DNA of 64,000 nucleotides from an uncultured Bacilli bacterium. Lineage in GTDB: Bacteria > Bacillota_I > Bacilli_A > RF39 > UBA660. Within the stretch, counting starts at the first letter, position 1. Each line of letters opens with the position of its first letter. Below are positions 1 through 64,000 of the stretch, in pieces. The stretch covers positions 5,140-69,139 of the forward strand of contig CALVUX010000004.1 of the NCBI GenBank assembly GCA_944363715.1, in the 5' to 3' direction. Position numbers and translations under genes: made by a program. Below the pieces are notes generated by a model. The model made no database searches. It saw only the letters and a list, made by a program, of their open reading frames with translations, and was not told where the DNA came from.

Positions 1-2
1 GC

Positions 3-296
3 TGTGCATATTTATTATTATTTAGTACTTTTTCCTTTAAGAATAAATTTATAAATTGGTTATCTACCTTAATGATTGGTGTGTATTTAATTCATGAATC
101 AGAATTGTTGAAACCTTATGTATATAAGTTATTTCCTTTTTTCGTAGAGAAATATTCTCCTATTGAGATAATATTACAAATTGTTGTGGTAGCTTGTATA
201 ATATTTGTCTGTTCAATTATCATTGAGTTTTTTAGGAAAAAAGCTATGATGTTAATAGGACTTTTAATAAAAAAGGTAAAAAAGAAAAAAGTTTGA
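3..296 (+). CDS. 3' end of a membrane acyltransferase-like gene (acyltransferase_3 / O-acetyltransferase type), truncated by the window edge
   Basis: The frame of the 72..296 ORF stays open back to nt 3. The product is hydrophobic with TM segments and a KK-rich tail. It lies at the edge of a glycan locus. Family assignment is weak. Confidence 0.3.
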   Translation, partial: CAYLLLFSTFSFKNKFINWLSTLMIGVYLIHESELLKPYVYKLFPFFVEKYSPIEIILQIVVVACIIFVCSIIIEFFRKKAMMLIGLLIKKVKKKKV

Positions 297-388
297 AATA
301 GAAGTTTTGTATATTTAATATTTAGAATTATTTACTGTCTTTATTTTTTATTATAAATACGATATAATCTAATTTATAGGAGGAAAAT

Positions 389-2686
389 ATGAAAAAAAGT
401 GTATTTTTTGTTGCTTTGCTTGCAATTAGTTTAGTATTTTTTAATGTTAGTGCTTTGGGCAAAACTGGATTTTTTAAGGAAGCTGGCTCACTTTATTATT
501 ATAAAGATGGTATAGTCCAAAAAGGCATTACAGAAATAGATGGAGAAGATTATTTCTTAGGTGAGTATACAGGTAAGGTTCAGATAGGTTTTGTGACATC
601 TTCATTGACAGGAGATATCTATTATACTAATCAAGATGGAATAATTCAAAAAGGATTTGTTTCAGTTAATGATGCGACTTATTATTTTGATTCTGATGGT
701 AAGTTAGTTAAAGGTATTACTAATATAGATGGAGAAGATTATTTTTTAGGAGAATATACAGGTAAGGTTCAAATAGGTTTTGTGACATCTTCATTGACAG
801 GAGATATCTATTATACTAATAGAGACGGAAAAATCCAAAAAGGATTTGTTTCAGTTGATGATGCAACTTATTATTTTGATTCTGATGGTAAGTTAGTTAA
901 AGGTATTACTAATATAGATGGAGAAGATTATTTTTTGGGTGAGTACACAGGTAAAGTTCAAGTAGGATTTGTTACATCTTCATTGACAAGAAATCGTTAT
1001 TATACAGATAAAACCGGAAAGATTTTGAAAGGTATTACTAATATAGATGGAGAAGATTATTTCTTAGGTGAGTACACAGGTAAAATTCAAGTAGGATTTG
1101 TACAATCAAGTATAAATAATAAGTATTATTATACAGGAGAAGATGGAAAAATTTATAAAGGTGAATTTAGTTATAATGGTAATACTTATAATACTTTAGA
1201 AGATGGAAGTCTAATAGAAGGATTTTATAAGGATGGTTTAGATAGTTATTATTATATTTTTGGTATAAAACAATATGGTATTATTAATATAGATGGAGAA
1301 GATTATTTTTTAGGAGAATATACAGGTAAAGTTCAAGTAGGATTTGTAACATCTTCATTGACAGGAAATCGTTATTATACAGATAAAACCGGAAAGATTT
1401 TGAAAGGTATTACTAATGTAGATGGAGAAGATTATTTCTTAGGTGAGTACACAGGTAAAATTCAAGTAGGATTTGTACAATCAAGTATAAATAATAAGTA
1501 TTATTATACAGGAGAAGATGGAAAAATTTATAAAGGTGAATTTAGTTATAATGGTAATACTTATAATACTTTAGAAGATGGAAGTCTAATAGAAGGATTT
1601 TATAAGGATGGTTTAGATAGCTATTATTATATTTTGGGTATAAAACAATATGGAATTACTAATATAGATGGGGATGATTACTTTTTAGGAGAATATACAG
1701 GTAAAGTTCAAGTAGGATTTGTAACATCTTCATTGACAGGAGATCGTTATTATACAGATGAAAATGGAAAGATTTTGAAAGGTATTACCAATATAAATGG
1801 TCAGAGATATTTTTTAGGTGAGCTTTCTGGTAAAATTCAAATTGGTTGGGTTAATTCTTTAACTGGAAATATATATTATACAAATCAAGAAGGAATTATT
1901 CAAACAGGTATCCAAACAATTGATGGACGGGTTTATAAGTTTGATGAAAATGGTGTTATTCAAACTGGTTTTCAAACTATAAATGGTAATACTTATTATT
2001 ATAATTATGATGGAAGTATTGCAACTGGTGTTCAAAAAATTCATGGAGTTTGGTATCGATTTAATCAGGATGGAGTGTTACGTGAGCAAAACTTTAAAAG
2101 ATTAGCAGATATATCTTATCACCAAGGAAATATTGATTGGGATACTTTATGGAATTCTAACGAAATTGATGGTGTTATTTTAAGAATTGGTTATAATGGA
2201 TATGAAGATGTAAATTTTGCTAATTATTTAAGTAATGTTAAACGTTTAAATATACCTTATGGCATTTATATGTATAGTTATGCTCATAATCCTGCTGAGG
2301 CTATTTTTGAAGCTAATGCTACAATTCAGTTGCTCAATAAATATAATGTTAATCCTAATTATCCAATTTATTATGATATTGAGAGGTATAGTATACCTAG
2401 TCAAAATGAAAGCTCTGATGATATAAGTAAAGAAGATTATGAGGGAATGGTTTATAATTTTGTTAATCGCCTTAAAGCAGCTGGTTACGATGCTAAGGTT
2501 TATACTTATTTAAATTATGCAATGACAAGATTTAATGATAATACGAGAAGTATGGTTGATTGGATTGCACATTATACTGATGGAGATTGTGGATATACTT
2601 TACCTCATAGAGGATGGCAATATACTTCATCTGGTAGTCTTCCTGGTATTGCTGGTAATGTTGATTTAAATATATTTTATTATTAG
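389..2686 (+). CDS. Secreted GH25 muramidase (lysozyme) with a long array of CW_binding_1-type cell-wall-binding repeats
   Basis: RBS AGGAGG 8 nt upstream. Signal peptide MKKSVFFVALLAISLVFFNVSA. About 20 repeats of G-x-x-x-IDGxxYYF/GxxxxGF type. C-terminal DISYHQGNIDW...GVILRIGY...YYDIE...GWQYTSSGSLPGIAGNVDLNIF is typical of GH25. Confidence 0.85.
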   Translation: MKKSVFFVALLAISLVFFNVSALGKTGFFKEAGSLYYYKDGIVQKGITEIDGEDYFLGEYTGKVQIGFVTSSLTGDIYYTNQDGIIQKGFVSVNDATYYFDSDGKLVKGITNIDGEDYFLGEYTGKVQIGFVTSSLTGDIYYTNRDGKIQKGFVSVDDATYYFDSDGKLVKGITNIDGEDYFLGEYTGKVQVGFVTSSLTRNRYYTDKTGKILKGITNIDGEDYFLGEYTGKIQVGFVQSSINNKYYYTGEDGKIYKGEFSYNGNTYNTLEDGSLIEGFYKDGLDSYYYIFGIKQYGIINIDGEDYFLGEYTGKVQVGFVTSSLTGNRYYTDKTGKILKGITNVDGEDYFLGEYTGKIQVGFVQSSINNKYYYTGEDGKIYKGEFSYNGNTYNTLEDGSLIEGFYKDGLDSYYYILGIKQYGITNIDGDDYFLGEYTGKVQVGFVTSSLTGDRYYTDENGKILKGITNINGQRYFLGELSGKIQIGWVNSLTGNIYYTNQEGIIQTGIQTIDGRVYKFDENGVIQTGFQTINGNTYYYNYDGSIATGVQKIHGVWYRFNQDGVLREQNFKRLADISYHQGNIDWDTLWNSNEIDGVILRIGYNGYEDVNFANYLSNVKRLNIPYGIYMYSYAHNPAEAIFEANATIQLLNKYNVNPNYPIYYDIERYSIPSQNESSDDISKEDYEGMVYNFVNRLKAAGYDAKVYTYLNYAMTRFNDNTRSMVDWIAHYTDGDCGYTLPHRGWQYTSSGSLPGIAGNVDLNIFYY
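527..1654. repeat. Intragenic tandem DNA repeats: 2 x 189 bp (527-715, 716-904), then 2 x 375 bp (905-1279, 1280-1654), plus a partial third copy to about 1830
   Basis: Near-identical nucleotide and protein blocks (ITNIDGEDYFLGEYTGKVQ[IV]GFVTSSLTG...) read directly in the sequence. Periods are 63 aa and 125 aa. Confidence 0.85.
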
Positions 2687-2707
2687 ATATTAGTGAGGGA
2701 GTTTGAG

Positions 2708-4300
2708 ATGAGAAAAATTGAGATATTAGATTGCACTTTAAGAGATGGTGGATATGTTAATGATAATGAGTTTGGTTATGATAATATTAAACGATTAATA
2801 AAGTATTTGGAAGAGGCTAAAATCGAATTGATAGAATGTGGTTATTTAATGGATACTAAAGAAGAGTATTCTATTGATAGAACTGAATATCGAAAGATGG
2901 AAGAGCTAGAAGAACAAAATTTAATCGATGATACTGGGAAAAACCAATATACGTTAATGTTATTAGGGGAAAAATACAAAATTGAAAATTTACCATTAAG
3001 TAGTAATAGCAATAATATATTAAGAATGTCTTTTCATAAGAAAAGCTTACCTAAAGCAATTGAATATGCTAAAGAAATTAGGAAAAAAGGGTATCGTTTG
3101 TTTTTACAACCTACAGTTATATTAGGATATAATGAAGAAGAAATTAAAGAAATGATTCGAGTTTGTAATGAAGAACTTGATTTAGAAGGACTAGCTATTG
3201 TAGATACTTTTGGACAAATGACCCCTCAAGATGTTATTTATTTATCAAAGTTATTTGATTCTAATTTAAAGCCTGAAACTAAATTAGCTTTTCATGTTCA
3301 TAATAATCTACAGATGGCTTTTGCAAATGCTCTTGCTTTTATAGAAAGTACTTCTGAAGAAAGAAATATAGTTATTGATAGTTCTATTTATGGAATGGGA
3401 AGAGGAGCAGGTAATTTGCCTACAGAATTGATTGCAAATTATCTAAATGAAAAAGAAGGAAAAGAATATTTATTATCGCCATTATTAGAAGCTTCAGATA
3501 ATATTTTAGAAAAAATAAAAAATGAAAATTCTTGGGGCTATTCATTACCATATTATTTATCTGCTATTTATGCTTGTCATCCATCATATATTTTGTATTT
3601 ATTAAATAAGAAAATGCTTAATAGTAGTGATATCCATAAAGTAGTTCAGATGATTAGTGAACAAAAGAAAACAGAATATGATGCTGCTTATATTGAAGAA
3701 TTATATCAAATCTATAATGACCATACTTATTCTGATGAGAGCTCTTATAAAAAATTATCTAATTTTGTTGATGGAAAAGAAGTTCTTTTGATCGGCCCTG
3801 GTAAGAGTATTATAACTTATCAAGAGCAGTTAGATAATTATATTAATAATTCTGATTGCTTTGTTATTACTATTAATAATCCTAATTTACATAAACATAA
3901 TGCTGTATTTTATAGTAATAGGAAAAGATATCAAGAAACTTATGATACCTTGAATTCTAATGATATTAAAATAATTACTTCTAATATTAGTTGTGAAGAT
4001 AAAGATAATACTCTTATTTTTGATTATAGAAATTCCTTATCTAAGCTTGATGGAGTTTCCGATTCAGCTTTATTAGTTTGTTTAAATATTTTAAGTCATA
4101 CCAATGTTAAAAGGGTTCTTTTAGCAGGCTTTGATGGCTTTACTTCTTGTATGGAAGAAAACTTTTATCAAACTGATATTGCCTATTTACTTGATAAAAA
4201 TTATATTGATAATTTAAATTCTACTATGGAAAGAAATATAAAGAAATATCAAGAGAAGATGTTGATTAAAACATTAACTCCATCTAGAAATATTAGTTAG
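2708..4300 (+). CDS. Fusion protein: N-terminal HMGL-like (pyruvate/2-oxoacid) aldolase TIM barrel plus C-terminal DUF115 / MAF_flag10 (MptE-like) domain
   Basis: ATG at 2708 follows RBS GAGGGAG; the ORF-track GTG at 2693 is less likely. Motifs DCTLRDGG and FHVHNNLQMAFANALAF (HxH metal site) mark the HMGL family. The C-terminal half has VLLIGPGKSI...LLAGFDGF, resembling DUF115. Confidence 0.6.
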   Translation: MRKIEILDCTLRDGGYVNDNEFGYDNIKRLIKYLEEAKIELIECGYLMDTKEEYSIDRTEYRKMEELEEQNLIDDTGKNQYTLMLLGEKYKIENLPLSSNSNNILRMSFHKKSLPKAIEYAKEIRKKGYRLFLQPTVILGYNEEEIKEMIRVCNEELDLEGLAIVDTFGQMTPQDVIYLSKLFDSNLKPETKLAFHVHNNLQMAFANALAFIESTSEERNIVIDSSIYGMGRGAGNLPTELIANYLNEKEGKEYLLSPLLEASDNILEKIKNENSWGYSLPYYLSAIYACHPSYILYLLNKKMLNSSDIHKVVQMISEQKKTEYDAAYIEELYQIYNDHTYSDESSYKKLSNFVDGKEVLLIGPGKSIITYQEQLDNYINNSDCFVITINNPNLHKHNAVFYSNRKRYQETYDTLNSNDIKIITSNISCEDKDNTLIFDYRNSLSKLDGVSDSALLVCLNILSHTNVKRVLLAGFDGFTSCMEENFYQTDIAYLLDKNYIDNLNSTMERNIKKYQEKMLIKTLTPSRNIS

Positions 4301-4314
4301 AAAGAAGGTAAAAT

Positions 4315-5064
4315 ATGAAAGTAGTTGCAGTTATTCCAGCACGTTATAATTCATCGCGTTTTAAAGGTAAGCCTTTAGAATTAATTAATGATGAACCAAT
4401 GATAGCATGGGTTTATGGACAAGTAAAACAGGTTAAAGGACTTGATGATGTTTATGTTGCAACAGATGACGATAGAATTGAAAAGGTTTGTAAAGAGAAA
4501 AATATTAAAGTTATATTAACAAAAAATACGCATTCTACTAGTACAGAAAGAGTACAAGAAGTTTCAGAAACTGTTAAGGCAGATTTATATCTTGTTATTA
4601 ATGGAGATGAACCTTTAATTAATCCTAAAATGATTGAGAAGATAATTCCTGAATCTATTCCAGACAACAGTAAAGTTTATGTTGCTAATTTAATGAGCAA
4701 AATAAAGAATCCTGTTGAAGTTGTTGATTTTACAAATATTAAAGTTGTATTTGATAAATTGTCTTATGCTATGTTCTTTTCAAGAAGTCCTATTCCTTAT
4801 CCGAAGGGAAGTATGGAATACGAATATTATAAACATGTAGGAGTATTAATTTATAATAAAAAAGCTTTAGATTTTTTTGCTAGTACTGAAAAAGGCCCTT
4901 ATGAGACTGTAGAAGATGTAAATGAAATTCGTTTTCTTGAAAACGGAAAGAAAATAAAGATGATTGAAGTTGAAAGCGAAAGTTTATCTGTTGATACGCC
5001 TAAGGATTTAGAACATATTCGTGATATTGTAAAAGAAAAACATTTATCATGTTATCGTTTTTGA
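4315..5064 (+). CDS. kdsB: KdsB-type cytidylyltransferase (3-deoxy-manno-octulosonate cytidylyltransferase family; CMP-ulosonic acid synthetase)
   Basis: MKVVAVIPARYNSSRFKGKPL..., STSTERVQEV and VINGDEPLINP closely parallel E. coli KdsB (IPARYASTRLPGKPL, SGTERLAEV, VQGDEPMI). The symbol denotes the family; the substrate is unproven. Confidence 0.7.
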   Translation: MKVVAVIPARYNSSRFKGKPLELINDEPMIAWVYGQVKQVKGLDDVYVATDDDRIEKVCKEKNIKVILTKNTHSTSTERVQEVSETVKADLYLVINGDEPLINPKMIEKIIPESIPDNSKVYVANLMSKIKNPVEVVDFTNIKVVFDKLSYAMFFSRSPIPYPKGSMEYEYYKHVGVLIYNKKALDFFASTEKGPYETVEDVNEIRFLENGKKIKMIEVESESLSVDTPKDLEHIRDIVKEKHLSCYRF

Positions 5065-5096
5065 ATGTATAGTTTCTTAAAGGGAGGTGTTTACAA

Positions 5097-7862
5097 GTGA
5101 TTGTACCTATTATTTTTGAGAGTGAAGAATATATTAAAGAAAAACCAGCTTATTTATGGGTCTTTTATAAATTTGCTCGTTTTTCTTTAGATAGCAATAG
5201 TCCGATTATTGCTACTGAAGAATACTTTAAAAAGCCTTCTTATTATAAGGAATGTAAACATTCTGCTACGATTGTAATGGATTATTATGGTATTAATGAT
5301 GATTCTTACGATAGCTTAAAAAAATATGTTATTACAGATGAAGAAAAAAGAAGTATTTTGGAGCAGTTTCCTAATAATGTTGATGCATGGATTCATTTAC
5401 TTAAAGAAAGAGATGAAAAATTGGAGGAAATATTAGAAAAAGCTATTAATTATCTTGAATCTAAATATGAAAAAGTGGATGCATTCATGGTATGGACTTA
5501 TTTACCTAGTATTGATTATATTGCTAAAAAACACAAAGTAGTTTTGATAAATCAAGAGGCTAGTGCAATTAGGACGCCATTTTATAATCGTTTGTTAAAT
5601 TATTTTCAGTTTCAAAATAAATATGATACAAGTAATTTGAAAGAGCAGTATTCATTATTTTGCGAATCAGAAAATGTATTATGTTTAAGTAGAAAAGAAC
5701 TTTTCGCTCTTTTAGCAGATAAACAAAATATACATTATTTGAATGAAATAAATTCTGATCCCCTTTATGAGATTGGTTACGGCTTGGGAGTTGCTACTGA
5801 TTGTTTTGCAAAGGTATATTCTAAATGGAATCAAGATGATGTATTGAAAGCGATTAGTCATTTAACTTCTCCTAATAAAATATGTATTCGTCCTCATCCT
5901 AAAGAGCCTATTGACCTTTCAACATGGGGATTTGTTAAAGATGATTCCCCAACATCGTTTGATTGGATTTTAAAATGTAGACGTATTGTTGCAGATTTGT
6001 CAAATGTTTCTTTTGAAGCTGCTCTGATAGGAAGAACCGTTATTTCTCTTTCTGCATGCATGCCTTCTTCTTTTGGAGAAGAAAGTTCTCTAGATTATTT
6101 AGAAGAAGAAGTAATGAGTGTAAAGAAATTAAATTTTCTACTCTTTGCATGGTTTACACCAGAAGAATTAACACAAGATGTTGAATATGTTAGATGGAGA
6201 TTAACTAATCCTCATCCTATAGAAATATATAAAAGAAATCTTGAATACATTTTAAAATCTTTTGATATGAATTATCAAGATCTTATTACTTTAGAAGTAA
6301 AAGATAGATTAGACTATATTTTAAGAAGAAGACAAATTGATAAAGAAATAGTTTCTGATAATAAAGATAAAAGTTTAAATAAAAAATGTGATAATACTAT
6401 AGAAGGAATGTTAAGGCAAATGAAAGATATAAATAGTTATAAAATGACTTCATATGATTATAGAAAACTTATTGTAGAATTAAATAAGAAAATTAATGAG
6501 TTATATAGTAGTAATGAGTTGCTTAAAAATGAAAATAAATGTTTATTGGATACGAAAAAGTTTTATCAAGATGAGTTAAATAAGGTGCTTAATAGTTCAA
6601 GTTGGAAATTAACTAGTCCACTTAGAAAATTAAAGTCTATAGGAAAAAAAGAAGTAATTGAAAAGAAGAATGATGTGCAAGAAAAAGAAGAACCTAGGGT
6701 TGTTACTCATTCATATAAAGAATATGCACCATATACAAGTACTTATCAAGATAATATTGATTTTTCTAAATATAATACTGATATTAAAACTTTGGCTTTT
6801 TATTTACCACAATATCATACCTTTAAAGAAAATGATTTATGGTGGGGAAGAGGTTTTACAGAGTGGGTTAATACTAAGAAAGCTAAACCTAGATTTGATG
6901 GGCATTATCAACCTAGAATACCACACAAAGATTTTGGCTACTATACATTAGATAATGTTGAAACGATAAAAAAACAAGTTAAGTTAGCAAAAGAACATAA
7001 AATATATGGTTTTGTTTTCTATTATTATTGGTTTTCTGGTAAAAGATTAATGGAAAAACCTATAGATTTGTTTTTTAAAGATAAGAGTATTGATTTTCCT
7101 TTTTGCTTTTGTTGGGCTAATGAGAATTGGACTAGGACTTGGGATGGACTTGAAAATGATGTACTAATTAAACAAGATTATAAAAAAGATGATTATAGAA
7201 AATTTATAAAAGATATAAAAAAATATCTTTTAGATGATCGTTATATTAAAATAGATGGAAAGCCAGTGATAATGATTTACAATCCTAGTGCTATTCCTAA
7301 TTTTAAGGAGTTAGTAACTAAGTGGAGGCAATATGCAATTGATGAGGGTATTGGTGAACTTTATATTATGGATAAATGTGAACTAGCTGATACAAATTAT
7401 AAATATACTGAATATACTGATGCTTCTTTCGATTTTCCACCACATGGTGTAGGCCATCCTGCTACAAAATTAACAGGCTTAAGTTCACCTAAAATATTTA
7501 ACTATAAGAAAATAGTTGAAGACATTGACCATTTATATAAAGAACATTTTCCACTTAAACCATTTTATTATTCTATAACAATGGGATGGGATAATTCTGC
7601 TAGAAGAAAAGATGGCTATACTATTTATTATAACTATTCATTAGAAAGCTTTTATAAGTGGTTAAAAATAATAATAAGAGAAACTAGAAGAAGAAATGAT
7701 GAAGAGCATAGATTTATTTTTGTTAATGCTTGGAATGAGTGGGCTGAAGGTACTTATTTAGAGCCTGATGAAAAATATGGCTATGCCAATATTAATACTT
7801 TATCAAAAGCAATTTGTGATTTGCCTTTAGATAAGGAAGATGCAAAAAAAAATAAAATGTGA
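5097..7862 (+). CDS. 921-aa multidomain glycosyltransferase: unassigned N-terminal domain with an HP motif, a central coiled-coil, and a C-terminal WbsX-family GT domain
   Basis: GTG start 9 nt after GGAGG. N-terminal domain of about 430 aa has ICIRPHPKEP followed by SNVSFEAALIGRTVISL. A heptad-rich segment at aa ~440-510 ends in SSSWKLTSPLRKL. The C-terminal FYLPQYHTFKENDLWWGRGFTEWVN...YYWFSGKRLMEKP...NAWNEWAEGTYLEPD matches Glyco_tran_WbsX. Confidence 0.65.
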   Translation: MIVPIIFESEEYIKEKPAYLWVFYKFARFSLDSNSPIIATEEYFKKPSYYKECKHSATIVMDYYGINDDSYDSLKKYVITDEEKRSILEQFPNNVDAWIHLLKERDEKLEEILEKAINYLESKYEKVDAFMVWTYLPSIDYIAKKHKVVLINQEASAIRTPFYNRLLNYFQFQNKYDTSNLKEQYSLFCESENVLCLSRKELFALLADKQNIHYLNEINSDPLYEIGYGLGVATDCFAKVYSKWNQDDVLKAISHLTSPNKICIRPHPKEPIDLSTWGFVKDDSPTSFDWILKCRRIVADLSNVSFEAALIGRTVISLSACMPSSFGEESSLDYLEEEVMSVKKLNFLLFAWFTPEELTQDVEYVRWRLTNPHPIEIYKRNLEYILKSFDMNYQDLITLEVKDRLDYILRRRQIDKEIVSDNKDKSLNKKCDNTIEGMLRQMKDINSYKMTSYDYRKLIVELNKKINELYSSNELLKNENKCLLDTKKFYQDELNKVLNSSSWKLTSPLRKLKSIGKKEVIEKKNDVQEKEEPRVVTHSYKEYAPYTSTYQDNIDFSKYNTDIKTLAFYLPQYHTFKENDLWWGRGFTEWVNTKKAKPRFDGHYQPRIPHKDFGYYTLDNVETIKKQVKLAKEHKIYGFVFYYYWFSGKRLMEKPIDLFFKDKSIDFPFCFCWANENWTRTWDGLENDVLIKQDYKKDDYRKFIKDIKKYLLDDRYIKIDGKPVIMIYNPSAIPNFKELVTKWRQYAIDEGIGELYIMDKCELADTNYKYTEYTDASFDFPPHGVGHPATKLTGLSSPKIFNYKKIVEDIDHLYKEHFPLKPFYYSITMGWDNSARRKDGYTIYYNYSLESFYKWLKIIIRETRRRNDEEHRFIFVNAWNEWAEGTYLEPDEKYGYANINTLSKAICDLPLDKEDAKKNKM

Positions 7863-7892
7863 TATACTTATGAACATAAGGAGGAGTACTTG

Positions 7893-8636
7893 ATGGCTAA
7901 AAAAGATAGTGAATTTGCTATAAGAGTAAAAAATGTAACAAAGTATTTTAAATTATACTATGACAAACCGAATACATTAAAAGAAAGACTTGTTAATATT
8001 ACTCGTAATAAAGCTGAAAATAGAATAGTTTTAGAAAATATTAATCTTGATATAAAAAAAGGAGAAACCGTTGCTTTAGTTGGTACTAATGGTAGCGGTA
8101 AATCTACACTTTTGAAATTAATGACTAAGATTATTTATCCTAATAAAGGAACAATAGTTACTAATGGAAAATTAACATCTCTTTTGGAATTAGGAGCTGG
8201 TTTTCATCCTGATTTTACTGGTAGAGAAAATATTTATTTTAATGCAGCTATTTTTGGATTGTCAAAATCAGAAATAGATAAAAGATTAGATGATATTATT
8301 TCATTTTCTGAATTAGATAATTTTATTGATAGTCCAGTTCGTACTTATTCTTCAGGAATGTATATGAGGCTTGCTTTTTCCATTGCTATTAATGTTGATG
8401 CTGATATTTTATTAGTAGATGAGATTTTGGCTGTAGGAGATCAACATTTTCAAGAAAAGTGTTTTGCTAAATTAAATGAACTTAAAAAAAGTGATAAAAC
8501 AATTGTTATTGTTACGCATGATTTAAATGCAGTAAAAAAGTTATGTACTAGAGCAGTATGGATTTATGGAGGTAAAATTAGAATGGATGATGAGCCAAAT
8601 AAAGTAGTAGAGGAATACTTAAAAATATGTCAGTAG
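7893..8636 (+). CDS. Polysaccharide/teichoic-acid ABC exporter ATP-binding protein (TagH / Wzt / RgpD-like, no C-terminal CBM)
   Basis: Walker A GTNGSGKST, signature YSSGMYMRLAF, Walker B ILLVDEILAVGD, H-loop VTHD. ATG at 7893 lies 8 nt after AGGAGG. Confidence 0.85.
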   Translation: MAKKDSEFAIRVKNVTKYFKLYYDKPNTLKERLVNITRNKAENRIVLENINLDIKKGETVALVGTNGSGKSTLLKLMTKIIYPNKGTIVTNGKLTSLLELGAGFHPDFTGRENIYFNAAIFGLSKSEIDKRLDDIISFSELDNFIDSPVRTYSSGMYMRLAFSIAINVDADILLVDEILAVGDQHFQEKCFAKLNELKKSDKTIVIVTHDLNAVKKLCTRAVWIYGGKIRMDDEPNKVVEEYLKICQ

Positions 8637-8645
8637 GTGATTACA

Positions 8646-9422
8646 ATGAAGATTTTTAAAGATTTATATCAATATCGTGAACTTTTAAAGACAAACGTTA
8701 GAAAAGAAATACGAGGTAAATATAAAGGATCTTTTCTAGGTGTTCTATGGTCTTTTATTAATCCATTATTAATGGTTTTAGTATATGCAATTGTTTTTCC
8801 TTTAATTTTAAAAAGTTCAGAGCCTAATTATGTAATATTTCTTATAGTTGGAATTATTCCTTGGAATTTTTTTACAACTGTAATTAATCAAGGAACTACT
8901 ACTATTGTTAATAATGGTAATATAATAAAGAAAGTTTATTTTCCTAGAGAAATATTACCAATATCAGTAGTTACTAGTGGTTTAATTAATTTCTTTATTT
9001 CCTGTATTATCATTTTAATATTTATTATTTTTGGTGGGATGAGTTTATCACCTGTTATGTTACTCTTACCATTAATTGCTATTATTCAATATATTTTATC
9101 CTTAGGCATTATATTTATCTTAAGTGCTATAAATGTATATGTTAGAGATATTGAATATATAGTTAATTTTATTGTTATGATGCTATTTTATGCTACACCT
9201 ATCTTATACTCTAGTGAATTGTTTGCTAATACAGCTTTTGAATGGATTATGTATGTTAATCCTATGGCTCATATTATCAATGCATATAGGGATATATTCT
9301 ATTATCAAGTATTACCAGATTTTTCTATACTTGCTATAGTAGGAATTATTAGTTTTGCAATACTTATTATAGGTTACCAAATATTTAAAAAATTAGAAAA
9401 AAGATTTGCTGAGGAATTATAA
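8646..9422 (+). CDS. ABC-2 type polysaccharide exporter permease (TagG / Wzm / RgpC-like)
   Basis: Six predicted TM segments. The conserved N-terminal motif YRELLKTNVRKEIRGKYKGSFLGVLWSFINP is typical of Wzm/TagG. Adjacent to the ATPase. Confidence 0.85.
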   Translation: MKIFKDLYQYRELLKTNVRKEIRGKYKGSFLGVLWSFINPLLMVLVYAIVFPLILKSSEPNYVIFLIVGIIPWNFFTTVINQGTTTIVNNGNIIKKVYFPREILPISVVTSGLINFFISCIIILIFIIFGGMSLSPVMLLLPLIAIIQYILSLGIIFILSAINVYVRDIEYIVNFIVMMLFYATPILYSSELFANTAFEWIMYVNPMAHIINAYRDIFYYQVLPDFSILAIVGIISFAILIIGYQIFKKLEKRFAEEL

Positions 9423-9423
9423 G

Positions 9424-10299
9424 ATGAAAAAAAATGAAAGAGTGGAAGCAGTATTTATAATTTTACATTATAAGAATATAAACGATACAATAGAATGTAT
9501 AAATTCAATTAGAACCCTTGAAGATAATAACTATAAAATTGTTGTTGTAGATAATAATAGTGGCATAAAAGAAGATGATATAAAGTTAAAGAGTTTAATA
9601 GATGATCTAATAATTTTAGAAGAGAATATTGGCTTTGCTAAGGGGAATAATAAAGGAATAGATTTAGCAAGAGAAAAATATCATCCTGATTTTATGATAG
9701 TTATTAATAATGATACATTATTAACTCAAAAAGATTTATTGAAAAGAGTACATAATATTTATCAAAAGCATCCATTTGATGCTTTAGGATTTAAAATTCT
9801 AACTAATGAAGGAGATTCAGTAAATCCTTTCCCAGTTTATGATACTTTAGATAAAGTTAATAAGGCTATTGATAGAGAAGAGATGCTGTTAAAAATATAT
9901 AATAGTAAATTTAAAAGATTTTTACTGAGAAGTTATTCTAAATTTAAAAGATTTATAAAAAAGCCTAAACATTTAGAAAATGCTAATTGTTTTATGGAAG
10001 ATGTAGCCCTTCATGGTTGTGCAATTATATTTTCTAAAAGATATTATGAAAAGTATAAAGATTGTTTTTATTCTCATACATTTCTTTATCATGAAGAAGA
10101 GTTTTTAGATTATCGTAGGAGAAAAGATAATTTAAAATTTATTTATGATCCTGATATAGAAATATTTCATAAAGAAGGGTCTTCTCTTAATTATGATTAT
10201 AATGATGATTTATATAGAAAATTAATTTTTAGAGAAAAAAATATTTTAAAGTCATTAAAACTATTAAAAGAAGTTATGATAAAAAATAAAAAAATATAA
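9424..10299 (+). CDS. GT2-family glycosyltransferase (rhamnosyltransferase-like)
   Basis: N-terminal VEAVFIILHYKN...VVVDNNS...GFAKGNNKGI...INNDT is a GT-A/GT2 signature. ATG at 9424 is preferred over the TTG at 9406. Confidence 0.75.
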   Translation: MKKNERVEAVFIILHYKNINDTIECINSIRTLEDNNYKIVVVDNNSGIKEDDIKLKSLIDDLIILEENIGFAKGNNKGIDLAREKYHPDFMIVINNDTLLTQKDLLKRVHNIYQKHPFDALGFKILTNEGDSVNPFPVYDTLDKVNKAIDREEMLLKIYNSKFKRFLLRSYSKFKRFIKKPKHLENANCFMEDVALHGCAIIFSKRYYEKYKDCFYSHTFLYHEEEFLDYRRRKDNLKFIYDPDIEIFHKEGSSLNYDYNDDLYRKLIFREKNILKSLKLLKEVMIKNKKI

Positions 10300-10309
10300 G
10301 GAGTACAAT

Positions 10310-12244
10310 ATGAAAAAAGAAGGAATATCAATAATAATACCATGTTACAATACAGAACAATATATAGAAAAATGCTTAGATTCTATTTTGAAGCAAAATT
10401 TAGAAAAGTTTGAGATCATTTTGGTTGATGATTGTTCTACTGATAAAACTGTTTCTATTATTAAGCGTTATATGAAAAAATGTCCTTATATAAAATTAAT
10501 TAAAAATAAGGAAAATCATGGTGCTGGTTATAATAGAAATATTGCTTTAAAAGAAGCCAAATATGATTTAATATCTTTTATTGATTCAGATGATTATTTA
10601 GAAGATAATTTTTATGAAGAATTATATAAAGCTATTACTAAAGAGAAAGCAGATGTTGCAGTATGTGATATTTTTATAAAGTTTGATTCATCTTTTGAAA
10701 ATCAAACAGATGTAAGAGCTGTTGAGTGTGAAGGAAAAGTAACAAAAGAAAATATTTTAAATCAAGGTCATGCAGCTTCACCATGCAATAAATTATTTAG
10801 AAAGGAGTTATTAGAAAAATTTCCATTTCCAACTGGGATAATGAACGAAGATGTAGCAACTGTATTAGCCACTATAATAAATGCGAAAAAAATAGCTTAT
10901 ACTGGTGATACATATTATAATTATATTCAAAGACAAAAATCTATACAGAATGATACTTTAAGTTTTAAACGATTTGATATTTTTAAAGCACTTGATATTT
11001 TAGAGAGCCGTATTAATAAAGTAAAAGGATATAAAAAATATTTTGACATAATTATATATCAACAAGTTATTATGTTTTATTTATATATTCCACCTAAAGA
11101 AGATAAATTTATCAAACGTTATAAGTTTTTAAAAGAATTATACAAGAAAAGTGCTAAATATAAAATTAGGCAAAATCATTATTTTTGGAATTTTTTAGAA
11201 ACACAAGGAACTAAACATAAATATTATTATAAACTCTACTTAAAATTTAATGATAGTGGTTTGTGCTTTTTAGCAAATATGATGATATCTTTTTATAAAT
11301 TTTATTCTAGAAATCTAGTTAAAACAGTTATTCCTTCTAAGATAACTTTGGACACTCTTATTGATTTAGCAGAAAAACAAAGTAATAAAAAAGAAAGTGG
11401 TAAAACTATTTCTGTAGTAATACCAAACTATAATTATGCTGATTTTATGTATCAGAGAGTTTATAGTATTTTATATCAAACTGAAAAAATAGATGAGTTA
11501 ATAATATTAGATGATTGTTCTAAAGATAATAGTAGAGAAGTTATAGATGAACTTGTGGATAAACTAAAACAATATATTAATATTAAAAAGATTTATAATG
11601 ATGTTAATAGCGGTTCAGCTTTTAAACAATGGGAGAAAGGTTTTGAAAATGCTACAGGTGACTATGTTTGGATTGCAGAAGCAGATGATTTTTGCCAAAA
11701 ACAATTTTTGAAATCAGTTTTAAAACCTATTAAAGAGGATGATTCTATAGTTATATCATATACAGATACAGCATTTATAGATAAATTTGGAAAGATAATT
11801 CTTCCTTCTATAAAACCAGAAATAGATATATTAAAATCAGGTCATTGGGATCATGATTTTATTGAAAATGGTGAAGATGAGATAAAAAAATACGCTTATT
11901 TAAATTGTACTATTGCTAATGTTTCTTCTGTTGTCTTTAAAAATAATAACTATAAAAATTATTTTGCTAAATCTGGCAAATATAAACAAGCTGGAGATTG
12001 GCTATTCTATGTTAATGTTATGAAAGAGGGTAAAATTGCTTTTATTAATAAACCTTATAATTTTTATCGTGTACATGGTAATAATGTTACTAGTTTAAAT
12101 AAGAAACAAGCTCAATTGAATGAAATCAAAATGGTTCATAAAGAAATAGGTAAGATGTATAAATTAACAAAGAAACAAAAAAATGAAATAGAAAAAAGGT
12201 ATAAGTTTTTAATAAGAGTATGGCAATTGGAGGGTGATAAATAA
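10310..12244 (+). CDS. Bifunctional glycosyltransferase with two GT2 domains
   Basis: Two GT2 signatures are present: ISIIIPCYNTEQYIEKCLDSILKQ...VDDCSTD...DSDD, and ISVVIPNYNYADFMYQRVYSILYQ...LDDCSKDNS...AEADD. Confidence 0.8.
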   Translation: MKKEGISIIIPCYNTEQYIEKCLDSILKQNLEKFEIILVDDCSTDKTVSIIKRYMKKCPYIKLIKNKENHGAGYNRNIALKEAKYDLISFIDSDDYLEDNFYEELYKAITKEKADVAVCDIFIKFDSSFENQTDVRAVECEGKVTKENILNQGHAASPCNKLFRKELLEKFPFPTGIMNEDVATVLATIINAKKIAYTGDTYYNYIQRQKSIQNDTLSFKRFDIFKALDILESRINKVKGYKKYFDIIIYQQVIMFYLYIPPKEDKFIKRYKFLKELYKKSAKYKIRQNHYFWNFLETQGTKHKYYYKLYLKFNDSGLCFLANMMISFYKFYSRNLVKTVIPSKITLDTLIDLAEKQSNKKESGKTISVVIPNYNYADFMYQRVYSILYQTEKIDELIILDDCSKDNSREVIDELVDKLKQYINIKKIYNDVNSGSAFKQWEKGFENATGDYVWIAEADDFCQKQFLKSVLKPIKEDDSIVISYTDTAFIDKFGKIILPSIKPEIDILKSGHWDHDFIENGEDEIKKYAYLNCTIANVSSVVFKNNNYKNYFAKSGKYKQAGDWLFYVNVMKEGKIAFINKPYNFYRVHGNNVTSLNKKQAQLNEIKMVHKEIGKMYKLTKKQKNEIEKRYKFLIRVWQLEGDK

Positions 12245-12245
12245 A

Positions 12246-13787
12246 ATGCTTTCTTTTATAAAAAAAAATAGAGTTTTAATAATTTTTACTATCTTCTTTG
12301 CAATGCTTTTATTCCAACATCAATTTTTATGGCTATATCATGATGATTATGGATATGCTTCTCTTAGTTATGCAGTAGATATTGGAAATATAGGTCATGA
12401 ATATGGGATATTAGATATTTTTAATTTCTTAGGTCAACATTATTTACAATGGGGTGGCCGAATAACTTGTTTCTTTATTGAATGTTTATTACTTAGATTT
12501 GGATTACCAATTTATAGAATTGCACAAAGTATAGTGATACTTGCAATATTTTATTTAATATATAAACTGGTTTCAAAAAGAGCTAATATTAGCGATTATA
12601 AGGTTGCTCTATTAACCATTTCAATGTATGGTTTTCTCGAGATAATGATAGTGCGTGATGGTATTTTTTGGATAACTGGTGCTGTTAATTATTTATTCCC
12701 ACTTTTAACTTTTCTTTTGTTAGTTTATTTTGTAGAAACAAATAAAGATAAAGGCAAATTATTTTTTGTTCTTCAAATACTTCTTGCATTTTTTGCAGGC
12801 TTTTCTCATGAACAAACTTCTGCTATGACAATTGCCTTTCTTGGATTTATAATTATTAAGGAAAAGATTTTAACAAAAAAATTTAATATAAAAAAAATAG
12901 TTACTTTTATTTTTGCACTAGTTGGTTTTCTTTTATTATTATTTTGTCCAGGTAGTTATAATAGATTGGGTTCTACTTCTACATTTGAAGGCATGAATAT
13001 TATTGAAAAGTTAGACTTTAGTTTTACAAATTTAATAAATGGTTTTTTTAGTGAATATAATGGTGCTTTTTTATTTATATTTTTTCTGATGATTTTGTAT
13101 ATATCAATCGAAAATATAAAAAATAATAAAAATAATAATATTATTATAAAAATTGCATCTTTTTCTAATATAGTTATTGTATTAATAAGTTTCTTAAAAC
13201 GCTCTTCAAATTATTTTATATTTATGCAAGGTTTGTTTAGTAATTCTATATACCATGTGTTAATATTATTTGTATTTATAATTCAATTATGTTTAATTGT
13301 ATACTCCTTGATAATTTTTATAGGTAAAAAAGATTTATTATTAATTAATTTATTTATTAGCAGTCTAGCAAGCATATCTGTGATGTTAATTTCTTCGTAT
13401 TATCCTATGCGTGCTTCACTTGGTTTTATAATAATTAATTATATAATTTTGCTTGTAATTTTTTGCAAATTTTTTGAAAAAAATAAAAGATTAAGATATT
13501 TTAATTATTTTTTAGTTGCAATTTGCATTTTTGCTTTTATTAATTATGGTACAATAACTAAAGGATATTATAACAATAATTTTGTTAATAAATATAATGA
13601 CAATATTTTACAACAAAGTAGTCTAAAAATTAAACAGGGGAAAAATATTAAAAAAATAGTTTTAAAAAAATTACCTGATATTGCATATTCAGGTGATCAA
13701 CCTTATATAGATGGCTTTGAATATATAGAGAAATGGATTAAAAATTATTATGAGCTTCCAGAAAGGATAAAAATAGTTTATGAGTAG
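12246..13787 (+). CDS. Polytopic integral membrane protein, probable glycan polymerase or GT-C-type transferase (function unassigned)
   Basis: More than 10 hydrophobic segments. Embedded in the glycan locus. ATG at 12246 lies 11 nt after GGAGGG. Confidence 0.45.
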   Translation: MLSFIKKNRVLIIFTIFFAMLLFQHQFLWLYHDDYGYASLSYAVDIGNIGHEYGILDIFNFLGQHYLQWGGRITCFFIECLLLRFGLPIYRIAQSIVILAIFYLIYKLVSKRANISDYKVALLTISMYGFLEIMIVRDGIFWITGAVNYLFPLLTFLLLVYFVETNKDKGKLFFVLQILLAFFAGFSHEQTSAMTIAFLGFIIIKEKILTKKFNIKKIVTFIFALVGFLLLLFCPGSYNRLGSTSTFEGMNIIEKLDFSFTNLINGFFSEYNGAFLFIFFLMILYISIENIKNNKNNNIIIKIASFSNIVIVLISFLKRSSNYFIFMQGLFSNSIYHVLILFVFIIQLCLIVYSLIIFIGKKDLLLINLFISSLASISVMLISSYYPMRASLGFIIINYIILLVIFCKFFEKNKRLRYFNYFLVAICIFAFINYGTITKGYYNNNFVNKYNDNILQQSSLKIKQGKNIKKIVLKKLPDIAYSGDQPYIDGFEYIEKWIKNYYELPERIKIVYE

Positions 13788-15294
13788 AATAATAAAGTTT
13801 TTTTATGTTTTTTTTGCTATTATCTTTTTATATTTGCTTATAAATATTCCATTTAGAGAAATATCAACTCTTTATGATATTAATTCATTAATCTTTGTAC
13901 CAATAAGTATAATAATAATCTTTATTTGGTATTTTATATATAAAGTAGTTAATAAGAAATTTAATAAACTTACAAATAAAAAGAAAATTATTTTGATATG
14001 TTCTACATTTATTTTTATTATAATTATAGAAATTTTAATTATTCTTTTTTTAGATGTTCCTTTAGGGTGGGATTTTGAAGTTGTATATCAACAAGCGAAA
14101 AGTTATGTTTTAAACCATGCACATTTAAATAGTGGTGGTGTACCACATTATTTTCAATATTTTCCAAATAATATTCCAATTTTTATTGTGTTAGTTATTG
14201 TTTTTAAATTTTTTCAAATATTTGGTATGAATGACTTTTTATTAGTTGGTGAAATATTTAATGCTATTTTGATTTTGTTGACTATTATTTTTACTTATTT
14301 ATTTATAAAAAAAAGTTATGGAGAAGCAAAAGCATATTTTTCATTGTTAATATCTTTGTTTTTTATTCCACTATTCTTATATATTCCAGTATTTTATTCT
14401 GATACATTTTCAATATTATTCGTTCCATTAATCCTTTATACATCTGCATTTTTTAATTCTTCTAATAAAAAATATAGAATTATTTCATATTTGTGTTTTG
14501 GAATATTTTCTTTCATAGGGTGTAAAATGAAAATGACTGTAATTTTTATTCCTTTGGCCATTATCTTTGCTCAAATGTTGAAAGCTAATTATAAATGTTT
14601 TTTGATTTTATTATCATCATTAGTTCTTTCTTTCTTAGTTTTGGGTAGTTTTTATAATTATTTTGTTCTTGAAAAAGATATTTTTTATGCAAAATATGAT
14701 AATTATGGAGCAATCCCTTATACTCATTGGGTAATGATGGGAATTGAGGATGGAGAGGTTAAAGATCATAATTCTTATGGCGGATATAATGGTGATGATT
14801 ATGAGAAAACAGAAAGTTTTAAAACTGGCAGAGATAGTATGAAATATCATATAAAAGAAATAAAGAGAAGAATTAATAAATGGGGTTTTATTGGTTATGC
14901 TAATTATCTTACAAATAAAGCTGTTAATGCATGGGGAGACGGAAATTATTATGCTGCTATAAAACTGAATTGGCAAAACAAATATAATACAAATAATTTT
15001 CAAAAAATTATTTCTGGAAGTGATAATAATCATTATATGATATATTTTAATTCTAGTGTTTCATTTGCGTTTTTGATTTTATTAGTAATGTCATTTTTAT
15101 GGGCATTAATTAAAAAAGATAATAATTTGTTAGTGATTCAATTATCCATTTCTATGATTTTTGTATTTTTACTATTATGGGAAAATCGTTCTAGATATTT
15201 ATATAATTATATTCCAATTTTTAATATTGTAATTGTCTATTATATAGATAAGCTTAAGTTATTAGGATTAAGATGGAAGAAATATCGAGGGTAG
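13780..15294 (+). CDS. GT-C fold membrane glycosyltransferase (GT39/ArnT/PMT_2-like), uses a polyprenyl-phosphate sugar
   Basis: Multi-TM N-terminal region with an extracytoplasmic loop (GWDFEVVYQQA...) and a large soluble loop. Next to a GtrB-like gene. Confidence 0.5.
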   Translation: MSRIIKFFYVFFAIIFLYLLINIPFREISTLYDINSLIFVPISIIIIFIWYFIYKVVNKKFNKLTNKKKIILICSTFIFIIIIEILIILFLDVPLGWDFEVVYQQAKSYVLNHAHLNSGGVPHYFQYFPNNIPIFIVLVIVFKFFQIFGMNDFLLVGEIFNAILILLTIIFTYLFIKKSYGEAKAYFSLLISLFFIPLFLYIPVFYSDTFSILFVPLILYTSAFFNSSNKKYRIISYLCFGIFSFIGCKMKMTVIFIPLAIIFAQMLKANYKCFLILLSSLVLSFLVLGSFYNYFVLEKDIFYAKYDNYGAIPYTHWVMMGIEDGEVKDHNSYGGYNGDDYEKTESFKTGRDSMKYHIKEIKRRINKWGFIGYANYLTNKAVNAWGDGNYYAAIKLNWQNKYNTNNFQKIISGSDNNHYMIYFNSSVSFAFLILLVMSFLWALIKKDNNLLVIQLSISMIFVFLLLWENRSRYLYNYIPIFNIVIVYYIDKLKLLGLRWKKYRG

Positions 15295-15474
15295 AAAAGA
15301 AATAATTTTATTAATTATAATAAGAATTGTAGCTTTTTATTATTTTTTCCATTATTTTATCTATTTTTATATTAATTGAAAAAAGTGTTAAATATTTACA
15401 ATGATTTAAGTTAATGGTAAACTAGTTTTAGTAATATTAAAATATTATGAAACTAGTATGAGGAAGTGTTATTT

Positions 15475-16443
15475 ATGAAAAGAAAACAAGTTAGTCAAGA
15501 TATTTTATATGTTGTAATACCATGTTACAATGAAGAAGAAGTTTTAGAAGAAACTACAAGGCAGTTAAAAGAGAAAATGAAGGATTTAATCACAACAAAG
15601 AAAATAAGCGATAAAAGTAGAGTTATGTATGTTAATGATGGCAGCAAGGATAAAACTTGGAATATCATTGAAAAAATCCATAGAAAAGAAAAACTATTTA
15701 CTGGTATATCCTTATCCAGAAATAGAGGACATCAAAATGCATTATTAGCAGGTTTAATGACTGCGAAAAATTATGCTGATGTAGTTATTAGTATGGATGC
15801 TGATTTACAGGATGATATTAATGCTATGGATGAAATGTTAGATAAATATTATCAAGGTAATGATATTGTCTATGGAGTTAGAAGTTCCAGAAAAAAAGAT
15901 ACTTGGTTTAAAAGAACTACTGCTGAAGGTTTCTATAAATTTATGAATAAAATGGGAGTAGATGTTGTTTATAATCATGCTGATTATAGGTTGACTAGTA
16001 AAAGGGTATTAGACTATTTAGAAAATTACAAGGAGGTAAATTTATTCTTGCGTGGTATTTTTCCTTTAATTGGTTTTTCATCAGACATTGTTTACTATGA
16101 GAGAAACGAAAGATTTGCAGGTGAGAGTAAATATCCATTAAAAAAGATGCTTTCTTTTGCATGGGATGGTATTACTTCTTTTTCAATTCGTCCAATAAAA
16201 CTTGTTTTAAATTTAGGAATCTTTATTTTTGCTATTAGTATATTGATTTTAATATATTGTTTAATAGTTAAATTATTTGGTTATACAGTTGATGGTTGGA
16301 CATTTATTATGTGTTCTATCTGGATTGTAGCAGGGCTTGAAATGTTATCTTTAGGAATAATAGGAGAATATGTTGGTAAAATTTACAGTGAGACCAAAGC
16401 AAGACCTAGGTATATAATATCTAGAAATCTAAATGAAGAGTAA
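15475..16443 (+). CDS. GtrB/CsbB-like GT2 polyprenyl-phosphate glycosyltransferase with two C-terminal TM helices
   Basis: ILYVVIPCYNEEEVL...YVNDGSKDKT...SRNRGHQNALLAGL...DADLQDD, plus two C-terminal TM segments and GEYVGKIYSE, match the GtrB family. Confidence 0.85.
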   Translation: MKRKQVSQDILYVVIPCYNEEEVLEETTRQLKEKMKDLITTKKISDKSRVMYVNDGSKDKTWNIIEKIHRKEKLFTGISLSRNRGHQNALLAGLMTAKNYADVVISMDADLQDDINAMDEMLDKYYQGNDIVYGVRSSRKKDTWFKRTTAEGFYKFMNKMGVDVVYNHADYRLTSKRVLDYLENYKEVNLFLRGIFPLIGFSSDIVYYERNERFAGESKYPLKKMLSFAWDGITSFSIRPIKLVLNLGIFIFAISILILIYCLIVKLFGYTVDGWTFIMCSIWIVAGLEMLSLGIIGEYVGKIYSETKARPRYIISRNLNEE

Positions 16444-16448
16444 TTGCT

Positions 16449-16480
16449 AAAAATTGTCAAATTCTTGGCAATTTTTTTTA
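16449..16480 (+). terminator. Rho-independent terminator after the GtrB-like gene
   Basis: 10-bp stem AAATTGTCAA / TTGGCAATTT, 4-nt loop, followed by a T-run. Confidence 0.8.
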
Positions 16481-16539
16481 ATTCCTTTTTAATTATTCTT
16501 TTATATGATATGATAAAAGTAATTAGAAAGGTTTAGACT

Positions 16540-17796
16540 ATGAAGAAAAATATTATAAAATTAATAGAATTATTTTTAATACTAAGTCCACTTTTTGATA
16601 TGTTAACGGCATGTATGTTGCAACTTTTAAATATCAATTTTACTATTGGAATGGTAGTTAGATTTATAATAATTTTAATATGTGTTTTCTATCTTATATT
16701 TATATATAAAAGTAAAGATAAAAAGTACTTGTTATTAATGTTAGGAAGTATCTTTATATATCTTGTTATCTTTGGAGTATTAACAATAGTTAATAAAGAT
16801 ATATCAGTCTTATTATATGAAGGACAGAATGCTCTTAAAACCTTTTATTTACCAATTTTATTACTTAGTTTTTATGCTATTGTTAAAGAAAATAAAACCT
16901 TTATTACTAATAAGACTATAGTTACTGTGTATATCATTTATCTTTTAGGTATCTTTATTCCTGATTTTTTAGGAATAGGATTTGATAGTTATGCAATTAG
17001 TAAAGAGGGAAGTATTGGCTTTTTTAACACAGCTAATGAGATTAGTGCCATTATTTCAATATTAATGCCTTTCTTTTTACTTTATCTTTATGAGAAAAAG
17101 AATTTTTTCTTAACAGTATTATTGATAGGCATTTTAGTCTTTGATATCTTAAGTATAGGTACTAAAGGACCACTACTTGCTTTTATCATTATACTAGGAG
17201 TTATCTTATTAATTTATATAATTTATTTAGTTAAAGAAAAATTGTATAAAGTGCTTTCTATTCTCATAGTAACATTATTTTTATTCATTTTATTTATAAG
17301 TATTTATTTACCTAGAACAGCTTTCTATAAAAATATAGAAATACATTTAGACTTTCTAGGTGTTGATAATGTTATGGAAGTCTTTACTGATTATGAGTTA
17401 TTTGATCACTTTGTCTTTAGTTCTAGACTTAAATTCTTAGGTAATACCTTTAATAGTTATAAAGACTCTAGTACTTTAGAAAAGATATTTGGTATTGGTT
17501 ATATTGAAAATTATGGAACTGATGATGTTAGTACGAAGATGATTGAAATGGATTATTTTGATATTTTATTTAGACATGGTATAGTTGGCTTTATTATTTA
17601 TATGGGAGTATTTATTTATTTCCTTTGTAAAACTTTTAAACATACTTATAGATTAAAAGATAACACCTATAAGATATGTAATTATTTATCGCTTTCCTTA
17701 ATTATATTATTATCATTAATTACAGGTCATGTTTTACTAGCACCATCTGTTAGTATTTTTGTAGCGATTATTTTAACTAAGAAGGATGTGGTATAA
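16540..17796 (+). CDS. O-antigen ligase/polymerase-like membrane protein (Wzy_C family)
   Basis: About 11 TM segments. Central motif LSIGTKGPLLAFIIILG and a large external loop are typical of the Wzy_C/O-antigen ligase family. Confidence 0.6.
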   Translation: MKKNIIKLIELFLILSPLFDMLTACMLQLLNINFTIGMVVRFIIILICVFYLIFIYKSKDKKYLLLMLGSIFIYLVIFGVLTIVNKDISVLLYEGQNALKTFYLPILLLSFYAIVKENKTFITNKTIVTVYIIYLLGIFIPDFLGIGFDSYAISKEGSIGFFNTANEISAIISILMPFFLLYLYEKKNFFLTVLLIGILVFDILSIGTKGPLLAFIIILGVILLIYIIYLVKEKLYKVLSILIVTLFLFILFISIYLPRTAFYKNIEIHLDFLGVDNVMEVFTDYELFDHFVFSSRLKFLGNTFNSYKDSSTLEKIFGIGYIENYGTDDVSTKMIEMDYFDILFRHGIVGFIIYMGVFIYFLCKTFKHTYRLKDNTYKICNYLSLSLIILLSLITGHVLLAPSVSIFVAIILTKKDVV

Positions 17797-18662
17797 TGAG
17801 AAAATTAGTTTTTATTATTATTAATTATAATGATTATAAAACTACGAAAAGATTACTTGATAATATTAAAGATTATAAAGTAATAGATAAAATATATGTA
17901 GTTGACAATCATTCTACTGATGATTCTTATAGTAGGTTAAAAAAAATAAAGATTAAAAGATATGAAGTAATTGAGTCTCCTAGTAATAATGGTTTCGCTT
18001 CTGCTTTAAATATAGGGGCTAAAAAAGCGATAGATGACTTTTCTAATGTAGATATTATCTTTTCTAATTCTGATATTATTATTAATAGTAATGATGATTT
18101 AGAAGATTTAAAAAAGACTTTAGATAAACGTGATATTGGTCTAGTTGGACCAGTTGTAGTTCAAAATGGAGAATTAAATAGAGGATGGAAACTACCTAGA
18201 CCTAGTGATGAAATACTTGGTAATTTACCTGGACTAGGTAAGAAATTTAACAAAAAAATATATTATGATGATGCTCATTATAAAGGAGAAAGTAGTGAAG
18301 TAGAAGTTATATCATTTTGTTTTTTCTTAATTAAAAGTGAAGTATTAAAGAAAATGGGCTTTTTTGATGAAAATACCTTTTTATACTATGAAGAAAATAT
18401 AATGGCAAGTAAACTTAAACATACTAGATATAAAATATTAGTTAATAATAATGTTACTATTATTCATGATCATTCTATTAGTGTTGATAAAAATATTAGT
18501 TATATTAATAAATTTAAAATATTAAAAAAAAGTCAAATGTATTTTGAAACTACTTATAACCATGCTAATAGTATAGAGAAATTTTTATTAAAATTGACAA
18601 TAAGATTAACACTTTTAACATTATATGTTAGAATATTTGTAAGAGGAGGTTTAAGGAAATGA
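17796..18662 (+). CDS. GT2-family glycosyltransferase (rhamnosyltransferase-like)
   Basis: [21 protein letters not shown]...[10 protein letters not shown]...[11 protein letters not shown]...SNSD is a GT2 signature. Translationally coupled (ATGA) with the upstream gene. Confidence 0.75.
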
Positions 18663-19534
18663 AAGGAATTATTTTAGCAGGAGGTAGTGGAACTAGACTT
18701 TATCCTTTAACAGAAGTTACAAGTAAACAGCTGATGCCAATTTATGATAAGCCTATGATTTATTATCCCTTATCAGTACTAATGCAAGCGGAAATTAAAG
18801 ATATTTTAATAATATCGACTCCTAAAGATTTACCTAGATTTATGGAATTATTAGGAGATGGTTCTAAGTTTGGAGTTAATTTTTCTTACAAAGAACAACC
18901 TAGTCCAGATGGCCTTGCTCAAGCCTTTATTTTAGGTAAAGAATTTATTGGAAATGATACTTGTTGTATGGTACTTGGTGATAATATTTTCTATGGGCCT
19001 AATTTAAAGAATGAGTTATTGAAAGCGAAAGAGGATGCTAGTAAAGGTAAAGCAACTGTCTTTGGTTATCATGTCCATGATCCTGAACGTTTTGGGGTAG
19101 TTGAATTTGATAAAGATGGCAAAGTTTTAAGTGTTGAAGAAAAGCCTGATAATCCTAAGAGTAATTATGCGATAACAGGACTTTATTTCTATGATAACTC
19201 TGTAGTTGAGAAAGCTGCAAATTTAAAACCATCTAAAAGAGGAGAGTTAGAAATAACTGATTTAAATAAACTTTATTTAAATGATTCTAAATTAAACGTA
19301 ATTACTTTAAATGAAGGTTACGGATGGTTTGATACAGGAACATTTAAGAGTTTATTTGATGCTACTAATTTTGTTGCAACTATTCAGGAACATCAAAATA
19401 TTACTATATGCTGTCCAGAAGAAATAGCTTATAAAAATGGGTGGTTAAGTAAAGAAAAAGTACTAGAAGCTGCTAAATTAATGAAAAAGAATACTTATGG
19501 GAAACATTTAATGGAAATTGTGGAGGAGAGATAA
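18659..19534 (+). CDS. rmlA: Glucose-1-phosphate thymidylyltransferase
   Basis: [18 protein letters not shown]...[17 protein letters not shown]...SPDGLAQAF...LGDNIF...YGWFDTGT is near-canonical RmlA/RfbA. Confidence 0.95.
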
Positions 19535-19535
19535 T

Positions 19536-20108
19536 ATGAAAAAAATTGAAACTAATTTATTAGATTGTTATATTTTAGAACCAGATAAATTTGGAGATGA
19601 AAGAGGATATTTTTCACCTTATTATATAGAAGCTAATTTAAAAGAATTAGGTTTTGAAGGTGTAAAACAAGCAAACAGAAGTAAAAGTGCTAAAGGAGTA
19701 GTTAGAGGACTTCATTTCCAAGAAGATCCAAAGTGTCAAGCTAAAATAGTTGAGGTTATTAAAGGTTCTGCTATTGATGTAGTTGTTGATATTAGAAAAG
19801 ATTCAGATACTTATGGAAAATATACTGCTGTTAAACTAACAGAAGATAATAATAGACAATTATTTGTACCTCGTGGTTTTGCACATGGATTTATTTCATT
19901 AGAAGATGATACAATTTTTCAATATCTAGTTGATAATGATTATGCACCTGACAAAGAAGGAGGAATCCTTTGGAATGATCCAGGCCTTAATATTAATTGG
20001 GATGAGATGTTCAAAGAAAATAATATAACTGAGCCAATCTTATCTGAGAAAGATGGGAAGCATCCAACATTAGAAGAATCTAAAGTGTTATTTTTAAGGA
20101 GGAAATAA
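19536..20108 (+). CDS. rmlC: dTDP-4-dehydrorhamnose 3,5-epimerase
   Basis: LEPDKFGDERGYF...RGLHFQ...KIVEVIKGSAIDVVVDIR...FVPRGFAHGF. ATG at 19536 follows GGAGGAG. Confidence 0.95.
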   Translation: MKKIETNLLDCYILEPDKFGDERGYFSPYYIEANLKELGFEGVKQANRSKSAKGVVRGLHFQEDPKCQAKIVEVIKGSAIDVVVDIRKDSDTYGKYTAVKLTEDNNRQLFVPRGFAHGFISLEDDTIFQYLVDNDYAPDKEGGILWNDPGLNINWDEMFKENNITEPILSEKDGKHPTLEESKVLFLRRK

Positions 20109-21001
20109 TGAAATATTTAATTACAGGTTATAAAGGACAATTGGGTTATGATGTTAAAAGAGAATTACTAAAAAGAGGAGTTGGTGAAGAAAATATTCTT
20201 CCTCTTGATAAAGATGAAATGGATATTACTAATAGAGAAGAGGTAAATAAAGTTGTAAAAGAATTTGCTCCTGATGTTGTTTTTCATTGTGCAGCATGGA
20301 CTGCAGTTGATAAAGCAGAAGATATGGAAGATGCTTGTTATAATGTTAATGTAGTTGGTACAAAAAATGTTGTAGATGCTTCAATTGAAGTAGGTGCTAC
20401 TACTATATATATGTCAACTGATTATGTTTTTGATGGTACAAAAGAAGGACTATATACAGAAGAGGATAAAGTTAATCCTAAGAGTGTTTATGGTAGGACT
20501 AAATTTTTAGGTGAGGAAGAAGTTAGACGTAATCCTAAACACTTTATTACAAGAATATCTTGGGTATTTGGAATTAATGGCCATAACTTTATTAGAACAA
20601 TGCTAAAACTATCAGATAATCATAGTGAATTAAATGTTGTTGATGATCAAATAGGTAGTCCTACATACACAGTTGATCTTGCTAAAAGCTTAGTAGATAT
20701 GTCTAATAGTGATAAATATGGTACTTACAATGTTACTAATAGTGAATATTGTAGTTGGGCAGAGTTTGCAGAATACATCTTTGAGTCTAATAAAAAAGAT
20801 GTTAAAGTAAATAAAGTTACAACGGAAGAGTATTTAGAATTAACTGGTACTAAACAAGCATATCGACCTAGAAATTCTAAACTTGATAAATCTAAGCTAG
20901 AAGAGAATTTTGGATTGTTACCAACTTGGAAAGATGCAGTAAATCGTTACAATATAGAACTTGAAGAAGAAAAAAAGTTAGTTAAAAAATATAATATTTA
21001 A
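20108..21001 (+). CDS. rmlD: dTDP-4-dehydrorhamnose reductase
   Basis: MKYLITGYKGQLG..., CAAWTAVDKAE, STDYVFDG, VYGRTK (YxxxK), WVFG...NFIRTML and DQIGSPTY match RmlD. Confidence 0.95.
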   Translation: MKYLITGYKGQLGYDVKRELLKRGVGEENILPLDKDEMDITNREEVNKVVKEFAPDVVFHCAAWTAVDKAEDMEDACYNVNVVGTKNVVDASIEVGATTIYMSTDYVFDGTKEGLYTEEDKVNPKSVYGRTKFLGEEEVRRNPKHFITRISWVFGINGHNFIRTMLKLSDNHSELNVVDDQIGSPTYTVDLAKSLVDMSNSDKYGTYNVTNSEYCSWAEFAEYIFESNKKDVKVNKVTTEEYLELTGTKQAYRPRNSKLDKSKLEENFGLLPTWKDAVNRYNIELEEEKKLVKKYNI

Positions 21002-21012
21002 GGAGAACAACT

Positions 21013-21909
21013 ATGCTTGAGGTTAAACATATTACAAAATATTATGGTAAAAATAGGGCAGTTAATAATCTGTCCTTTACTGTTAAAGATGGAGAAATCT
21101 TTGGATTACTTGGTGAGAATGGTGCAGGTAAAACTACGACATTTAGAATTATTATGGGTTTAATTGATTCTAATAAAGGAGAAGTTTTACTTGATGGTAA
21201 GAAAATTGACTATAATTTAACTGATAAAATAGGTTTTGTTACAGAAGAGAGAAGTTTACTTACTAAACTTACTGTTTTAGAACAACTTACATTTTATGGA
21301 GTATTAAAAGGTCTTGATGAGAGAACTATAGAAAAAGATATAGATAAATGGTTAGAAAAGTTTGAGATTTCTAGTTATAAAAATAGAAAAATTAAAGAAT
21401 TATCTAAAGGTAATCAACAAAAGATTCAGTTTATTTCTGCTATCATTAATCATCCTAAACTATTAATATTAGATGAGCCTTTTACAGGTCTTGATCCTAT
21501 TAATGTTAAGATGATGAAAGATGCTATATATGATTTACAAAAAGAAGGAACATCTATTATCTTTTCATCACATCAGATGGAATATATTGAAGACTTTTGT
21601 GAGAAATTAGTTATCCTTGTAAAAGGTCATCCTGTAGTAAGTGGTGATTTAAAGACTATAAAGGAAGAATTTGGTATTAAAAATATTATGTTAAGAGGAG
21701 ATGATTTACCTCTTGATAAAATAAAGAAAGAAAAAGGAGTATTAGATGTTTCTAAAGTAAGAGGAGAAATAGAAGTAAAAATAGAAGATAAAACAGTCGT
21801 TCCTAAGATATTCTCTTTAGTTAAAAACTGTAATATCACTAAGTATGATGTAGTTGAACCTACACTTAATGAAATATTTATTGCGAAAGTAGGGGGTATC
21901 CATGAATAG
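21013..21909 (+). CDS. ABC transporter ATP-binding protein (ABC-2/NatA-YhaQ type)
   Basis: Walker A GENGAGKTT, signature LSKGNQQKIQF, Walker B LLILDEP, H-loop SSHQ. Confidence 0.85.
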   Translation: MLEVKHITKYYGKNRAVNNLSFTVKDGEIFGLLGENGAGKTTTFRIIMGLIDSNKGEVLLDGKKIDYNLTDKIGFVTEERSLLTKLTVLEQLTFYGVLKGLDERTIEKDIDKWLEKFEISSYKNRKIKELSKGNQQKIQFISAIINHPKLLILDEPFTGLDPINVKMMKDAIYDLQKEGTSIIFSSHQMEYIEDFCEKLVILVKGHPVVSGDLKTIKEEFGIKNIMLRGDDLPLDKIKKEKGVLDVSKVRGEIEVKIEDKTVVPKIFSLVKNCNITKYDVVEPTLNEIFIAKVGGIHE

Positions 21910-23218
21910 AAAATTCCTTTATCTAACTAAAGTTAGTTTAAGAAAAAAATTTAAAACTAAATGGTTTGTTATTACAAATATAATACTTGCAGTAGCGATT
22001 ATTCTTCTTTTAAATATAAATTCTATTGTATCTTTCTTTGGAGGAGATTTTGACAGTAAGACTAATATAATAGTTGTAGATAATAATACTAATAGTTATG
22101 ATTTATTTAAACAAAATATAAAGAGCTATTCTAATAGTTTAAATAGTGATGAAGATGAAGTGAAAGTAACAGTTAAAAAGAGTAAAAAAGATGCTAATGA
22201 ATTAAAAGATAATTTAGAAGATGATGAGATATTAGTGGAGTTAAATAGTGATAATAAAGAATACTTGAAAGCTAAAGTTACTTCTAATGAGAAAGTAGAT
22301 ACACTAACTTATCAGGTTTTATCTCAGAGCTTAAACTCTACTAAAACTACTATTGGTATGGCTATTAATAATATAGATGCTAATACGTTAAATAATATTT
22401 CTAGTCCTGTAACAATAGATAGAGTAGTTCTTAATGAAGATAATAATGTTGATGAGAATATGGGACTTATTATGAGTAGTGTCTTTCCAACTATTATCCT
22501 ACCATTTTTCATGTTAACTATGGTTTTAATCCAAATGGTAGGAGGAGAAATATGTGAAGAGAAAACAACTCGCAGTATGGAGATAATTATATCTAATGTT
22601 TCTCCTAAGCAACATTTAATGTCTAAGATACTTGCTAGTAATATCTTTGTTATAGTACAAGGCTTACTTTTAGTAATTTATGCTGTAATAGGTCTATTAA
22701 TAAGTACAAATATGCTTAGTAGTGGAATGGCTTTACCTAGTGAAGTTACATCTATCTTTGATAGTCTAGTAGCATCAGGTTTTATAGAGAAATTAATCTA
22801 TGTAATACCTTTAACTTTAATATTAATAGTATTATCATTCTTAGCATATTCAATAGTTGCAGGAATCCTTGCCTCTATGACTGTTAATATGGAAGACTTT
22901 TCACAGTTACAAACACCATTAGTATTCCTTTCTTTAGGAGGATATTACTTAGCGATGATGGCAGGTATGTTTAATGGATCACTTCTTATTAGAATACTTT
23001 CATATGTACCATTCCTATCATCATTTGTTAGTCCTAGTCTTTATATGATGGGAGAGATAGGTTTAATTGATATAGTTATTTCTATCATAGTACTTGTTAT
23101 CTTTATCTATTTAATGTTACATTTTGGTATTAAAGTATATAAAGTAGGAATACTTAATTATTCTAATGAAAAAGCATGGAGTAAGTTATTTAAAGCATTT
23201 AAGAGTAAAGATGTGTAG
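21902..23218 (+). CDS. ABC-2 family permease (NatB/YhaP-like) with a large extracytoplasmic loop
   Basis: N-terminal TM segment, a hydrophilic loop of about 170 aa, then 5 TM segments. Overlaps the ATPase gene stop. Confidence 0.7.
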   Translation: MNRKFLYLTKVSLRKKFKTKWFVITNIILAVAIILLLNINSIVSFFGGDFDSKTNIIVVDNNTNSYDLFKQNIKSYSNSLNSDEDEVKVTVKKSKKDANELKDNLEDDEILVELNSDNKEYLKAKVTSNEKVDTLTYQVLSQSLNSTKTTIGMAINNIDANTLNNISSPVTIDRVVLNEDNNVDENMGLIMSSVFPTIILPFFMLTMVLIQMVGGEICEEKTTRSMEIIISNVSPKQHLMSKILASNIFVIVQGLLLVIYAVIGLLISTNMLSSGMALPSEVTSIFDSLVASGFIEKLIYVIPLTLILIVLSFLAYSIVAGILASMTVNMEDFSQLQTPLVFLSLGGYYLAMMAGMFNGSLLIRILSYVPFLSSFVSPSLYMMGEIGLIDIVISIIVLVIFIYLMLHFGIKVYKVGILNYSNEKAWSKLFKAFKSKDV

Positions 23219-23242
23219 ATTCTTCAAACTTAATTTAATCTA

Positions 23243-23271
23243 TTGATAAAATATTAGCATTATGTTAATAT
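23243..23271 (+). promoter_or_regulatory. Sigma-A-type promoter for the lipoprotein gene
   Basis: TTGATA, 17-nt spacer, then TAATAT with an upstream TGn extension. Confidence 0.5.
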
Positions 23272-23291
23272 AAGTCACAAGGAGGTTTGGC

Positions 23292-23744
23292 ATGAATAAG
23301 TTTATTAAAAAGTTAGCTTTATACTCAACAGTAGGACTATTGGGAACTTTTTCTTTAACAGGTTGTGGTTCTTCTGATAGTGAAAGTAAAGAAGAAGTCA
23401 TTGTAGAAGAAGATAATAGTAATAAAGATGAGCAAGTTGAAACCAAATATTTCGATGTTGGAGAGCATGTATTTTGTAAAGGTTTTTTGGCATATTTGTC
23501 TTACAATGGTTTTGAAAATAGTGGTGGTTCTATAAATATTCCTACTGGTTATCATATTTTTGATATTGAACAGCAAGATGCAGGTGGCGACTACATTTTT
23601 TATATGGTATTTTATATTAATGATGTACCTGTTAAAGCAGATGTATTTTATAATGAAAGAATTGGAACGTACGATTATAGTAATCCTGGTACACCTGTAT
23701 TAGAAAATACTAATAAATTAGAAGAAAATGAGAAGACGAGATAA
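23292..23744 (+). CDS. Lipoprotein of unknown function
   Basis: Signal peptide with lipobox LTGC (FSLTG|CGSS). RBS AGGAGG. Confidence 0.75.
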   Translation: MNKFIKKLALYSTVGLLGTFSLTGCGSSDSESKEEVIVEEDNSNKDEQVETKYFDVGEHVFCKGFLAYLSYNGFENSGGSINIPTGYHIFDIEQQDAGGDYIFYMVFYINDVPVKADVFYNERIGTYDYSNPGTPVLENTNKLEENEKTR

Positions 23745-23764
23745 TTTATGTATCGTCTTTTTCT
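23733..23764 (+). terminator. Rho-independent terminator of the lipoprotein gene, partly duplicated by the IS insertion
   Basis: AAGACGA / TCGTCTT stem followed by TTT. Confidence 0.5.
23748..23764. repeat. Left copy of the 17-bp target-site duplication ATGTATCGTCTTTTTCT
   Basis: Identical 17-mer also at 25265-25281. Both copies abut the IS inverted repeats. Confidence 0.9.
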
Positions 23765-25264
23765 GTTAAGATTTTTTAGAAATGTTACATTTTTAAATTA
23801 TTAAATTGATAACAAACAAAGGCGAACTTTGTTTGAAGAATAATTATAATTTATGAAAGTTAAAAAGCAAGGGTCAAGATGAACTCAACTATGTTTCGCC
23901 CTTGCTTTTAATCTTTCATCTCTTTCTCTCAATAATACTTCTAATTGTTTTTGGTCATCAATTATTTTTTGTTCTTTCTTCTTCATATCAACCCTGTGTC
24001 CTTCAATTTTTCTTGTATTATATATTTTATTGTTTTTAAAAATTCTAATATCATTAGTAAATACATCTTGCCAAACTTCAACAGTTGTTCCTTTATAAAA
24101 TACAAAGTCACTGCCATCACTATTTATAGGGATATAATAATTATTATTAATGGATATCATGTTGCCATTTAATATTTTTCTATCTACTTTAATGCACATT
24201 ATTGTAGATAAGTCTGTATTATCTAAAGGAATAAAATCTGTCTCTTCTTCTAGTGGTGGATAGGAGAACTTTTTATTTAGATAATCAATGTAATAATCGT
24301 TAAACCATTTATTTAATTCATCATATGTTTTAATATTAAATCGTTTAATATCGTTTAACAATCTGTTTTGTACAACTTTGTTTTTGTTTTCAATTTTACC
24401 TTTAGCTTGTGGTGTATTTGCGTATATTAATTCAATACCGAGTTCATCTAACATTCTTCCAACTTGAGTTAATTCACCATCTTTTTGATTCCATAAAATT
24501 GTTGTTCTATCTGAATATATTGATTGTGGTAGTCCATATTTTTCAAACATTATTTTAAAAGCATAACAATAACCTAATTGACATTCTGTAGGCATAAACC
24601 ATCCTGAAAGTATTTCATCAGTAGCATCATCTAAAGTCATATGCAATGAAAATAGTTTTCCATTACCAAACCAGTCATGTGGAGTACCATCTGTCATAAT
24701 AAGTATTCCTCTTCTTGGAGAAGGATCTCTTAAAGGATGTTGATTAGAATCATTTTTAAAACTTTTGTGTTTAACTGGACTTTTCCTTCCTTCTTTTTTG
24801 TATAATTGTTGAAAGAAAGATTTACTTCTAACTTTAAGATTATATTTTTTTACATCGTCTTGCTTTTCTTTATTCCAAATAACATCTTCATGATAAATAT
24901 CCATAAACTGTGATATACTAATAACTGGATATTGATTTTTAAAATTCTTAATATATTCAATCTCTTGGCTGGGAGCGGAATTATTAGAATTTTTACCTGT
25001 GAGTCCATGAACTAACAGGTTATCAATCTCCTTTTTTTCAACTTCTTTAATCAAACGATTTAAATGCATTCTAGAATAACCAGTTTGATTAGAAATTTCA
25101 CTAAAGGTGATTTTAATTTCACCATTATTTTTTTGCTTTAATAGTTCCAAAGCTTTTTTCTTGTTTTTTATCAAAATAAAACACCTCTTTCTCTAGAGGT
25201 ATATTATATAATAAATGTAACATTTTAAAAAAATCTCTATGTAACATTTTAAAAAAGCTTTAAC
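23765..25264 (-). mobile_element. Intact 1500-bp insertion sequence (DDE/rve transposase; IS1202/ISNCY-like by TSD length and transposase size)
   Basis: Terminal inverted repeats are GTTAAGATTTTTTAGAAATGTTACA (left) and GTTAAAGCTTTTTTAAAATGTTACA (right, reverse complement), about 20/25 identical. Single 429-aa transposase ORF. Flanked by a perfect 17-bp direct repeat. Confidence 0.85.
23885..25174 (-). CDS. IS transposase (N-terminal HTH plus DDE integrase-core domain)
   Basis: N-terminal HTH-like FSEISNQTGYSRMHLNRLIKE. Core has MTDGTPHDWFG...SIYSDRTTI...ANTPQAKGKIENKN (D, D, E spacing of the rve fold). Confidence 0.8.
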   Translation of the reverse strand: MIKNKKKALELLKQKNNGEIKITFSEISNQTGYSRMHLNRLIKEVEKKEIDNLLVHGLTGKNSNNSAPSQEIEYIKNFKNQYPVISISQFMDIYHEDVIWNKEKQDDVKKYNLKVRSKSFFQQLYKKEGRKSPVKHKSFKNDSNQHPLRDPSPRRGILIMTDGTPHDWFGNGKLFSLHMTLDDATDEILSGWFMPTECQLGYCYAFKIMFEKYGLPQSIYSDRTTILWNQKDGELTQVGRMLDELGIELIYANTPQAKGKIENKNKVVQNRLLNDIKRFNIKTYDELNKWFNDYYIDYLNKKFSYPPLEEETDFIPLDNTDLSTIMCIKVDRKILNGNMISINNNYYIPINSDGSDFVFYKGTTVEVWQDVFTNDIRIFKNNKIYNTRKIEGHRVDMKKKEQKIIDDQKQLEVLLRERDERLKARAKHS

Positions 25265-25281
25265 ATGTATCGTCTTTTTCT
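25265..25281. repeat. Right copy of the 17-bp target-site duplication
   Basis: ATGTATCGTCTTTTTCT immediately outside the right IR. Confidence 0.9.
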
Positions 25282-25331
25282 TTATAAAAAAATAATTCTG
25301 TGATAGACTAATTATAGAAGGATTGATGCAG

Positions 25332-26246
25332 ATGAAGAGAATTGTAATTATAGGTTGTGGTAATGTAGGATTAGAATATTTAAAGAAACTATGTATGGTT
25401 GATATTTCTTTAGATATAAGTTTAATTGATATAGATGAAGAGAAACTTGAAGGAGAGATACTTGATTTAGAACATTCTTTAGTCTATAGAAATAGTAATA
25501 TCAATATAAAACTTGGTAATTATAGTGACTGTGATAATGCAGATATAGTTGTAATAACTGCAGGTATTCCTCAGTCTACTAAGGATAGAATGAGTGATTT
25601 AGAGAAAGCTAATGAGATAGTAGTAGATATTACTAATAAATTAAGAGAAACATCTTTTAATGGTATTATATTAGTCGCTTGTAATCCTTTAGATGTTATT
25701 ACTGAACTTATTGCTCATTATACAGATTATTCCTACAATAAAGTAATAGGGACTGGAACTATGCTTGATACAGCAAGATTAAAGTCATTAATTAGTAAAA
25801 AGATTAAGGTAAAGCCTAGTGATATAAATGCTTATGTTTTAGGAGAACATGGTAATAGTCAGTTTGTCGCTTGGAGTAATGCTAATATAGGTTTAGAAAA
25901 TATAAGTCATTTTTTATCACTTGATGATAAAGAAGAGTTAGAAGATGAGACTAGACATATGGGTGGTGTTATAGTTAAACATAAAGGTTATACTAGTGAT
26001 GGAGTAGCATCTTGCCTTTTAGAACTTACTTTATGTATTTTTAATGACTTAAAGAAAGTATATTCAGTATCAAATTATAATACAACTTATGATGTATATA
26101 TATCTACACCTTGTATTATAGGTAAAAAAGGAATAGAGAAAGTTATTAATATAAAATTAACTGAGGAAGAAGAAGAAAAATTAGAGAGCAGTGCTGAAGT
26201 AATCAGTGAAGCACTTTCAAGAATATTACCAAAAGAATTGTATTAG
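25332..26246 (+). CDS. L-lactate / L-2-hydroxyacid dehydrogenase family protein
   Basis: IVIIGCGNVGLEY (Rossmann fold), ITAGIPQSTKDRMSDL, GTGTMLDTARL and GEHGNSQF (catalytic His) follow the LDH/MDH pattern. Confidence 0.8.
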   Translation: MKRIVIIGCGNVGLEYLKKLCMVDISLDISLIDIDEEKLEGEILDLEHSLVYRNSNINIKLGNYSDCDNADIVVITAGIPQSTKDRMSDLEKANEIVVDITNKLRETSFNGIILVACNPLDVITELIAHYTDYSYNKVIGTGTMLDTARLKSLISKKIKVKPSDINAYVLGEHGNSQFVAWSNANIGLENISHFLSLDDKEELEDETRHMGGVIVKHKGYTSDGVASCLLELTLCIFNDLKKVYSVSNYNTTYDVYISTPCIIGKKGIEKVINIKLTEEEEEKLESSAEVISEALSRILPKELY

Positions 26247-26258
26247 GAGGTATTTAAT

Positions 26259-26603
26259 ATGTGGAACTATTTATTTTTAGTAATTATATTCTTATTTATG
26301 GCTATAGAAGTAGTTAGTGCTTATAAGTTTTTTAGATTAAAAAAAATAAAGTTAGGTATTTTTTCAACAATATATTTTCTTATTACTTTAATACTTACTT
26401 TAAGTTATTTTAGGAGTCGTGATGTAGCCGTTGAAAATGAATTAGAAAGTCTTATTAATGGAATTACTGATATTAATCTTTTTGCAATTTTAGTTTTAAT
26501 TCTTAATATAGGTATGATAGTGATTAGTATTATTAGTTATGTTAAAGTAATGAAATTAAGTAGAGAGTCAAAAAAAATAAAAGGCTTATCAGTTAGAACA
26601 TGA
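26259..26603 (+). CDS. Small membrane protein, unknown function
   Basis: Three or four TM segments. RBS GGAGG. Follows the ldh-like gene. Confidence 0.5.
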   Translation: MWNYLFLVIIFLFMAIEVVSAYKFFRLKKIKLGIFSTIYFLITLILTLSYFRSRDVAVENELESLINGITDINLFAILVLILNIGMIVISIISYVKVMKLSRESKKIKGLSVRT

Positions 26604-26681
26604 TAGTCTTAATTATATATGTTTGATAGTTTATTTATAGGTAATCTGCTTGAAATAAAATAAAAGAGGAGAAAAATTATT

Positions 26682-27953
26682 TTATAATATTTCATCCTCT
26701 TTTGTTTTATTTTCTTCATATTTTATATCTCTAATCTTGCAATAAACATCCAAATCATCATCCACATCAATTATCTTATAAATTTCATCAAAAGATGTTT
26801 TGCCATCTAATACTTTCATTAGACCATCTTGTAAAAGGGTAATAACATCAGATTTATAGACTAGTTTATTCAAATCATCTTTTTCTAATTCCTCTTCATT
26901 TAAAGCATTTCTAATTTCATCGTTAATCTCTAATACTTCTTGAATAGCGATACGTCCGTGATAACCATTATTACACTTATCACATCCTTTAGGGTTAGCA
27001 TTGTATATTTCATCTACATCTTTACCTAAAGCAAGTTTAAATACTTTTTTCTGGTAAGGAGTAGTTTTCTCTTTAATATGACAATAAGGACATACCATTT
27101 TTGCAAGTTTTTGAGAAATAATACCTGATAGGGCACTTGATAATAAATATCTTTCTACATTCATATCAAGTAATCTTTCAATAGTACTTAAAGAGTTATT
27201 AGTATGGATTGTAGAAAGTACTAAATGACCTGTAATAGAAGCTCTAACTGCAATTTTAGCAGTTTCACTATCACGAATCTCTCCAATTAAAATGATATTA
27301 GGATCTTGTCTTAAAATAGATCTTAAAACAGTTGCAAAATCAAGACCTATTTCACTATTTACTTGTACTTGATTCAAGCCTTCTAGATTCATCTCTATTG
27401 GATCTTCTACAGTAATAATATTAGTCTCTTTTTTATTTAAAACCTGTAAAATAGAGTAAACTGTAGTACTTTTACCAGAACCAGTCGCACCTGTAATTAA
27501 AATAATGCCATTAGGCTCAGCAATCATTTTTTTTAATTTCTTTAAATTATCATCATTAAAGCCAAGAGTTTCTATTCCTTCTAGACTTCTTGAATAATCA
27601 AGAATACGAATAACACATTTTTCACCTTCATTAGTAGGTAGGGTAGATACACGTGTTTCTAAATTTATACCTTTAATGGTACCTTTAATAGAACCATCTT
27701 GAGGTAATCTACTTTCAGTTATATTCATATTAGCGATAAGTTTGATTCTTGTAATTAAATTTCTTTCATAAATCTTAGGAATTTCTGTATAATCCTTTAA
27801 ATCTCCATCTATTCTAAATCTCACCATTAAAGAATTTTCTCTTGGATCAAAATGAATATCACTAGCACCTGCTTCTGATGCTTTAGCAATAATATCATCA
27901 ACTACATTTACAATAGGTGTTTTTGTCATATCATATGTTACCAAAAGTATCAA
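26682..27953 (-). CDS. Type II/IV secretion-family ATPase (GspE/PilB/ComGA-like)
   Basis: ASDIHFDP, Walker A GATGSGKST, Walker B ILIGEIRD, His box GHLVLSTIHTN, tetracysteine CPYC...CDKC. The exact start is uncertain (TTG 27953, TTG 27944 or ATG 27929). Confidence 0.85.
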   Translation of the reverse strand: MILLVTYDMTKTPIVNVVDDIIAKASEAGASDIHFDPRENSLMVRFRIDGDLKDYTEIPKIYERNLITRIKLIANMNITESRLPQDGSIKGTIKGINLETRVSTLPTNEGEKCVIRILDYSRSLEGIETLGFNDDNLKKLKKMIAEPNGIILITGATGSGKSTTVYSILQVLNKKETNIITVEDPIEMNLEGLNQVQVNSEIGLDFATVLRSILRQDPNIILIGEIRDSETAKIAVRASITGHLVLSTIHTNNSLSTIERLLDMNVERYLLSSALSGIISQKLAKMVCPYCHIKEKTTPYQKKVFKLALGKDVDEIYNANPKGCDKCNNGYHGRIAIQEVLEINDEIRNALNEEELEKDDLNKLVYKSDVITLLQDGLMKVLDGKTSFDEIYKIIDVDDDLDVYCKIRDIKYEENKTKEDEIL

Positions 27954-28030
27954 CCCCTTTACTTTCTTTTATTCTTTTACTATAATATATTATATAGTAA
28001 GAATCACTTAATTACAAGAGGGAGCTTAAA

Positions 28031-28573
28031 ATGAAAGATAAAAAAAAGTTAAATAGGCAAGGATTTATTTTAGTAGAAACATTAATTGTTGGTGTTTTTG
28101 TTATGGGAATTTTTACTTTACTTTATACTAACTTTTTTCCTCTTATTGGTGAATATGAAAGATTTAAAGACTATGATACAGTAGAATCTATTTATATTGC
28201 TCATTGGGCTCGTGTGATAGCTTTAAAAGGCCTAACGGATTCTAGTTATACCACTGCTAGTAATACAGGTTATCTTGATATAACAGATTGTTCTTTATAT
28301 ACTGGTTCTGATGCTCAGAACTCTTGTGCAGCATTTAAGACTATAAATAATGTTTCAAAAATATATTTAACACCATATTCTACTATTAATTTTAAAAATT
28401 ATGTTAAGGACAATAATAGTTTTAGTAGAAGCTTTAGAGATTATATTTCTTATTTACCTACTTATAGTAAAAATACTGCTAAGACACCTGAAAGTGGCTA
28501 TTATAGAGTAATAATTGAATATACTTCAAATGATACTTATAAATATGGTACGATTGAAGTATTTAAAGGTTAG
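28031..28573 (+). CDS. Prepilin-type (class III signal peptide) pseudopilin
   Basis: N-terminus KKLNRQG|FILVETLIVGVFVMGIF has G-1, F+1 and E+5 followed by a hydrophobic helix. Confidence 0.75.
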   Translation: MKDKKKLNRQGFILVETLIVGVFVMGIFTLLYTNFFPLIGEYERFKDYDTVESIYIAHWARVIALKGLTDSSYTTASNTGYLDITDCSLYTGSDAQNSCAAFKTINNVSKIYLTPYSTINFKNYVKDNNSFSRSFRDYISYLPTYSKNTAKTPESGYYRVIIEYTSNDTYKYGTIEVFKG

Positions 28574-28581
28574 GTGATTTT

Positions 28582-29085
28582 ATGTTAAATAAAAAAGGTA
28601 TTACTTCTGTAGAGTTATTAGTATGTTTTATCATCGTTTCAACTATTGTTGTTAGTATGTATAATTTAATACTTAATTATCGTAATAGAGAACAAATAGA
28701 AGAGATTAATAATGAAGTAATTTCTTTCTCTAATAATATTCAGGAAATTATTCAATCTGATCTAATTATGGGACATTTAGTTACTGTTACTAATATAACT
28801 GATGATGGGTATAAAGCTACATTTACTTTTGATAATCCAAATATTTATAACACTAATCTTACACTAAAACCTGATGAGGGTGTTATTAGTTATGGAAGAA
28901 GTGGGGAAGAAATTGATTATGAGGTACCTGGTATTGCTGATTTAATGTTAAGCCCAAAATCTAGTATTGAATATATTCCTGCTGATAATGGTTATTTAAA
29001 GATCACTATCATCTTAACTCATCCAAATTTTGAAGATAACACATATTCTTTTATGATAAATTGTCCAGTTAATTATACTTATTAA
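28582..29085 (+). CDS. Prepilin-type pseudopilin (second)
   Basis: MLNKKG|ITSVELLVCFIIVSTIVV has E at +5 after Gly and a hydrophobic helix. Confidence 0.65.
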   Translation: MLNKKGITSVELLVCFIIVSTIVVSMYNLILNYRNREQIEEINNEVISFSNNIQEIIQSDLIMGHLVTVTNITDDGYKATFTFDNPNIYNTNLTLKPDEGVISYGRSGEEIDYEVPGIADLMLSPKSSIEYIPADNGYLKITIILTHPNFEDNTYSFMINCPVNYTY

Positions 29086-29993
29086 AAGATTGTATATAGA
29101 AGTAGGGCAATAGATGTTTCAATGATTCTTCCAAAGAAGAAGTATTTATATTCTAAATCTTCTTCTTTTATATTGTTTAGAACTTGTAAGTGGACTGAAA
29201 AACTACCAAAGGTTATAAAGGTTAAGACGAGTAATCCTCTTATATAATTAGTAGTATCAATACTAGGTACTAAACTAATACCACTAGTCATATCAAGTAT
29301 TCCTGTAATGATTGTTTCAAAGAATGGGTTTAGTGATAGGAAAGATGTAAGTAGTTTACTAAAGAACATAAAGAAGGTAATACTTCCTAACATAAATAAA
29401 AGTAATTTAATATCATCATTTATCGCTTTAGGGAGAGCTTCTAGAAATGATTTATTTTGATAATTATTTATCTTTTTAGAAGAGATAATCTCTTTAGGTC
29501 TTAAAATAATACCAAGAATTAGATTGGATATAATCTGTATTATTAATATTTTATAAGCAAGGGATAGACTGTTTAAAATAAGACCACATGTTCCTAAGAT
29601 AAAAAGAGGATTAGCGAAGTGAGTAAAGGTTAAAAGGTAATTGGCAGTAGTTTTATCAATAGTTTTATTTTTATAACTTTCTACAACATATTTAGAGCCA
29701 CTAGGAAAGCCTGATATGATACTAACTAGGATGATAAAAGAACTATTACCTTCAACATGAAATAATCTTTTAAAAATAGGGTTTAATTTATTACTTATTT
29801 TAGTAGCAATACCTAGTTCTAATAATAATGATGCTAGGACAAAGAAAGGGAATATTGAGGGGAATAATTTAGTTTTAAAGATATTAATACTAGAGATACC
29901 ACTTTCTATAATTAAAGAGGGATTAATAAAGATACCTAAGTAAAGAAACAAAATTATGAGTACTGCAAATAATTCTTGATATTTTTTTTTCAT
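29082..29993 (-). CDS. YlbJ-like nucleoside-recognition (Gate) domain membrane protein
   Basis: Polytopic membrane protein. Divergent from a ylbL-like gene, as in Bacillus ylbJ-ylbL synteny. Family call is by context and composition. Confidence 0.45.
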   Translation of the reverse strand: MKKKYQELFAVLIILFLYLGIFINPSLIIESGISSINIFKTKLFPSIFPFFVLASLLLELGIATKISNKLNPIFKRLFHVEGNSSFIILVSIISGFPSGSKYVVESYKNKTIDKTTANYLLTFTHFANPLFILGTCGLILNSLSLAYKILIIQIISNLILGIILRPKEIISSKKINNYQNKSFLEALPKAINDDIKLLLFMLGSITFFMFFSKLLTSFLSLNPFFETIITGILDMTSGISLVPSIDTTNYIRGLLVLTFITFGSFSVHLQVLNNIKEEDLEYKYFFFGRIIETSIALLLYTIF

Positions 29994-30038
29994 ATTATTA
30001 CCTTCTTTTGGTATAATGTATTAGTAAGGTGTGATGAT

Positions 30039-31058
30039 ATGCTTAATAAAGTTTATTTAAGAATAAAAAAATTTATGAAAGATTATTATAAGACTATTAT
30101 ATTTTTAATAATTTGTTACTTTGTCTTTACTTTTCCATTACCATATTATATTTATGCTGGAGGAGGTACTATTAATATTAATGATAGAGTTGTTGTTGAT
30201 GGGAGTACTGATAGTTCTGGGTCTTTAAACTTTGCCTATGTTAGAGAACTTGAAGGTAATGTAGCATCTTTTATTTTAGGTAATATTATTCCCGGATATG
30301 ATATAGAAAAACAAGAGGATGTAGAGTTAAATGAAGATGAGACTAGTGAAGATATTATGTTTAGAAATAGAATATACTTAGAAAATGCTAATCAAACTGC
30401 TATCATGTTAGCTTACCAAAAAGCAGGTAAAGAGGTAAGTATTAGTGATAAACATTTCTATGTTATTTATGTAGAAGATAAGGAAGAAGATGGCTTAAGA
30501 GTAGGGGATGAGTTAGTAAAAGTTAATGGTAAAGATATTGAAAATGTTGAAGACTATACTAATGAGATTCAAAATCATGAAGTAGGAGATAAGATTAATG
30601 TAACTGTTATTAGGAATGAAAAAGAGAAAGAAGTAATGGCAACTGTTAAAGAAGGAGCAGATTATAAAGTAACAGGTGTTTCTGTTAGTACTATTTATGA
30701 ATATAAGACTGATCCTAAAGTAGAGCTTAAATTTAAAGATAGTGAAGGTGGCCCTAGTGGAGGTTTAATGTTAACACTTGCTATTTATGATAAGTTAACT
30801 GATGGAGATTTAACTAATGGTCTTAAAATAGTTGGAACTGGTACTATAAGTAGTGATGGTAGCGTTGGAGAAATTGGTGGTGTTAAATATAAGTTAAATG
30901 GAGCGGTAAAAGCTAAAGCAGACTTGTTTTTGGTGCCTAAAGGGGATAATTATAAAGAAGCATTAAAAGAAAAAGAAAAGAACGATTATGATATTGAAAT
31001 TAAAGCGATAGGTACATTTGATGAAGCGGTATCTTATCTAGAAAGTTTAGAGTCTTAA
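30039..31058 (+). CDS. ylbL: PDZ plus Lon-like S16 serine protease (YlbL/SepM family)
   Basis: N-terminal TM segment, PDZ region (LRVGDELVKVNGKDI), and Lon C-terminal domain with GPSGGLMLTLAIYD and GTGTISSDGSVGEIGGVKYK. Confidence 0.8.
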   Translation: MLNKVYLRIKKFMKDYYKTIIFLIICYFVFTFPLPYYIYAGGGTININDRVVVDGSTDSSGSLNFAYVRELEGNVASFILGNIIPGYDIEKQEDVELNEDETSEDIMFRNRIYLENANQTAIMLAYQKAGKEVSISDKHFYVIYVEDKEEDGLRVGDELVKVNGKDIENVEDYTNEIQNHEVGDKINVTVIRNEKEKEVMATVKEGADYKVTGVSVSTIYEYKTDPKVELKFKDSEGGPSGGLMLTLAIYDKLTDGDLTNGLKIVGTGTISSDGSVGEIGGVKYKLNGAVKAKADLFLVPKGDNYKEALKEKEKNDYDIEIKAIGTFDEAVSYLESLES

Positions 31059-31192
31059 AAAAGTCACGGAATAAAATTACGAAATCTCACGGAATAATTT
31101 TCTTAAAAAGTGTCCACTGAAATCCTTAAAAATTGTTCATTTGATTTAATAAACTTAAAAATATAGTAAGTTAATAATAGGAGAAGTAAACT

Positions 31193-32104
31193 ATGAGCTT
31201 AAGAGACAAAGATTATATGGAAACAATGAGTCTTTATGAATCAGGTGATTCTACTGGTGTTGTTTCTATAACTGATATGTTAGATAATAAGAATATTAAT
31301 AAGAATACTGGAGAAGTAAAAATTAGAGAACTTGCTACTCTCTTGATAAGAGGAGGCTGGAAAGAAAGTTTAAAAGTAAAAAAAGAAAGTTATCCTTTAA
31401 TACCAAAGAGTTATATCGACTCAATATTAAATGTAAAACTAGATGAAGAAGAAAAAGTAAGAGATAAGAATAAAATGAATATGTTATTAAAATCTTTAGC
31501 AAGAAATGAATCTAGAATAATAAGTAATAAAACACTTATAAGAGATATTAAAGAACATGAAATTAAAAGTAATATTTTATCTAGTAGAACTACACTTTTA
31601 GATTATCTAGATTTTTTTGAAAGAATGCATTTAATAGAAAATCAAGAGCCATATAGTTCTAATTATCATTCTCCAGAAAGAGTAGGGAAATCAGTTAAAA
31701 GACATTTTGTTGATCCCTCTCTTGCTTGTTCTCTTTTAAATCTCAATGTTGATAAATTAATGAAGGATTTAAATACATTTGGTTTTCTTTTTGAAGCTCT
31801 TGTAGAAAGAGACTTAAGAATTTATATGGATTATTTAGATGGTAAAATATATCATTTTAGAGATAATGTTAGTGGTTTAAAAGTAGATACAATACTAGAA
31901 TTCGAAGATGGAGAATATGCTGCAGTTGAAATAAAACTAGGGTATAATGAAGTAGATGATGCCATTAAAAATTTAAAAGAGTTTTATAATAAAATGATTA
32001 AAAAACCTAAGTTTATGTGTGTTATAGTTGGAATCTCAGAAGCTGCTTATAAAGATCCTGATACCTCTATTTATATAGTACCAATAACAGCTTTAAAACC
32101 ATAA
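31193..32104 (+). CDS. DUF4143-containing protein: C-terminal two-thirds of an AAA+ ATPase family, P-loop domain missing
   Basis: Starts at the family's mid-protein motif (METMSLYESGDSTG). No Walker A is present. Only 134 bp lie upstream. Own RBS AGGAGAAG. Confidence 0.55.
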   Translation: MSLRDKDYMETMSLYESGDSTGVVSITDMLDNKNINKNTGEVKIRELATLLIRGGWKESLKVKKESYPLIPKSYIDSILNVKLDEEEKVRDKNKMNMLLKSLARNESRIISNKTLIRDIKEHEIKSNILSSRTTLLDYLDFFERMHLIENQEPYSSNYHSPERVGKSVKRHFVDPSLACSLLNLNVDKLMKDLNTFGFLFEALVERDLRIYMDYLDGKIYHFRDNVSGLKVDTILEFEDGEYAAVEIKLGYNEVDDAIKNLKEFYNKMIKKPKFMCVIVGISEAAYKDPDTSIYIVPITALKP

Positions 32105-32141
32105 GAAAAGAGATAAGTTTGTTTGCTTATCTCTTTTAAGT

Positions 32142-34217
32142 TTATGTAGAAGAATTTGGAATTTCTGGAATTGTTTCTGTGATATCTCCATCATTTTCAC
32201 TTCCACTATTTCCAGTTCCGCCATCACCAGTGTTTCCAGAATCGTTTCCATCGCCAGTTTCTCCGTTATCACCAGAAGCTGTTCCAGAATCACCACCACT
32301 TGGAGGTGCAGTTGTTCCATTATTAGTATTATCATCTTCTGTATCATCGTTAGTAGGTGGTGTATAACTAGGTTCTTCAGGTTCAGTAGAACTAGTTCCA
32401 CCTGATAATGTTAATACAATGCTACCACTTATTAAATCTATTCTCTTATTAGCAGGAAGACTTTGACTAACTACATAGCCACTGTTTCCTTTAAATGTAA
32501 CTCTTATTCCATGTGCATTTGCATAACTTTCCGCTTGACTCATACTGTCTCCAGTAAAGTCAGGTAATAAATCATAGGTAAAGGCTGTTTTGTAAGGACC
32601 TGTTCCAGTTACAGTTTTCTCATAATCTTCATCATTAATAGAGAAAGAGAATTCTTTAATCATTTCAGGTTCTTCTTGTTCAAGATTAACTTTCATTGCC
32701 TTTACAATATCATCTCTACTTGCAGTGTTTGGTACATAATCCCATAAAACCATTCTACTTCTCTCATCATAAATCATTTGACCAGTACCATCTAAATATA
32801 ATTGTTCAATATTAATAAGATCAGCATCATCTTTTTGTAAAGAATTATTCATTATATCTTTAGCAATATCATAGAAAGATAAAATTTGTTGTTCTGTAAA
32901 GTTAGTATCAAGATTATTTGTAACAGTATTTAACACATCCATAACTTGATTAATACTCTTCATATCTTTAACTTTATTTAATATTCCTTGAATTACTAAT
33001 TGTTGATTTAGTCCTCTATCTAAGTCTCCACCTGTTAATTGTTTTCTATTTCTTGCAAGTACTAAAGCTTGTTCACCATTTAGAGTTTGAAGTCCTGCAC
33101 TGATACAAACTTCTCCTTCACGGTTAGAGTTATCTGTACATAAGTCTTGAGGAACTTCAACAGTAATACCACCTAATGTATCAACTAAGCTAACTAATCC
33201 TTTAAAATTAATTTTAGCATAATAATCAATTGTAACATCAAAATAGTTTTCAATCGTATCCATCATACAGTCAGTACCATAAGCAGCAGCATGGGTTATT
33301 TTATTTTCAGGAGTACCACTCCAACATGCTATTGGAACATAACTATCTCTTGGAATACTTAACATTGTAGCATTTAAAGTATTTGGATTAAACGTAACTA
33401 ATATTAAACTATCTCCATTTGCAACAGTATTCTTAGATAATCCTTCTTCTTCTGAATCAACACCCATTAAAAGAATTGTAAATGGCTCTGTTACAGATTT
33501 ACCAGCAGAAGATGTTCTATTACTTGTACTTGTTTTTTTCATTTCTTTTTCTTTAGTTAAAATAATTTTTGTATCATCCTTAATATTTTGATATGTTTCC
33601 ATACTAACAAACATAGAAGGGTAATCAGTAGGAACAAATATTGAATCAACTTCACCTTCATATAAATCTGCCATGGCTGTAAAGTAATCATCATATTCAA
33701 CAATTTCATTTTCATCTTTTAACTTATTTTCATCTATAACTTCATTTGGAATGATATTTCCTTCAGGTGATGACTCATCAGAAAGTATTCCTATTGTATT
33801 ATCTTTTAAGTCTTTAACATTTTCTATTTCACTACTACTTGGTACAATTAAACTACTAGAGTAGGTAACAGTATCTCTATTAATACTAGATAGAGTTCCA
33901 TAAGCATACATTATCAAACCACTAATTGCACAGTTTATAAGTAGATATAGTATTAAAAAGAAGGTAAGAAGCCTTGCTTTTTTTTCTTTATGTCGTCTTT
34001 TAGATCTGACTTTAAAAATAATTATTAAATCAAAAACAACAAATATTCCTATAATAATATATCTTATTACTTCTTCAATCGGTCCTAATAAAAGGATATT
34101 ATATATGGCAAAAAGATTACTTAATATAACGATAATACTTAGTAACGCAAGCCATAATCTACATTTCTTCTTTTTCTTATCTTTTTTTTCTTCAGTATTC
34201 TCTTTATTCTTTCTCAT
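32142..34217 (-). CDS. LytR-CpsA-Psr (LCP) wall-glycopolymer ligase with multi-TM N-terminus, C-terminal PASTA-like domain and a G/D/N/T/S-rich tail
   Basis: LCP core FTILLMGVDS...NGDSLILVTFNPNTLNATMLSIPRDSYVPI...ALVLARNRK. PASTA-like LPDFTGDSMSQAESYANAHGIRVTFKGNSGYVVSQSLPANKRIDLISGSIVLTLS. Low-complexity tail. Confidence 0.8.
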   Translation of the reverse strand: MRKNKENTEEKKDKKKKKCRLWLALLSIIVILSNLFAIYNILLLGPIEEVIRYIIIGIFVVFDLIIIFKVRSKRRHKEKKARLLTFFLILYLLINCAISGLIMYAYGTLSSINRDTVTYSSSLIVPSSSEIENVKDLKDNTIGILSDESSPEGNIIPNEVIDENKLKDENEIVEYDDYFTAMADLYEGEVDSIFVPTDYPSMFVSMETYQNIKDDTKIILTKEKEMKKTSTSNRTSSAGKSVTEPFTILLMGVDSEEEGLSKNTVANGDSLILVTFNPNTLNATMLSIPRDSYVPIACWSGTPENKITHAAAYGTDCMMDTIENYFDVTIDYYAKINFKGLVSLVDTLGGITVEVPQDLCTDNSNREGEVCISAGLQTLNGEQALVLARNRKQLTGGDLDRGLNQQLVIQGILNKVKDMKSINQVMDVLNTVTNNLDTNFTEQQILSFYDIAKDIMNNSLQKDDADLINIEQLYLDGTGQMIYDERSRMVLWDYVPNTASRDDIVKAMKVNLEQEEPEMIKEFSFSINDEDYEKTVTGTGPYKTAFTYDLLPDFTGDSMSQAESYANAHGIRVTFKGNSGYVVSQSLPANKRIDLISGSIVLTLSGGTSSTEPEEPSYTPPTNDDTEDDNTNNGTTAPPSGGDSGTASGDNGETGDGNDSGNTGDGGTGNSGSENDGDITETIPEIPNSST

Positions 34218-34395
34218 TAAATGACCTCCACGTAAACAAAAAACTATACCCTATAATTATAGACTATAATTTTCTATCTTTCAACCTCTATACTTTTGTT
34301 TGTATTGTAAAGTTGACGGTTAATTGTATCTTTTTTAGAGAAATTTGTAGAATATTCTGTTATAATGTAAATAGAAGGATAGGAGTTGATAGTGT

Positions 34396-36222
34396 ATGAA
34401 GAAGTTAATTAGTATTTTACTCATCTTTGTTATGCTTTTTACTTTTATTCCTGTTGTTAATGCAAGTAGTTATATAGTGTTAAATACTAATAAATATTTT
34501 AGGGAAAAACCAGGGGGTGCTTTAATTACAGGTGTTACTGATGGAGTATTAGTAGCAGGTACTAAAGTTGATGTGATTAGTACTGATGGTGAGAGTGGTC
34601 ATGGTTGTAAGAATGCTTGGTATAAGGTTAGATATGATGACTTAGAAGGATATATTTGTTCAAGTGACCAAGCAATTATTGATGTCGCTGATGTAGACCT
34701 CAATGGTGATTTTGAAAAGGAAATGTTAAGTAAAGGATTTTGGGAAAGTTACTTACCTTATTTAAAGGCTTTACACGAAAAACATCATAACTGGATATTT
34801 ACTCCTATATCTATTGGTGTTTCTTTTGATGAAGCGGTAACTAATGAGAGTTATGGAGAGATTAGTTTAGTAGATGGAACTGATGAGACTTTAAGAAGTA
34901 AAGAATGGCCATATTATCAAAATGGCACATATAAACAAATAGAACCAGGTTGGTATGTGGCAAGTAGAGATACAGTATCTTATTATTTGGACCCTAGAAA
35001 CTTTTTATCAGAAGAATATATCTTTATGTTTGAAAACTTAAAATATAATTCATCTATTCAAACAGAGGATGCTGTTAGAGGGGTTACTGGTGGAACTTTC
35101 TTAAATACTAATGAATACTTAAATATTTTAATGAAGACTGCTAGAACTTATAATGTTAGTCCAGTATACCTTGCTAGTAGGATTAGACAAGAAAAAGGTA
35201 GTACTGATAGTATTTCTACAACAGGAGGTAGTTTTACTTTCTCAGTTGATAATAGTTGTTTAAATAATCTAGGTTATGCGAGTGATCCCAATAGTTGGAA
35301 TGCCCTTAATTCTTGTGGTAATGGTAAGACTTATAGTGGTATTTATAACTACTTCAATATAGGTGCTTATAGTTCTTATCAGTCTCCACAAATTAGAGGT
35401 TTAATATGGGCAAATGGAGGATATGATGCTTCTGTTACAACTTATAATAGACCATGGAATAGTAAAGAAAGAGCGATTATGGGGGGTACTGAATATATCG
35501 CTAGTAAATATATTAATGCTAATCAAAATACTTTATATTATCAGAAGTTTAATGTATCACCTGATGCAGTTTATCCTATTTATACACATCAATATATGAC
35601 TAATATAAGGGCTCATTCACAGGAAGCATATAGTATTTATAAAAGTTATAAGAATAATAATCTTTTGAATAATACTTATGAATTTCTAATACCTGTTTAT
35701 AATAATATGCCTAATGATAATGAAGTGATTTTACCTGATGATGATAATGAAGAAGAAATAGTTACAACTCCTGATATTGATGTAAATACTGGTGTTGTTG
35801 CATCTGGTTTTAAGATAAATGGAGACGTTATTTCTAATATTTCTTTTAATACCAATATAGATACTATTAATAGTAAGTTAAGTAGTATTAATGCTAACTT
35901 AAAAGTTACTAGTTACTTAGATAGATATGGAAATAGTGCTAGTGGTAATGTTGGTACAGGGGATACTTTAGTAATTAGTAATGGTTCTACTACTAAGTCT
36001 TATAAAGTTGTTATCTATGGTGATAATAATGGTGATGGTAAGACTAGTATTGTTGATTTATTAAGAGTTCAAAAAGATATTTTAGGAAGCAGTAATTTAT
36101 CTACTTATGATAGGAAAGCTAGTGATACTAATAGAGATGGCAAAGTTGATGTAGTGGACCTACTTAGAGTTCAAAAACAAATACTTGGTAATAGTACAAT
36201 AGAACAGAACAGGAGTGATTAA
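34396..36222 (+). CDS. Secreted SH3b plus putative peptidoglycan hydrolase (glucosaminidase-like) with a C-terminal type-I dockerin
   Basis: Signal peptide. SH3b-like AWYKVRYDDLEGYICS. Central YLASRIRQEKGS...YYQKFN...THQYMTNI is glucosaminidase-like (tentative). C-terminal duplicated Ca-binding segments are GDNNGDGKTSIVDLLRVQKDILG and DTNRDGKVDVVDLLRVQKQILG. Confidence 0.7.
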   Translation: MKKLISILLIFVMLFTFIPVVNASSYIVLNTNKYFREKPGGALITGVTDGVLVAGTKVDVISTDGESGHGCKNAWYKVRYDDLEGYICSSDQAIIDVADVDLNGDFEKEMLSKGFWESYLPYLKALHEKHHNWIFTPISIGVSFDEAVTNESYGEISLVDGTDETLRSKEWPYYQNGTYKQIEPGWYVASRDTVSYYLDPRNFLSEEYIFMFENLKYNSSIQTEDAVRGVTGGTFLNTNEYLNILMKTARTYNVSPVYLASRIRQEKGSTDSISTTGGSFTFSVDNSCLNNLGYASDPNSWNALNSCGNGKTYSGIYNYFNIGAYSSYQSPQIRGLIWANGGYDASVTTYNRPWNSKERAIMGGTEYIASKYINANQNTLYYQKFNVSPDAVYPIYTHQYMTNIRAHSQEAYSIYKSYKNNNLLNNTYEFLIPVYNNMPNDNEVILPDDDNEEEIVTTPDIDVNTGVVASGFKINGDVISNISFNTNIDTINSKLSSINANLKVTSYLDRYGNSASGNVGTGDTLVISNGSTTKSYKVVIYGDNNGDGKTSIVDLLRVQKDILGSSNLSTYDRKASDTNRDGKVDVVDLLRVQKQILGNSTIEQNRSD

Positions 36223-37549
36223 CTTGAAAAAAATATTATTTATATTAGGACTTAGCTTCCTTTTCTTTTGTCCTCATGTAGTAGAGGCTGCCTCTATTTC
36301 TGTGGCGGGTACTACTGCAACTGGAACAGTTGGAGGTAATATTACAGTAGGAGTTACTATAAGTGAAAGTAGTGGTTTAGGAAGTTGGGAATTTAGTTTA
36401 GATTATGATAGTAATAAACTACAACTTTTAAGTGGTAATACCCATGTAGTTGGTTATGTCGATGGACAAGGTCAAACTAGTCAAAGTTATACTTATACTT
36501 TTAGAGTTAAAGGTACTGGTTCTACTACTATATCTGTAGTAAATACCTCTATCGCTTCATGGGATGAAGTAGTTACTAGTCCAACTGATAGTACAACTAT
36601 TAATTTAATTAGTAGACAAGAAGTAGAAGAGAACTATAGTAGTGATAATAATCTTGCTAGCCTAGAAGTAGAAGGCCTTACTTTAAGTCCCGAGTTTAAT
36701 AGTAATACTACTAATTATACAGTGGAGGCAGAAGCTGGAACTACTAGTGTTACTGTTAATGCTAAAGCAAGTGATAGTAAAGCTAGTATAACTGGTACAG
36801 GAGATGTAGAAGTTCATGAGGGTGCTAATACTATAAATGTTGTGGTGGAAGCAGAAAATGGTTCTACTAAAACTTATACAATAGTAGTTAATGTTAAAGA
36901 AAAAGATCCTATTAATGTAAAAGTTAATAAAGATAACTTAAGTGTCGTTAGAAAAACTGATGAGTTAACAGACTTAATTAAAGATTATTATGTAGATACA
37001 ACTGTTAAAATTAATGATGAAGAAGTACCTGCTTATAAAATTGAAGCCTTAGATCTTACCTTAGTTGCTTTAAAAGATGAGAAAGGTAATATTAAGTTTT
37101 ATATCTATGATGATGGAGAATATACTTTATATCAAGAATTAGGTAGTGATTTACTTACTATTCATCTTTTAGATAATGGTAAAATTCCTCCTAACTATAA
37201 AAAATATACAGTTAATATAGATGGAGAAGAATATACAGTTTATAAACTAAATAAAAAGTCTAAATACTATTTAGTATATGGTGAGAATGTAGAAACAGGT
37301 AAAAAAGGATTATATTTATATGATAGTGTTGATAAGACTATACAAAGATATTATACTGAAGAAGTAGATAGTCTAAAAGATGAGTTAACAATTAATTCTT
37401 ATATAATAGTTGGTCTTACTTGTTTAATAGTTTTATTATTAATAATTTTCTTAATAGCTTTACATACTAAGAATAGTGATAAAAGAAGAAAAAGAAAAGA
37501 AATTAAAAAAAGATTAAAACAAGAAAAGAATGATTTTTTGAAAGATTAG
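36215..37549 (+). CDS. Membrane-anchored cohesin-domain protein with a cadherin-like beta-sandwich domain
   Basis: Signal peptide. Cohesin-like SVAGTTATGTVGGNITVGVTISESSGLGSWEFSLDYDSNKLQLLSG. Cadherin-like LASLEVEGLTLSPEFNSNTTNYTVEAEAGTTSVTVNAKA...GANTINVVVEAENGSTKTYTIVVNV. C-terminal TM segment plus RRKRKE tail. Confidence 0.7.
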   Translation: MINLKKILFILGLSFLFFCPHVVEAASISVAGTTATGTVGGNITVGVTISESSGLGSWEFSLDYDSNKLQLLSGNTHVVGYVDGQGQTSQSYTYTFRVKGTGSTTISVVNTSIASWDEVVTSPTDSTTINLISRQEVEENYSSDNNLASLEVEGLTLSPEFNSNTTNYTVEAEAGTTSVTVNAKASDSKASITGTGDVEVHEGANTINVVVEAENGSTKTYTIVVNVKEKDPINVKVNKDNLSVVRKTDELTDLIKDYYVDTTVKINDEEVPAYKIEALDLTLVALKDEKGNIKFYIYDDGEYTLYQELGSDLLTIHLLDNGKIPPNYKKYTVNIDGEEYTVYKLNKKSKYYLVYGENVETGKKGLYLYDSVDKTIQRYYTEEVDSLKDELTINSYIIVGLTCLIVLLLIIFLIALHTKNSDKRRKRKEIKKRLKQEKNDFLKD

Positions 37550-37559
37550 GAGTGTAATT

Positions 37560-38198
37560 ATGGAAGTTAAACATCATAGTAAAAAGTTAGGTATCATGAT
37601 ACTTATTGGTTTTTTATTAATTGTTATAGGAATTATATCTTATATTATTATTAATTATAATAGTGATCAAGCTGAGGTTAGAAAGAGAATGGAAGCGGTT
37701 AGAGATTCTTATGAGGCTTTTAAAACAAATGTAGAATCTTTTAATAGTATTAGAGATAATATTTATACTAATGTTTTCACAGATGATATGTATTATCAAA
37801 CACTAAAAGATAATGATGCTAGTTTTAAAGAACTATATAAAAGTTATAGTGAAAGTCTAGATAAAATTGATAAAGATTACAGTGGAGTAAAAGATAAATG
37901 TATTAATGTTTTACATCCTGAAGCAGATGTTAATAATAAGTGTGAAGCGATTGTTTCTTCTTATGAAGAAGTTGTTAATACTTATATAAGTGATGTTAAT
38001 AATTATAATAACTTAATCACTTCTTATAATAAATGGTTAAGTGATACTAATAGTAGTGATGTTAAGTTAGAGGAAATAAAGTTAGATAGAGATTATATAG
38101 ATATAAATGGTGATAGAGAGTATAATGGAAGAAAAGATGAAGATATTAATATAAGTGATGAAGAAGAGAATAATACAGGAGTGGTACCTGATGAATAA
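37560..38198 (+). CDS. N-terminally membrane-anchored protein, unknown function
   Basis: Single TM segment (LGIMILIGFLLIVIGIISYIIINY), then a helical acidic ectodomain. Confidence 0.5.
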   Translation: MEVKHHSKKLGIMILIGFLLIVIGIISYIIINYNSDQAEVRKRMEAVRDSYEAFKTNVESFNSIRDNIYTNVFTDDMYYQTLKDNDASFKELYKSYSESLDKIDKDYSGVKDKCINVLHPEADVNNKCEAIVSSYEEVVNTYISDVNNYNNLITSYNKWLSDTNSSDVKLEEIKLDRDYIDINGDREYNGRKDEDINISDEEENNTGVVPDE

Positions 38199-39276
38199 AA
38201 ATGACTTAGATAAGACAATTTTAATGCCTAGTATTGCTAGTGAAATAAAAAAAGAAAAAAGAAAAGAGAAAAAGATAATTACAAAAATAATAATTTCTTT
38301 ATTTATAATAGGAAGTTCTTTTTCTTTATTTCTTTTTTATGGACCACTAGAAGGGTTTAGAAATTTTTGGATTACTTCTGCAATGACTTCTATGTCTCAT
38401 CAATACCTTGCTACTTGGTTTTATAATGATGATGTTATTAATGAAGTACTATCTAATAATCATATAATTGAAGTTGATGAAAATACTAATCCTGATTTAA
38501 TTAATTTTAAAGATTATGATTCTGATGCTAAGATATATAAGAACGAATATGAAAAACAAATATTAACAAAAGACCCAGGTAACGATTTATATAAAGTTAT
38601 TGAAGTTAGTGGTAGTGGTTATCAAGGTTATTTAGTAGCGATATATGATCCGTCAAGAGTTTCTATTGCCACAACTGCTTATCTTGGTAAAAGAGGAGAA
38701 GCGATTACAACGGTTGCAAAGAGGGAAAATGCTATAATTGCTATTAATGCTGGAGGTTTTTATGATCCTGATTGGAATAGTAATGGAGCGCTACCTCATG
38801 GAACAGTTATTAAAAATGGTGAGATTGTAAGCGACTATGAAGATGCTGCTATGGGTGGTGGCTTTGTAGGATTTACTAAAGATGATAAATTAGTACTAGG
38901 TAAGATGAGTGCAGAAGAAGCACTTGCGATTGGGTTGAGAGATGCCATTGAGTTTGGACCTTTCTTAATAGTTAATGGTAAGAGTAGTTTTGTTAAAGGT
39001 AATGGTGGTTGGGGTATTGCACCTAGAACTGCTATTGGTCAAAGAGAAGATGGTATAGTCTTATTCTTAGTAATTAATGGACGTCTTGCCACATCTATTG
39101 GTGCAGATATGGGGGATTTAACTGAGATAATGGAAAACTATGGTGCTGTTAATGCTGCTAATATGGATGGTGGAAGTTCTAGTGCTTTAGTTATAAATAA
39201 TGAAATAATTAATACACCAGTTGCAGGTGGTGACAATGGTTTAAGAGATATACCAACATTTTGGATAGTTAAGTAA
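38191..39276 (+). CDS. Phosphodiester glycosidase family protein (DUF2233/NAGPA-like), membrane anchored
   Basis: YQGYLVAIYDPSRV, AINAGGF, GPFLIVNGK, PRTAIGQREDGIVLFLVINGR and AANMDGGSSSAL. ATG at 38191 overlaps the upstream stop (ATGA) after AGGAG. Confidence 0.75.
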   Translation: MNKNDLDKTILMPSIASEIKKEKRKEKKIITKIIISLFIIGSSFSLFLFYGPLEGFRNFWITSAMTSMSHQYLATWFYNDDVINEVLSNNHIIEVDENTNPDLINFKDYDSDAKIYKNEYEKQILTKDPGNDLYKVIEVSGSGYQGYLVAIYDPSRVSIATTAYLGKRGEAITTVAKRENAIIAINAGGFYDPDWNSNGALPHGTVIKNGEIVSDYEDAAMGGGFVGFTKDDKLVLGKMSAEEALAIGLRDAIEFGPFLIVNGKSSFVKGNGGWGIAPRTAIGQREDGIVLFLVINGRLATSIGADMGDLTEIMENYGAVNAANMDGGSSSALVINNEIINTPVAGGDNGLRDIPTFWIVK

Positions 39277-39292
39277 ATTAACTATCCTTTAT

Positions 39293-39379
39293 GCAGGAAT
39301 GGCGGAATAGGTAGACGCACTATCTTGAGGGGGTAGTGATTAATTAATCGTGCGAGTTCGAGTCTCGTTTCCTGCACCA
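39293..39379 (+). tRNA. tRNA-Leu (anticodon GAG), CCA encoded
   Basis: Acceptor GCAGGAA/TTCCTGC. Anticodon stem CTATC/GGTAG with loop TTGAGGG. Long variable arm. T-arm CGAGTTCGAGTCTCG. 3' ACCA. Confidence 0.9.
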
Positions 39380-39421
39380 ATTTAGAAATTTACTAGGGAT
39401 TTTTAGTATTATATAAGATAA

Positions 39422-39454
39422 ATGTAGAACAAAATAGTTTCTACATTTTATTTT
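39422..39454 (+). terminator. Rho-independent terminator after the tRNA
   Basis: ATGTAGAA / TTCTACAT stem, 9-nt loop, then TTTATTTT. Confidence 0.7.
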
Positions 39455-39641
39455 GATATTTGTATCAAAATATATAGGGAGTTAGATTTTTTTGTTTTAA
39501 AATGATAAATACAAAAGTCATGATGATTTTGTTTTAGATATATAAATAATATCTACTTATTTACAAATTATATGATAAAATAGTATTAGTTTAAAAAATG
39601 AATTGGTCAGACACGTCTGACCAATTAAGAAAGGAGCAATT

Positions 39642-39870
39642 ATGCTAGAAAAAAATAATTCAAAAATGATTCGGGAAATTACTAATTTAGTAAATGAAGT
39701 AAAGTCTAATCTGTTTAGTGAAATTAATAAATCTATTCTTTATTTATATTGGAATATCGAAAAAAATAATATTATCTAATGAAAATGAATTTAATAATCG
39801 TTTGGAGTATGGTAAAGAAGTTTTAAAAGGTTTATCTACGGAACTTACAAAATATTTGGATTTGTATGAT
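39642..39870 (+). pseudogene. Frameshifted, 3'-truncated fragment of a DUF1016 (YhcG-like PDDEXK nuclease) gene
   Basis: Frame 1 gives MLEKNNSKMIREITNLVNEVKSNLFSEINKSILYLYWNI, then a stop. The +1 frame continues KKIILSNENEFNNRLEYGKEVLKGLSTELTKYL, matching the DUF1016 N-terminal consensus (LxYWxIGKxI...AxYGxxxLxxLSxxL). The break is in an A-run. There is no nuclease domain downstream. Confidence 0.55.
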
Positions 39871-39980
39871 TTATTATATATAAAAGTCAACGTAAAAATA
39901 CATAAATTGCTAGCAAGTGGTAGAATAGTTGCCGAAAAGTTGCCGAATAGATTGATAGTTTTAAATATAAAATAATAAAA

Positions 39981-40024
39981 ATCAAGGGTCTAGATGAACT
40001 CACTTCGTTCGCCCTTGATTTTTT
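39981..40024. terminator. Hairpin plus T-run between convergent units; sequence-related to the hairpin at the IS transposase 3' end (23864-23910)
   Basis: ATCAAGGG...CCCTTGAT stem followed by TTTTT. The loop shares AGATGAACTCA with the IS hairpin. Confidence 0.5.
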
Positions 40025-40110
40025 ATTTGATGTCTACTATTTGGGGTTCACATCAGTACTCATGCTTTTTATTTCATAAAAATGATTATGGTGATGCCTA
40101 ATAGTATAGT

Positions 40111-40485
40111 TTATTTTTTGCTTGTTTTTAAAACTTTGATTGGTCCTTCATTTGTAGTTGTTAAATTTTCTTGTTTTTTTAAACATAAAGTTTGATAAAA
40201 AATTTCTTCCATTTTATCAGGATTATCTACTATTTCATTTTCTTTGTAATAAGATACTAACTTTTTTATAGCATCGTCTACTTTATTAAATTCTTCATAT
40301 TCAAATTTTGATGCTCTATCAATAACATAAAATTTAAAAATGTTATCATCTTCTTCTAAACAAATATCACCCAATCCAAAATTAATACTTGGTCCTAAAT
40401 ATGGTAAATATTGTATAGTTAATTCATTTTTTAATCGGTTATAAATAATATCATTATTTTCATCTGTAAAATATTTTCTTTCCAT
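40111..40485 (-). CDS. Hypothetical cytoplasmic protein (124 aa)
   Basis: ORF with RBS AAGGAGG upstream. No recognisable motif. Confidence 0.45.
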   Translation of the reverse strand: MERKYFTDENNDIIYNRLKNELTIQYLPYLGPSINFGLGDICLEEDDNIFKFYVIDRASKFEYEEFNKVDDAIKKLVSYYKENEIVDNPDKMEEIFYQTLCLKKQENLTTTNEGPIKVLKTSKK

Positions 40486-40585
40486 AAGTTACCTCCTTTG
40501 ATACATATTATAGCAAATAATTCTTATTTGTAAATTAAAATAAAAGAAGTAAGCAATAAACTTATTTCTTTTAATAATCTAATAC

Positions 40586-41329
40586 TTAATAATACATAGT
40601 AGAAGTTTGATTAGCAATTACTGTACTTACAGCAATTACTAATACTATAAATGTAATTATATAAGTAGTTGTTATTGTTAATGCTAAACTATATGGTATT
40701 CGTTCTTTATTAATTTCATAATGCTTTAATAATGTTTGAGTGGTACTTACAAAATATAATATTGTACCAATTAATGCTATAACTATTCCTACTTTATAAG
40801 ATATAAAACAACCAATACATGCAAGAATCATAGTAAGAATTGTAATAGATGTAGCATTACCATATAAAGCTAAGTAATCTCTGAATCTCTTTTCACTTTT
40901 AAATACAGTACTCATAAATAATCTACTCATTAAACATAAAGCAAAAAGGAAAGCAATCATAGTAATAACACCGATTATAAATGGTTCAAAGAAAGGAACA
41001 TTACTAACAGAATATAAACTACCACCTAAGGCATTTGATAATTCATTTATATCTTCAGTTAAGCCTTTATTTAAACTATCCATAAATAAATAAGTAAATA
41101 GTCCAAATACTAGAGCACTAATACCTGATAAAATAAAAGCTAATTTTATATTATTTGTATTACTATATTTTTTAATAGTATCAAAAGGTGTTATAAATAT
41201 CTCTTTAAAGATATTAATTATATTTTCTCCAATATTATTAGTATTAACTTCTTCCTTTTTATTTTTCTCGCAGTCACATGGTTTACCATCTTTTAGAGGT
41301 TTACCACATTTAGTACAAAACTTTGCCAT
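40586..41329 (-). CDS. Zinc-ribbon N-terminus plus Yip1-like polytopic membrane protein
   Basis: MAKFCTKCGKPLKDGKPCDC followed by 5 TM segments. Paralogue of the upstream gene. Confidence 0.6.
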   Translation of the reverse strand: MAKFCTKCGKPLKDGKPCDCEKNKKEEVNTNNIGENIINIFKEIFITPFDTIKKYSNTNNIKLAFILSGISALVFGLFTYLFMDSLNKGLTEDINELSNALGGSLYSVSNVPFFEPFIIGVITMIAFLFALCLMSRLFMSTVFKSEKRFRDYLALYGNATSITILTMILACIGCFISYKVGIVIALIGTILYFVSTTQTLLKHYEINKERIPYSLALTITTTYIITFIVLVIAVSTVIANQTSTMYY

Positions 41330-41341
41330 AAAATCATCTCC

Positions 41342-42121
41342 TTACTTAATTATAAATCCTAATAGCATACTACTAGAAAAACTATCTCTTAATAAAAACA
41401 TTATTTCAATAGATAACATAGTTACAAATATTGCTAAGAACAATATAACTGGTATTGCTATACTAGCAGCAACTGTATAAACTGTTTGATTATTATTAGT
41501 ATTTCCTATCTCTATCATTCCTTCATGAATATGAACAAAGAAACAAATAGCAAAAATTACTAATATAAATAAAGCAAGTAGGGGACTTATAAATGAGATA
41601 ACTAAAGTAATAAGTAGTCCAACAGTAAAGAACATTTCACTAATACCTACTAAGCTAATAATATCTTTATAATTTATTTCTTCTTTAAATACTACAGAAT
41701 GCATAATATAAAGTAATACTATTATTAAAATAGACATTGCAAAACAGAATATTCCTGAATTAAGTCCATAATTAGTATTAACATTAATATTAACTCCAAA
41801 ACTAGATAATTGATTAGCAATGCTACCAATAGAATTTGTAATAGAACTTAAATCAAAACCTGCTTTAGCAAAAATATTATTTAAAAGGAAATTAATAGTA
41901 AGTCCAAATATAATAGCATTAACTACTATTGAACCTAAAGAGAAAGTTAAATTTTTTTCATCTGCTTCATTTTTTAATACTTTACTTGGATTCTTAAACA
42001 TTCCTTTTAATATATCTAGGTAATCACCAACAACATTATCATTACTAACACTCTCTTTTTCACAATCACATGGTTTACCATCTTTTAAAGGTTTACCACA
42101 TTTAGTACAAAACTTTGCCAT
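41342..42121 (-). CDS. Zinc-ribbon N-terminus plus polytopic membrane protein (paralogue)
   Basis: Same MAKFCTKCGKPLKDGKPCDCEK N-terminus, with about 60 nt nearly identical to the neighbouring gene, then 5 TM segments. ATG at 42121 is preferred. Confidence 0.6.
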   Translation of the reverse strand: MAKFCTKCGKPLKDGKPCDCEKESVSNDNVVGDYLDILKGMFKNPSKVLKNEADEKNLTFSLGSIVVNAIIFGLTINFLLNNIFAKAGFDLSSITNSIGSIANQLSSFGVNINVNTNYGLNSGIFCFAMSILIIVLLYIMHSVVFKEEINYKDIISLVGISEMFFTVGLLITLVISFISPLLALFILVIFAICFFVHIHEGMIEIGNTNNNQTVYTVAASIAIPVILFLAIFVTMLSIEIMFLLRDSFSSSMLLGFIIK

Positions 42122-42139
42122 ATTATTAATCAATCCTTT

Positions 42140-43417
42140 CTAGAAAAAATAAGCATAAATATTTGGAAACCCATAAGTATTAACTAACTTATAAGCCCCA
42201 TCTTCATAAATCATATAAGCAGTATAATAGTAATCACTATCATCATTTTTTGTTTCACTATTTTCTTTAGAAGTAGCAGTATAACTATAATCAATTTTCA
42301 TACTAACTTCAAATATATAATCATTATCAATATACATACTCCTAATTTTACTATCAGTTATTTTAAAATTACTAACAGTAAAGTCTTTATCATTGTAATC
42401 ATCAAGACTATCTTCATATTCACTTTGTAAATCTTTTAAATCATAATTACTTGCAAAATTACTTTTAACTTCGTCAAACTTTTTATTAGTAATTAATCCT
42501 TCCATCGCTTTTGTAAAAGCATTATTAGCACTATCTAATATTTTCTTTTGTTCTTCCTCACCAAAATCATCTTCATCTAAATCAATAGTATAGTCATAAC
42601 TAGAAGGTGTAACTTCATCTTTTTTCGTATCACCCCAAGGTAGTTTAACTTCTATATTAGTATCAGCAGAAAATACTTGAGGTATAGTATAAACATCTGT
42701 ATTTTTTAATTCATTATCATCATTATTTAAATATTTATCTGATAATTTAATACTATCAAAAGTAACTTCACTACCTTTAGGAACTTTAATATCATAATTC
42801 TTAACAACACTAATAGTTATTAAATTTTGATTATTTAAAGTCCAATTATCAAATATTAAATACTTTTTATCACTTTGTTTATTAAGTTCAAAAACTACTT
42901 CGTCTGTTTCGGTATCACTACCATTAGTAGCAGTAATATTAGTAATTACTTTAGCAGTTAAACCATCATCTTCATAAGTAACTTCTTTAACTTTATAATT
43001 ATTTATTTTTACATCATCACTTAAAGTTTTTTCTATTATTTTCTTATAATTATCTTTAGTAATAAAAGTTTTATCTCCTGTATAATTAGCAGTCTCATAA
43101 AGAGTATCATAATCTCTATTATTAACAGCATCAATATAATTTTTAACAATATTATCAGGACTAGTAACATTATCTCCTATCTTATATAAGACCAATAAAA
43201 CAACAATTACTATACAAGCTATGATTATTAATATTTTTTGTTTTTTAGAAAGTTTTTTATCATTAGTTTTCTTTTTATTGTTCTTTTTCTTTTCTTCAAC
43301 ATTTTTCTTAGAATTATTTTTTTCTTTTTTCTTTTCCTCTTGCTCTAATTTTGCTCCACATTCAGCACAAAACTGAGCACCTTTTTCATTTTTCGCTCCG
43401 CATTCACCACAAAACAC
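42140..43417 (-). CDS. Zinc-ribbon, single TM segment, large extracytoplasmic domain protein
   Basis: FCGECGAKNEKGAQFCAECGAKL, a K-rich linker, a TM segment, then an ectodomain of about 340 aa beginning IVKNYIDAVNNRDYDTLYE (NTF2/DUF4878-like). Confidence 0.6.
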   Translation of the reverse strand: MFCGECGAKNEKGAQFCAECGAKLEQEEKKKEKNNSKKNVEEKKKNNKKKTNDKKLSKKQKILIIIACIVIVVLLVLYKIGDNVTSPDNIVKNYIDAVNNRDYDTLYETANYTGDKTFITKDNYKKIIEKTLSDDVKINNYKVKEVTYEDDGLTAKVITNITATNGSDTETDEVVFELNKQSDKKYLIFDNWTLNNQNLITISVVKNYDIKVPKGSEVTFDSIKLSDKYLNNDDNELKNTDVYTIPQVFSADTNIEVKLPWGDTKKDEVTPSSYDYTIDLDEDDFGEEEQKKILDSANNAFTKAMEGLITNKKFDEVKSNFASNYDLKDLQSEYEDSLDDYNDKDFTVSNFKITDSKIRSMYIDNDYIFEVSMKIDYSYTATSKENSETKNDDSDYYYTAYMIYEDGAYKLVNTYGFPNIYAYFF

Positions 43418-43691
43418 TACAATTCACTCCTTATTTTTCATGATTCTAATATAGTTATTATTCTAAATTCTGTTAGATATAAAGAAAATAACTAAGTAAG
43501 TTTTTAAAAATATATAAATTTCTTCATTTCAATAGTTAGTTTTTCTCACCTCCATATAAACTATAATTTAATACTGCAAAACATTGCTCTTACTTTTTAC
43601 AATATTATATTTTAATTATAACAGAAATAGTAATAGAAATATATTATTATATAAAAAAAATTTAAAATAGACGTTTGTTAATTTTTTCCAA

Positions 43692-43725
43692 TTGACTAAA
43701 ATCACTTCTCACGAATAAATGTTCG
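43692..43725 (+). promoter_or_regulatory. Promoter (TTGACT, 17 nt, ATAAAT) overlapped by a LexA/SOS (Cheo) box CGAATAAATGTTCG at 43712-43725
   Basis: One mismatch to the Bacillus-type consensus CGAAC-N4-GTTCG. Lies 26 nt upstream of the Y-family polymerase start. Confidence 0.65.
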
Positions 43726-43750
43726 TGGTAAAATAATAGTGGTGAGTTAA

Positions 43751-45238
43751 ATGGAAAAGGTATATTGTTGTATTGATTTAAAGAGTTTTTATGCATCTGT
43801 TGAATGTGTAGAAAGAGGACTTAATCCTTTGAAAACTAATCTTGTTGTTGCCGATAAATCTAGAACAGAAAAGACAATCTGTTTAGCAGTAAGTCCAGCA
43901 TTAAAACAGTATGGTATAGGAGGAAGAGCAAGACTTTTTGAAGTGTTAAGTAAAGTTAAAGAGATAAATAAGATAAGAAGAAAAGATAATGGTTATAAAA
44001 AGTTTACTGATAAATCAGTTAATGATGATATCTTAAAGAAAGATACGACTAAAGAATTAGACTTAATCATCGCTCCTCCTAGAATGGCTCATTATATTGA
44101 TTATTCTGCTAATATTTATAATATCTATTTAAAATATATTGCTAAAGAAGATATATTTGTCTATTCTATAGATGAAGTCTTTATGGATATAACTAATTAC
44201 TTAAAGTACTATAAATTATCTCCTAAAGACTTAATAACTAAAATAATTAAAGATGTCTATGATACAACAGGTATTACAGCGACTGCTGGAATTGGTACAA
44301 ACTTATTTCTTGCTAAAGTTGCTATGGATGTAGTCGCAAAACATACTGAACCTAATCTCTTTGGGGTAAGAATTGCCGAACTTAACGAAATGTCTTATAG
44401 ACAGTTGATATGGAGTCATGTGCCTATTACAGATATTTGGAGAGTAGGTAAAGGTATTTCTAAAAGATTAGAGAAGTATAGTATGTATACAATGGGTGAT
44501 GTTGCAAGATGTTCTATTAATAATGAAGACTTACTATATAAATTATTTGGGGTTAATGCTGAACTTTTAATAGACCATGCTTGGGGTTATGAACCATGTA
44601 CAATAGAATCTATAAAAAACTATAAACCACTTGCCAAAAGTATAAGTAGTGGTCAAGTTTTACAAAGTCCATATTCTTATGATAAGACAAAGTTAATAGT
44701 AAGAGAGATGACTGACTTGCTAGCTTTAGACCTTGTCTCTAAAAAATTAGTAACAGAACAGTTAGTATTAACTATTAGTTATGATATAGATAATATTACT
44801 GATGATTATAATGGAGAAATTACAATAGACCATTATGGACGTGCTATACCTAAGTCTAGCCATGGAACTATTAACTTAGATTATAAAACGTCTTCATCTA
44901 AAATAATTATTGAAGCGATGATTAAATTATTTGAAAGAATAATAAATCCTAAACTGTTAGTTAGAAGAGTTAATATGTGTGCAACTAAGTTAGCAAGTGA
45001 AGAAGATGAAAAATGTAAAGTAAGATATAGGCAATTAGATTTATTTTCATCTTTAGAAGAAAAAGATAATAAGTTAGATTATAATAGAGAAAATTTAAAA
45101 GAAGAAAATAATCTTCAAAATGCTATGTTAAAGATAAAGAAGAAGTATGGTAAAAATGCTATTTTAAAAGGTATGGATTTAGAAGATGGGGCGACAACAA
45201 TGGATAGAAATAGACAGATAGGAGGACATCATGAATGA
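43751..45238 (+). CDS. Y-family (translesion) DNA polymerase, UmuC/YqjW/UvrX-like
   Basis: CIDLKSFYASVECVERG, SIDEVFMDIT and ATAGIGTNLFLAKVAMD are Y-family palm and finger motifs. Followed by a yolD-like gene. Confidence 0.85.
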   Translation: MEKVYCCIDLKSFYASVECVERGLNPLKTNLVVADKSRTEKTICLAVSPALKQYGIGGRARLFEVLSKVKEINKIRRKDNGYKKFTDKSVNDDILKKDTTKELDLIIAPPRMAHYIDYSANIYNIYLKYIAKEDIFVYSIDEVFMDITNYLKYYKLSPKDLITKIIKDVYDTTGITATAGIGTNLFLAKVAMDVVAKHTEPNLFGVRIAELNEMSYRQLIWSHVPITDIWRVGKGISKRLEKYSMYTMGDVARCSINNEDLLYKLFGVNAELLIDHAWGYEPCTIESIKNYKPLAKSISSGQVLQSPYSYDKTKLIVREMTDLLALDLVSKKLVTEQLVLTISYDIDNITDDYNGEITIDHYGRAIPKSSHGTINLDYKTSSSKIIIEAMIKLFERIINPKLLVRRVNMCATKLASEEDEKCKVRYRQLDLFSSLEEKDNKLDYNRENLKEENNLQNAMLKIKKKYGKNAILKGMDLEDGATTMDRNRQIGGHHE

Positions 45239-45629
45239 TTATGACGATATTATAAATATGCCTCATCATGTATCTAAAATAAGAAAGCCTATGTCTTTAC
45301 AAAACAGGTCGGCTCAGTTCGCTCCTTTTTCTGCTTTAACTACTTATGATGAGAAGGTAAGAGAAGTTGCAAGAGAAACATCTAAAAAAATAGAATTAGA
45401 TGATGGTATAAAATTAATGCTTAATGAGAAGTTATGCCTTATAAAAAATGATATAAAACTAAGACCTAGAGTAACAATTACTTACTTTGCTAGAGATAGT
45501 AAGAAAAAAGGGGGATGTTATAAAACTATAACTAGTAATGTTAAAATAGTTGATGAAGTATATAAAAGAATATTTTTAATAGATAATACTATAATATCTT
45601 TTGATAACATAATTGATATTAAACTTTGA
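45231..45629 (+). CDS. YolD-like protein (UmuD-analogue accessory of Gram-positive Y-family polymerases)
   Basis: MPHHVSKIRKPMSLQNRSAQFAPFSALTTYDE matches the YolD family N-terminus. Overlaps the polymerase stop codon. Confidence 0.75.
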   Translation: MNDYDDIINMPHHVSKIRKPMSLQNRSAQFAPFSALTTYDEKVREVARETSKKIELDDGIKLMLNEKLCLIKNDIKLRPRVTITYFARDSKKKGGCYKTITSNVKIVDEVYKRIFLIDNTIISFDNIIDIKL

Positions 45630-45672
45630 TTATATTTTTTTTAAATATGTATATATTATTATTGTATACTAG

Positions 45673-45700
45673 TTGACATTTTTAGAAAAAATAGTATATT
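45673..45700 (+). promoter_or_regulatory. Sigma-A-type promoter of the candidate RNA unit
   Basis: TTGACA, 16-nt spacer, then TATATT. Confidence 0.6.
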
Positions 45701-45707
45701 TATATCA

Positions 45708-45870
45708 CAGATGAGATTACTCATCGTGAAAATGTTTTTCGCTTCTGGATGGTGCGATTAATAAATGATTCCAGTCGGCAATGTTTTTCGCTTCCAGGTG
45801 GTGCGACTAATAAATGATCCTGGTTGAAAATGTTAAAAAACTTCATCATTTATGGTGAAGTTTTTGTTTT
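45708..45870 (+). ncRNA. Candidate structured RNA of about 160 nt: 5' hairpin, two 49-nt tandem repeats each forming a hairpin, and an intrinsic terminator
   Basis: 5' hairpin GATGAG-atta-CTCATC. Repeats at 45731-45779 and 45780-45828. Stems are CTGGA/TCCAG versus CCAGG/CCTGG (three compensatory pairs). Terminator AAAAACTTCA/TGAAGTTTTT plus a T-run at 45836-45868. No Rfam family recognised. Confidence 0.5.
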
Positions 45871-45889
45871 GCACGGAATTTGTAATTTA

Positions 45890-45918
45890 TTGACAAGTTT
45901 TAATTACTAATCTATAAT
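45890..45918 (+). promoter_or_regulatory. Consensus sigma-A promoter for the HExxH gene
   Basis: TTGACA, 17-nt spacer, then TATAAT (both hexamers perfect). Lies 24 nt upstream of the RBS GGGGGA. Confidence 0.75.
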
Positions 45919-45941
45919 AATCACTAATTTAGGGGGATATT

Positions 45942-46937
45942 ATGCGATATATTATACAAATTGGTACTTTATATGATAATTATCATGAAATGAATTTTGG
46001 TTATGTTGGTATTGATTTAAATACAGGAGAAAAACATTATTATTCTAATTATGATAGTAAAGGTAATTGGTCTTTTAGAAGTATAACTGAATTTGATATG
46101 GATAATAAAGAAAAACTAAATCGTTTTTTACGCTCAAATTTATATCATTGTTATTATAATAAAGATGGTAGTGAAAAAATTCCAGAAGATGTAAAATCTT
46201 TAGCATATCAAATGATTGATAAGCATTTAATTTATAATAAACAAAATGACTATCCAATAGATAATTTAGAGAAAAACTTAAATAATTTATCTTTTAAATA
46301 TGTAAGTAATATTTCTTTGTTTGGGGATTTAGGTTTTTCTGGTAGATATATACCAGTAAAGAATACTATTGAAATGCCAATAACTAATATTGATTGGCAA
46401 AGATATGGCGAAGATGAAATAAAGGAAACAGAAGATATATTACTTCATGAGGCAGGTCATTTAAAAGTATCTAACTATTCATTAGATATTAAAAATAAAG
46501 AATTAAAGGTTAGGACAGGATTTTATACTTCAATAGTTAAAGTAGAACCTGTAATGTTAAGTAATGGTGATATATTTTTAAAATTTGAAGGAACTTTAGA
46601 TTTATACAAAAGAGATGAAGATAGAAATTTAGAAGAAGTTATGAATGATTTTGATTGTAAAGAAATAAACCCTAATTTTGTTCCTACATATCCTAATGTT
46701 GGTTATATATTAAACGATTTATGTGATGGTAGATTACAGAAAGCAAGATATTATGATGATGGAATAGAAGAGTTATATGATAGTTTAAATAGATTAATTA
46801 AAGGTAGAGATTTAGTTAATGAATTACTATTAAGTATAGTTGAAACTAATAGGTCTTTTGAAGATAATTATGAGGAGAATGAAGCTCACATGATGAAATT
46901 ATTAAAGAAATATCAACAGGTAAGGAATAGAAGATAA
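45942..46937 (+). CDS. Hypothetical protein with an HExxH zinc-metallopeptidase motif
   Basis: ILLHEAGHL at about aa 166. No signal peptide. No other motif recognised. Confidence 0.5.
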   Translation: MRYIIQIGTLYDNYHEMNFGYVGIDLNTGEKHYYSNYDSKGNWSFRSITEFDMDNKEKLNRFLRSNLYHCYYNKDGSEKIPEDVKSLAYQMIDKHLIYNKQNDYPIDNLEKNLNNLSFKYVSNISLFGDLGFSGRYIPVKNTIEMPITNIDWQRYGEDEIKETEDILLHEAGHLKVSNYSLDIKNKELKVRTGFYTSIVKVEPVMLSNGDIFLKFEGTLDLYKRDEDRNLEEVMNDFDCKEINPNFVPTYPNVGYILNDLCDGRLQKARYYDDGIEELYDSLNRLIKGRDLVNELLLSIVETNRSFEDNYEENEAHMMKLLKKYQQVRNRR

Positions 46938-47024
46938 TAAAAAAGATTAAATATACAATAGATATTTGATTTGGTGCTAAAATAGAAGTGAACTGTAAAT
47001 ATGAGATTATTTTATATGTTATAA

Positions 47025-47096
47025 AAATTTCCAGCCATTGGTTGGAAATTTTGGTTAGTAATATTATAAGAATTGCCATCCAGTGGCTGGCAAATT
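47025..47096. terminator. Two similar hairpins between convergent genes (bidirectional terminator region)
   Basis: AAATTTCCA-n9-TGGAAATTT and TTGCCA-n9-TGGCAA. Confidence 0.5.
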
Positions 47097-47127
47097 AAGT
47101 TTGTTTCATCAAATATAAAAGATATAA

Positions 47128-47757
47128 TTAAAAATATAAGTACTTAAATCCTAGTTCTTTATAAATTTCAGATGCTCTAGGGAGATTTAAAAGATTTGCA
47201 AATATTAAATTATAAAGTTCATCAAATAAGAAGATAGCACATATTGTATAACTTAATATTAAAAAGGCTTTTTTAGGCATCTTCTGTGCTAGATAAAAAC
47301 AAAGTGGTACTATTAAATACATTAATAATAAAGCTGATAATCCAAATACTAAAACACTTCTTAGACATACATAACCATTAATATTACCAAAGCTTAATAT
47401 TTCATTAGTATAATCCCAACATTTTATATGCATGATATGTTCCATGAAGGCTCCACCAATATATTCAAGTATACCAGTAGATATCATACTTACTATAAAA
47501 ACAAATAAAGGATTCTTTCTTTTCTTATAAGTTAAAACATATATCAATATAGCACCCATAGCATAAATATTTATCCATGGTAAGAAATTACCTCCACGAA
47601 AGTATATTTCAGTCATACCACTATTAAAATAATAAAATACTACTTCATATAGCCAACCAAACATCCCTGATATTACTATTATTAAACAAAATATTCCTAA
47701 CATAGTTTTTTTATCAAATTTATGATCTTTATTTAAATAATCTTTATACTTCTTCAT
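47128..47757 (-). CDS. CmpB/DUF1113-like 'ABC-transporter type IV' membrane protein
   Basis: Five or six TM segments. The GWLYEVVFYYF motif is typical of this family. Confidence 0.5.
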   Translation of the reverse strand: MKKYKDYLNKDHKFDKKTMLGIFCLIIVISGMFGWLYEVVFYYFNSGMTEIYFRGGNFLPWINIYAMGAILIYVLTYKKRKNPLFVFIVSMISTGILEYIGGAFMEHIMHIKCWDYTNEILSFGNINGYVCLRSVLVFGLSALLLMYLIVPLCFYLAQKMPKKAFLILSYTICAIFLFDELYNLIFANLLNLPRASEIYKELGFKYLYF

Positions 47758-47873
47758 GACTCTTAACTCCTTTAATACTTATAGTTTAGCAAAAAAAGAG
47801 ATGTATTTAAATATTTTATCAAGATAATGACATAATTGGACGTTTTACATAAACTATTATTGGAGTTGGTTTT

Positions 47874-48482
47874 ATGTATAAATTGCCTATGTTACCTTAT
47901 TTGTTTCAGGATTTAGAGCCATATATTGATACTCATACAATGGGATTACATTATCATAAACATGAACAGAATTATTTGAATAAATTAAATGAATTGTTAG
48001 TAAAAAATAATTTTGATTATCGTTATGGTATAAATGAATTATACTATCATTTAGATGAATTTAATGAAAGTGATAGAGTAGATATTCTATATAATTTAGG
48101 TGGTGTCTTAAATCATAACTTATATTTTAAGAGTATGAGTCCTAATAGAGTTTTACCAAGTGGAAGATTAAAAGAGGATATAGATAAGAAATATGGAAGT
48201 ATTGATAAATTCTTTTTAGAGTTTAAAAATAAAGCCATGAGTTTAAAAGGTTCAGGTTATACTTTTTTAGTAGTAAAAGATGATGGTTCTCTAGATATTA
48301 TAAATTTATCTAATCAAGAACTACCACAGTCTTTTGGGTTTATTCCTCTATTTAATATGGATATGTGGGAACATGCTTATTATTTAAATTATAAAAATGA
48401 AAAAGGAAACTATATTGATAACTTCTTGATAATTGCAGACTTTACTAATGCTAATAATTTATATAATAGTTTGATGAAGTAG
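47874..48482 (+). CDS. sodA: Fe/Mn superoxide dismutase
   Basis: LPYLFQDLEPYIDTHTMGLHYHKHEQNY, GGVLNHNLYF and DMWEHAYYLNY supply all four metal ligands. Confidence 0.9.
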   Translation: MYKLPMLPYLFQDLEPYIDTHTMGLHYHKHEQNYLNKLNELLVKNNFDYRYGINELYYHLDEFNESDRVDILYNLGGVLNHNLYFKSMSPNRVLPSGRLKEDIDKKYGSIDKFFLEFKNKAMSLKGSGYTFLVVKDDGSLDIINLSNQELPQSFGFIPLFNMDMWEHAYYLNYKNEKGNYIDNFLIIADFTNANNLYNSLMK

Positions 48483-48488
48483 GTAATT

Positions 48489-48514
48489 GAGTGATAATTT
48501 AATCACTCTTTTTT
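48489..48514 (+). terminator. Rho-independent terminator of sodA
   Basis: GAGTGAT-aattta-ATCACTC followed by TTTTTT. Confidence 0.8.
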
Positions 48515-48624
48515 AGTAAAATACTTTTTTCTGTTAATAATATTAGTGTAAAGTTAATCTCTTTTGTTTGTAAGATGTATTAAAATAATTTATACTATTA
48601 TTAGAGATAGAAAGGTAGTGTGTT

Positions 48625-49581
48625 ATGCTTTTAGATATAATAATTTTATTAGTAGGCTTTGTAATCATCATTAAATCATCAGATGTTTTAGTAGATGCTG
48701 CTTCATCTTTAGCTTTAAAGTTAAGAGTACCTAAGATGTTAATTGCATTAACAATAGTATCATTTGGTACTTGTGCTCCTGAAGCTGCCATATCTTTTAG
48801 AAGTGTTGCAAATGGTGATGGAGTAATGGCTTTTGCAAATGTTGTAGGTAGCTCGATTGTAAATGTTTTCTTAATTATAGGACTTGCTAGCTTCTTAAGA
48901 CCTATTAAAGTAAGACATGCTACTGTAAAAAAAGAATTACCTTTACTTTTTATTGTTACGACAGCGTTTTCTTTTTTAATGCTAGATGCTGTATTTAATC
49001 CTATGAGTCCTAATACATTTTCAAGAAATGATAGTTTTATTTTAATTTTATTATTTTGTATGTTTGTTCTTTATTTAGTAGGAATGTTATTTAAAAAGAA
49101 TAAAAAGTACGAAGAGGAAGAGATAAGTAAATATTCTGCTATCATGTCTTGTCTACTTTTAGTTGTTACAATTATCTTAATAGTTTATAGTAGTGAAATG
49201 ATTGTAGACTCTGCTAAAGCGATTGCCAGTGGACTAAATATAAGTGAGAAAGCAATTACAATGACTGCTATCGTAATAGGTACAAGTTTACCTGAGATGA
49301 TTATGACAGTAACAAGTGCTAGAAAAGGTGAGTTTGATATGGCTATTGGAAATATTATTGGTACTAATATCTTTAATATATGTATAGTTTTAGGACTTCC
49401 TATTCTTATATATGGTGATATTGTCTTAAAAGGTTTTAGTTTTATTGATATACTTGTTGTATTCCTATCTTCATTTCTTTTGTTTATCTTTGCAAGAAGT
49501 GAAAGAGAAGTTAGTAAAAAAGAAGGAACTATTATGTTAATAGTATTTGTCCTTTATTATGTATATATGTTATTCTTTTAA
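48625..49581 (+). CDS. CaCA-family Na+/Ca2+ (cation) antiporter, YrbG-like
   Basis: Two alpha-repeats, GTCAPEAAISF and GTSLPEMIMTV. About 10 TM segments. Confidence 0.85.
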   Translation: MLLDIIILLVGFVIIIKSSDVLVDAASSLALKLRVPKMLIALTIVSFGTCAPEAAISFRSVANGDGVMAFANVVGSSIVNVFLIIGLASFLRPIKVRHATVKKELPLLFIVTTAFSFLMLDAVFNPMSPNTFSRNDSFILILLFCMFVLYLVGMLFKKNKKYEEEEISKYSAIMSCLLLVVTIILIVYSSEMIVDSAKAIASGLNISEKAITMTAIVIGTSLPEMIMTVTSARKGEFDMAIGNIIGTNIFNICIVLGLPILIYGDIVLKGFSFIDILVVFLSSFLLFIFARSEREVSKKEGTIMLIVFVLYYVYMLFF

Positions 49582-49585
49582 TAAG

Positions 49586-49910
49586 AAGTACAAGTGAACA
49601 AGTAAGTGAACAAGTAAGTGGACAATAAACTGGACAACAAAGTGATACAGCTGGTGATACACAAAGTGATACAGCTGGTGATACACAAAGTGATACACAA
49701 AGTGAAGTATTTAATAATGTATTAGCATTTTGTAAAGAACCAAAAACTGCTAAAGAAATTAGAAATTATTTAGGTATTTCTTCAAAAAGATATGTTGCTT
49801 ACAAAATATTAAAGCCACTTATCGATTTAAATAAATTAGAGTATACTAATAAGAAAATTACTAATGCTAGAAATCAAAGATATGTAACTGTTAGAGATAA
49901 GAAAAAATAG
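49586..49910 (+). pseudogene. 3' remnant of an AlbA_2/HATPase_c_4-type ('RecG-like') putative regulator gene, with short tandem coding repeats
   Basis: No start codon. STSEQVSEQVSGQ then a stop, then in frame ...SDTAGDTQSDTAGDTQSDTQSEVFNNVLAFCKEPKTAKEIRNYLGISSKRYVAYKILKPLIDLNKLEYTNKKITNARNQRYVTV, the family's characteristic wHTH C-terminus. Repeats: 12-bp x3 at 49593-49628 and 24-bp x2.5 at 49641-49700. Confidence 0.6.
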
Positions 49911-49926
49911 GAAGTGTAATAATTAT

Positions 49927-50499
49927 ATGAGTGCAAAGTATTTAAAAGTTATGTTTGATAACGTTAGTGGTGCTAATGATAACTTAAAATATAAAATTGA
50001 TGAAGTAAATATTGCCAAAAACTTTAATCCTAATGCTAACAATTCTAAAGAAATGGGTGGATTTAATTTTTCGACTGAAGATAAGATATTTAGATGGTTA
50101 GTTAGAGGAGATACTTTATATGATGTAATAATACCAGAGGATGCAGAGATTATTAATGTTCCAAGTAACTCTGCTCCTAATGGTGTATTTAGGACTAATA
50201 AAATAATTTTAACTAATAAAAGAAAAATGACTGATGAAATGGCAATGTATTTCTATAAGAAATCTAACTTGCCAGAAAAATCATATTATAAAGCTTTAGC
50301 AGGTATTATGGTAAGAGGTTATAAAAATACTTGTTTACAATTGATTAGGGATAAAGTTAATAAGGATAATATAGATTTAGTATTAAAAGAAATCAATGAT
50401 TTTGTAGGACCTAATATGAGTAAAGAAAAAGATAATAGTCATAAAGTCTTTTATGAAGTTATGGATGTTTTAAATAAAATAAAAGTGTCAAATGAGTGA
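49927..50499 (+). CDS. Hypothetical protein (190 aa)
   Basis: ORF only. RBS AGGAAG upstream. No recognisable motif. Confidence 0.4.
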   Translation: MSAKYLKVMFDNVSGANDNLKYKIDEVNIAKNFNPNANNSKEMGGFNFSTEDKIFRWLVRGDTLYDVIIPEDAEIINVPSNSAPNGVFRTNKIILTNKRKMTDEMAMYFYKKSNLPEKSYYKALAGIMVRGYKNTCLQLIRDKVNKDNIDLVLKEINDFVGPNMSKEKDNSHKVFYEVMDVLNKIKVSNE

Positions 50500-50568
50500 C
50501 AATCTCTTTAAATTATTCTTTAGTTTTGTTATACTGAAGTAGTAATGATACGAAAGGCAGTGAAGGTT

Positions 50569-52833
50569 ATGGCAAAAAGAAAGAAAAAGAAAGAAACTAA
50601 AAAAGGTTTTGCTCATGCTACAGAATTATATGGTGTATTACTTGTTTTAGCAGCAATTCTTGGTATTGGTAGATATGGTCCTGTTGGTAATATGATTGCA
50701 TCCTTTGCAATATTTCTTGTAGGGGTATTTTATAATGTATTATTAGTAGTTTTGTTAGTACTAGGTGCATATTTAATTATAAATAGAGAGTGGCCTAATT
50801 TATTTACAACTAAAATGTTAGGTATTTATTTATTAGTTATAGGTCTACTTGTTTTAATGCATGAAAACTTTATATTACAAAATGATAGTAATGCTATTAA
50901 AGTATTTAGTGAAACTACTAATCAGTTAATTAATTCCTTTTCAGATGTTATGAAGGGTGCTAGACCTAATGCAATTGGGGGAGGTATTATTGGTTGTACT
51001 TTTGGAGTCTTATTTATGATGTTATTCTCATATAAGGGAATGCAGATAATCGCTTGGACTTTAATTATTATAGGGTTCTCATTATTTACTGGCTTTTCTA
51101 TTGTTGACTTTGTTAAAGATAAGGCAAGTAAGGCTAAAGAGAAGTTCCCTAAAAGAGATAAGAGTAAGGATGAAGAGGAAACTAATAGTAAGAAACCTAT
51201 TATTACAGGTAATGAGGAACCTGTTATGGGTGAGATAAAAGACGATGATAAGAAAATTGTTATATCTAGTATAGATGAGTTAACTAAAGCTAAGGTAAAT
51301 GAAGAAGTTACTGAGAATAATGATGTTAGTGATGAAGATAAAGAGTCTACTAATAAAACTACTGTTAAACATAATTATGTTTTACCATCTATTAATTTAT
51401 TAGATGCCCCTAAGAAAAAGAAAAATAGTGTTAATCAAAGTTTAATTGAAAAGAATATAGAAATACTTGAGAAAGTATTAAAAGACTTTAATATTATTGG
51501 TAAAGTAGTAGAAGTACATATTGGTCCTACTGTTACTCAGTATGAGTTAGAACTTCATTCTGGTACTAAGGTTAGTAAGCTTTTATCTATTCATAGAGAA
51601 ATAGCTTTAGCGATTGCTACTAAAGATGTTAGAATACAAGCTCCTATACCTGGTAAGAATACAGTAGGTATAGAAATTGCTAATAAAGAAACTGCTGCTG
51701 TTTCCTTTAGAGAAGTGTTAGAAAAAGTACCTAAGTCACTTGATGGTTCAAAATTACTTTGTCCTTTAGGTAAAAATATTATGGGTAATGTTATATGGTG
51801 TGAAATTAATAAAACACCACACCTTTTAGTAGCAGGTTCTACTGGTTCAGGTAAATCTGTATGTATTAATGGTATTATTTGTTCTATTTTAATGAGAGCG
51901 AAACCAGATGAAGTAAAACTTGTTATGGTTGATCCTAAAAAAGTTGAACTTTCTGGTTATAACGGGGTTCCTCATTTGATGAGACCAGTTGTAACTGACC
52001 CTAAGGAAGCAAGTGTCGCTTTATCTAAGATAGTTGCAGAGATGGAAAGACGTTATGATACTTTTAGTGAGACTAAAACTAAAAATATTGCAACTTACAA
52101 TGATTATGTAGAAAAGAAGAATAAGACTTTACCTGCAGATGAACAAATTAAAAAGATGCCATTTATTGTCGTTATCATCGACGAGTTAGCAGACCTTATG
52201 TTAGTTGCAAGTAAAGATGTAGAAGCATCTATTATGAGAATTACGCAAATGGCTCGTGCTGCTGGTATTCACTTAATTATCGCTACTCAAAGACCATCAA
52301 CAGATGTAATTACTGGTGTTGTTAAAGCGAATATTCCAAGTCGTATTTCATTTGCCGTATCTAGTAGTATAGACTCACGTACAATTCTTGATATGACAGG
52401 AGCAGAAAAATTACTTGGTAAAGGTGATATGTTATTCTTACCAATGGGAGAAGCAGATCCAGAACGTATACAAGGTGCCTTTATTTCTGATGATGAGATT
52501 AAAAGAATTATTGATTATACAGTTGAACAACAAAAAGCTGAATATGATCAAAGCTTTATGAATTTATCAGGAGATAGCGAAAAGAGTGCCTCACAAAAAG
52601 AAGACATGGCTCAAGTTGAAGAATATGATGACCCTCTATATAATGAAATAGTAGAGTTTGTTATAGAAACACAGAAAGCAAGTGCATCACTTCTACAAAG
52701 AAGGTTTAAGCTTGGTTATAATAGAGCAGCGAGGATTATAGATTTATTGGAAGAAAGAGGTATTATTGGACCACCTAATGGATCTAAGCCTAGAGAAGTA
52801 CTTGTTAAGTTAGATGATGGGGATGAGGAATAA
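50569..52833 (+). CDS. ftsK: DNA translocase FtsK/SpoIIIE
   Basis: N-terminal 4 TM segments, linker, Walker A GSTGSGKSV, Walker B VVIIDELADL, RAAGIHLIIATQRPS, and gamma wHTH LLQRRFKLGYNRAARIIDLLEERGIIG. Start is 50569 or 50545. Confidence 0.9.
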   Translation: MAKRKKKKETKKGFAHATELYGVLLVLAAILGIGRYGPVGNMIASFAIFLVGVFYNVLLVVLLVLGAYLIINREWPNLFTTKMLGIYLLVIGLLVLMHENFILQNDSNAIKVFSETTNQLINSFSDVMKGARPNAIGGGIIGCTFGVLFMMLFSYKGMQIIAWTLIIIGFSLFTGFSIVDFVKDKASKAKEKFPKRDKSKDEEETNSKKPIITGNEEPVMGEIKDDDKKIVISSIDELTKAKVNEEVTENNDVSDEDKESTNKTTVKHNYVLPSINLLDAPKKKKNSVNQSLIEKNIEILEKVLKDFNIIGKVVEVHIGPTVTQYELELHSGTKVSKLLSIHREIALAIATKDVRIQAPIPGKNTVGIEIANKETAAVSFREVLEKVPKSLDGSKLLCPLGKNIMGNVIWCEINKTPHLLVAGSTGSGKSVCINGIICSILMRAKPDEVKLVMVDPKKVELSGYNGVPHLMRPVVTDPKEASVALSKIVAEMERRYDTFSETKTKNIATYNDYVEKKNKTLPADEQIKKMPFIVVIIDELADLMLVASKDVEASIMRITQMARAAGIHLIIATQRPSTDVITGVVKANIPSRISFAVSSSIDSRTILDMTGAEKLLGKGDMLFLPMGEADPERIQGAFISDDEIKRIIDYTVEQQKAEYDQSFMNLSGDSEKSASQKEDMAQVEEYDDPLYNEIVEFVIETQKASASLLQRRFKLGYNRAARIIDLLEERGIIGPPNGSKPREVLVKLDDGDEE

Positions 52834-52896
52834 TATTCATCCTCTTTTTTCTTTGGGGTATTTGTGTTAAAATATGTTACGTAAAGGACTGATATT

Positions 52897-53730
52897 ATGA
52901 AGTTATTAGGTGTAATAAGAGGCAATAATTTTTTAGAATATTTAGATAATTGTTTAGATGGTATGATTTTACCACTAGAAAGTTTTTCTGTTGATTATTT
53001 TAAGTATTATAGTATTTCTGATATTAAGGAATATAGAAAAAATACTGATAAATTACTATATGTAGTTATAAATAAAATGATATTTAATAATGAATTAGAT
53101 AGTTTATTTAAAGTATTAAAAGAACTAGAAAATATAAAAGTAGATGGTGTTTTCTTTTATGATTTAGCAGTTCTAAACTTAGTTAGAGAAAATAATTTAT
53201 CAATAAATTTAATCTATAATGGAACTCATATGGTCACTAATAGTGATACTATTAATTTATATTATGATTTAGGTGTTAAAGGAGCATATTTATCTAATGA
53301 AATAACTAAAAATGAAGTACTTAATATAAGAAGTAATACTAAAAGTGATTTATTTATTTTATTACTTGGTAATCCAGTAGTCGCTATGTCTAGAAGAAAT
53401 CTACTTACTAGTTATTTTGCTAATAAAAATAAAAGTAAGAGTGACTTAATTACTATTAAAGAGCCTAAAAGTGGGCAAGAGTTCTTAGTTAAAGAAGATA
53501 GTAATGGAACAACTTTCTTTTATAATAAGAGACTTAATTTAAGTAATGTTTATAAAGAATTAAAAGACTCTGGTATTAACTATGGAATTATAGAACAAGG
53601 CGATTACAGTTCTCTAGAATATAAAGAGTTAATTAATGCTTTTGTTAATTTTAATAAGAAAAAAATAGATGAATTAGTAGGATATAATAGAGGTTTCTTA
53701 TATAGAGAGACTATCTATAAAGTAAAGTAG
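52897..53730 (+). CDS. Peptidase U32 family protein (YrrN/TrhP-partner-like)
   Basis: U32-like TIM-barrel pattern and pairing with the larger U32 gene at 54366, as in the Bacillus yrrN-yrrO pair. Call is by context and weak motifs. Confidence 0.55.
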   Translation: MKLLGVIRGNNFLEYLDNCLDGMILPLESFSVDYFKYYSISDIKEYRKNTDKLLYVVINKMIFNNELDSLFKVLKELENIKVDGVFFYDLAVLNLVRENNLSINLIYNGTHMVTNSDTINLYYDLGVKGAYLSNEITKNEVLNIRSNTKSDLFILLLGNPVVAMSRRNLLTSYFANKNKSKSDLITIKEPKSGQEFLVKEDSNGTTFFYNKRLNLSNVYKELKDSGINYGIIEQGDYSSLEYKELINAFVNFNKKKIDELVGYNRGFLYRETIYKVK

Positions 53731-53742
53731 GAGGGAGTAGTT

Positions 53743-54345
53743 ATGAAACAAATTATTTTTGCAACTTCTAATGAATCTAAAGCAAAAAGATTTAGTAAAG
53801 GATTAAAAGAATTAGGAATAGAAGTATTATCTTTAAAAGATATAGATATTAAATTAGATGTAGAAGAAGATGGAAATACTGCTATAGAAAATGCTTTAAT
53901 AAAAGCTAGAGAGTGTTATAGAAAGACAAAAATGCCTAGTATGGGTATGGATGATACACTATATATAGAAGGTGTTCCTAAAGATTTACAACCTGGGTTA
54001 TTTGTTAGACGTGTAAATGGAAAGAGTTTAACAGATGAAGAGATGATAGAACATTATACTAATTTAGTAAAAGAATATGGAAAAGACGGTAGAATTAATT
54101 GTAAATGGATATATGGTTTAGCAGTTATTAATGAAAAGGGAGAAGAAGCTACATATACTTGGTCTAAAGATGATTTCTATATGGTAAGTACTAAGAGTGA
54201 TAAAATTAATCCGGGATATCCATTAAATTCTATTTCTAAATATAAAAAGTTAGATAAATATTTTACAGATGTAACTTTAGATGATATGAAACTTATAGAA
54301 GTAAATGAAGATGATGTAGTAGACTTTATCGCTAAACATATTTAA
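53743..54345 (+). CDS. Ham1/RdgB-like non-canonical NTP pyrophosphatase family protein (divergent)
   Basis: N-terminal IIFATSNESKAKRF (TxNxxK motif) and a central acidic GMDDTLY. Confidence 0.5.
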   Translation: MKQIIFATSNESKAKRFSKGLKELGIEVLSLKDIDIKLDVEEDGNTAIENALIKARECYRKTKMPSMGMDDTLYIEGVPKDLQPGLFVRRVNGKSLTDEEMIEHYTNLVKEYGKDGRINCKWIYGLAVINEKGEEATYTWSKDDFYMVSTKSDKINPGYPLNSISKYKKLDKYFTDVTLDDMKLIEVNEDDVVDFIAKHI

Positions 54346-54365
54346 ATTAAGAAGGTAGTGATGTT

Positions 54366-55550
54366 ATGAAAAAAATAGAATTACTAGCACCAGCAGGTGA
54401 TTTAGAAAGACTTAAAGTAGTTTTGTTATACGGTGCTGATGCTGTTTATGTTGGAGGAGAAAAATTAAGTTTAAGAGCAAATGCTACTAATTTTAGTTTA
54501 GAAGAATTAAAAGAAGGATGTACTTTCGCTCATAATCTAAAAAAACGTGTCTATTTAACCGCTAATATTGTCTTTCATGATAAAGATAGAAAAGGTATGG
54601 AAGAATATATTAAAGAAGTTATAGACTGTGGTATAGATGCTTTTATTGTTAGTGATTTATATCTTGCTAAATACATAATAGATAACTATAAATCAGTAGA
54701 AGTTCATATTTCAACACAAGACTCTATTACTAATATAAGCAGTGCAATGTTTTATAGAAATTTAGGAGCAAGTAGAGTGGTACTTGCAAGAGAATTATCT
54801 CGTGAAGAAATAAAAGAAATATCAAGTATAACTAATCTAGAGACTGAAGTCTTTATTCATGGAGCCATGTGTACTTGTTTTAGTGGTAGATGTGCTTTAT
54901 CTAATTATGTTACTAATAGAGATGCAAACCGTGGAGGGTGTGCCCAAGTATGTCGTTTTGCCTTCGATTATGATAGTAATGATAAATTTACTCTTGCTAC
55001 TAAAGATTTAAACATGGCAATCTTTATTAAAGACTTAATAGATATTGGAGTTAGTTCTCTAAAAGTAGAAGGAAGAATGAGAAGTTTATATTACCTTGCA
55101 ACAGTTATTGGTAGTTATAGATTTTTAATAGATAGTATTTATGATGGAACATTAACGGATGAGAAATTACTTGAGTATCAAAAACGACTTGATTCTGTCG
55201 CTAATCGTGATACAACAACTCAATACTTTAATCATTTAGCAGATTATACAGACCAGTATTATACAGGTAGACAAGAAGTATCTAATCAAGAGTATCTAGG
55301 GCTTATAATAGGTTATGATGAAAAGATGAAATCTATTGTTTTAAAAGAACGTAACTACTTTAAAGTAGGTGATGAAGTAGAGATATTTACACCTAATGGA
55401 GAGATTTATCCTTATAAAATAGAAACTATCTATAATGAAAATAATGAGAAAATAGATGTTGCAAGACATCCAGAAGAAATATTAAAATTACCATTTGATA
55501 CAAGACTTATTCCTTATTCTATGATAAGATTAATTAGAAAGGGTAAATAA
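54366..55550 (+). CDS. Peptidase U32 family protein (YrrO/TrhP-like, collagenase-like PrtC family)
   Basis: ELLAPAGDLERLKVVLLYGADAVYVGG, EVFIHGAMCTCFSGRCALSNY and NRGGCAQVCR are U32 signature cysteines. Confidence 0.85.
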   Translation: MKKIELLAPAGDLERLKVVLLYGADAVYVGGEKLSLRANATNFSLEELKEGCTFAHNLKKRVYLTANIVFHDKDRKGMEEYIKEVIDCGIDAFIVSDLYLAKYIIDNYKSVEVHISTQDSITNISSAMFYRNLGASRVVLARELSREEIKEISSITNLETEVFIHGAMCTCFSGRCALSNYVTNRDANRGGCAQVCRFAFDYDSNDKFTLATKDLNMAIFIKDLIDIGVSSLKVEGRMRSLYYLATVIGSYRFLIDSIYDGTLTDEKLLEYQKRLDSVANRDTTTQYFNHLADYTDQYYTGRQEVSNQEYLGLIIGYDEKMKSIVLKERNYFKVGDEVEIFTPNGEIYPYKIETIYNENNEKIDVARHPEEILKLPFDTRLIPYSMIRLIRKGK

Positions 55551-55582
55551 TCTTTTAAGATAAGTAATAAGGAGAAGTAGTT

Positions 55583-55939
55583 ATGGGTAGTAAAGAATAT
55601 TATTATGTACCAGTTTATGTTATGCTTGCAGAAGATTTTGTTTGTGGAAAGGTTGATTTTAAGTTTTTAGATAAGATAATAGTATCTGAAACTAAAAATG
55701 GTTATCAAGAGTTAAATGGCTTTAATAATTTTGTTATGTTGAGGTCAGAAAGAGATGAAAGTAATAGATTAAATATTACTAACTATGATGAATGTTTGTA
55801 TCTAAACTGTGATGATTTTATTGAAGAAAATAGAGTAGTAATTAATGATACCTTTAATAGGGATAGTTATGTTAAAGATAATTTTGATAATTTCGTAAAG
55901 GTGAAAAGGGGAAAAGTAAAAGTTTTTGGAGGAAAATAG
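55583..55939 (+). CDS. Hypothetical small protein (118 aa)
   Basis: ORF with RBS AAGGAG. Shares a GFNNF-containing N-terminal pattern with the next ORF. Confidence 0.45.
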   Translation: MGSKEYYYVPVYVMLAEDFVCGKVDFKFLDKIIVSETKNGYQELNGFNNFVMLRSERDESNRLNITNYDECLYLNCDDFIEENRVVINDTFNRDSYVKDNFDNFVKVKRGKVKVFGGK

Positions 55940-55960
55940 ACGAAAACAAGAATTTATAAA

Positions 55961-56392
55961 GTGCCTTTTTATGTTATAACAAAAGAGTTAGCAGATTATT
56001 TTTGCGAAGATTCTGGTTTTGTAGTAGTTAAAAAGAATATTTTTGGGAGTAATAAGGAAATATTTACAGGATTTAATAATTTTTATAATGTAGATTATAT
56101 TGATTATGACAGTTCTAATTATAGATTATGTGGTAAACAAAAATTAAACTATAATACAGATTATTATTGGAAAACTAAAGAGCATGACTTTGCTCTTGCT
56201 CTTCAAAATAGTGATTTTAAAGATAAAAATTTGGCAACTTTAAAAGATATAGAAGAGTGGGAACAAAATTTTAAAACTAGTGAGTTTTATAAGTACTATC
56301 AACAAATGCATATATTTGATAAAGATGAGAAGAAAGCAATAAGAGATAAAGTTAAAAGTATAAGTAAGAGGCGATTTGATGGAAAATTTTGA
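55961..56392 (+). CDS. Hypothetical small protein (143 aa), possible paralogue of the preceding ORF
   Basis: GTG start. PFYVITKELADYFCED...TGFNNFYNV compares with PVYVMLAEDFVCG...NGFNNFVML. Confidence 0.4.
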   Translation: MPFYVITKELADYFCEDSGFVVVKKNIFGSNKEIFTGFNNFYNVDYIDYDSSNYRLCGKQKLNYNTDYYWKTKEHDFALALQNSDFKDKNLATLKDIEEWEQNFKTSEFYKYYQQMHIFDKDEKKAIRDKVKSISKRRFDGKF

Positions 56393-57503
56393 GAAAGCTA
56401 AAGAGAATTTTTTAAGCAAAGAAAAAAACTTAAGTTCTTATGCTACTAAAAGTAGTGATGCTATTAGGTTTAAAGAGGAAAATGAAGATATTAGGCCTCC
56501 ATTTTTTCATGATATAGATAGAATAATTCACTCTTTATCTTATACAAGATACTTAAATAAGACTCAAGTTTATACTCTTAATTCTAATGATCATGTTAGT
56601 AGAAGAATTACTCATGTACAATTGGTTAGTAAAATTGCAAGAACAATAGGTAGGGCTTTAAACTTAAATGAAGACTTAATAGAAGCGATTGCCTTAGGTC
56701 ATGATATTGGCCATACTCCTTTAGGACATGCTGGGGAAGCGATATTAAATAGACTATCACTTAAAGAACTAGGAGAATATTTCGCTCATAATATCCAGGG
56801 AGTAAGATACTATATGAATGTAGCAACTGATGGGAAAGGACTTAATTTAACACTACAAACATTGGATGGTATTATGACTCATAATGGAGAGATGTTAAGC
56901 CCTATATATGAACCAATGAAGAAGGATAAGGATGAGTTTTTAAGGGAGTATAATGAAAGTTATAAAGACTTAAAGAAATCTAAAACTTATCGTCCTATGA
57001 CTTTAGAAGGTTGTGTAGTTAGAATTAGTGATATTATAGGATATATTGGTAGAGATATTGAAGATGCTATTATGATAGATAGATTTAAAAGAAGTGATAT
57101 ACCTAAAGAAATAAGAGAAGTACTTGGTGATAACAATAGAGATATTGTTAATACTATTGTCTTAGACATAATTAACGAAAGTATAGATAAACCTTATATT
57201 AAGATGAGTGATAAAGTCTATAATTCTCTATTTGCCTTAAAGAAATTTAATAATGATAATATTTATAGTAAGTCTATGACTAAAGAAGAATTAGATTATT
57301 ATGAAATAGGTATTAACAAACTATATAATATCTATTTAGAAGATATTAAATCTAATAATAAAGAGAGTATTATTTATAAAATATTTTTGAATCATCAAGA
57401 TAAATCATATATAGAATCCACTAATATAAAAAGACAAGTAATAGACTTTATCGCTGGTATGACTGATGACTTTTTAGTAAGAGAGATTAAGAAATATGAG
57501 TAG
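56379..57503 (+). CDS. HD-domain dGTPase-like (dNTP triphosphohydrolase family) protein
   Basis: RRITHVQLVSKIARTIG...NEDLIEAIALGHDIGHTPLGHAGE and a C-terminal AGMTDDF. Confidence 0.8.
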   Translation: MENFEKAKENFLSKEKNLSSYATKSSDAIRFKEENEDIRPPFFHDIDRIIHSLSYTRYLNKTQVYTLNSNDHVSRRITHVQLVSKIARTIGRALNLNEDLIEAIALGHDIGHTPLGHAGEAILNRLSLKELGEYFAHNIQGVRYYMNVATDGKGLNLTLQTLDGIMTHNGEMLSPIYEPMKKDKDEFLREYNESYKDLKKSKTYRPMTLEGCVVRISDIIGYIGRDIEDAIMIDRFKRSDIPKEIREVLGDNNRDIVNTIVLDIINESIDKPYIKMSDKVYNSLFALKKFNNDNIYSKSMTKEELDYYEIGINKLYNIYLEDIKSNNKESIIYKIFLNHQDKSYIESTNIKRQVIDFIAGMTDDFLVREIKKYE

Positions 57504-58275
57504 AGTGTTAGAATGTAGTACTTTAGAAAAAGATATATTAACTAAAGCAAAAAGAAATGTTAGAGATAAGAAAGTTACTCTTGCAATCATCAGTTTTAAT
57601 GACTCTAAATATTGTGAGTTACTAATAGATAAATGTCTTGATTTAGATATATATTTTAGACATTATAAACTAGATAATTCTAATACAAAAGAAGTTATTT
57701 CTTTAATAGATGAATTAAATAAAGATAATGATATAACTGGTATTTTATTAGTAGAGCCTATACCTAAAAATATTGATAAATATTCTTGTTATGAAAAGAT
57801 AGACATAAATAAAGATATAGATGGAGTAAATCCTCTTAATCAGTATTATTTATCTATTAATAGACCTAAAATAATTAATTCAACTGTACTTGCAGTTATA
57901 AAGATATTAGAGTTTTATAATATCTCTTTAAGTGGTAAAAATGTTACTATTATTGGAAGAAGTTATAATTTATCTAAGCCTCTTGCAAGTTACTTAATAA
58001 ATAGGGATGCAACGGTTAGTATGTGTCACTCTAAGACTAAAGATTTAGTTAGTATTTTAAAAAAAAGTGATATTGTGGTAAGTGCAACTGGTGTTAGTAA
58101 TCTTTTTAAAAGTAGTGATTTAAAAGATGAATGTGTTGTTATAGATGTAGGACTAGGAGATGTTTTAATAGATAGTGATACTGTTAGTTATACTCCGAGA
58201 TTTAAAGGAATAGGCCCTTTATCAATCGCATGTCTATTAGAATATTTAGTTGCTACTTGTAAAGATAAAAAATAA
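57496..58275 (+). CDS. FolD-like methylenetetrahydrofolate dehydrogenase/cyclohydrolase (short, divergent)
   Basis: ITGILLVEPIPKNID, DIDGVNPLN, GKNVTIIGRSYNLSKPLASYL and ATVSMCHSKTKDL parallel FolD motifs. Confidence 0.65.
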   Translation: MSRVLECSTLEKDILTKAKRNVRDKKVTLAIISFNDSKYCELLIDKCLDLDIYFRHYKLDNSNTKEVISLIDELNKDNDITGILLVEPIPKNIDKYSCYEKIDINKDIDGVNPLNQYYLSINRPKIINSTVLAVIKILEFYNISLSGKNVTIIGRSYNLSKPLASYLINRDATVSMCHSKTKDLVSILKKSDIVVSATGVSNLFKSSDLKDECVVIDVGLGDVLIDSDTVSYTPRFKGIGPLSIACLLEYLVATCKDKK

Positions 58276-58309
58276 AAATTATAATAGATATGGAAAGAAG
58301 GTATGTTTA

Positions 58310-58681
58310 ATGAAAATTTATGTATGTAAAAAATGTGGAAATGTTGTTTTAAAATTAGAAGATAAGAGCGAGGCTCTAGTATGTTGTGGAGATAAAATGG
58401 AATTAGTTGATGCTAATACTGTTGATGCTGCTACTGAGAAGCATTTACCAGTTTATGAGATTAAAGAAGGAATGATTAATGTTAAAGTAGGAGAAGTAGA
58501 GCATCCAATGACTGATGAGCATTATATTTCTTTTATAATCCTTGCAAGTGATGATAATTATATGATTAAGATGTTAAAAGCAGGAGATAAACCAGAAGTA
58601 AGTTTTCCTTATAGTAGCGAATATAATAAAATCTATGCTTATTGTAATCTACATAGTCTTTGGCTTACTGAAATTAAATAA
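58310..58681 (+). CDS. dfx: Desulfoferrodoxin (superoxide reductase, 2Fe-SOR)
   Basis: Centre I CKKCGN...CCG. Centre II ligands EKH, EHPM, EH and CNLH. ATG at 58310 is preferred over the upstream ORF-track start. Confidence 0.85.
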   Translation: MKIYVCKKCGNVVLKLEDKSEALVCCGDKMELVDANTVDAATEKHLPVYEIKEGMINVKVGEVEHPMTDEHYISFIILASDDNYMIKMLKAGDKPEVSFPYSSEYNKIYAYCNLHSLWLTEIK

Positions 58682-58766
58682 TTATGATGGAATAAAGGAG
58701 TTTTTAATACCTATTGAAGATTGATATTTGTTATGATTTATGCTATAGTTTGGGCAAGGAGGAATT

Positions 58767-59324
58767 ATGGAAAATTATACTAAAGTAGATGTTTTAACAT
58801 ATGTAAAAAATGGATTAGAAAGTGGTACTTTAGTGCCAATACAAGCTGAGAAGTTTGCTAGAATAATGGCTAGACCAGGTACAATTGGTGAAGAAGTTAT
58901 ATCGTGGAGCGTAGATTCTGTAGGAAATGAAATCAAAGAAAAAGTTGATACTGTAAGTTTAGATGAAGACACAAATAATCCTGGATGGATTGTTACAAAA
59001 ACTGATGAAAATGGTAACATAGTATTAGATAGTAATGGTCATAGTAATGAATGGATTATTTCTGATTCAACCTTTAAGAAGAAATATGAAATTGATGGAG
59101 ATAATCCAACTTTATTTAAACCTAAAGGAGGAGTACAGACTTTTGTTCAGATTCCGGATAATATAATTTTAAATCAATGGGGATCTGATATGATGATTGC
59201 TGCTGGTGGATATATTAATATAACTAATATAGATGATATGTATGGTATTTCTAAGAGAGATTTTGAAGATACATATAAAGTTGTAAATGCTGATGAAGTA
59301 GAAAAAAAGGGACCAACTTTATAA
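58767..59324 (+). CDS. Hypothetical protein (185 aa)
   Basis: ORF with RBS AAGGAGG. No firm motif. Confidence 0.45.
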   Translation: MENYTKVDVLTYVKNGLESGTLVPIQAEKFARIMARPGTIGEEVISWSVDSVGNEIKEKVDTVSLDEDTNNPGWIVTKTDENGNIVLDSNGHSNEWIISDSTFKKKYEIDGDNPTLFKPKGGVQTFVQIPDNIILNQWGSDMMIAAGGYINITNIDDMYGISKRDFEDTYKVVNADEVEKKGPTL

Positions 59325-59334
59325 TTGTTAAGAG

Positions 59335-59376
59335 AAACTGACAAAAGATGAAATATAAATGTCAGTTTTTTCTTTT
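59335..59376 (+). terminator. Rho-independent terminator
   Basis: AAACTGACA / TGTCAGTTT stem followed by TTTTCTTTT. Confidence 0.8.
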
Positions 59377-59567
59377 GCTTTCATGTTAAACTTCACTAGA
59401 GGGTGGGTTATATGATATTATAAGAAATATTGTATTTGTAATATGCAATATGAGAAGTGCGAATACTTTGCTATAAAAAAAGTTAATAATAGAGTGGGCT
59501 GTTAATTTTTAGTATCAATTTAAAGTGTATAGCATACTATATCTAGTAGTAATTTCTAAAAAAATAC

Positions 59568-59596
59568 TTGCTATTTTCTTTAAACTGTGCTAAAAT
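59568..59596 (+). promoter_or_regulatory. Sigma-A promoter upstream of greA
   Basis: TTGCTA, 17-nt spacer, then TAAAAT with a TGn extension. Confidence 0.6.
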
Positions 59597-59656
59597 TTTA
59601 CTCGTATTATGGTTAGGGGAGCCTAGCTAGTTTATATTAATTTTGAGGTGATTACA

Positions 59657-60130
59657 ATGGGAAACAAAAAAACAGTTTATTTAACAGAAGAGGGACTTAA
59701 TGATTTAAAAAATGAATTAAGTGAATTAATAAATGAAAAAAGGCCTGCTAATATTCAGGCTATTAAGGAGGCTCGTAGTTTAGGAGATTTATCTGAGAAT
59801 GCTGACTATGATGCTGCTAAAAATGAACAGGCTCAAATTGAAGGTAGAATTAAAACTATTGAGAAGATGCTTGAAAATGTAGAGATTATTAAAGATATTC
59901 CTAAAGATGTAGTTGGTCTTGGTAGCACAGTTTCTATTAAGTATGTAGATGATGAAGATGATACAGATGAATACCAAATTGTAGGTAGTCAAGAAGCAGA
60001 TCCTTTTGAAGGAAGAATCTCTAATGAAAGTCCTATCGCTAAAGCATTACTTAACCATAAAGTAGGTGATGTTATTACAGTAGAAAGTCCTAATGGAAGT
60101 TATGAAGTTGAAATAACTGAAATAAAATAG
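59657..60130 (+). CDS. greA: Transcription elongation factor GreA
   Basis: YLTEEGLNDLKNEL...ARSLGDLSENADYDAAKNEQAQIEGRI...SNESPIAKALLNHKVGD. Confidence 0.95.
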   Translation: MGNKKTVYLTEEGLNDLKNELSELINEKRPANIQAIKEARSLGDLSENADYDAAKNEQAQIEGRIKTIEKMLENVEIIKDIPKDVVGLGSTVSIKYVDDEDDTDEYQIVGSQEADPFEGRISNESPIAKALLNHKVGDVITVESPNGSYEVEITEIK

Positions 60131-60171
60131 TCCATAGGGCTTTTTATTTCAAAAAAAGAAGAAAGATTTTT

Positions 60172-60357
60172 TTATCTTCCTCTATATGGATATCTATATA
60201 AATAATATGGTGGATATACTTGATAAACTGGAATAGGGTACATTGGATAATAATTAGGTCTATTATTACTTCCTAGTCCATATCCTATAACACCACCAAT
60301 TATTAAAGGAATGAAACCATTTCTATTATTATTTGGATATATTGGTCTATTGTACAT
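60172..60357 (-). CDS. Small Pro/Tyr/Asn-rich protein with one central Gly-rich hydrophobic segment (61 aa)
   Basis: Strong RBS AAGGAGGAG 6 nt upstream. Composition YPNNNRNG...IIGGVIGYGLG...YYPMYPIPVYQVYPPYYLYRYPYRGR. Confidence 0.55.
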   Translation of the reverse strand: MYNRPIYPNNNRNGFIPLIIGGVIGYGLGSNNRPNYYPMYPIPVYQVYPPYYLYRYPYRGR

Positions 60358-60491
60358 GACTTTCTCCTCCTTTATAATAGTTTATGGTTAATTGTGTAAT
60401 GTGGAGGTTTTTCTGCCTAAAAAATTGTAAACTATTATTTTCATTTTTTTAAGATTGTGTTACAATTAACTTAAGTTAGAGGTGATTAGAG

Positions 60492-60995
60492 ATGAAAAGT
60501 AAAAAGAAACAAAAAAAGAATTATGTAGTATTAGTTGTTATATATGCTGTAGTGATAGTTTTAGTGTTGTACTTAGCTAGTTGGTATAATACTTATAAAA
60601 CTTATCAGAATGAAATACCTGTTTTAAAAGATGTAGTTTCTGAGATTAGTCCTTCAGAATTTGAACATTATTTAACAGAAAATCCATCACCAGTTTTGTA
60701 TTTATGTGCTGCTAGTGATAGTGAATGTAGAGAGTTTGAAGAGACAATTAAATCACCTTTGGAAAAGAATAATTATGAAAATTTAGTTTATATTAATTTA
60801 GAAGATGTAGAAGATAAGGAAACTTATATAAAGGGATTGCTTGAAGGAACTGATTTTACTATTGGTCGTACTCCATGTTTAATTAAATTTACTGATGGAA
60901 AAGTTACAGCAGTAGAGGATGGACTTAATGGAGCATTGTTAACAAGAGATGAAGCTTTAAGCTTTCTTGATATTAATGATAAAGCAGGACAATAA
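60492..60995 (+). CDS. Membrane-anchored protein with a possible thioredoxin-like fold (no CxxC)
   Basis: N-terminal TM segment. Ectodomain pattern PVLYLCAASDSEC...TPCLIKFTDGKV resembles a Trx fold. Weak. Confidence 0.4.
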   Translation: MKSKKKQKKNYVVLVVIYAVVIVLVLYLASWYNTYKTYQNEIPVLKDVVSEISPSEFEHYLTENPSPVLYLCAASDSECREFEETIKSPLEKNNYENLVYINLEDVEDKETYIKGLLEGTDFTIGRTPCLIKFTDGKVTAVEDGLNGALLTRDEALSFLDINDKAGQ

Positions 60996-61025
60996 GTCTT
61001 GTTTTAGTTTAGGAGGATATTTGTT

Positions 61026-61547
61026 ATGAATCATATTGTTTTATTTGAACCTGAAATACCACAAAATACTGGTAATATTATGAGAACTTGTGTTGCTACT
61101 AATACAAAATTACATTTAATTAAACCATTAGGATTTTCTTTAGATGAGGCTCATTTAAGAAGAAGTGCAGTTAATTATATAGATAAGCTAGATTATGTTG
61201 TATATGAGAATTGGGATGATTTTACATCTAAAAATAAGGGTGTTTATTACTATTTAACTAGATATGGAAGAGTTCCTCATACTAGTTTTGATTATAGTAA
61301 TAAAGATAATTTAGACTTATATTTTATCTTTGGAAAAGAGTCTACTGGTATTCCTAAAGAAATATTAAAAAATGACTTATCTCATTGCCTTAGAATACCA
61401 ATGACATCTAATGTTAGAGCATTAAATATTTCTAATAGTGTTGCTATTGTTATATATGAAGCCTTAAGACAACAAAATTTTAATGATTTATTAAGAGAAG
61501 AACCGGAAGGAGGTCCTTTTAAAGGGGCAGATTATTTAGAAAGATAA
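61026..61547 (+). CDS. trmL: tRNA (cytidine/uridine-34-2'-O)-methyltransferase TrmL (SpoU/TrmH family, YibK/CspR type)
   Basis: IVLFEPEIPQNTGNIMRTCVAT..., LIFGKESTGIP and RIPM...RALNISNSVAIVIYEALRQ. Confidence 0.85.
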   Translation: MNHIVLFEPEIPQNTGNIMRTCVATNTKLHLIKPLGFSLDEAHLRRSAVNYIDKLDYVVYENWDDFTSKNKGVYYYLTRYGRVPHTSFDYSNKDNLDLYFIFGKESTGIPKEILKNDLSHCLRIPMTSNVRALNISNSVAIVIYEALRQQNFNDLLREEPEGGPFKGADYLER

Positions 61548-61577
61548 GTAGTCATTAATTGTGATACAAAAAAATGT

Positions 61578-61606
61578 TTGACAAATTATCAAAAATATGG
61601 TAATAT
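61578..61606 (+). promoter_or_regulatory. Sigma-A promoter
   Basis: TTGACA, 17-nt spacer, then TAATAT with a TGn extension. Confidence 0.65.
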
Positions 61607-61635
61607 ATCAGCACGCAGTAAGAAAGGAGCAATTA

Positions 61636-61911
61636 ATGACTAACTACCAAATAAGAGAAAAGTCATATACTGAGGCTTTGGCATCAGCACGTGTAGGAGG
61701 TAATTTAGCTAATAGTTTAGTTAAAACTATGTCCAATATGACAACTCAAATTGCAACTACTGTAGATAATACTAACGAAGATATTACAAAACAAGAAACT
61801 CAGAGTTTTGATTTAGCATATTTCCAAGGACACGCTAGTAAGCAAAAGTCTAAAAATTTGGATTATATGAAAAAACAAGCTAGTATGCATTATAGTAATA
61901 AAAAAAGATAA
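61636..61911 (+). CDS. Hypothetical small protein (91 aa)
   Basis: ATG at 61636 lies 8 nt after AAAGGAG. No motif recognised. Confidence 0.45.
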   Translation: MTNYQIREKSYTEALASARVGGNLANSLVKTMSNMTTQIATTVDNTNEDITKQETQSFDLAYFQGHASKQKSKNLDYMKKQASMHYSNKKR

Positions 61912-61936
61912 TCGTTTGTGGTGATTATCTTTTTTC
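61907..61936. terminator. Bidirectional terminator hairpin
   Basis: GATAATC-n9-GATTATC followed by TTTTTT. Lies between convergent genes. Confidence 0.7.
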
Positions 61937-61938
61937 TT

Positions 61939-62121
61939 TTAAGCAGCTTGCTTATCTTGTTTTCTTAAACTTCTAATTTCTCTTGCACTCATTCTAATTT
62001 TAGTTCCATCTTCAAGTCTAATTACTTGTAAATTTGGTTTTTGTTGTCTTTTAGTAGCATTTAAAGCATGTGATCTACTATTTCCAGTTAAAGGCTTTTT
62101 GCTAGTAACTTTCTTTGCCAT
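61939..62121 (-). CDS. rpmB: 50S ribosomal protein L28
   Basis: MAKKVTSKKPLTGNSRSHALNATKRQQKPNLQ... is canonical L28. Confidence 0.95.
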   Translation of the reverse strand: MAKKVTSKKPLTGNSRSHALNATKRQQKPNLQVIRLEDGTKIRMSAREIRSLRKQDKQAA

Positions 62122-62256
62122 AATAATTCCTCCTTTACTAAACGTTTCTGCTTTATAACTTTATCATAAATATAACACAAAGTCAAATAAAATCGCATAA
62201 ATTTATTGACTCACATACATCTGTATGATATAAATGAAGAGAGGAGAGTGATTATT

Positions 62257-63999
62257 ATGTATAATATGTTATATGTTAAGAGTAATTACTCTTTACTTTC
62301 AAGTCTTTTAACAATAGATGATATTATAGATTATAATATAAAAAATAATAGAACTAATGCTGTTATTTGTGATGATAATATGTATGGAACAATGGAGTTT
62401 ATTAAGAAGTGTAATCTTAAGAAAATAAAGCCTGTTGTTGGACTAGAAGTGTCTTTTGATAATTATAAAATATTACTTTATATTAAAAACTATCAGGGAT
62501 ATCTTAATCTAATAAAAATATGTACAAGAGTAAATGATAATAGTATTACAATAGATGATATTATTAAATATAAAGATAATCTCTTCCTTTTAGTGCCTTT
62601 TGATAGTTTAAATTTCTATTTAGAACATAAAGATAAATTTACGGATATTTATCTTGGCTTTAGTAATAAGAAAGAGGAAAGTGAGGCTTTAGTTATTACT
62701 AAAGATATAGTTTATTTAAAACCATGCTTATATAAGAGTAAAGAAGATAGTGATTATTTAAAATATCTTTATTTAATTAGAGATGGTAAGACTCTTAATG
62801 ATAATATTAGTTATGATACTTTAAATAAAGAATTAGAAGTTACTGATATTATTAATACTTATGAAAATATAGGACTACTTAATACTTTAAAAATAGTAGA
62901 TGAATGTAATTTAGAGTTTCCTAAACCTAGTTTATTACTACCTATATATGAATGTCCTAAGGATGTAGATTCTTCTATTTATTTAATGAGTCTTGCTAAA
63001 GCAGGATTATCTAAAAGACTTAATAATAATGTTACTAAAGATTATCTTGATAGATTAGGGTATGAACTTAATATCATTAATAATATGGGATTTGCTAATT
63101 ACTTTCTTGTTGTTTATGATTTTATTAGATATGCTAAAAAGAAAGGAATATTAGTAGGACCTGGTAGGGGTAGTGCAGCTGGTTCTTTAGTAGCATATTC
63201 TCTTGGTATTACGGAAATAGATCCCTTAAAATATAACTTACTATTTGAAAGATTCTTAAATCCAGAACGTAAGACTATGCCTGATATTGATACAGATATA
63301 CCTGATATTTATAGAGATGATATTATTAATTATGTTACTGATAAATATGGTAAAAAAAGAGTATCTGGTATTGTTACATTTGGAACTCTTGCTGCTAAAC
63401 AAGTATTAAGAGATGTATCTCGTATATTTAGTGTCCCTTTATATAAAGTAGATAGACTAACATCTTTTATACCTGTTATGTCTCATAAGAAGTTAGATGA
63501 ATTTTATAGAGAAAATGAGAAGTTTAGAGCATATATAAACAGTGACGAAACATTATCTAAAGTCTATAAAATCGCTTCTATTATCGAAGGATTTCCAAGA
63601 CAGATTGGAACACATGCTGCCGGTATTGTTATGTGTAAGAAGGACTTGGATGAAGTTATTCCTTTAACTAAAGGTGATGATATGTACTTAACAGGATATT
63701 CTATGAACTATTTAGAAGAGTTAGGTCTATTAAAAATGGATTTTCTAGGAATTAGAAATCTTACTATTATCATGAATGTAATGGATATGGTTTATAAAAC
63801 TAGAGGTGAAAGAATAGAGTTTAATGATATTCCTCTAGATGATAACGAGGTTTATAGATTATTTGCAAATAGTGATACTAGTGGTATCTTTCAATTTGAA
63901 TCTAATGGAATGAGAGGTTTCTTAAGAAAGCTTAAACCTGGTAGTTTTGATGATTTAATCGCAGCGATTGCTCTATTTAGACCTGGTCCTGCTGAAAAT
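62257..63999 (+). CDS. dnaE: DNA polymerase III alpha subunit DnaE, 5' part (runs off the window)
   Basis: Not in the ORF track because no stop occurs before the window end. RBS GAGAGGAGAG. FANYFLVVYDFIRYAKKKGILVGPGRGSAAGSLVAYSLGITEIDPL...FERFLNPERKTMPDIDTDI. Confidence 0.9.
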   Translation, partial: MYNMLYVKSNYSLLSSLLTIDDIIDYNIKNNRTNAVICDDNMYGTMEFIKKCNLKKIKPVVGLEVSFDNYKILLYIKNYQGYLNLIKICTRVNDNSITIDDIIKYKDNLFLLVPFDSLNFYLEHKDKFTDIYLGFSNKKEESEALVITKDIVYLKPCLYKSKEDSDYLKYLYLIRDGKTLNDNISYDTLNKELEVTDIINTYENIGLLNTLKIVDECNLEFPKPSLLLPIYECPKDVDSSIYLMSLAKAGLSKRLNNNVTKDYLDRLGYELNIINNMGFANYFLVVYDFIRYAKKKGILVGPGRGSAAGSLVAYSLGITEIDPLKYNLLFERFLNPERKTMPDIDTDIPDIYRDDIINYVTDKYGKKRVSGIVTFGTLAAKQVLRDVSRIFSVPLYKVDRLTSFIPVMSHKKLDEFYRENEKFRAYINSDETLSKVYKIASIIEGFPRQIGTHAAGIVMCKKDLDEVIPLTKGDDMYLTGYSMNYLEELGLLKMDFLGIRNLTIIMNVMDMVYKTRGERIEFNDIPLDDNEVYRLFANSDTSGIFQFESNGMRGFLRKLKPGSFDDLIAAIALFRPGPAEN

Positions 64000-64000
64000 A

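Follow-up and report, generated by a model that had tools for sequence, protein, structure and literature searches.

A putative CMP-ulosonic acid module with a GT99-family transferase in a wall-polysaccharide locus of an uncultured member of the Bacilli

The window, the whole stretch of 64,000 nucleotides that was analysed, derives from a low-GC Gram-positive (monoderm) gut bacterium, an uncultured member of the Bacilli. A sequence-only reading had described five consecutive same-strand genes, and all five open reading frames are present and intact (Table 1). Compared with an 89%-identical metagenomic relative, all five showed dN/dS values of 0.04-0.13. Thus, these genes are under purifying selection and are not chance open reading frames. 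The last two encode the Wzt/TagH-like ATPase and the Wzm/TagG-like permease named in that reading, and both assignments were borne out by Pfam and NCBIfam. Neither database placed a C-terminal carbohydrate-binding module (CBM) in the 248-aa ATPase. Further polysaccharide assembly genes follow, among them DUF6056 and PMT_2 membrane proteins that we read as GT-C-like. The matches to rmlA, rmlC and rmlD all exceed the model cut-offs; rmlB is not adjacent to them. The LCP protein on the opposite strand is likely the ligase that joins the polymer to the wall.

Table 1. Positions of the features within the window
Feature	Position	Strand	Basis
Five consecutive ORFs	2693/2708-4300, 4315-5064, 5097-7862, 7890-8636, 8637-9422	+	ORF listing
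Two-domain aldolase: DRE-TIM (HMGL-like) metal-dependent pyruvate aldolase and Rossmann-like C-domain	2708..4300	+	Pfam, NCBIfam, PDB profile search, hhalign
KdsB/KpsU-family CMP-ulosonic acid synthetase (cytidylyltransferase)	4315..5064	+	Pfam, NCBIfam, PDB profile search
GT99 domain of the 921-aa protein (aa 1-415): retaining transferase of beta-Kdo type for an ulosonic acid	5097..6341	+	Pfam, WbbB comparison, Foldseek
Single long helix, aa 452-498, heptad-rich, putative coiled-coil spacer	6450..6590	+	a/d-periodicity score, AlphaFold
Conserved SxSWKxTxPLRK motif after the coiled coil, aa 500-513	6594..6635	+	Alignment
WbsX (PF14307) domain, aa 566-901 of the 921-aa protein	6792..7799	+	Pfam 1e-117
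Wzt/TagH-like ABC ATPase, 248 aa, nucleotide-binding domain only	7890..8636	+	Pfam, NCBIfam
Wzm/TagG-like ABC-2 permease	8637..9422	+	Pfam, NCBIfam
Remaining polysaccharide assembly genes	9406..18662	+	Domain matches
GT2 (297 aa); double GT2 (644 aa)	within 9406..18662	+	Domain matches
DUF6056 membrane protein; PMT_2 membrane protein	within 9406..18662	+	Domain matches
PgfS/GtrB-like polyprenyl-phosphate GT2; O-antigen-ligase-like membrane protein; rhamnosyltransferase-like GT2	within 9406..18662	+	
rmlA, rmlC, rmlD (dTDP-L-rhamnose synthesis)	18659..21001	+	TIGR01207 460, TIGR01221 199, TIGR01214 279
LCP (LytR-CpsA-Psr) glycopolymer-to-peptidoglycan transferase with PASTA domain	32142..34217	-	

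The aldolase reading frame as listed starts at GTG 2693; ATG 2708 fits the homologues, whose consensus MRxIxILDCTLRDGG matches a start there. The N-terminal part comprises about aa 1-330, and the C-terminal domain comprises aa 335-535 of the reading frame. The protein had been called an HMGL-type aldolase fused to DUF115. The first half of this description stands, with the HMGL-like family covering aa 8-254 (Pfam, E 1.3e-20). The top NCBIfam matches are 4-hydroxy-2-oxovalerate aldolases, and a PDB profile search returned 3dxi, a 'putative aldolase' (5e-42), and DmpG, 1nvm (2e-23). Residues R17, D18, H201 and H203, which are invariant in 26 homologues, are predicted to bind the metal and pyruvate. 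The fusion to DUF115 holds only as remote homology, because the C-domain has no DUF115/PF01973 match in Pfam, even at E<=1, but aligned in hhalign with true PF01973 members encoded at related loci (95.1% probability, E 3e-8). Its AlphaFold model has a pLDDT of 89, and the best fold match is SteA (TM 0.46-0.50). In other DRE-TIM enzymes, C-terminal domains bind the end product. By analogy, and speculatively, the MptE/DUF115-like domain may bind a nucleotide or CMP-sugar in a regulatory role. The two-domain aldolase is present in at least 572 species.

The second gene product matches CTP_transf_3 (Pfam, 1e-46) and contains both IPARYNSSRFKGKPL and NGDEPLI. It was expected to be of the KdsB type and not to follow the NeuA pattern, and the comparisons agree: it reaches 267 with the NCBIfam KdsB subfamily model NF009905, whose cut-off is 255, and 13 KdsB/KpsU chains in the PDB match at 1e-48 to 4e-27 whereas NeuA-type chains reach only 1e-5. 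The match to E. coli KpsU (1gq9, E 1e-48) extends over nearly the full length. The synthetase meets neither NCBIfam equivalog model, TIGR00466 (149.6 against a cut-off of 155.2) or NF003948. Additionally, N96 and L178 occupy the positions of KdsB Q98 and Y185, the residues that hold Kdo O5. With E. coli KdsB, turnover of 5-deoxy-Kdo was undetectable, and 5-epi-Kdo required ten-fold more substrate and 24 h.

The 921-aa protein starts at GTG 5097, with a ribosome-binding site, GGGAGGTG, 7 nt upstream. Its N-terminal domain (aa 1-415) is a homologue of the GT99 beta-Kdo transferases, as had been suspected. PF21912 (Glyco_transf_99) spans aa 16-174 above the Pfam gathering cut-off (4.5e-18), and the WbbB GT99 domain matches by sequence over aa 16-385 (E 2e-13). 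In the fold comparison that had been suggested, WbbB was the closest match of the AlphaFold model (pLDDT about 90; Foldseek E 3e-20, TM 0.78-0.82), and KpsC (GT107) and KrkA ranked next. The RPHP motif lies at aa 265-268 (nt 5889-5900) and is followed by SNVSFEAALIGR. Residues E154, R159, D235 and H267-P268 correspond to E158, R163, D232 and H265-P266 of WbbB, and the WbbB-essential residues are conserved in an alignment of 17 relatives. The Glu, the Arg, the Asp nucleophile and the HP-motif residues were shown to be essential in WbbB (PMC9587256). In WbbB, Arg163 and Glu158 contact Kdo O4 and O8, and the Gln of the QxxxD motif binds the Kdo carboxylate. This Gln has been described as invariant and important, and a Q228A mutant was severely impaired; the domain studied here has GxxxD, not QxxxD.

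A heptad segment of about 70 aa ending in SSSWKLTSPLRKL had been reported behind this domain. The segment itself was recovered, but it is nearer 47-60 residues long: our own a/d-periodicity score is highest at aa 444-485, and AlphaFold, modelling a monomer (pLDDT 60-74), predicts an unbroken helix at aa 452-498 (47 residues), followed by a short one at aa 506-514 that covers part of SSSWKLTSPLRKL and overlaps the second half of the SxSWKxTxPLRK motif. If fully helical, the longer helix would measure ~7 nm. The motif is also C-terminal in two 584-aa relatives that have only the GT99 domain. The C-terminus had been assigned to a WbsX-family GT. The family is right, but the glycosyltransferase reading is not upheld: the domain models as a GH99-like barrel, with GH99 endo-mannosidases as its Foldseek matches (E about 3e-5, TM about 0.5), and has no demonstrated polymerase activity. 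In another locus, WbsX is encoded as a separate gene.

The neighbourhoods of related genes bear on the origin of the sugar. As the sequence-only reading had noted, kdsA, kdsD and kdsC are not visible, and none was found in the 64-kb window. The non-canonical aldolase route that it inferred gains independent support from gene order. Three sister loci (67-68% identity), and two distant ones (35% and 31%), group GT99, aldolase and synthetase genes, usually with a HAD phosphatase. In the sister loci the phosphatase gene sits between the synthetase and GT99 genes and belongs to the KdsC/YrbI family (TIGR01670, 135 bits; cut-off 107). No phosphatase gene was found in the window or in the closest relative locus, so a step through a phosphorylated intermediate would need an enzyme from elsewhere. 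In many of 31 KdsB-like genome loci, the synthetase and aldolase genes recur together with a HAD_2 or KdsC gene as a core cassette. This cassette adjoins GT52/polysialyltransferase-like, PF01973 (DUF115) or GT99 genes, all of which are CMP-ulosonate transferase families; in related loci from Clostridia, its neighbours are polysialyltransferase-like enzymes.

We propose that this region specifies a rhamnose-containing wall polysaccharide whose assembly depends on an ABC transporter, and that the locus has its own CMP-activated 3-deoxy-2-ulosonic acid module, whose chemistry is inferred. In our model, the aldolase would join pyruvate and an aldose, most likely terminally phosphorylated, and the 4-hydroxy-2-oxo acid so formed would be a 3-deoxy-2-ulosonate (phosphate). 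The terminal phosphate would be removed by a phosphatase. In sister loci a KdsC-family enzyme is encoded in cis; in the window this activity would be supplied in trans or not be needed. The synthetase, placed in the KdsB family by its matches but with an inferred substrate, would then form the CMP-beta-ulosonate.

The second part of our model concerns transfer and export. Judging from homology and catalytic residues, the GT99 domain would add the sugar to the growing polymer at the cytoplasmic face by a WbbB-type double displacement, in which D235 would be the nucleophile and E154 and H267 would act as base and acid, respectively. A rhamnose residue is the most plausible acceptor; we counted in favour of the proposal both the rhamnose supply by rmlA, rmlC and rmlD and the fact that Rha O3 is the natural acceptor of WbbB. 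Because a helix of ~47 residues separates the transferase from a second polysaccharide-related domain of the same protein, addition would most likely occur at the non-reducing end and stop elongation, which would provide capping and some length control. Wzm/Wzt would move the polymer out, and the LCP enzyme would ligate it to the wall. There is no wall chemistry for this organism or its relatives, and we consider the proposal as a whole, in which an ulosonate is made, CMP-activated and transferred by GT99 as a cap, to be only slightly favoured by the evidence.

The computational checks suggested alongside the sequence-only reading all favoured it. Capping and ruler functions remain an inference from architecture: no CBM that could read a cap is present on the ATPase, the spacer is short, and the C-terminal domain does not correspond to any known polymerase. 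It is possible, if rather doubtful, that synthesis and transfer of the ulosonic acid proceed as in our model and yet the residue does not terminate the chain but belongs to the repeat unit, a side chain or the linkage region, with the helix serving only for oligomerisation or as a scaffold. Kdo has non-terminal precedents in K13-type capsules and in the KpsS/KpsC poly-Kdo linker. The structural relatives KpsC and KrkA build internal or linker Kdo, and the Clostridia cassettes suggest ulosonic-acid polymers. Additionally, a Wzt-CBM is present in all characterised chain-terminated ABC-dependent systems (PMC11231755). On the other hand, a coiled-coil protein that bears its terminator distally is the hallmark of such chain termination (PMC11231755), and the order of transferase, coiled coil and second polysaccharide-related domain is that of the terminators WbbB and ORF6-O7. 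The 584-aa relatives consist of GT99 and coiled coil only, like stand-alone terminators, and WbbB, a terminator, is by far the closest solved relative of the domain.

The identity of the sugar is a separate question. We regard it as unlikely that the sugar is authentic Kdo, made by the aldolase as a PEP-independent KdsA replacement from arabinose-5-phosphate and pyruvate and added by GT99 as a terminal beta-Kdo, as in WbbB. The KdsB subfamily score, the top PDB matches (all CMP-Kdo synthetases), the KdsC-family phosphatase of sister loci and the conserved equivalents of Arg163 and Glu158 are consistent with Kdo. However, the synthetase has other residues at both O5-binding positions and the carboxylate-binding Gln of WbbB is a Gly here, so the sugar of our proposal is probably Kdo-like, not plain Kdo, as far as these residues can tell. 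The unmet equivalog models also speak against Kdo, as does the lack of an arabinose-5-phosphate isomerase in the 64-kb window. By sugar-site signature, at least four groups of aldolase-linked synthetases can be told apart, with a single locus close to canonical. GT99 relatives are paired with synthetases of several different signatures; thus, specificity may not be readable from those positions, or else the transferases may be promiscuous. That aldolase and cytidylyltransferase do not feed GT99 at all, and instead activate, for example, a small non-sugar 4-hydroxy-2-oxo acid or are relics, seems very improbable: 33 of 80 aldolase-family genome loci have no CTP_transf_3 partner, with ThDP and CDP-sugar enzymes adjoining, so the family is not restricted to one pathway, and no member has a known substrate (3dxi is an unannotated structural-genomics entry), but the three genes occur together repeatedly across 31-89% identity, with dN/dS about 0.1, the neighbouring transferases are always of the CMP-ulosonate type, and sister loci carry the KdsC-family phosphatase.

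The proposed pathway resembles the canonical CMP-Kdo pathway (KdsD, KdsA, KdsC, KdsB/KpsU) in that a C3 unit and an aldose phosphate would give an ulosonate phosphate that is dephosphorylated and CMP-activated, and the synthetase resembles E. coli KpsU. It differs in using a DRE-TIM metal-dependent pyruvate aldolase with an MptE-like domain in place of the PEP-dependent KdsA, in having no isomerase and in the replaced O5-binding residues. This proposed aldolase route to a Kdo-like sugar is previously undescribed. The earlier statement that Kdo-type sugars are not accepted in Firmicutes walls needs qualification. A genomic island of Bacillus coahuilensis m2-6 has been reported to carry kdsA/B/C/D and kpsC (PMC4744853), so that this Firmicute also combines CMP-Kdo-type sugar genes with a retaining beta-Kdo-type transferase; it was horizontally acquired, uses the canonical KdsA pathway and GT107 KpsC, and has no GT99, coiled-coil fusion or aldolase route. 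Kdn teichulosonic acids of Streptomyces (PMC7831098) and other Actinobacteria likewise place a 3-deoxy-2-ulosonic acid in a Gram-positive wall glycopolymer, but in another phylum, with a nonulosonic acid as part of the repeat unit and no known GT99/aldolase cassette.

Among chain terminators, WbdD, ORF7-O4 (a GT137 alpha-Kdo terminator) and ORF6-O7 also place the terminator distally on a coiled coil, some being fused to GTs (PMC11231755); these systems are Gram-negative, all have a Wzt-CBM and use kinase/methyltransferase and GT137 families. The nearest comparison is WbbB of Raoultella terrigena / Klebsiella pneumoniae O12, which joins a GT99 beta-Kdo terminator, a coiled-coil ruler and a GT102/GT103 polymerase. 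GT99 identity is only about 20%, and our locus departs from WbbB in GxxxD for QxxxD, a spacer of about 47 residues, a WbsX/GH99-like domain in place of GT102/GT103, a Wzt without CBM, a monoderm host whose polymer would go to peptidoglycan via an LCP enzyme, and a donor that is probably not Kdo and would come from an aldolase instead of KdsA. Like WbbB, it has an N-terminal GT99 fold that keeps the base Glu, the nucleophilic Asp, the Arg and the HP motif. In both cases a helical spacer and then another polysaccharide-related domain follow on one polypeptide, and the locus serves a rhamnose-containing polymer that depends on an ABC transporter, with a KdsB-family enzyme for the CMP-donor. A Gram-positive locus thus holds a relative of a Gram-negative O-antigen-capping enzyme inside a rhamnose wall-polysaccharide cluster.

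The module proposed by the sequence-only reading holds five ORFs, and all of them were found in the window, which has a G+C content of about 27% and whose genes from 389 to 23218 lie almost all on the forward strand. The ATG chosen for the aldolase, at 2708, agrees with the N-termini of its homologues, and every motif that had been singled out (IPARYNSSRFKGKPL, NGDEPLI, RPHP, SNVSFEAALIGR and SSSWKLTSPLRKL) is present. Compared with L088, a metagenomic relative that is 89% identical, dN/dS was 0.04-0.13 for all five genes. On sequence evidence, the five ORFs are functional genes and not chance ORFs. The nearest relatives of the window proteins came from gut metagenome contigs, 'Candidatus Onthousia' (Bacilli) and an uncultured Bacilli MAG.

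Positions of the module and of neighbouring features in the window
Feature	Position	Strand	Source
765-aa GH25 protein	389-2686	+	
Aldolase	2693/2708-4300	+	ORF listing
Cytidylyltransferase	4315-5064	+	ORF listing
921-aa protein	5097-7862	+	ORF listing
Post-helix motif	6594-6635		
ABC ATPase	7890-8636	+	ORF listing
ABC permease	8637-9422	+	ORF listing
Second ABC pair	21013-23218	+	
691-aa LCP protein	32142-34217	-	
Surface-protein gene run	34396-39276	+	
tRNA-Leu	39293-39379		

Residues 1-415 of the 921-aa protein qualify as a putative GT99 member by sequence, modelled fold and catalytic residues. Pfam places PF21912 (Glyco_transf_99) on residues 16-174 with 66.4 bits (gathering score 27), and the phmmer match to the beta-Kdo terminator WbbB (5fa0/8csd, E 2e-13) pairs residues 16-385 with 16-378, the whole catalytic domain. 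A PDB sequence search with the 921-aa protein returned WbbB only (5fa0, 5fa1, 8csb-f). A structural comparison of this domain with GT99 and GT107 had been suggested, and in an AlphaFold model built from 18 input sequences (pLDDT about 90 over residues 1-415) the domain models as a WbbB-type GT99 fold. Foldseek ranks 1-14 were WbbB (E 3e-20 to 1e-17; target-normalised TM 0.78-0.82), followed by the other retaining Kdo transferases KpsC (GT107) and KrkA.

In WbbB, the covalent nucleophile is Asp232, the acceptor is activated by Glu158 as base, and His265 in the HP motif serves as acid; Kdo is bound at O4 by Arg163, at O8 by Glu158 and Asn179, and at the carboxylate by Gln228, the 'invariant' Gln of a QxxxD motif (PMC9587256). 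The window protein has D235, E154, H267-P268 and R159 as the equivalents of Asp232, Glu158, the His265 HP motif and Arg163. The Glu and His were invariant in all 17 GT99-containing rows of our alignment A4, and the nucleophile was Asp in 16 rows and Asn in one. The position of the QxxxD Gln, in a loop whose alignment is less certain, is occupied by Gly in the window protein and 14 relatives and by Thr in two distant relatives. Of the 156 closest representatives of the family, 76 have GxxxD and 30 have QxxxD, and the WbbB-like proteins of about 1200 aa fall in the QxxxD group. An exhaustive HMMER search of 1.84 billion representatives found only 470 clusters of this family at 50% identity, 119 of them at E<=1e-30. 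With the window protein, the retaining Kdo transferases would come to include a GxxxD subgroup, which challenges the 'invariant' QxxxD motif.

The cytidylyltransferase (CYTIDYLYLTRANSFERASE) is KdsB-type rather than NeuA-type, as its motifs had been taken to indicate. In the PDB search, 13 KdsB/KpsU chains outranked the first NeuA-type chain (1e-5), and the best solved relative was E. coli KpsU, the capsule CMP-Kdo synthetase (1gq9, E 1e-48). The enzyme passed the NCBIfam cut-offs of the KdsB subfamily models NF009905 (267 > 255) and NF003952 (252.6 > 193). It missed NF003950 (223 < 234) and the KdsB equivalog models TIGR00466 (149.6 < 155.2) and NF003948 (156.7 < 281). A phosphonate-tailoring context for the enzyme was ruled out, since its family is CTP_transf_3/KdsB and a PEP mutase is absent.

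Modelling on the E. coli KdsB-CTP-2-deoxy-Kdo complex has the C5 hydroxyl of Kdo hydrogen-bonded by Q98 and Y185; E. coli KdsB had no detectable turnover of 5-deoxy-Kdo, and with 5-epi-Kdo it required ten-fold more substrate and 24 h (PMC12199768). At these positions the window enzyme has N96 and L178, and both PDB references have Q and Y. We compared six sugar-site positions in 33 synthetases that are linked to an aldolase in other loci; contacts are documented for Q98 and Y185 alone, and the other four are observed motif differences. The window signature, NHLNES, recurs in 12 loci, one a Bacteroides. QQYEIA was found in eight loci, NYEDHS in five and the near-canonical QHYEMG in one, with other signatures in the remainder; the two PDB references read QHYEQG. 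Because GT99 relatives are paired with synthetases of several signatures, the sugar cannot be named from these positions. Given N96 and L178 in the synthetase and GxxxD in the GT99 domain, we predict that it is more likely to be a relative of Kdo than Kdo itself.

The N-terminal 330 residues of the aldolase are a DRE-TIM barrel (PF00682 HMGL-like, 1.3e-20), in which the Arg-Asp pair (R17, D18) and the HxH metal ligands (H201, H203) were invariant in 26 homologues. In a PDB profile search, the nearest solved relative was 3dxi, an unannotated 'putative aldolase' from Bacteroides (5e-42), and the pyruvate aldolase DmpG (1nvm) matched at 2e-23; the best Claisen synthases reached no more than about 1e-9 to 1e-10. 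The domain meets the description of a putative DRE-TIM metallolyase of the pyruvate aldolase branch (DmpG/BphI-like). It falls short of a 4-hydroxy-2-oxovalerate aldolase proper, which would include the DmpG communication domain and a dehydrogenase partner: it missed the equivalogs TIGR03217 (75.9 < 286) and NF006049 (84.6 < 229), and no DmpF-like gene lies near it. The residue after RDGG is Tyr21, where DmpG has His.

The C-terminal 200 residues form a Rossmann-like alpha/beta domain in the AlphaFold model (pLDDT 89). This part had been described as a fused DUF115 domain. Pfam gave no match to PF01973/DUF115 in residues 320-535 at E<=1, the PDB profile search matched the N-terminal domain alone, and the only significant fold match by Foldseek against the PDB was a weak one, to SteA (TM 0.46-0.50), with Maf and CstII not among the matches. 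As these searches gave little, we aligned a profile of the domain (83 sequences) with PF01973-positive neighbours using hhalign, which gave a probability of 95.1% and E 3e-8 over 128 columns and paired GPGKS with GTGPSL and LAGFDG with LLGIDH. Thus, the DUF115 assignment survives as remote homology only, not as Pfam membership.

The order GT99, coiled-coil-type helix, WbsX also stands, but the helix is nearer to 47-60 residues than to the 70 originally estimated. AlphaFold predicts a single unbroken helix of 47 residues (452-498) that is followed, beyond a short helix (506-514) and a disordered linker, by a C-terminal barrel of moderate confidence, and the a/d-periodicity score is maximal at residues 444-485 (0.88, against a protein mean of 0.22). 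A helix of 47 residues is much shorter than those of described rulers. Pfam assigns PF14307 WbsX to residues 566-901 (E 1e-117), and by Foldseek the C-terminal domain resembles GH99 endo-mannosidases (TM about 0.5). The WbsX identity is thus supported; its reading as a glycosyltransferase is not, since the fold is glycoside-hydrolase-like and no polymerase activity has been demonstrated. The 248-aa ATPase has no C-terminal CBM in Pfam, which reports only ABC_tran on residues 48-179; a Wzt CBM that recognizes the cap is present in 'all terminated OPS examples' (PMC11231755). The predicted coiled coil is followed immediately by a motif, S-x-S/A-W-K-x-T-x-P-L/I-R, that is common to the 921-aa fusions and to the C-termini of 584-aa GT99-plus-coiled-coil proteins (P0007/P0008) at about 30% identity. 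This motif may be a membrane- or partner-docking element.

The strongest evidence for the predicted function is comparative genomics. The sister loci L001-L003, L089 and L090 (67-68% identity) have the same gene order as the window, with one extra gene between the synthetase and GT99 genes. In L001 this gene encodes a 157-aa HAD protein (TIGR01670 KdsC/YrbI, 135 against a cut-off of 107); the HAD phosphatase gene is missing in the window and in L088. At 35% identity, L093 has a two-domain aldolase, a KdsB-like synthetase, a small Hydrolase_3-type HAD and an ABC transporter beside GT99; its HAD resembles that of L001 and was not scored against TIGR01670. At 31% identity, L004 has a GT99-plus-coiled-coil protein only, together with aldolase, synthetase, HAD_2 phosphatase, ABC transporter and RgpF. 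In L091 (1115-4603, 62% identity) the GT99 (441 aa) and WbsX (472 aa) domains are separate, overlapping genes; the adjoining synthetase carries QQYEIA, not NHLNES. L092 has its GT99 gene in a spore-former locus with SpoIVA nearby, so GT99 hosts include Firmicutes.

A profile scan of one genome per species placed relatives of the aldolase in at least 572 species, mostly Lachnospiraceae, Oscillospirales and other Clostridia, and also in Bacillus, Paenibacillus, Bacteroidales, Treponema, Fusobacterium, proteobacteria, Gastranaerophilales and a Methanomassiliicoccaceae archaeon. Carriers of the cassette that are in culture include Clostridium leptum DSM 753, Proteocatella sphenisci and Eubacterium plexicaudatum ASF492. 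Of the 80 best aldolase loci, 31 encode a KdsB-like synthetase, at 40% identity or more, which almost always abuts the aldolase; a distant CTP_transf_3 is present in 16. In 15 of the 31 KdsB-like loci the gene right behind the aldolase encodes a HAD_2 or KdsC-type phosphatase, and across the 31 the adjoining transferases are GT52/polysialyltransferase-like, PF01973 (DUF115) or GT99, all CMP-ulosonic-acid-using families. The remaining 33 loci (within L008-L087) lack CTP_transf_3 and have ThDP and CDP-sugar enzymes instead. Many have a ThDP-dependent enzyme of about 603 aa near the two-domain aldolase, directly downstream of it in L072 (10001-13461); other neighbours are CDP-glucose 4,6-dehydratase or glucose-1-phosphate cytidylyltransferase. 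Such loci seem to encode a different sugar pathway, a second one that is likewise uncharacterized.

Two further groups of loci were observed. L006 (2557-6926) and L007 encode a GT99-WbsX relative that is 58% identical, and instead of the precursor cassette they have a single-domain HMGL aldolase of 356 aa and a distant CTP_transf_3 of 216 aa. As the cassette is replaced and identity to the window protein is only 50% in the GT99 domain compared with 76% in WbsX, these sequences suggest a switch of donor sugar. In the Clostridia/Lachnospiraceae loci L015, L023, L024, L063 and L070 (~1800-12900), an NHLNES synthetase occurs in a common order: ABC transporter, two polysialyltransferase/GT52-like genes, GT8, synthetase and aldolase, followed by a phosphatase in L015 and L070 and an LCP gene in L024 and L063. 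These loci may make ulosonic-acid-rich wall polymers.

Elsewhere in the window, rmlA, rmlC and rmlD were confirmed at equivalog level; rmlB does not adjoin them. A second ABC pair (DrrA-like ATPase and ABC-2 permease) directly follows rmlD. Directly upstream of the aldolase, the 765-aa protein carries long repeats of the choline-binding type and has a GH25 muramidase at its C-terminus; a GH25/choline-binding protein occupies the same position in L001 and L089. The window protein may act as an autolysin that is anchored on the product of this polysaccharide locus. The 691-aa protein combines LCP and PASTA domains with a phosphonate-type periplasmic-binding-protein-like region. The surface-protein run, which adjoins tRNA-Leu, encodes a dockerin/SH3 protein, a cadherin-like-domain protein and an NAGPA-type phosphodiester glycosidase.

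The simplest reading of the region is a self-contained CMP-ulosonate module. We propose that the pyruvate aldolase would form an ulosonate, which would be converted to CMP-ulosonate and feed a WbbB-type retaining transferase acting on a rhamnose-containing polymer; the acceptor of WbbB itself is Rha O3 (PMC9587256). Wzm/Wzt would export the polymer and side chains would be added afterwards; we read a PgfS-like GT2 and two large membrane proteins, DUF6056 and PMT_2, as a system that donates sugars from polyprenyl phosphate, with GT-C-type transferases. Ligation of the polymer to the wall would follow, catalysed by an LCP enzyme.

We think it probable that CMP-ulosonate is made and that the GT99 domain transfers its sugar to the polymer. 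Whether the transferred ulosonic acid is a chain-terminating cap with length control is close to an even call, and we lean slightly against it. Both judgements reflect the absence of a CBM on the ATPase, the short spacer and the uncharacterized partner domain. Our broadest hypothesis is a conjecture that may well prove wrong: the cassette of aldolase, synthetase and phosphatase would be an undescribed PEP-independent route to a family of non-Kdo 3-deoxy-2-ulosonic acids, widespread among gut Firmicutes and Bacteroidales and also present in some archaea. In the window organism, a GxxxD-type GT99 would add one such sugar to a wall rhamnan as its chain-terminating cap, and the MptE-like (DUF115-like) domain of the aldolase would serve as a CMP-sugar feedback sensor. 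This large, uncharacterized gut-bacterial cassette probably makes new acidic surface sugars, which would bear on phage receptors, immune recognition and glycan-based typing.

We know of no described mechanism by which Gram-positives terminate the chains of their ABC-dependent rhamnose wall polysaccharides, and a GT99 and coiled-coil protein in a rhamnose wall-polysaccharide locus is a concrete, testable candidate for a terminator. If this is true, it would be the first O-antigen-type terminator and length-control system in a monoderm wall polysaccharide. Our literature search, which was incomplete, found no description of GT99 enzymes in Gram-positives or of an aldolase-based ulosonate route. 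The earlier view that Kdo-type sugars are not accepted in Firmicutes walls has to be qualified by a Bacillus coahuilensis genomic island with canonical kdsA/B/C/D and kpsC (PMC4744853) and by the Kdn teichulosonic acids of Streptomyces walls (PMC7831098). The module parallels KdsA-KdsC-KdsB, with a pyruvate aldolase as the proposed condensing enzyme. Like the WbbB, WbdD and O4/O7 systems (PMC11231755), it has a transferase at one end of a helix and a second polysaccharide-related domain opposite; unlike those terminators, it has an ATPase without a CBM, a short spacer and an uncharacterized partner domain, WbsX. In sum, the transferase family and the assembly logic are known, whereas the envelope type, the divergent active-site motif and probably the precursor pathway are new.

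What the first reader, a model, noticed from the sequence alone, without database searches (positions are those of the whole stretch)
45673..45870. Stand-alone promoter-to-terminator RNA unit with two 49-nt tandem repeats showing compensatory stem mutations
Seen in the sequence:
- A TTGACA-16-TATATT promoter.
- A 5' hairpin, GATGAG-atta-CTCATC.
- Two head-to-tail 49-nt repeats (45731-45779 and 45780-45828), plus the first 6 nt of a third.
- A strong intrinsic terminator (45836-45868).

The downstream HExxH gene has its own perfect TTGACA-17-TATAAT promoter after that terminator. The unit therefore looks like an independent RNA of about 160 nt, or a very tight attenuator.

The two repeats differ at 10 of 49 positions. 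Six of these form three compensated base pairs in a 5-bp stem: CTGGA/TCCAG becomes CCAGG/CCTGG (T:A to C:G, G:C to A:T, A:T to G:C). The stem closes an otherwise conserved 20-nt loop, UGGUGCGAYUAAUAAAUGAU. The UUCGC just 5' of each stem could pair with GCGA in the loop to form a pseudoknot.

I do not recognise this as any Rfam riboswitch or sRNA family. Tandem, covarying aptamer-like hairpins are reminiscent of tandem riboswitches or of protein-titrating sRNAs.
Basis: partly seen in the sequence, partly recalled or inferred. Interest (0 to 1): 0.62.

Follow-up and report, generated by a model that had tools for sequence, protein, structure and literature searches.

The report
Orphan CptI antitoxin RNA array
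The two 49-base repeats are the RNA antitoxin half of a known toxin-antitoxin system (CptIN, type III) whose toxin gene has been deleted, so this is a leftover stand-alone antitoxin RNA gene and not a riboswitch or a new kind of RNA.

Summary
A consensus-like promoter, a 5' hairpin, 2.2 tandem 49-nt repeats with compensated stem changes and a terminator all lie at 45673-45868, and Rfam has no match.

- Each repeat folds as an H-type pseudoknot. Both stems covary across 73 distinct repeats from related genomes.
- Each repeat shares layout, the AUAAAUG loop core and the UUGA|AA junction with crystallised CptI of Eubacterium rectale.
- In this genome the same repeat family precedes two CptN homologues (PDB 4RMO, E=1e-18).

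Congeneric genomes carry polY-yolD-array-cptN at the orthologous site. One (L149) continues into the same HExxH gene. The window has 18 nt where L149 has 971 nt (toxin leader, cptN and an ASCH-like gene). The junction lies at a shared TATTGAC. An independent assembly has the same junction.

So the toxin was deleted and the promoter-to-terminator RNA gene survived. No cognate-type toxin remains in the genome. Family-wide, 21 of 50 arrays are toxin-less and 9 have broken toxins, and the orphans show eroding base-pairing.

This is most likely a recent relic. A retained trans-protective role is possible but untested.

The parts
45636..45878 (+). Whole cptI module (promoter to terminator). It is present here and in L008 and absent from the otherwise collinear L009/L010.
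   Evidence: Alignment A3; sequences.
45673..45700 (+). Sigma-70-type promoter TTGACA-16-TATATT of the antitoxin RNA.
   Evidence: It is conserved base for base in toxin-linked arrays L149, L146 and L150, and nearly so in L011/L012.
45710..45725 (+). 5' leader hairpin GAUGAG-auua-CUCAUC.
   Evidence: Fold. It is conserved in L146, L149 and L150 and replaced by a different hairpin in L008.
45731..45779 (+). CptI repeat 1, an H-type pseudoknot. S1 is 45739-45742 with 45754-45757. S2 is 45745-45749 with 45770-45774. The A-rich loop is 45758-45769.
   Evidence: CM 71.5 bits. The layout matches CptI_Er from PMC4627078.
45780..45828 (+). CptI repeat 2, an H-type pseudoknot. S1 is 45788-45791 with 45803-45806. 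S2 is 45794-45798 with 45819-45823.
   Evidence: CM 72 bits. It is identical to R2 of L012, L146, L149 and L150.
45829..45834 (+). First 6 nt of a third repeat (AAUGUU). It recreates the inter-repeat junction (UUGA|AAAUGUU) that a CptN nuclease would cut to release repeat 2.
   Evidence: Inferred by analogy with the A45 cyclic phosphate and the GA/AAG flanks needed for CptI_Er processing.
45836..45868 (+). Intrinsic terminator hairpin plus U-run. This is the element that normally sits between antitoxin repeats and toxin gene in type III loci.
   Evidence: Fold. It is identical in L146, L149 and L150, where cptN follows.
45872..45889 (+). Deletion scar. 18 nt (CACGGAAUUUGUAAUUUA) occupy the place of 971 nt that in L149 hold the toxin leader, cptN and an ASCH-like gene.
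   Evidence: L008 has the same junction.
45890..45918 (+). Promoter of the HExxH gene. Its -35 box (TATTGAC) is the likely recombination point of the deletion. It is a neighbour, not part of the RNA unit.
45942..46937 (+). 331-aa HExxH protein gene. It is an unrelated accessory neighbour, not a partner of the array.

Best explanation
Window 45673-45868 is a cptI gene. It is the tandem-repeat RNA antitoxin of a CptIN-family type III toxin-antitoxin system, and its cognate toxin gene cptN has been deleted.

In an intact locus the sequence of events is as follows:
- The promoter drives a precursor of about 160 nt.
- The terminator lets little transcription through to the toxin.
- The CptN endoribonuclease cuts the precursor at the repeat junctions.
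- Each ~49-nt unit folds into an H-type pseudoknot that binds and inhibits CptN.

Here a deletion of about 950 bp runs between two TATTGAC motifs. One lies in the toxin leader and the other is the -35 box of the next promoter. The deletion removed the toxin leader, cptN and a small ASCH-like gene, and left the terminator about 20 nt upstream of the HExxH gene's own promoter.

The surviving RNA gene still has an intact promoter, both pseudoknots and the terminator, so it is probably still transcribed (inferred, not shown). Its cognate-type toxin is no longer in the genome. It is most likely a recently orphaned, functionally idle relic on the usual decay path of toxin-antitoxin loci, where the toxin is lost first and the harmless antitoxin lingers.
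For: 1. Identity as CptI
- The same repeat family sits between a promoter and a terminator upstream of 156-161-aa ORFs at C3 and C18 of this genome.
- The C18 protein matches CptN of PDB 4RMO at E=1.1e-18.
- The CptI_Er repeat recovered from Rao 2015 shares the layout. It has a 5-bp S1, a short L1, a ~5-bp S2 and an A-rich loop with the identical core AUAAAUG, which includes the functionally essential A29-U30. It also shares the UUGA|AA junction.

2. Pseudoknot
- On 73 distinct repeats, S2 is 95.6% paired and all 5 pairs covary.
- S1 is 87.8% paired and 3 pairs covary. S1 was not in the covariance model.
- Slid controls give 29-45% pairing.

3. Toxin deletion
- Eight congeneric loci carry yolD, then the array, then an intact cptN (L138, L140, L141, L142, L145, L146, L149, L151). 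In five of them (L140, L141, L142, L145, L146) the end of the polymerase gene, yolD, array and cptN are directly contiguous. In L138, L149 and L151 yolD lies about 1 kb upstream of the array.
- L149 continues into the same HExxH gene (95% identity).
- The L149 array module is 230/236 identical to the window's.
- The window has 18 nt where L149 has 971 nt.
- The L149 toxin matches 4RMO at E=1.6e-20.

4. Not an assembly artefact
- An independent metagenome contig (L008) has the same junction.

5. No toxin left
- tblastn of the whole genome finds only the C3 and C18 cptN genes and one fragment.
- The window array is 96% and 91% identical to the L012 and L011 arrays, but only 80% and 72% identical to the arrays of the resident toxins.

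6. Decay series
- Of 50 arrays in the family sample, 19 have an intact cptN, 9 a broken one, 21 none, and 1 is cut by a contig end.
- 36 of 38 toxin-linked repeats are fully paired, against 18 of 32 orphan repeats.
- Independent toxin replacements or losses are seen in L150, L160 and L161.
Against: - Transcription of the orphan is therefore inferred from sequence only.
- Both repeats are still perfectly paired and promoter and terminator are intact. This is equally compatible with recent orphaning and with selection to keep the RNA.
- Divergence from L008 is 3 of ~104 nt in the array, against 12 of 332 third codon positions in the neighbouring gene. This is too little to tell neutral drift from constraint.
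- The direction of the indel relative to L009/L010, which have no array at all, is not resolved.
Confidence: 0.85

Rival explanations
1. Functional orphan antitoxin. The array is kept because its RNA acts in trans. It might neutralise or buffer the two resident CptN toxins, serve as a decoy substrate for them, or give immunity against addiction by incoming cptIN-bearing elements. This would resemble orphan type II antitoxins and the phage pseudo-ToxI.
For: - Promoter, both pseudoknots and terminator are intact.
- The deletion junction is shared with L008, so the orphan has persisted through some divergence.
- Well-formed two-repeat orphan arrays occur in several genera, some in genomes with no detectable cptN.
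- The junction motif A|AAUGUU is shared by all arrays, including those of the resident toxins.
- Phage pseudo-ToxI shows that toxin-less type III antitoxins can be functional (PMC5086642).
Against: - CptI RNAs were strictly cognate-specific in all six non-cognate combinations tested by Rao 2015, where toxins were 35-44% identical.
- The window array is only 80% and 72% identical to the arrays of the resident toxins, and its cognate-type toxin is 69% and 49% identical to them.
- Orphan repeats as a class lose base-pairing, 18 of 32 fully paired against 36 of 38. This indicates relaxed selection.
- The array is absent from close relatives L009/L010 and from 11 of 52 congeners.
Confidence: 0.12
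2. Tandem riboswitch or attenuator controlling the downstream HExxH gene.
For: - The unit sits directly upstream of the gene.
- The loop sequence AUAAAUGAU is complementary to AUCAUUUAU in the terminator's 5' arm, which could look like an antiterminator.
Against: - The gene has its own perfect promoter after the terminator.
- HExxH homologues in other contexts have no such repeats.
- L009/L010 have the same gene and promoter without the array.
- The loop-terminator complementarity is absent from L011, L012 and the C3 and C18 loci.
- The same repeats precede CptN toxins elsewhere.
Confidence: 0.01
3. A new type III pair in which the HExxH protein is the toxin held in check by the CptI-like RNA.
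For: The HExxH gene occupies the position normally taken by the toxin, immediately after the terminator.
Against: - It has no similarity to CptN and no match to defence or toxin models.
- 13 homologues are known and none of the four other contexts examined has repeats upstream.
- In L149 the HExxH gene lies downstream of a complete cptIN plus another gene, so the present adjacency was created by a deletion.
Confidence: 0.01
4. The repeats encode small peptides (MFFAS[G/R]WCD followed by two stop codons in each repeat).
For: Each repeat contains an ATG-initiated 9-codon frame, and two of the R1/R2 differences are synonymous in it (sequence).
Against: - No ribosome-binding site is present.
- The compensating changes on the 3' side lie after the stop codons.
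- Family members vary in ways that keep pairing, not coding.
Confidence: 0.01

Closest known systems
CptI antitoxin RNA of the CptIN type III toxin-antitoxin system (Eubacterium rectale CptIN, PDB 4RMO; Blower et al. 2012, PMC3401426; Rao et al. 2015, PMC4627078)
   Same: - Promoter, about 2 tandem direct repeats plus a few nt of a further one, and an intrinsic terminator.
- Each repeat is an H-type pseudoknot with two ~5-bp stems and a long A-rich loop containing AUAAAUG.
- Single-stranded 5' and 3' tails and a UUGA|AA junction.
- Paralogous and orthologous copies are followed by CptN homologues (E 1e-18 to 1e-20 against 4RMO).
   Different: - The repeat is 49 nt against 45 nt. The 2012 survey range was 40-48 nt.
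- L1 is 2 nt instead of 1, and the loop is 11-12 nt instead of 9.
- The two repeats are kept as distinct R1 and R2 types.
- At this locus there is no toxin gene at all.
cptIN loci with truncated toxins but complete repeats and terminator (Bryantella formatexigens, Lachnospiraceae 9_1_43BFAA and others; Blower 2012)
   Same: The antitoxin array and terminator are preserved while the toxin decays.
   Different: Those loci keep a 45-101-aa toxin remnant. Here the toxin ORF is gone completely. Toxin-anchored searches could not have found such orphans.
Pseudo-ToxI of Pectobacterium phage phiTE (reviewed in PMC5086642)
   Same: A type III antitoxin-like repeat array that exists without an adjacent toxin gene.
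   Different: - Pseudo-ToxI is phage-borne, belongs to the ToxI family and has been shown to neutralise a host toxin.
- The window's array is chromosomal and was created by toxin deletion, and no activity has been shown.
Orphan antitoxins of type II systems
   Same: The toxin is lost and the antitoxin gene persists. Possible anti-addiction or cross-talk roles are debated.
   Different: Those are protein antitoxins that often act also as transcription factors. This one is a processed RNA.

Membership tests
CptI (antitoxin RNA of cptIN type III TA loci) | Short tandem direct repeats, about 2-3 copies of 40-48 nt, immediately downstream of a promoter | tested here: met
   2.2 copies of 49 nt, one nt above the 2012 range. 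The promoter has 11/12 matches.
CptI (antitoxin RNA of cptIN type III TA loci) | Rho-independent terminator directly after the repeats | tested here: met
   A 13-bp hairpin plus U-run at 45836-45868. It is identical to the terminator that precedes cptN in L146 and L149.
CptI (antitoxin RNA of cptIN type III TA loci) | Each repeat folds as an H-type pseudoknot with a long A-rich loop | tested here: met
   Covariation in both stems on 73 distinct repeats. The loop UAAUAAAUGAU compares with AUAUAAAUG of CptI_Er.
CptI (antitoxin RNA of cptIN type III TA loci) | A CptN-family toxin gene immediately downstream | tested here: not met
   No cptN or remnant lies downstream. It is present at the orthologous site in congeners and at paralogous loci C3 and C18. 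The locus is therefore an orphan cptI, not a complete cptIN.
CptI (antitoxin RNA of cptIN type III TA loci) | The toxin linked to this repeat type is homologous to crystallised CptN | tested here: met
   C18 toxin against 4RMO, E=1.1e-18. L149 toxin against 4RMO, E=1.6e-20.
CptI (antitoxin RNA of cptIN type III TA loci) | The RNA is processed by, binds and neutralises its toxin | not testable with these tools
   Needs kill/rescue and processing assays.
ToxI (Rfam) and other Rfam RNA families, including riboswitches | Match to a curated covariance model | tested here: not met
   No relevant hit at gathering score or at E<=10 on 45600-45960.
Tandem riboswitch or attenuator | Conserved association with the regulated downstream gene, and an expression platform overlapping the aptamer | tested here: not met
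   HExxH homologues lack the element. The gene has its own promoter. The loop-terminator complementarity is not conserved.

The most novel reading that the evidence does not exclude
Toxin-less CptI arrays are not just debris. In these small-genome gut Bacilli they would be retained as stand-alone immunity RNAs. They would be transcribed constitutively and would either neutralise incoming cptIN elements of the same specificity (anti-addiction) or act as decoy substrates that buffer the resident CptN nucleases. This would explain why 21 of 50 arrays surveyed are orphans and why some genomes carry only well-formed orphan arrays.
Probability: 0.12. Interest if true: 0.55.

Novelty: new member of a known kind. 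Interest (0 to 1): 0.3.

Why it matters
The finding turns an apparently unknown structured RNA into a member of a published family that Rfam does not cover. A CptI covariance model would prevent repeated rediscovery of this element.

The case is also a cleanly reconstructed example of how a type III toxin-antitoxin locus dies. Orthologous intact, toxin-deleted and empty sites are all available. The toxin went in one ~950-bp deletion, apparently between two promoter -35 boxes, and the RNA gene stayed intact.

In this bacterial family, arrays without an intact toxin outnumber complete loci (30 against 19 of 50). Toxin-anchored surveys therefore under-count type III antitoxin genes. Whether such orphan RNAs still protect against related toxins is an open and easily testable question.

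Tried and rejected
- Rfam at gathering and permissive thresholds gave nothing relevant.
- My first own-genome pattern search was off by one base and found nothing. A local regex search then found the paralogous arrays.
- HExxH protein as partner toxin. It has no Pfam or PADLOC family. Its homologues in four other contexts have no repeats upstream, and it is rare in the family, 3 of 151 genomes. Rejected.
- Antiterminator idea from the 9-nt complementarity between loop and terminator. The complementarity is not conserved in other arrays. Rejected.
- Looking for yolD-adjacent arrays in the one-genome-per-genus family sample found none. The genus-level search did find them.
- Constraint test by comparing window and L008 divergence in the array and in the neighbouring gene. 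There were too few differences to decide.
- Literature search for described orphan type III antitoxin arrays on chromosomes. Nothing specific turned up in the papers checked. This is not an exhaustive search.

Full report
**1. Observation**

- TTGACA-16-TATATT lies at 45673-45700.
- The hairpin GAUGAG-auua-CUCAUC lies at 45710-45725.
- There are two head-to-tail 49-nt units, 45731-45779 and 45780-45828, plus AAUGUU of a third. TRF gives 45727-45834, period 49, 2.2 copies.
- A 13-bp AU-rich hairpin followed by a U-run lies at 45836-45868. It dominates both the MFE and the centroid fold.

The two units differ at 10 of 49 positions. Six of these differences turn CUGGA/UCCAG into CCAGG/CCUGG. Rfam gives no relevant hit, either at gathering scores over the whole window or at E<=10 on the region.

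**2. The element is a multi-copy family in this genome, linked to CptN toxins**

The window is contig C4 of a 1.40-Mb, 27.5% G+C, 39-contig genome. A local search found the same repeat family on C3, C18 and C7. The covariance model later added a second array on C18 and a weak single copy on C19.

Each array has the same anatomy of promoter, two ~50-nt repeats and terminator.

On C3 and C18 the terminator is followed by ORFs of 161 and 156 aa.
- The C18 protein matches the CptN toxin of PDB 4RMO at E=1.1e-18 over its whole length.
- The C3 protein weakly matches Pfam ToxN_toxin.

[quoted passage not shown] CptIN is one of the three published families (PMC3401426; PMC4627078).

**3. Comparison with crystallised CptI**

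The CptI-WT primer in Rao et al. gives the E. rectale repeat as AAGUUUACCACUGACCGAUAUGUGGUAUAUAAAUGGUCGGGUUGA. It is described there as a 45-nt H-type pseudoknot with a very short L1 and a long A-rich L2 (A27-G35). A29 and U30 are essential, and a 2',3'-cyclic phosphate sits on A45.

The window units read AAUGUUUU-UCGC-UU-CUGGA-UGGU-GCGA-UUAAUAAAUGAU-UCCAG-UCGGC. They show:
- the same order of stem strands, a-b-a'-b';
- an A-rich loop with the identical core AUAAAUG, including the A-U of the kink;
- the same ...UUGA|AA... junction after repeat 2.

**4. Covariation**

On the nine repeats first collected, S2 shows changes on both sides in all five pairs and S1 in one pair.

I built a covariance model that encodes S2 only. 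I then aligned 83 matches from 42 loci, of which 73 are distinct.
- S2 is 95.6% paired and all five pairs covary.
- S1 was not in the model. It is 87.8% paired, and three of its pairs change on both sides, for example CCGC/GCGG and CCAC/GUGG.
- Sliding the partners by 1-3 columns gives only 29-45% pairing.

**5. No toxin follows the window's array**

tblastn with both resident CptN proteins finds only the C3 and C18 genes plus a C-terminal fragment on C18. Nothing is found near the window's array.

The next gene, at 45942-46937, encodes a 331-aa HExxH protein with its own perfect promoter. It is not a partner of the array.
- It is unrelated to CptN.
- It has no Pfam or PADLOC family.
- It has only 13 detectable homologues.
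- In four other genomic contexts it has no CptI-like repeats upstream.
- It occurs in 3 of 151 genomes of the family sample.

**6. What happened at this site**

Three states of the orthologous locus are available.

(a) Empty. L009 and L010 (HExxH 83% identical) run from the yolD stop codon straight into the HExxH promoter. The alignment delimits the extra segment in the window as about 45636-45878.

(b) Complete. Eight species of the same genus carry yolD, an almost identical array and terminator, and an intact cptN with no stop codons (L138, L140, L141, L142, L145, L146, L149, L151).
- In five of them (L140, L141, L142, L145, L146) the end of the Y-family polymerase gene, yolD, the array and cptN are directly contiguous. 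In L138, L149 and L151 yolD lies about 1 kb upstream of the array.
- Their toxin is 82-85% identical to the L011 toxin.
- The L149 toxin matches 4RMO at E=1.6e-20.
- In L149 the toxin is followed by a 114-aa ASCH-like ORF and then by the same HExxH promoter and gene (95% identity).

(c) Toxin-deleted. This is the state in the window and in the independent metagenome contig L008 (HExxH 96% identical).

Between the end of the terminator and the TTGACA of the HExxH promoter, L149 has 971 nt and the window has 18 nt. The window's array module is 230/236 identical to that of L149.

The 18 nt resemble the start of the toxin leader (GAAUUUAUAUAUUGAC in L149). Both deletion end-points carry TATTGAC. 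A single deletion between these two -35-like boxes is the simplest account; this is an inference.

L008 has the same 18-nt junction with one substitution. The deletion is therefore real and predates the split of the two lineages.

**7. Cognate toxin**

The window's array is 96% identical to the L012 array, whose toxin carries a nonsense codon. It is 91% identical to the L011 array, whose toxin is intact. It is only 80% and 72% identical to the arrays of the resident C18 and C3 toxins.

The L011-type toxin is 69% and 49% identical to those resident toxins. Across toxin-linked loci, array identity and toxin identity correlate (Spearman 0.42; the pairs are not independent).

Rao et al. found no cross-protection among three CptIN pairs whose toxins are 35-44% identical. 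Whether 69% identity allows cross-talk is unknown.

**8. How common this is**

The model finds the repeat family in 31 of 151 genera of the family and in 41 of 52 genomes of the genus.

Public records that carry the closest toxins are labelled uncultured Tenericutes or Bacilli gut MAGs, Clostridium sp. CAG:302, CAG:628 and CAG:914, and Candidatus Onthousia.

I classified 50 arrays from the family sample plus this genome:

| Downstream of the array | Arrays |
|---|---|
| Open full-length cptN | 19 |
| Broken cptN (nonsense, frameshift, internal or terminal deletion) | 9 |
| No trace of cptN | 21 |
| Cut by a contig end | 1 |

Independent loss routes are visible in the genus.
- In L150 cptN is replaced after codon 4 by an HD-domain gene.
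- In L160 a TnpB-type gene follows the terminator.
- In L161 only the last cptN codons remain, ahead of a protein with a Fic-type motif.

Among toxin-linked repeats, 36 of 38 have all nine core pairs. Among orphan repeats, 18 of 32 do. As a class, orphans are eroding. Blower et al. had already noted cptIN loci with truncated toxins but complete repeats. Fully toxin-less arrays were invisible to their toxin-anchored search.

**9. Interpretation**

The unit is a cptI antitoxin RNA gene orphaned by deletion of its toxin.

Shown:
- family membership of the repeats;
- pseudoknot covariation;
- absence of a toxin here and presence at orthologous sites;
- the deletion junction;
- the decay series.

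Inferred:
- that the RNA is still made, based on its intact promoter and terminator;
- that without its cognate CptN it is neither processed nor needed;
- that the deletion used the TATTGAC microhomology.

The main rival is that the orphan is kept because it acts in trans on resident or incoming CptN toxins. I rate this about 0.12. Both window repeats are still perfectly paired, but the event looks recent. Against L008, the array shows 3 differences in ~104 nt, all in R1, and the neighbouring gene shows 12 of 332 third-position differences. Orphans in general are decaying.

One window-specific change is the G at 45778, the base just before the internal junction. It is A in L008, L146, L149 and L150. 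It might impair separation of the two units. I do not lean on this, because the base before repeat 1 is also G in toxin-linked arrays.

**10. Limits**
- All genomes are MAGs of about 90-97% completeness, so 'no toxin in the genome' carries that caveat.
- The array census rests on regex, covariance-model and tblastn calls with 1.5-kb flanks.

**11. Earlier notes of this scan**

These were seen only after I had stated my own reading. They independently call the same 49-nt repeat family CptIN in other genomes. One describes a complete module after a yolD-like gene, and one describes a decaying toxin. This agrees with what I found in L149 and in the decay series.

Noticed in passing
own genome contig C18:120-1331 (minus strand), outside the window: Two cptIN units lie in tandem. 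The first is an array (1331-1232) followed by only the C-terminal 87 codons of cptN (1202-943). The second is an array (819-720) followed by an intact 156-aa cptN (587-120). The same composite, with a 100% identical toxin, occurs in three congeners (L155-L157). The toxin protein is also 100% identical in MAGs of four other species (L054-L057), which suggests recent horizontal spread.
   Followed up: partly
own genome contig C7:8352-8460 (plus strand), outside the window: A second orphan CptI array lies in this genome. Its second repeat is degenerate (GGCCCGCGAG insertion), it has no clear terminator, and a short-chain dehydrogenase gene follows. A weak single repeat is also present on C19:4081-4131.
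   Followed up: partly
window 45731-45828, and arrays in L008, L012, L146, L149 and L150: The two repeats of an array are kept as distinct types across loci and genera. R1 has CUGGA/UCCAG and the tail UCGAC. R2 has CCAGG/CCUGG and the tail UUGAAA. R2 is invariant among these loci. Because CptIN is a 2:2 heterotetramer, the complex might use one RNA of each type. This is untested.
   Followed up: partly
L149:1591-1700, L146 and L150 (toxin leaders): Between terminator and cptN this subfamily has a conserved TTGACG...TATATT promoter-like stretch. The toxin may therefore have its own promoter and not rely only on terminator read-through.
   Followed up: no
window 45942-46937; L003/L004; L149:2186-2530: The uncharacterised 331-aa HExxH protein has no Pfam family and only 13 homologues. 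It repeatedly neighbours small ASCH-domain genes (L003, L004, L149). In L001 it lies in a mobile-element context with resolvase, a large serine recombinase and Mob_Pre.
   Followed up: partly
L150:1709-2254; L160:1667-2803; L161:1663-2274; L163:1787-2398: Genes found in place of cptN after otherwise intact arrays are an HD-domain protein (L150), a TnpB-like protein (L160) and a protein with a Fic-type motif (L161 and L163). These look like independent toxin replacement events.
   Followed up: partly
window 43751-45629: A Y-family DNA polymerase gene (IMS domains) overlaps a yolD-like gene immediately upstream. In five congeners this cassette lies directly upstream of the cptIN insertion (L140, L141, L142, L145, L146). 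In three more (L138, L149, L151) yolD lies about 1 kb upstream of the array.
   Followed up: partly
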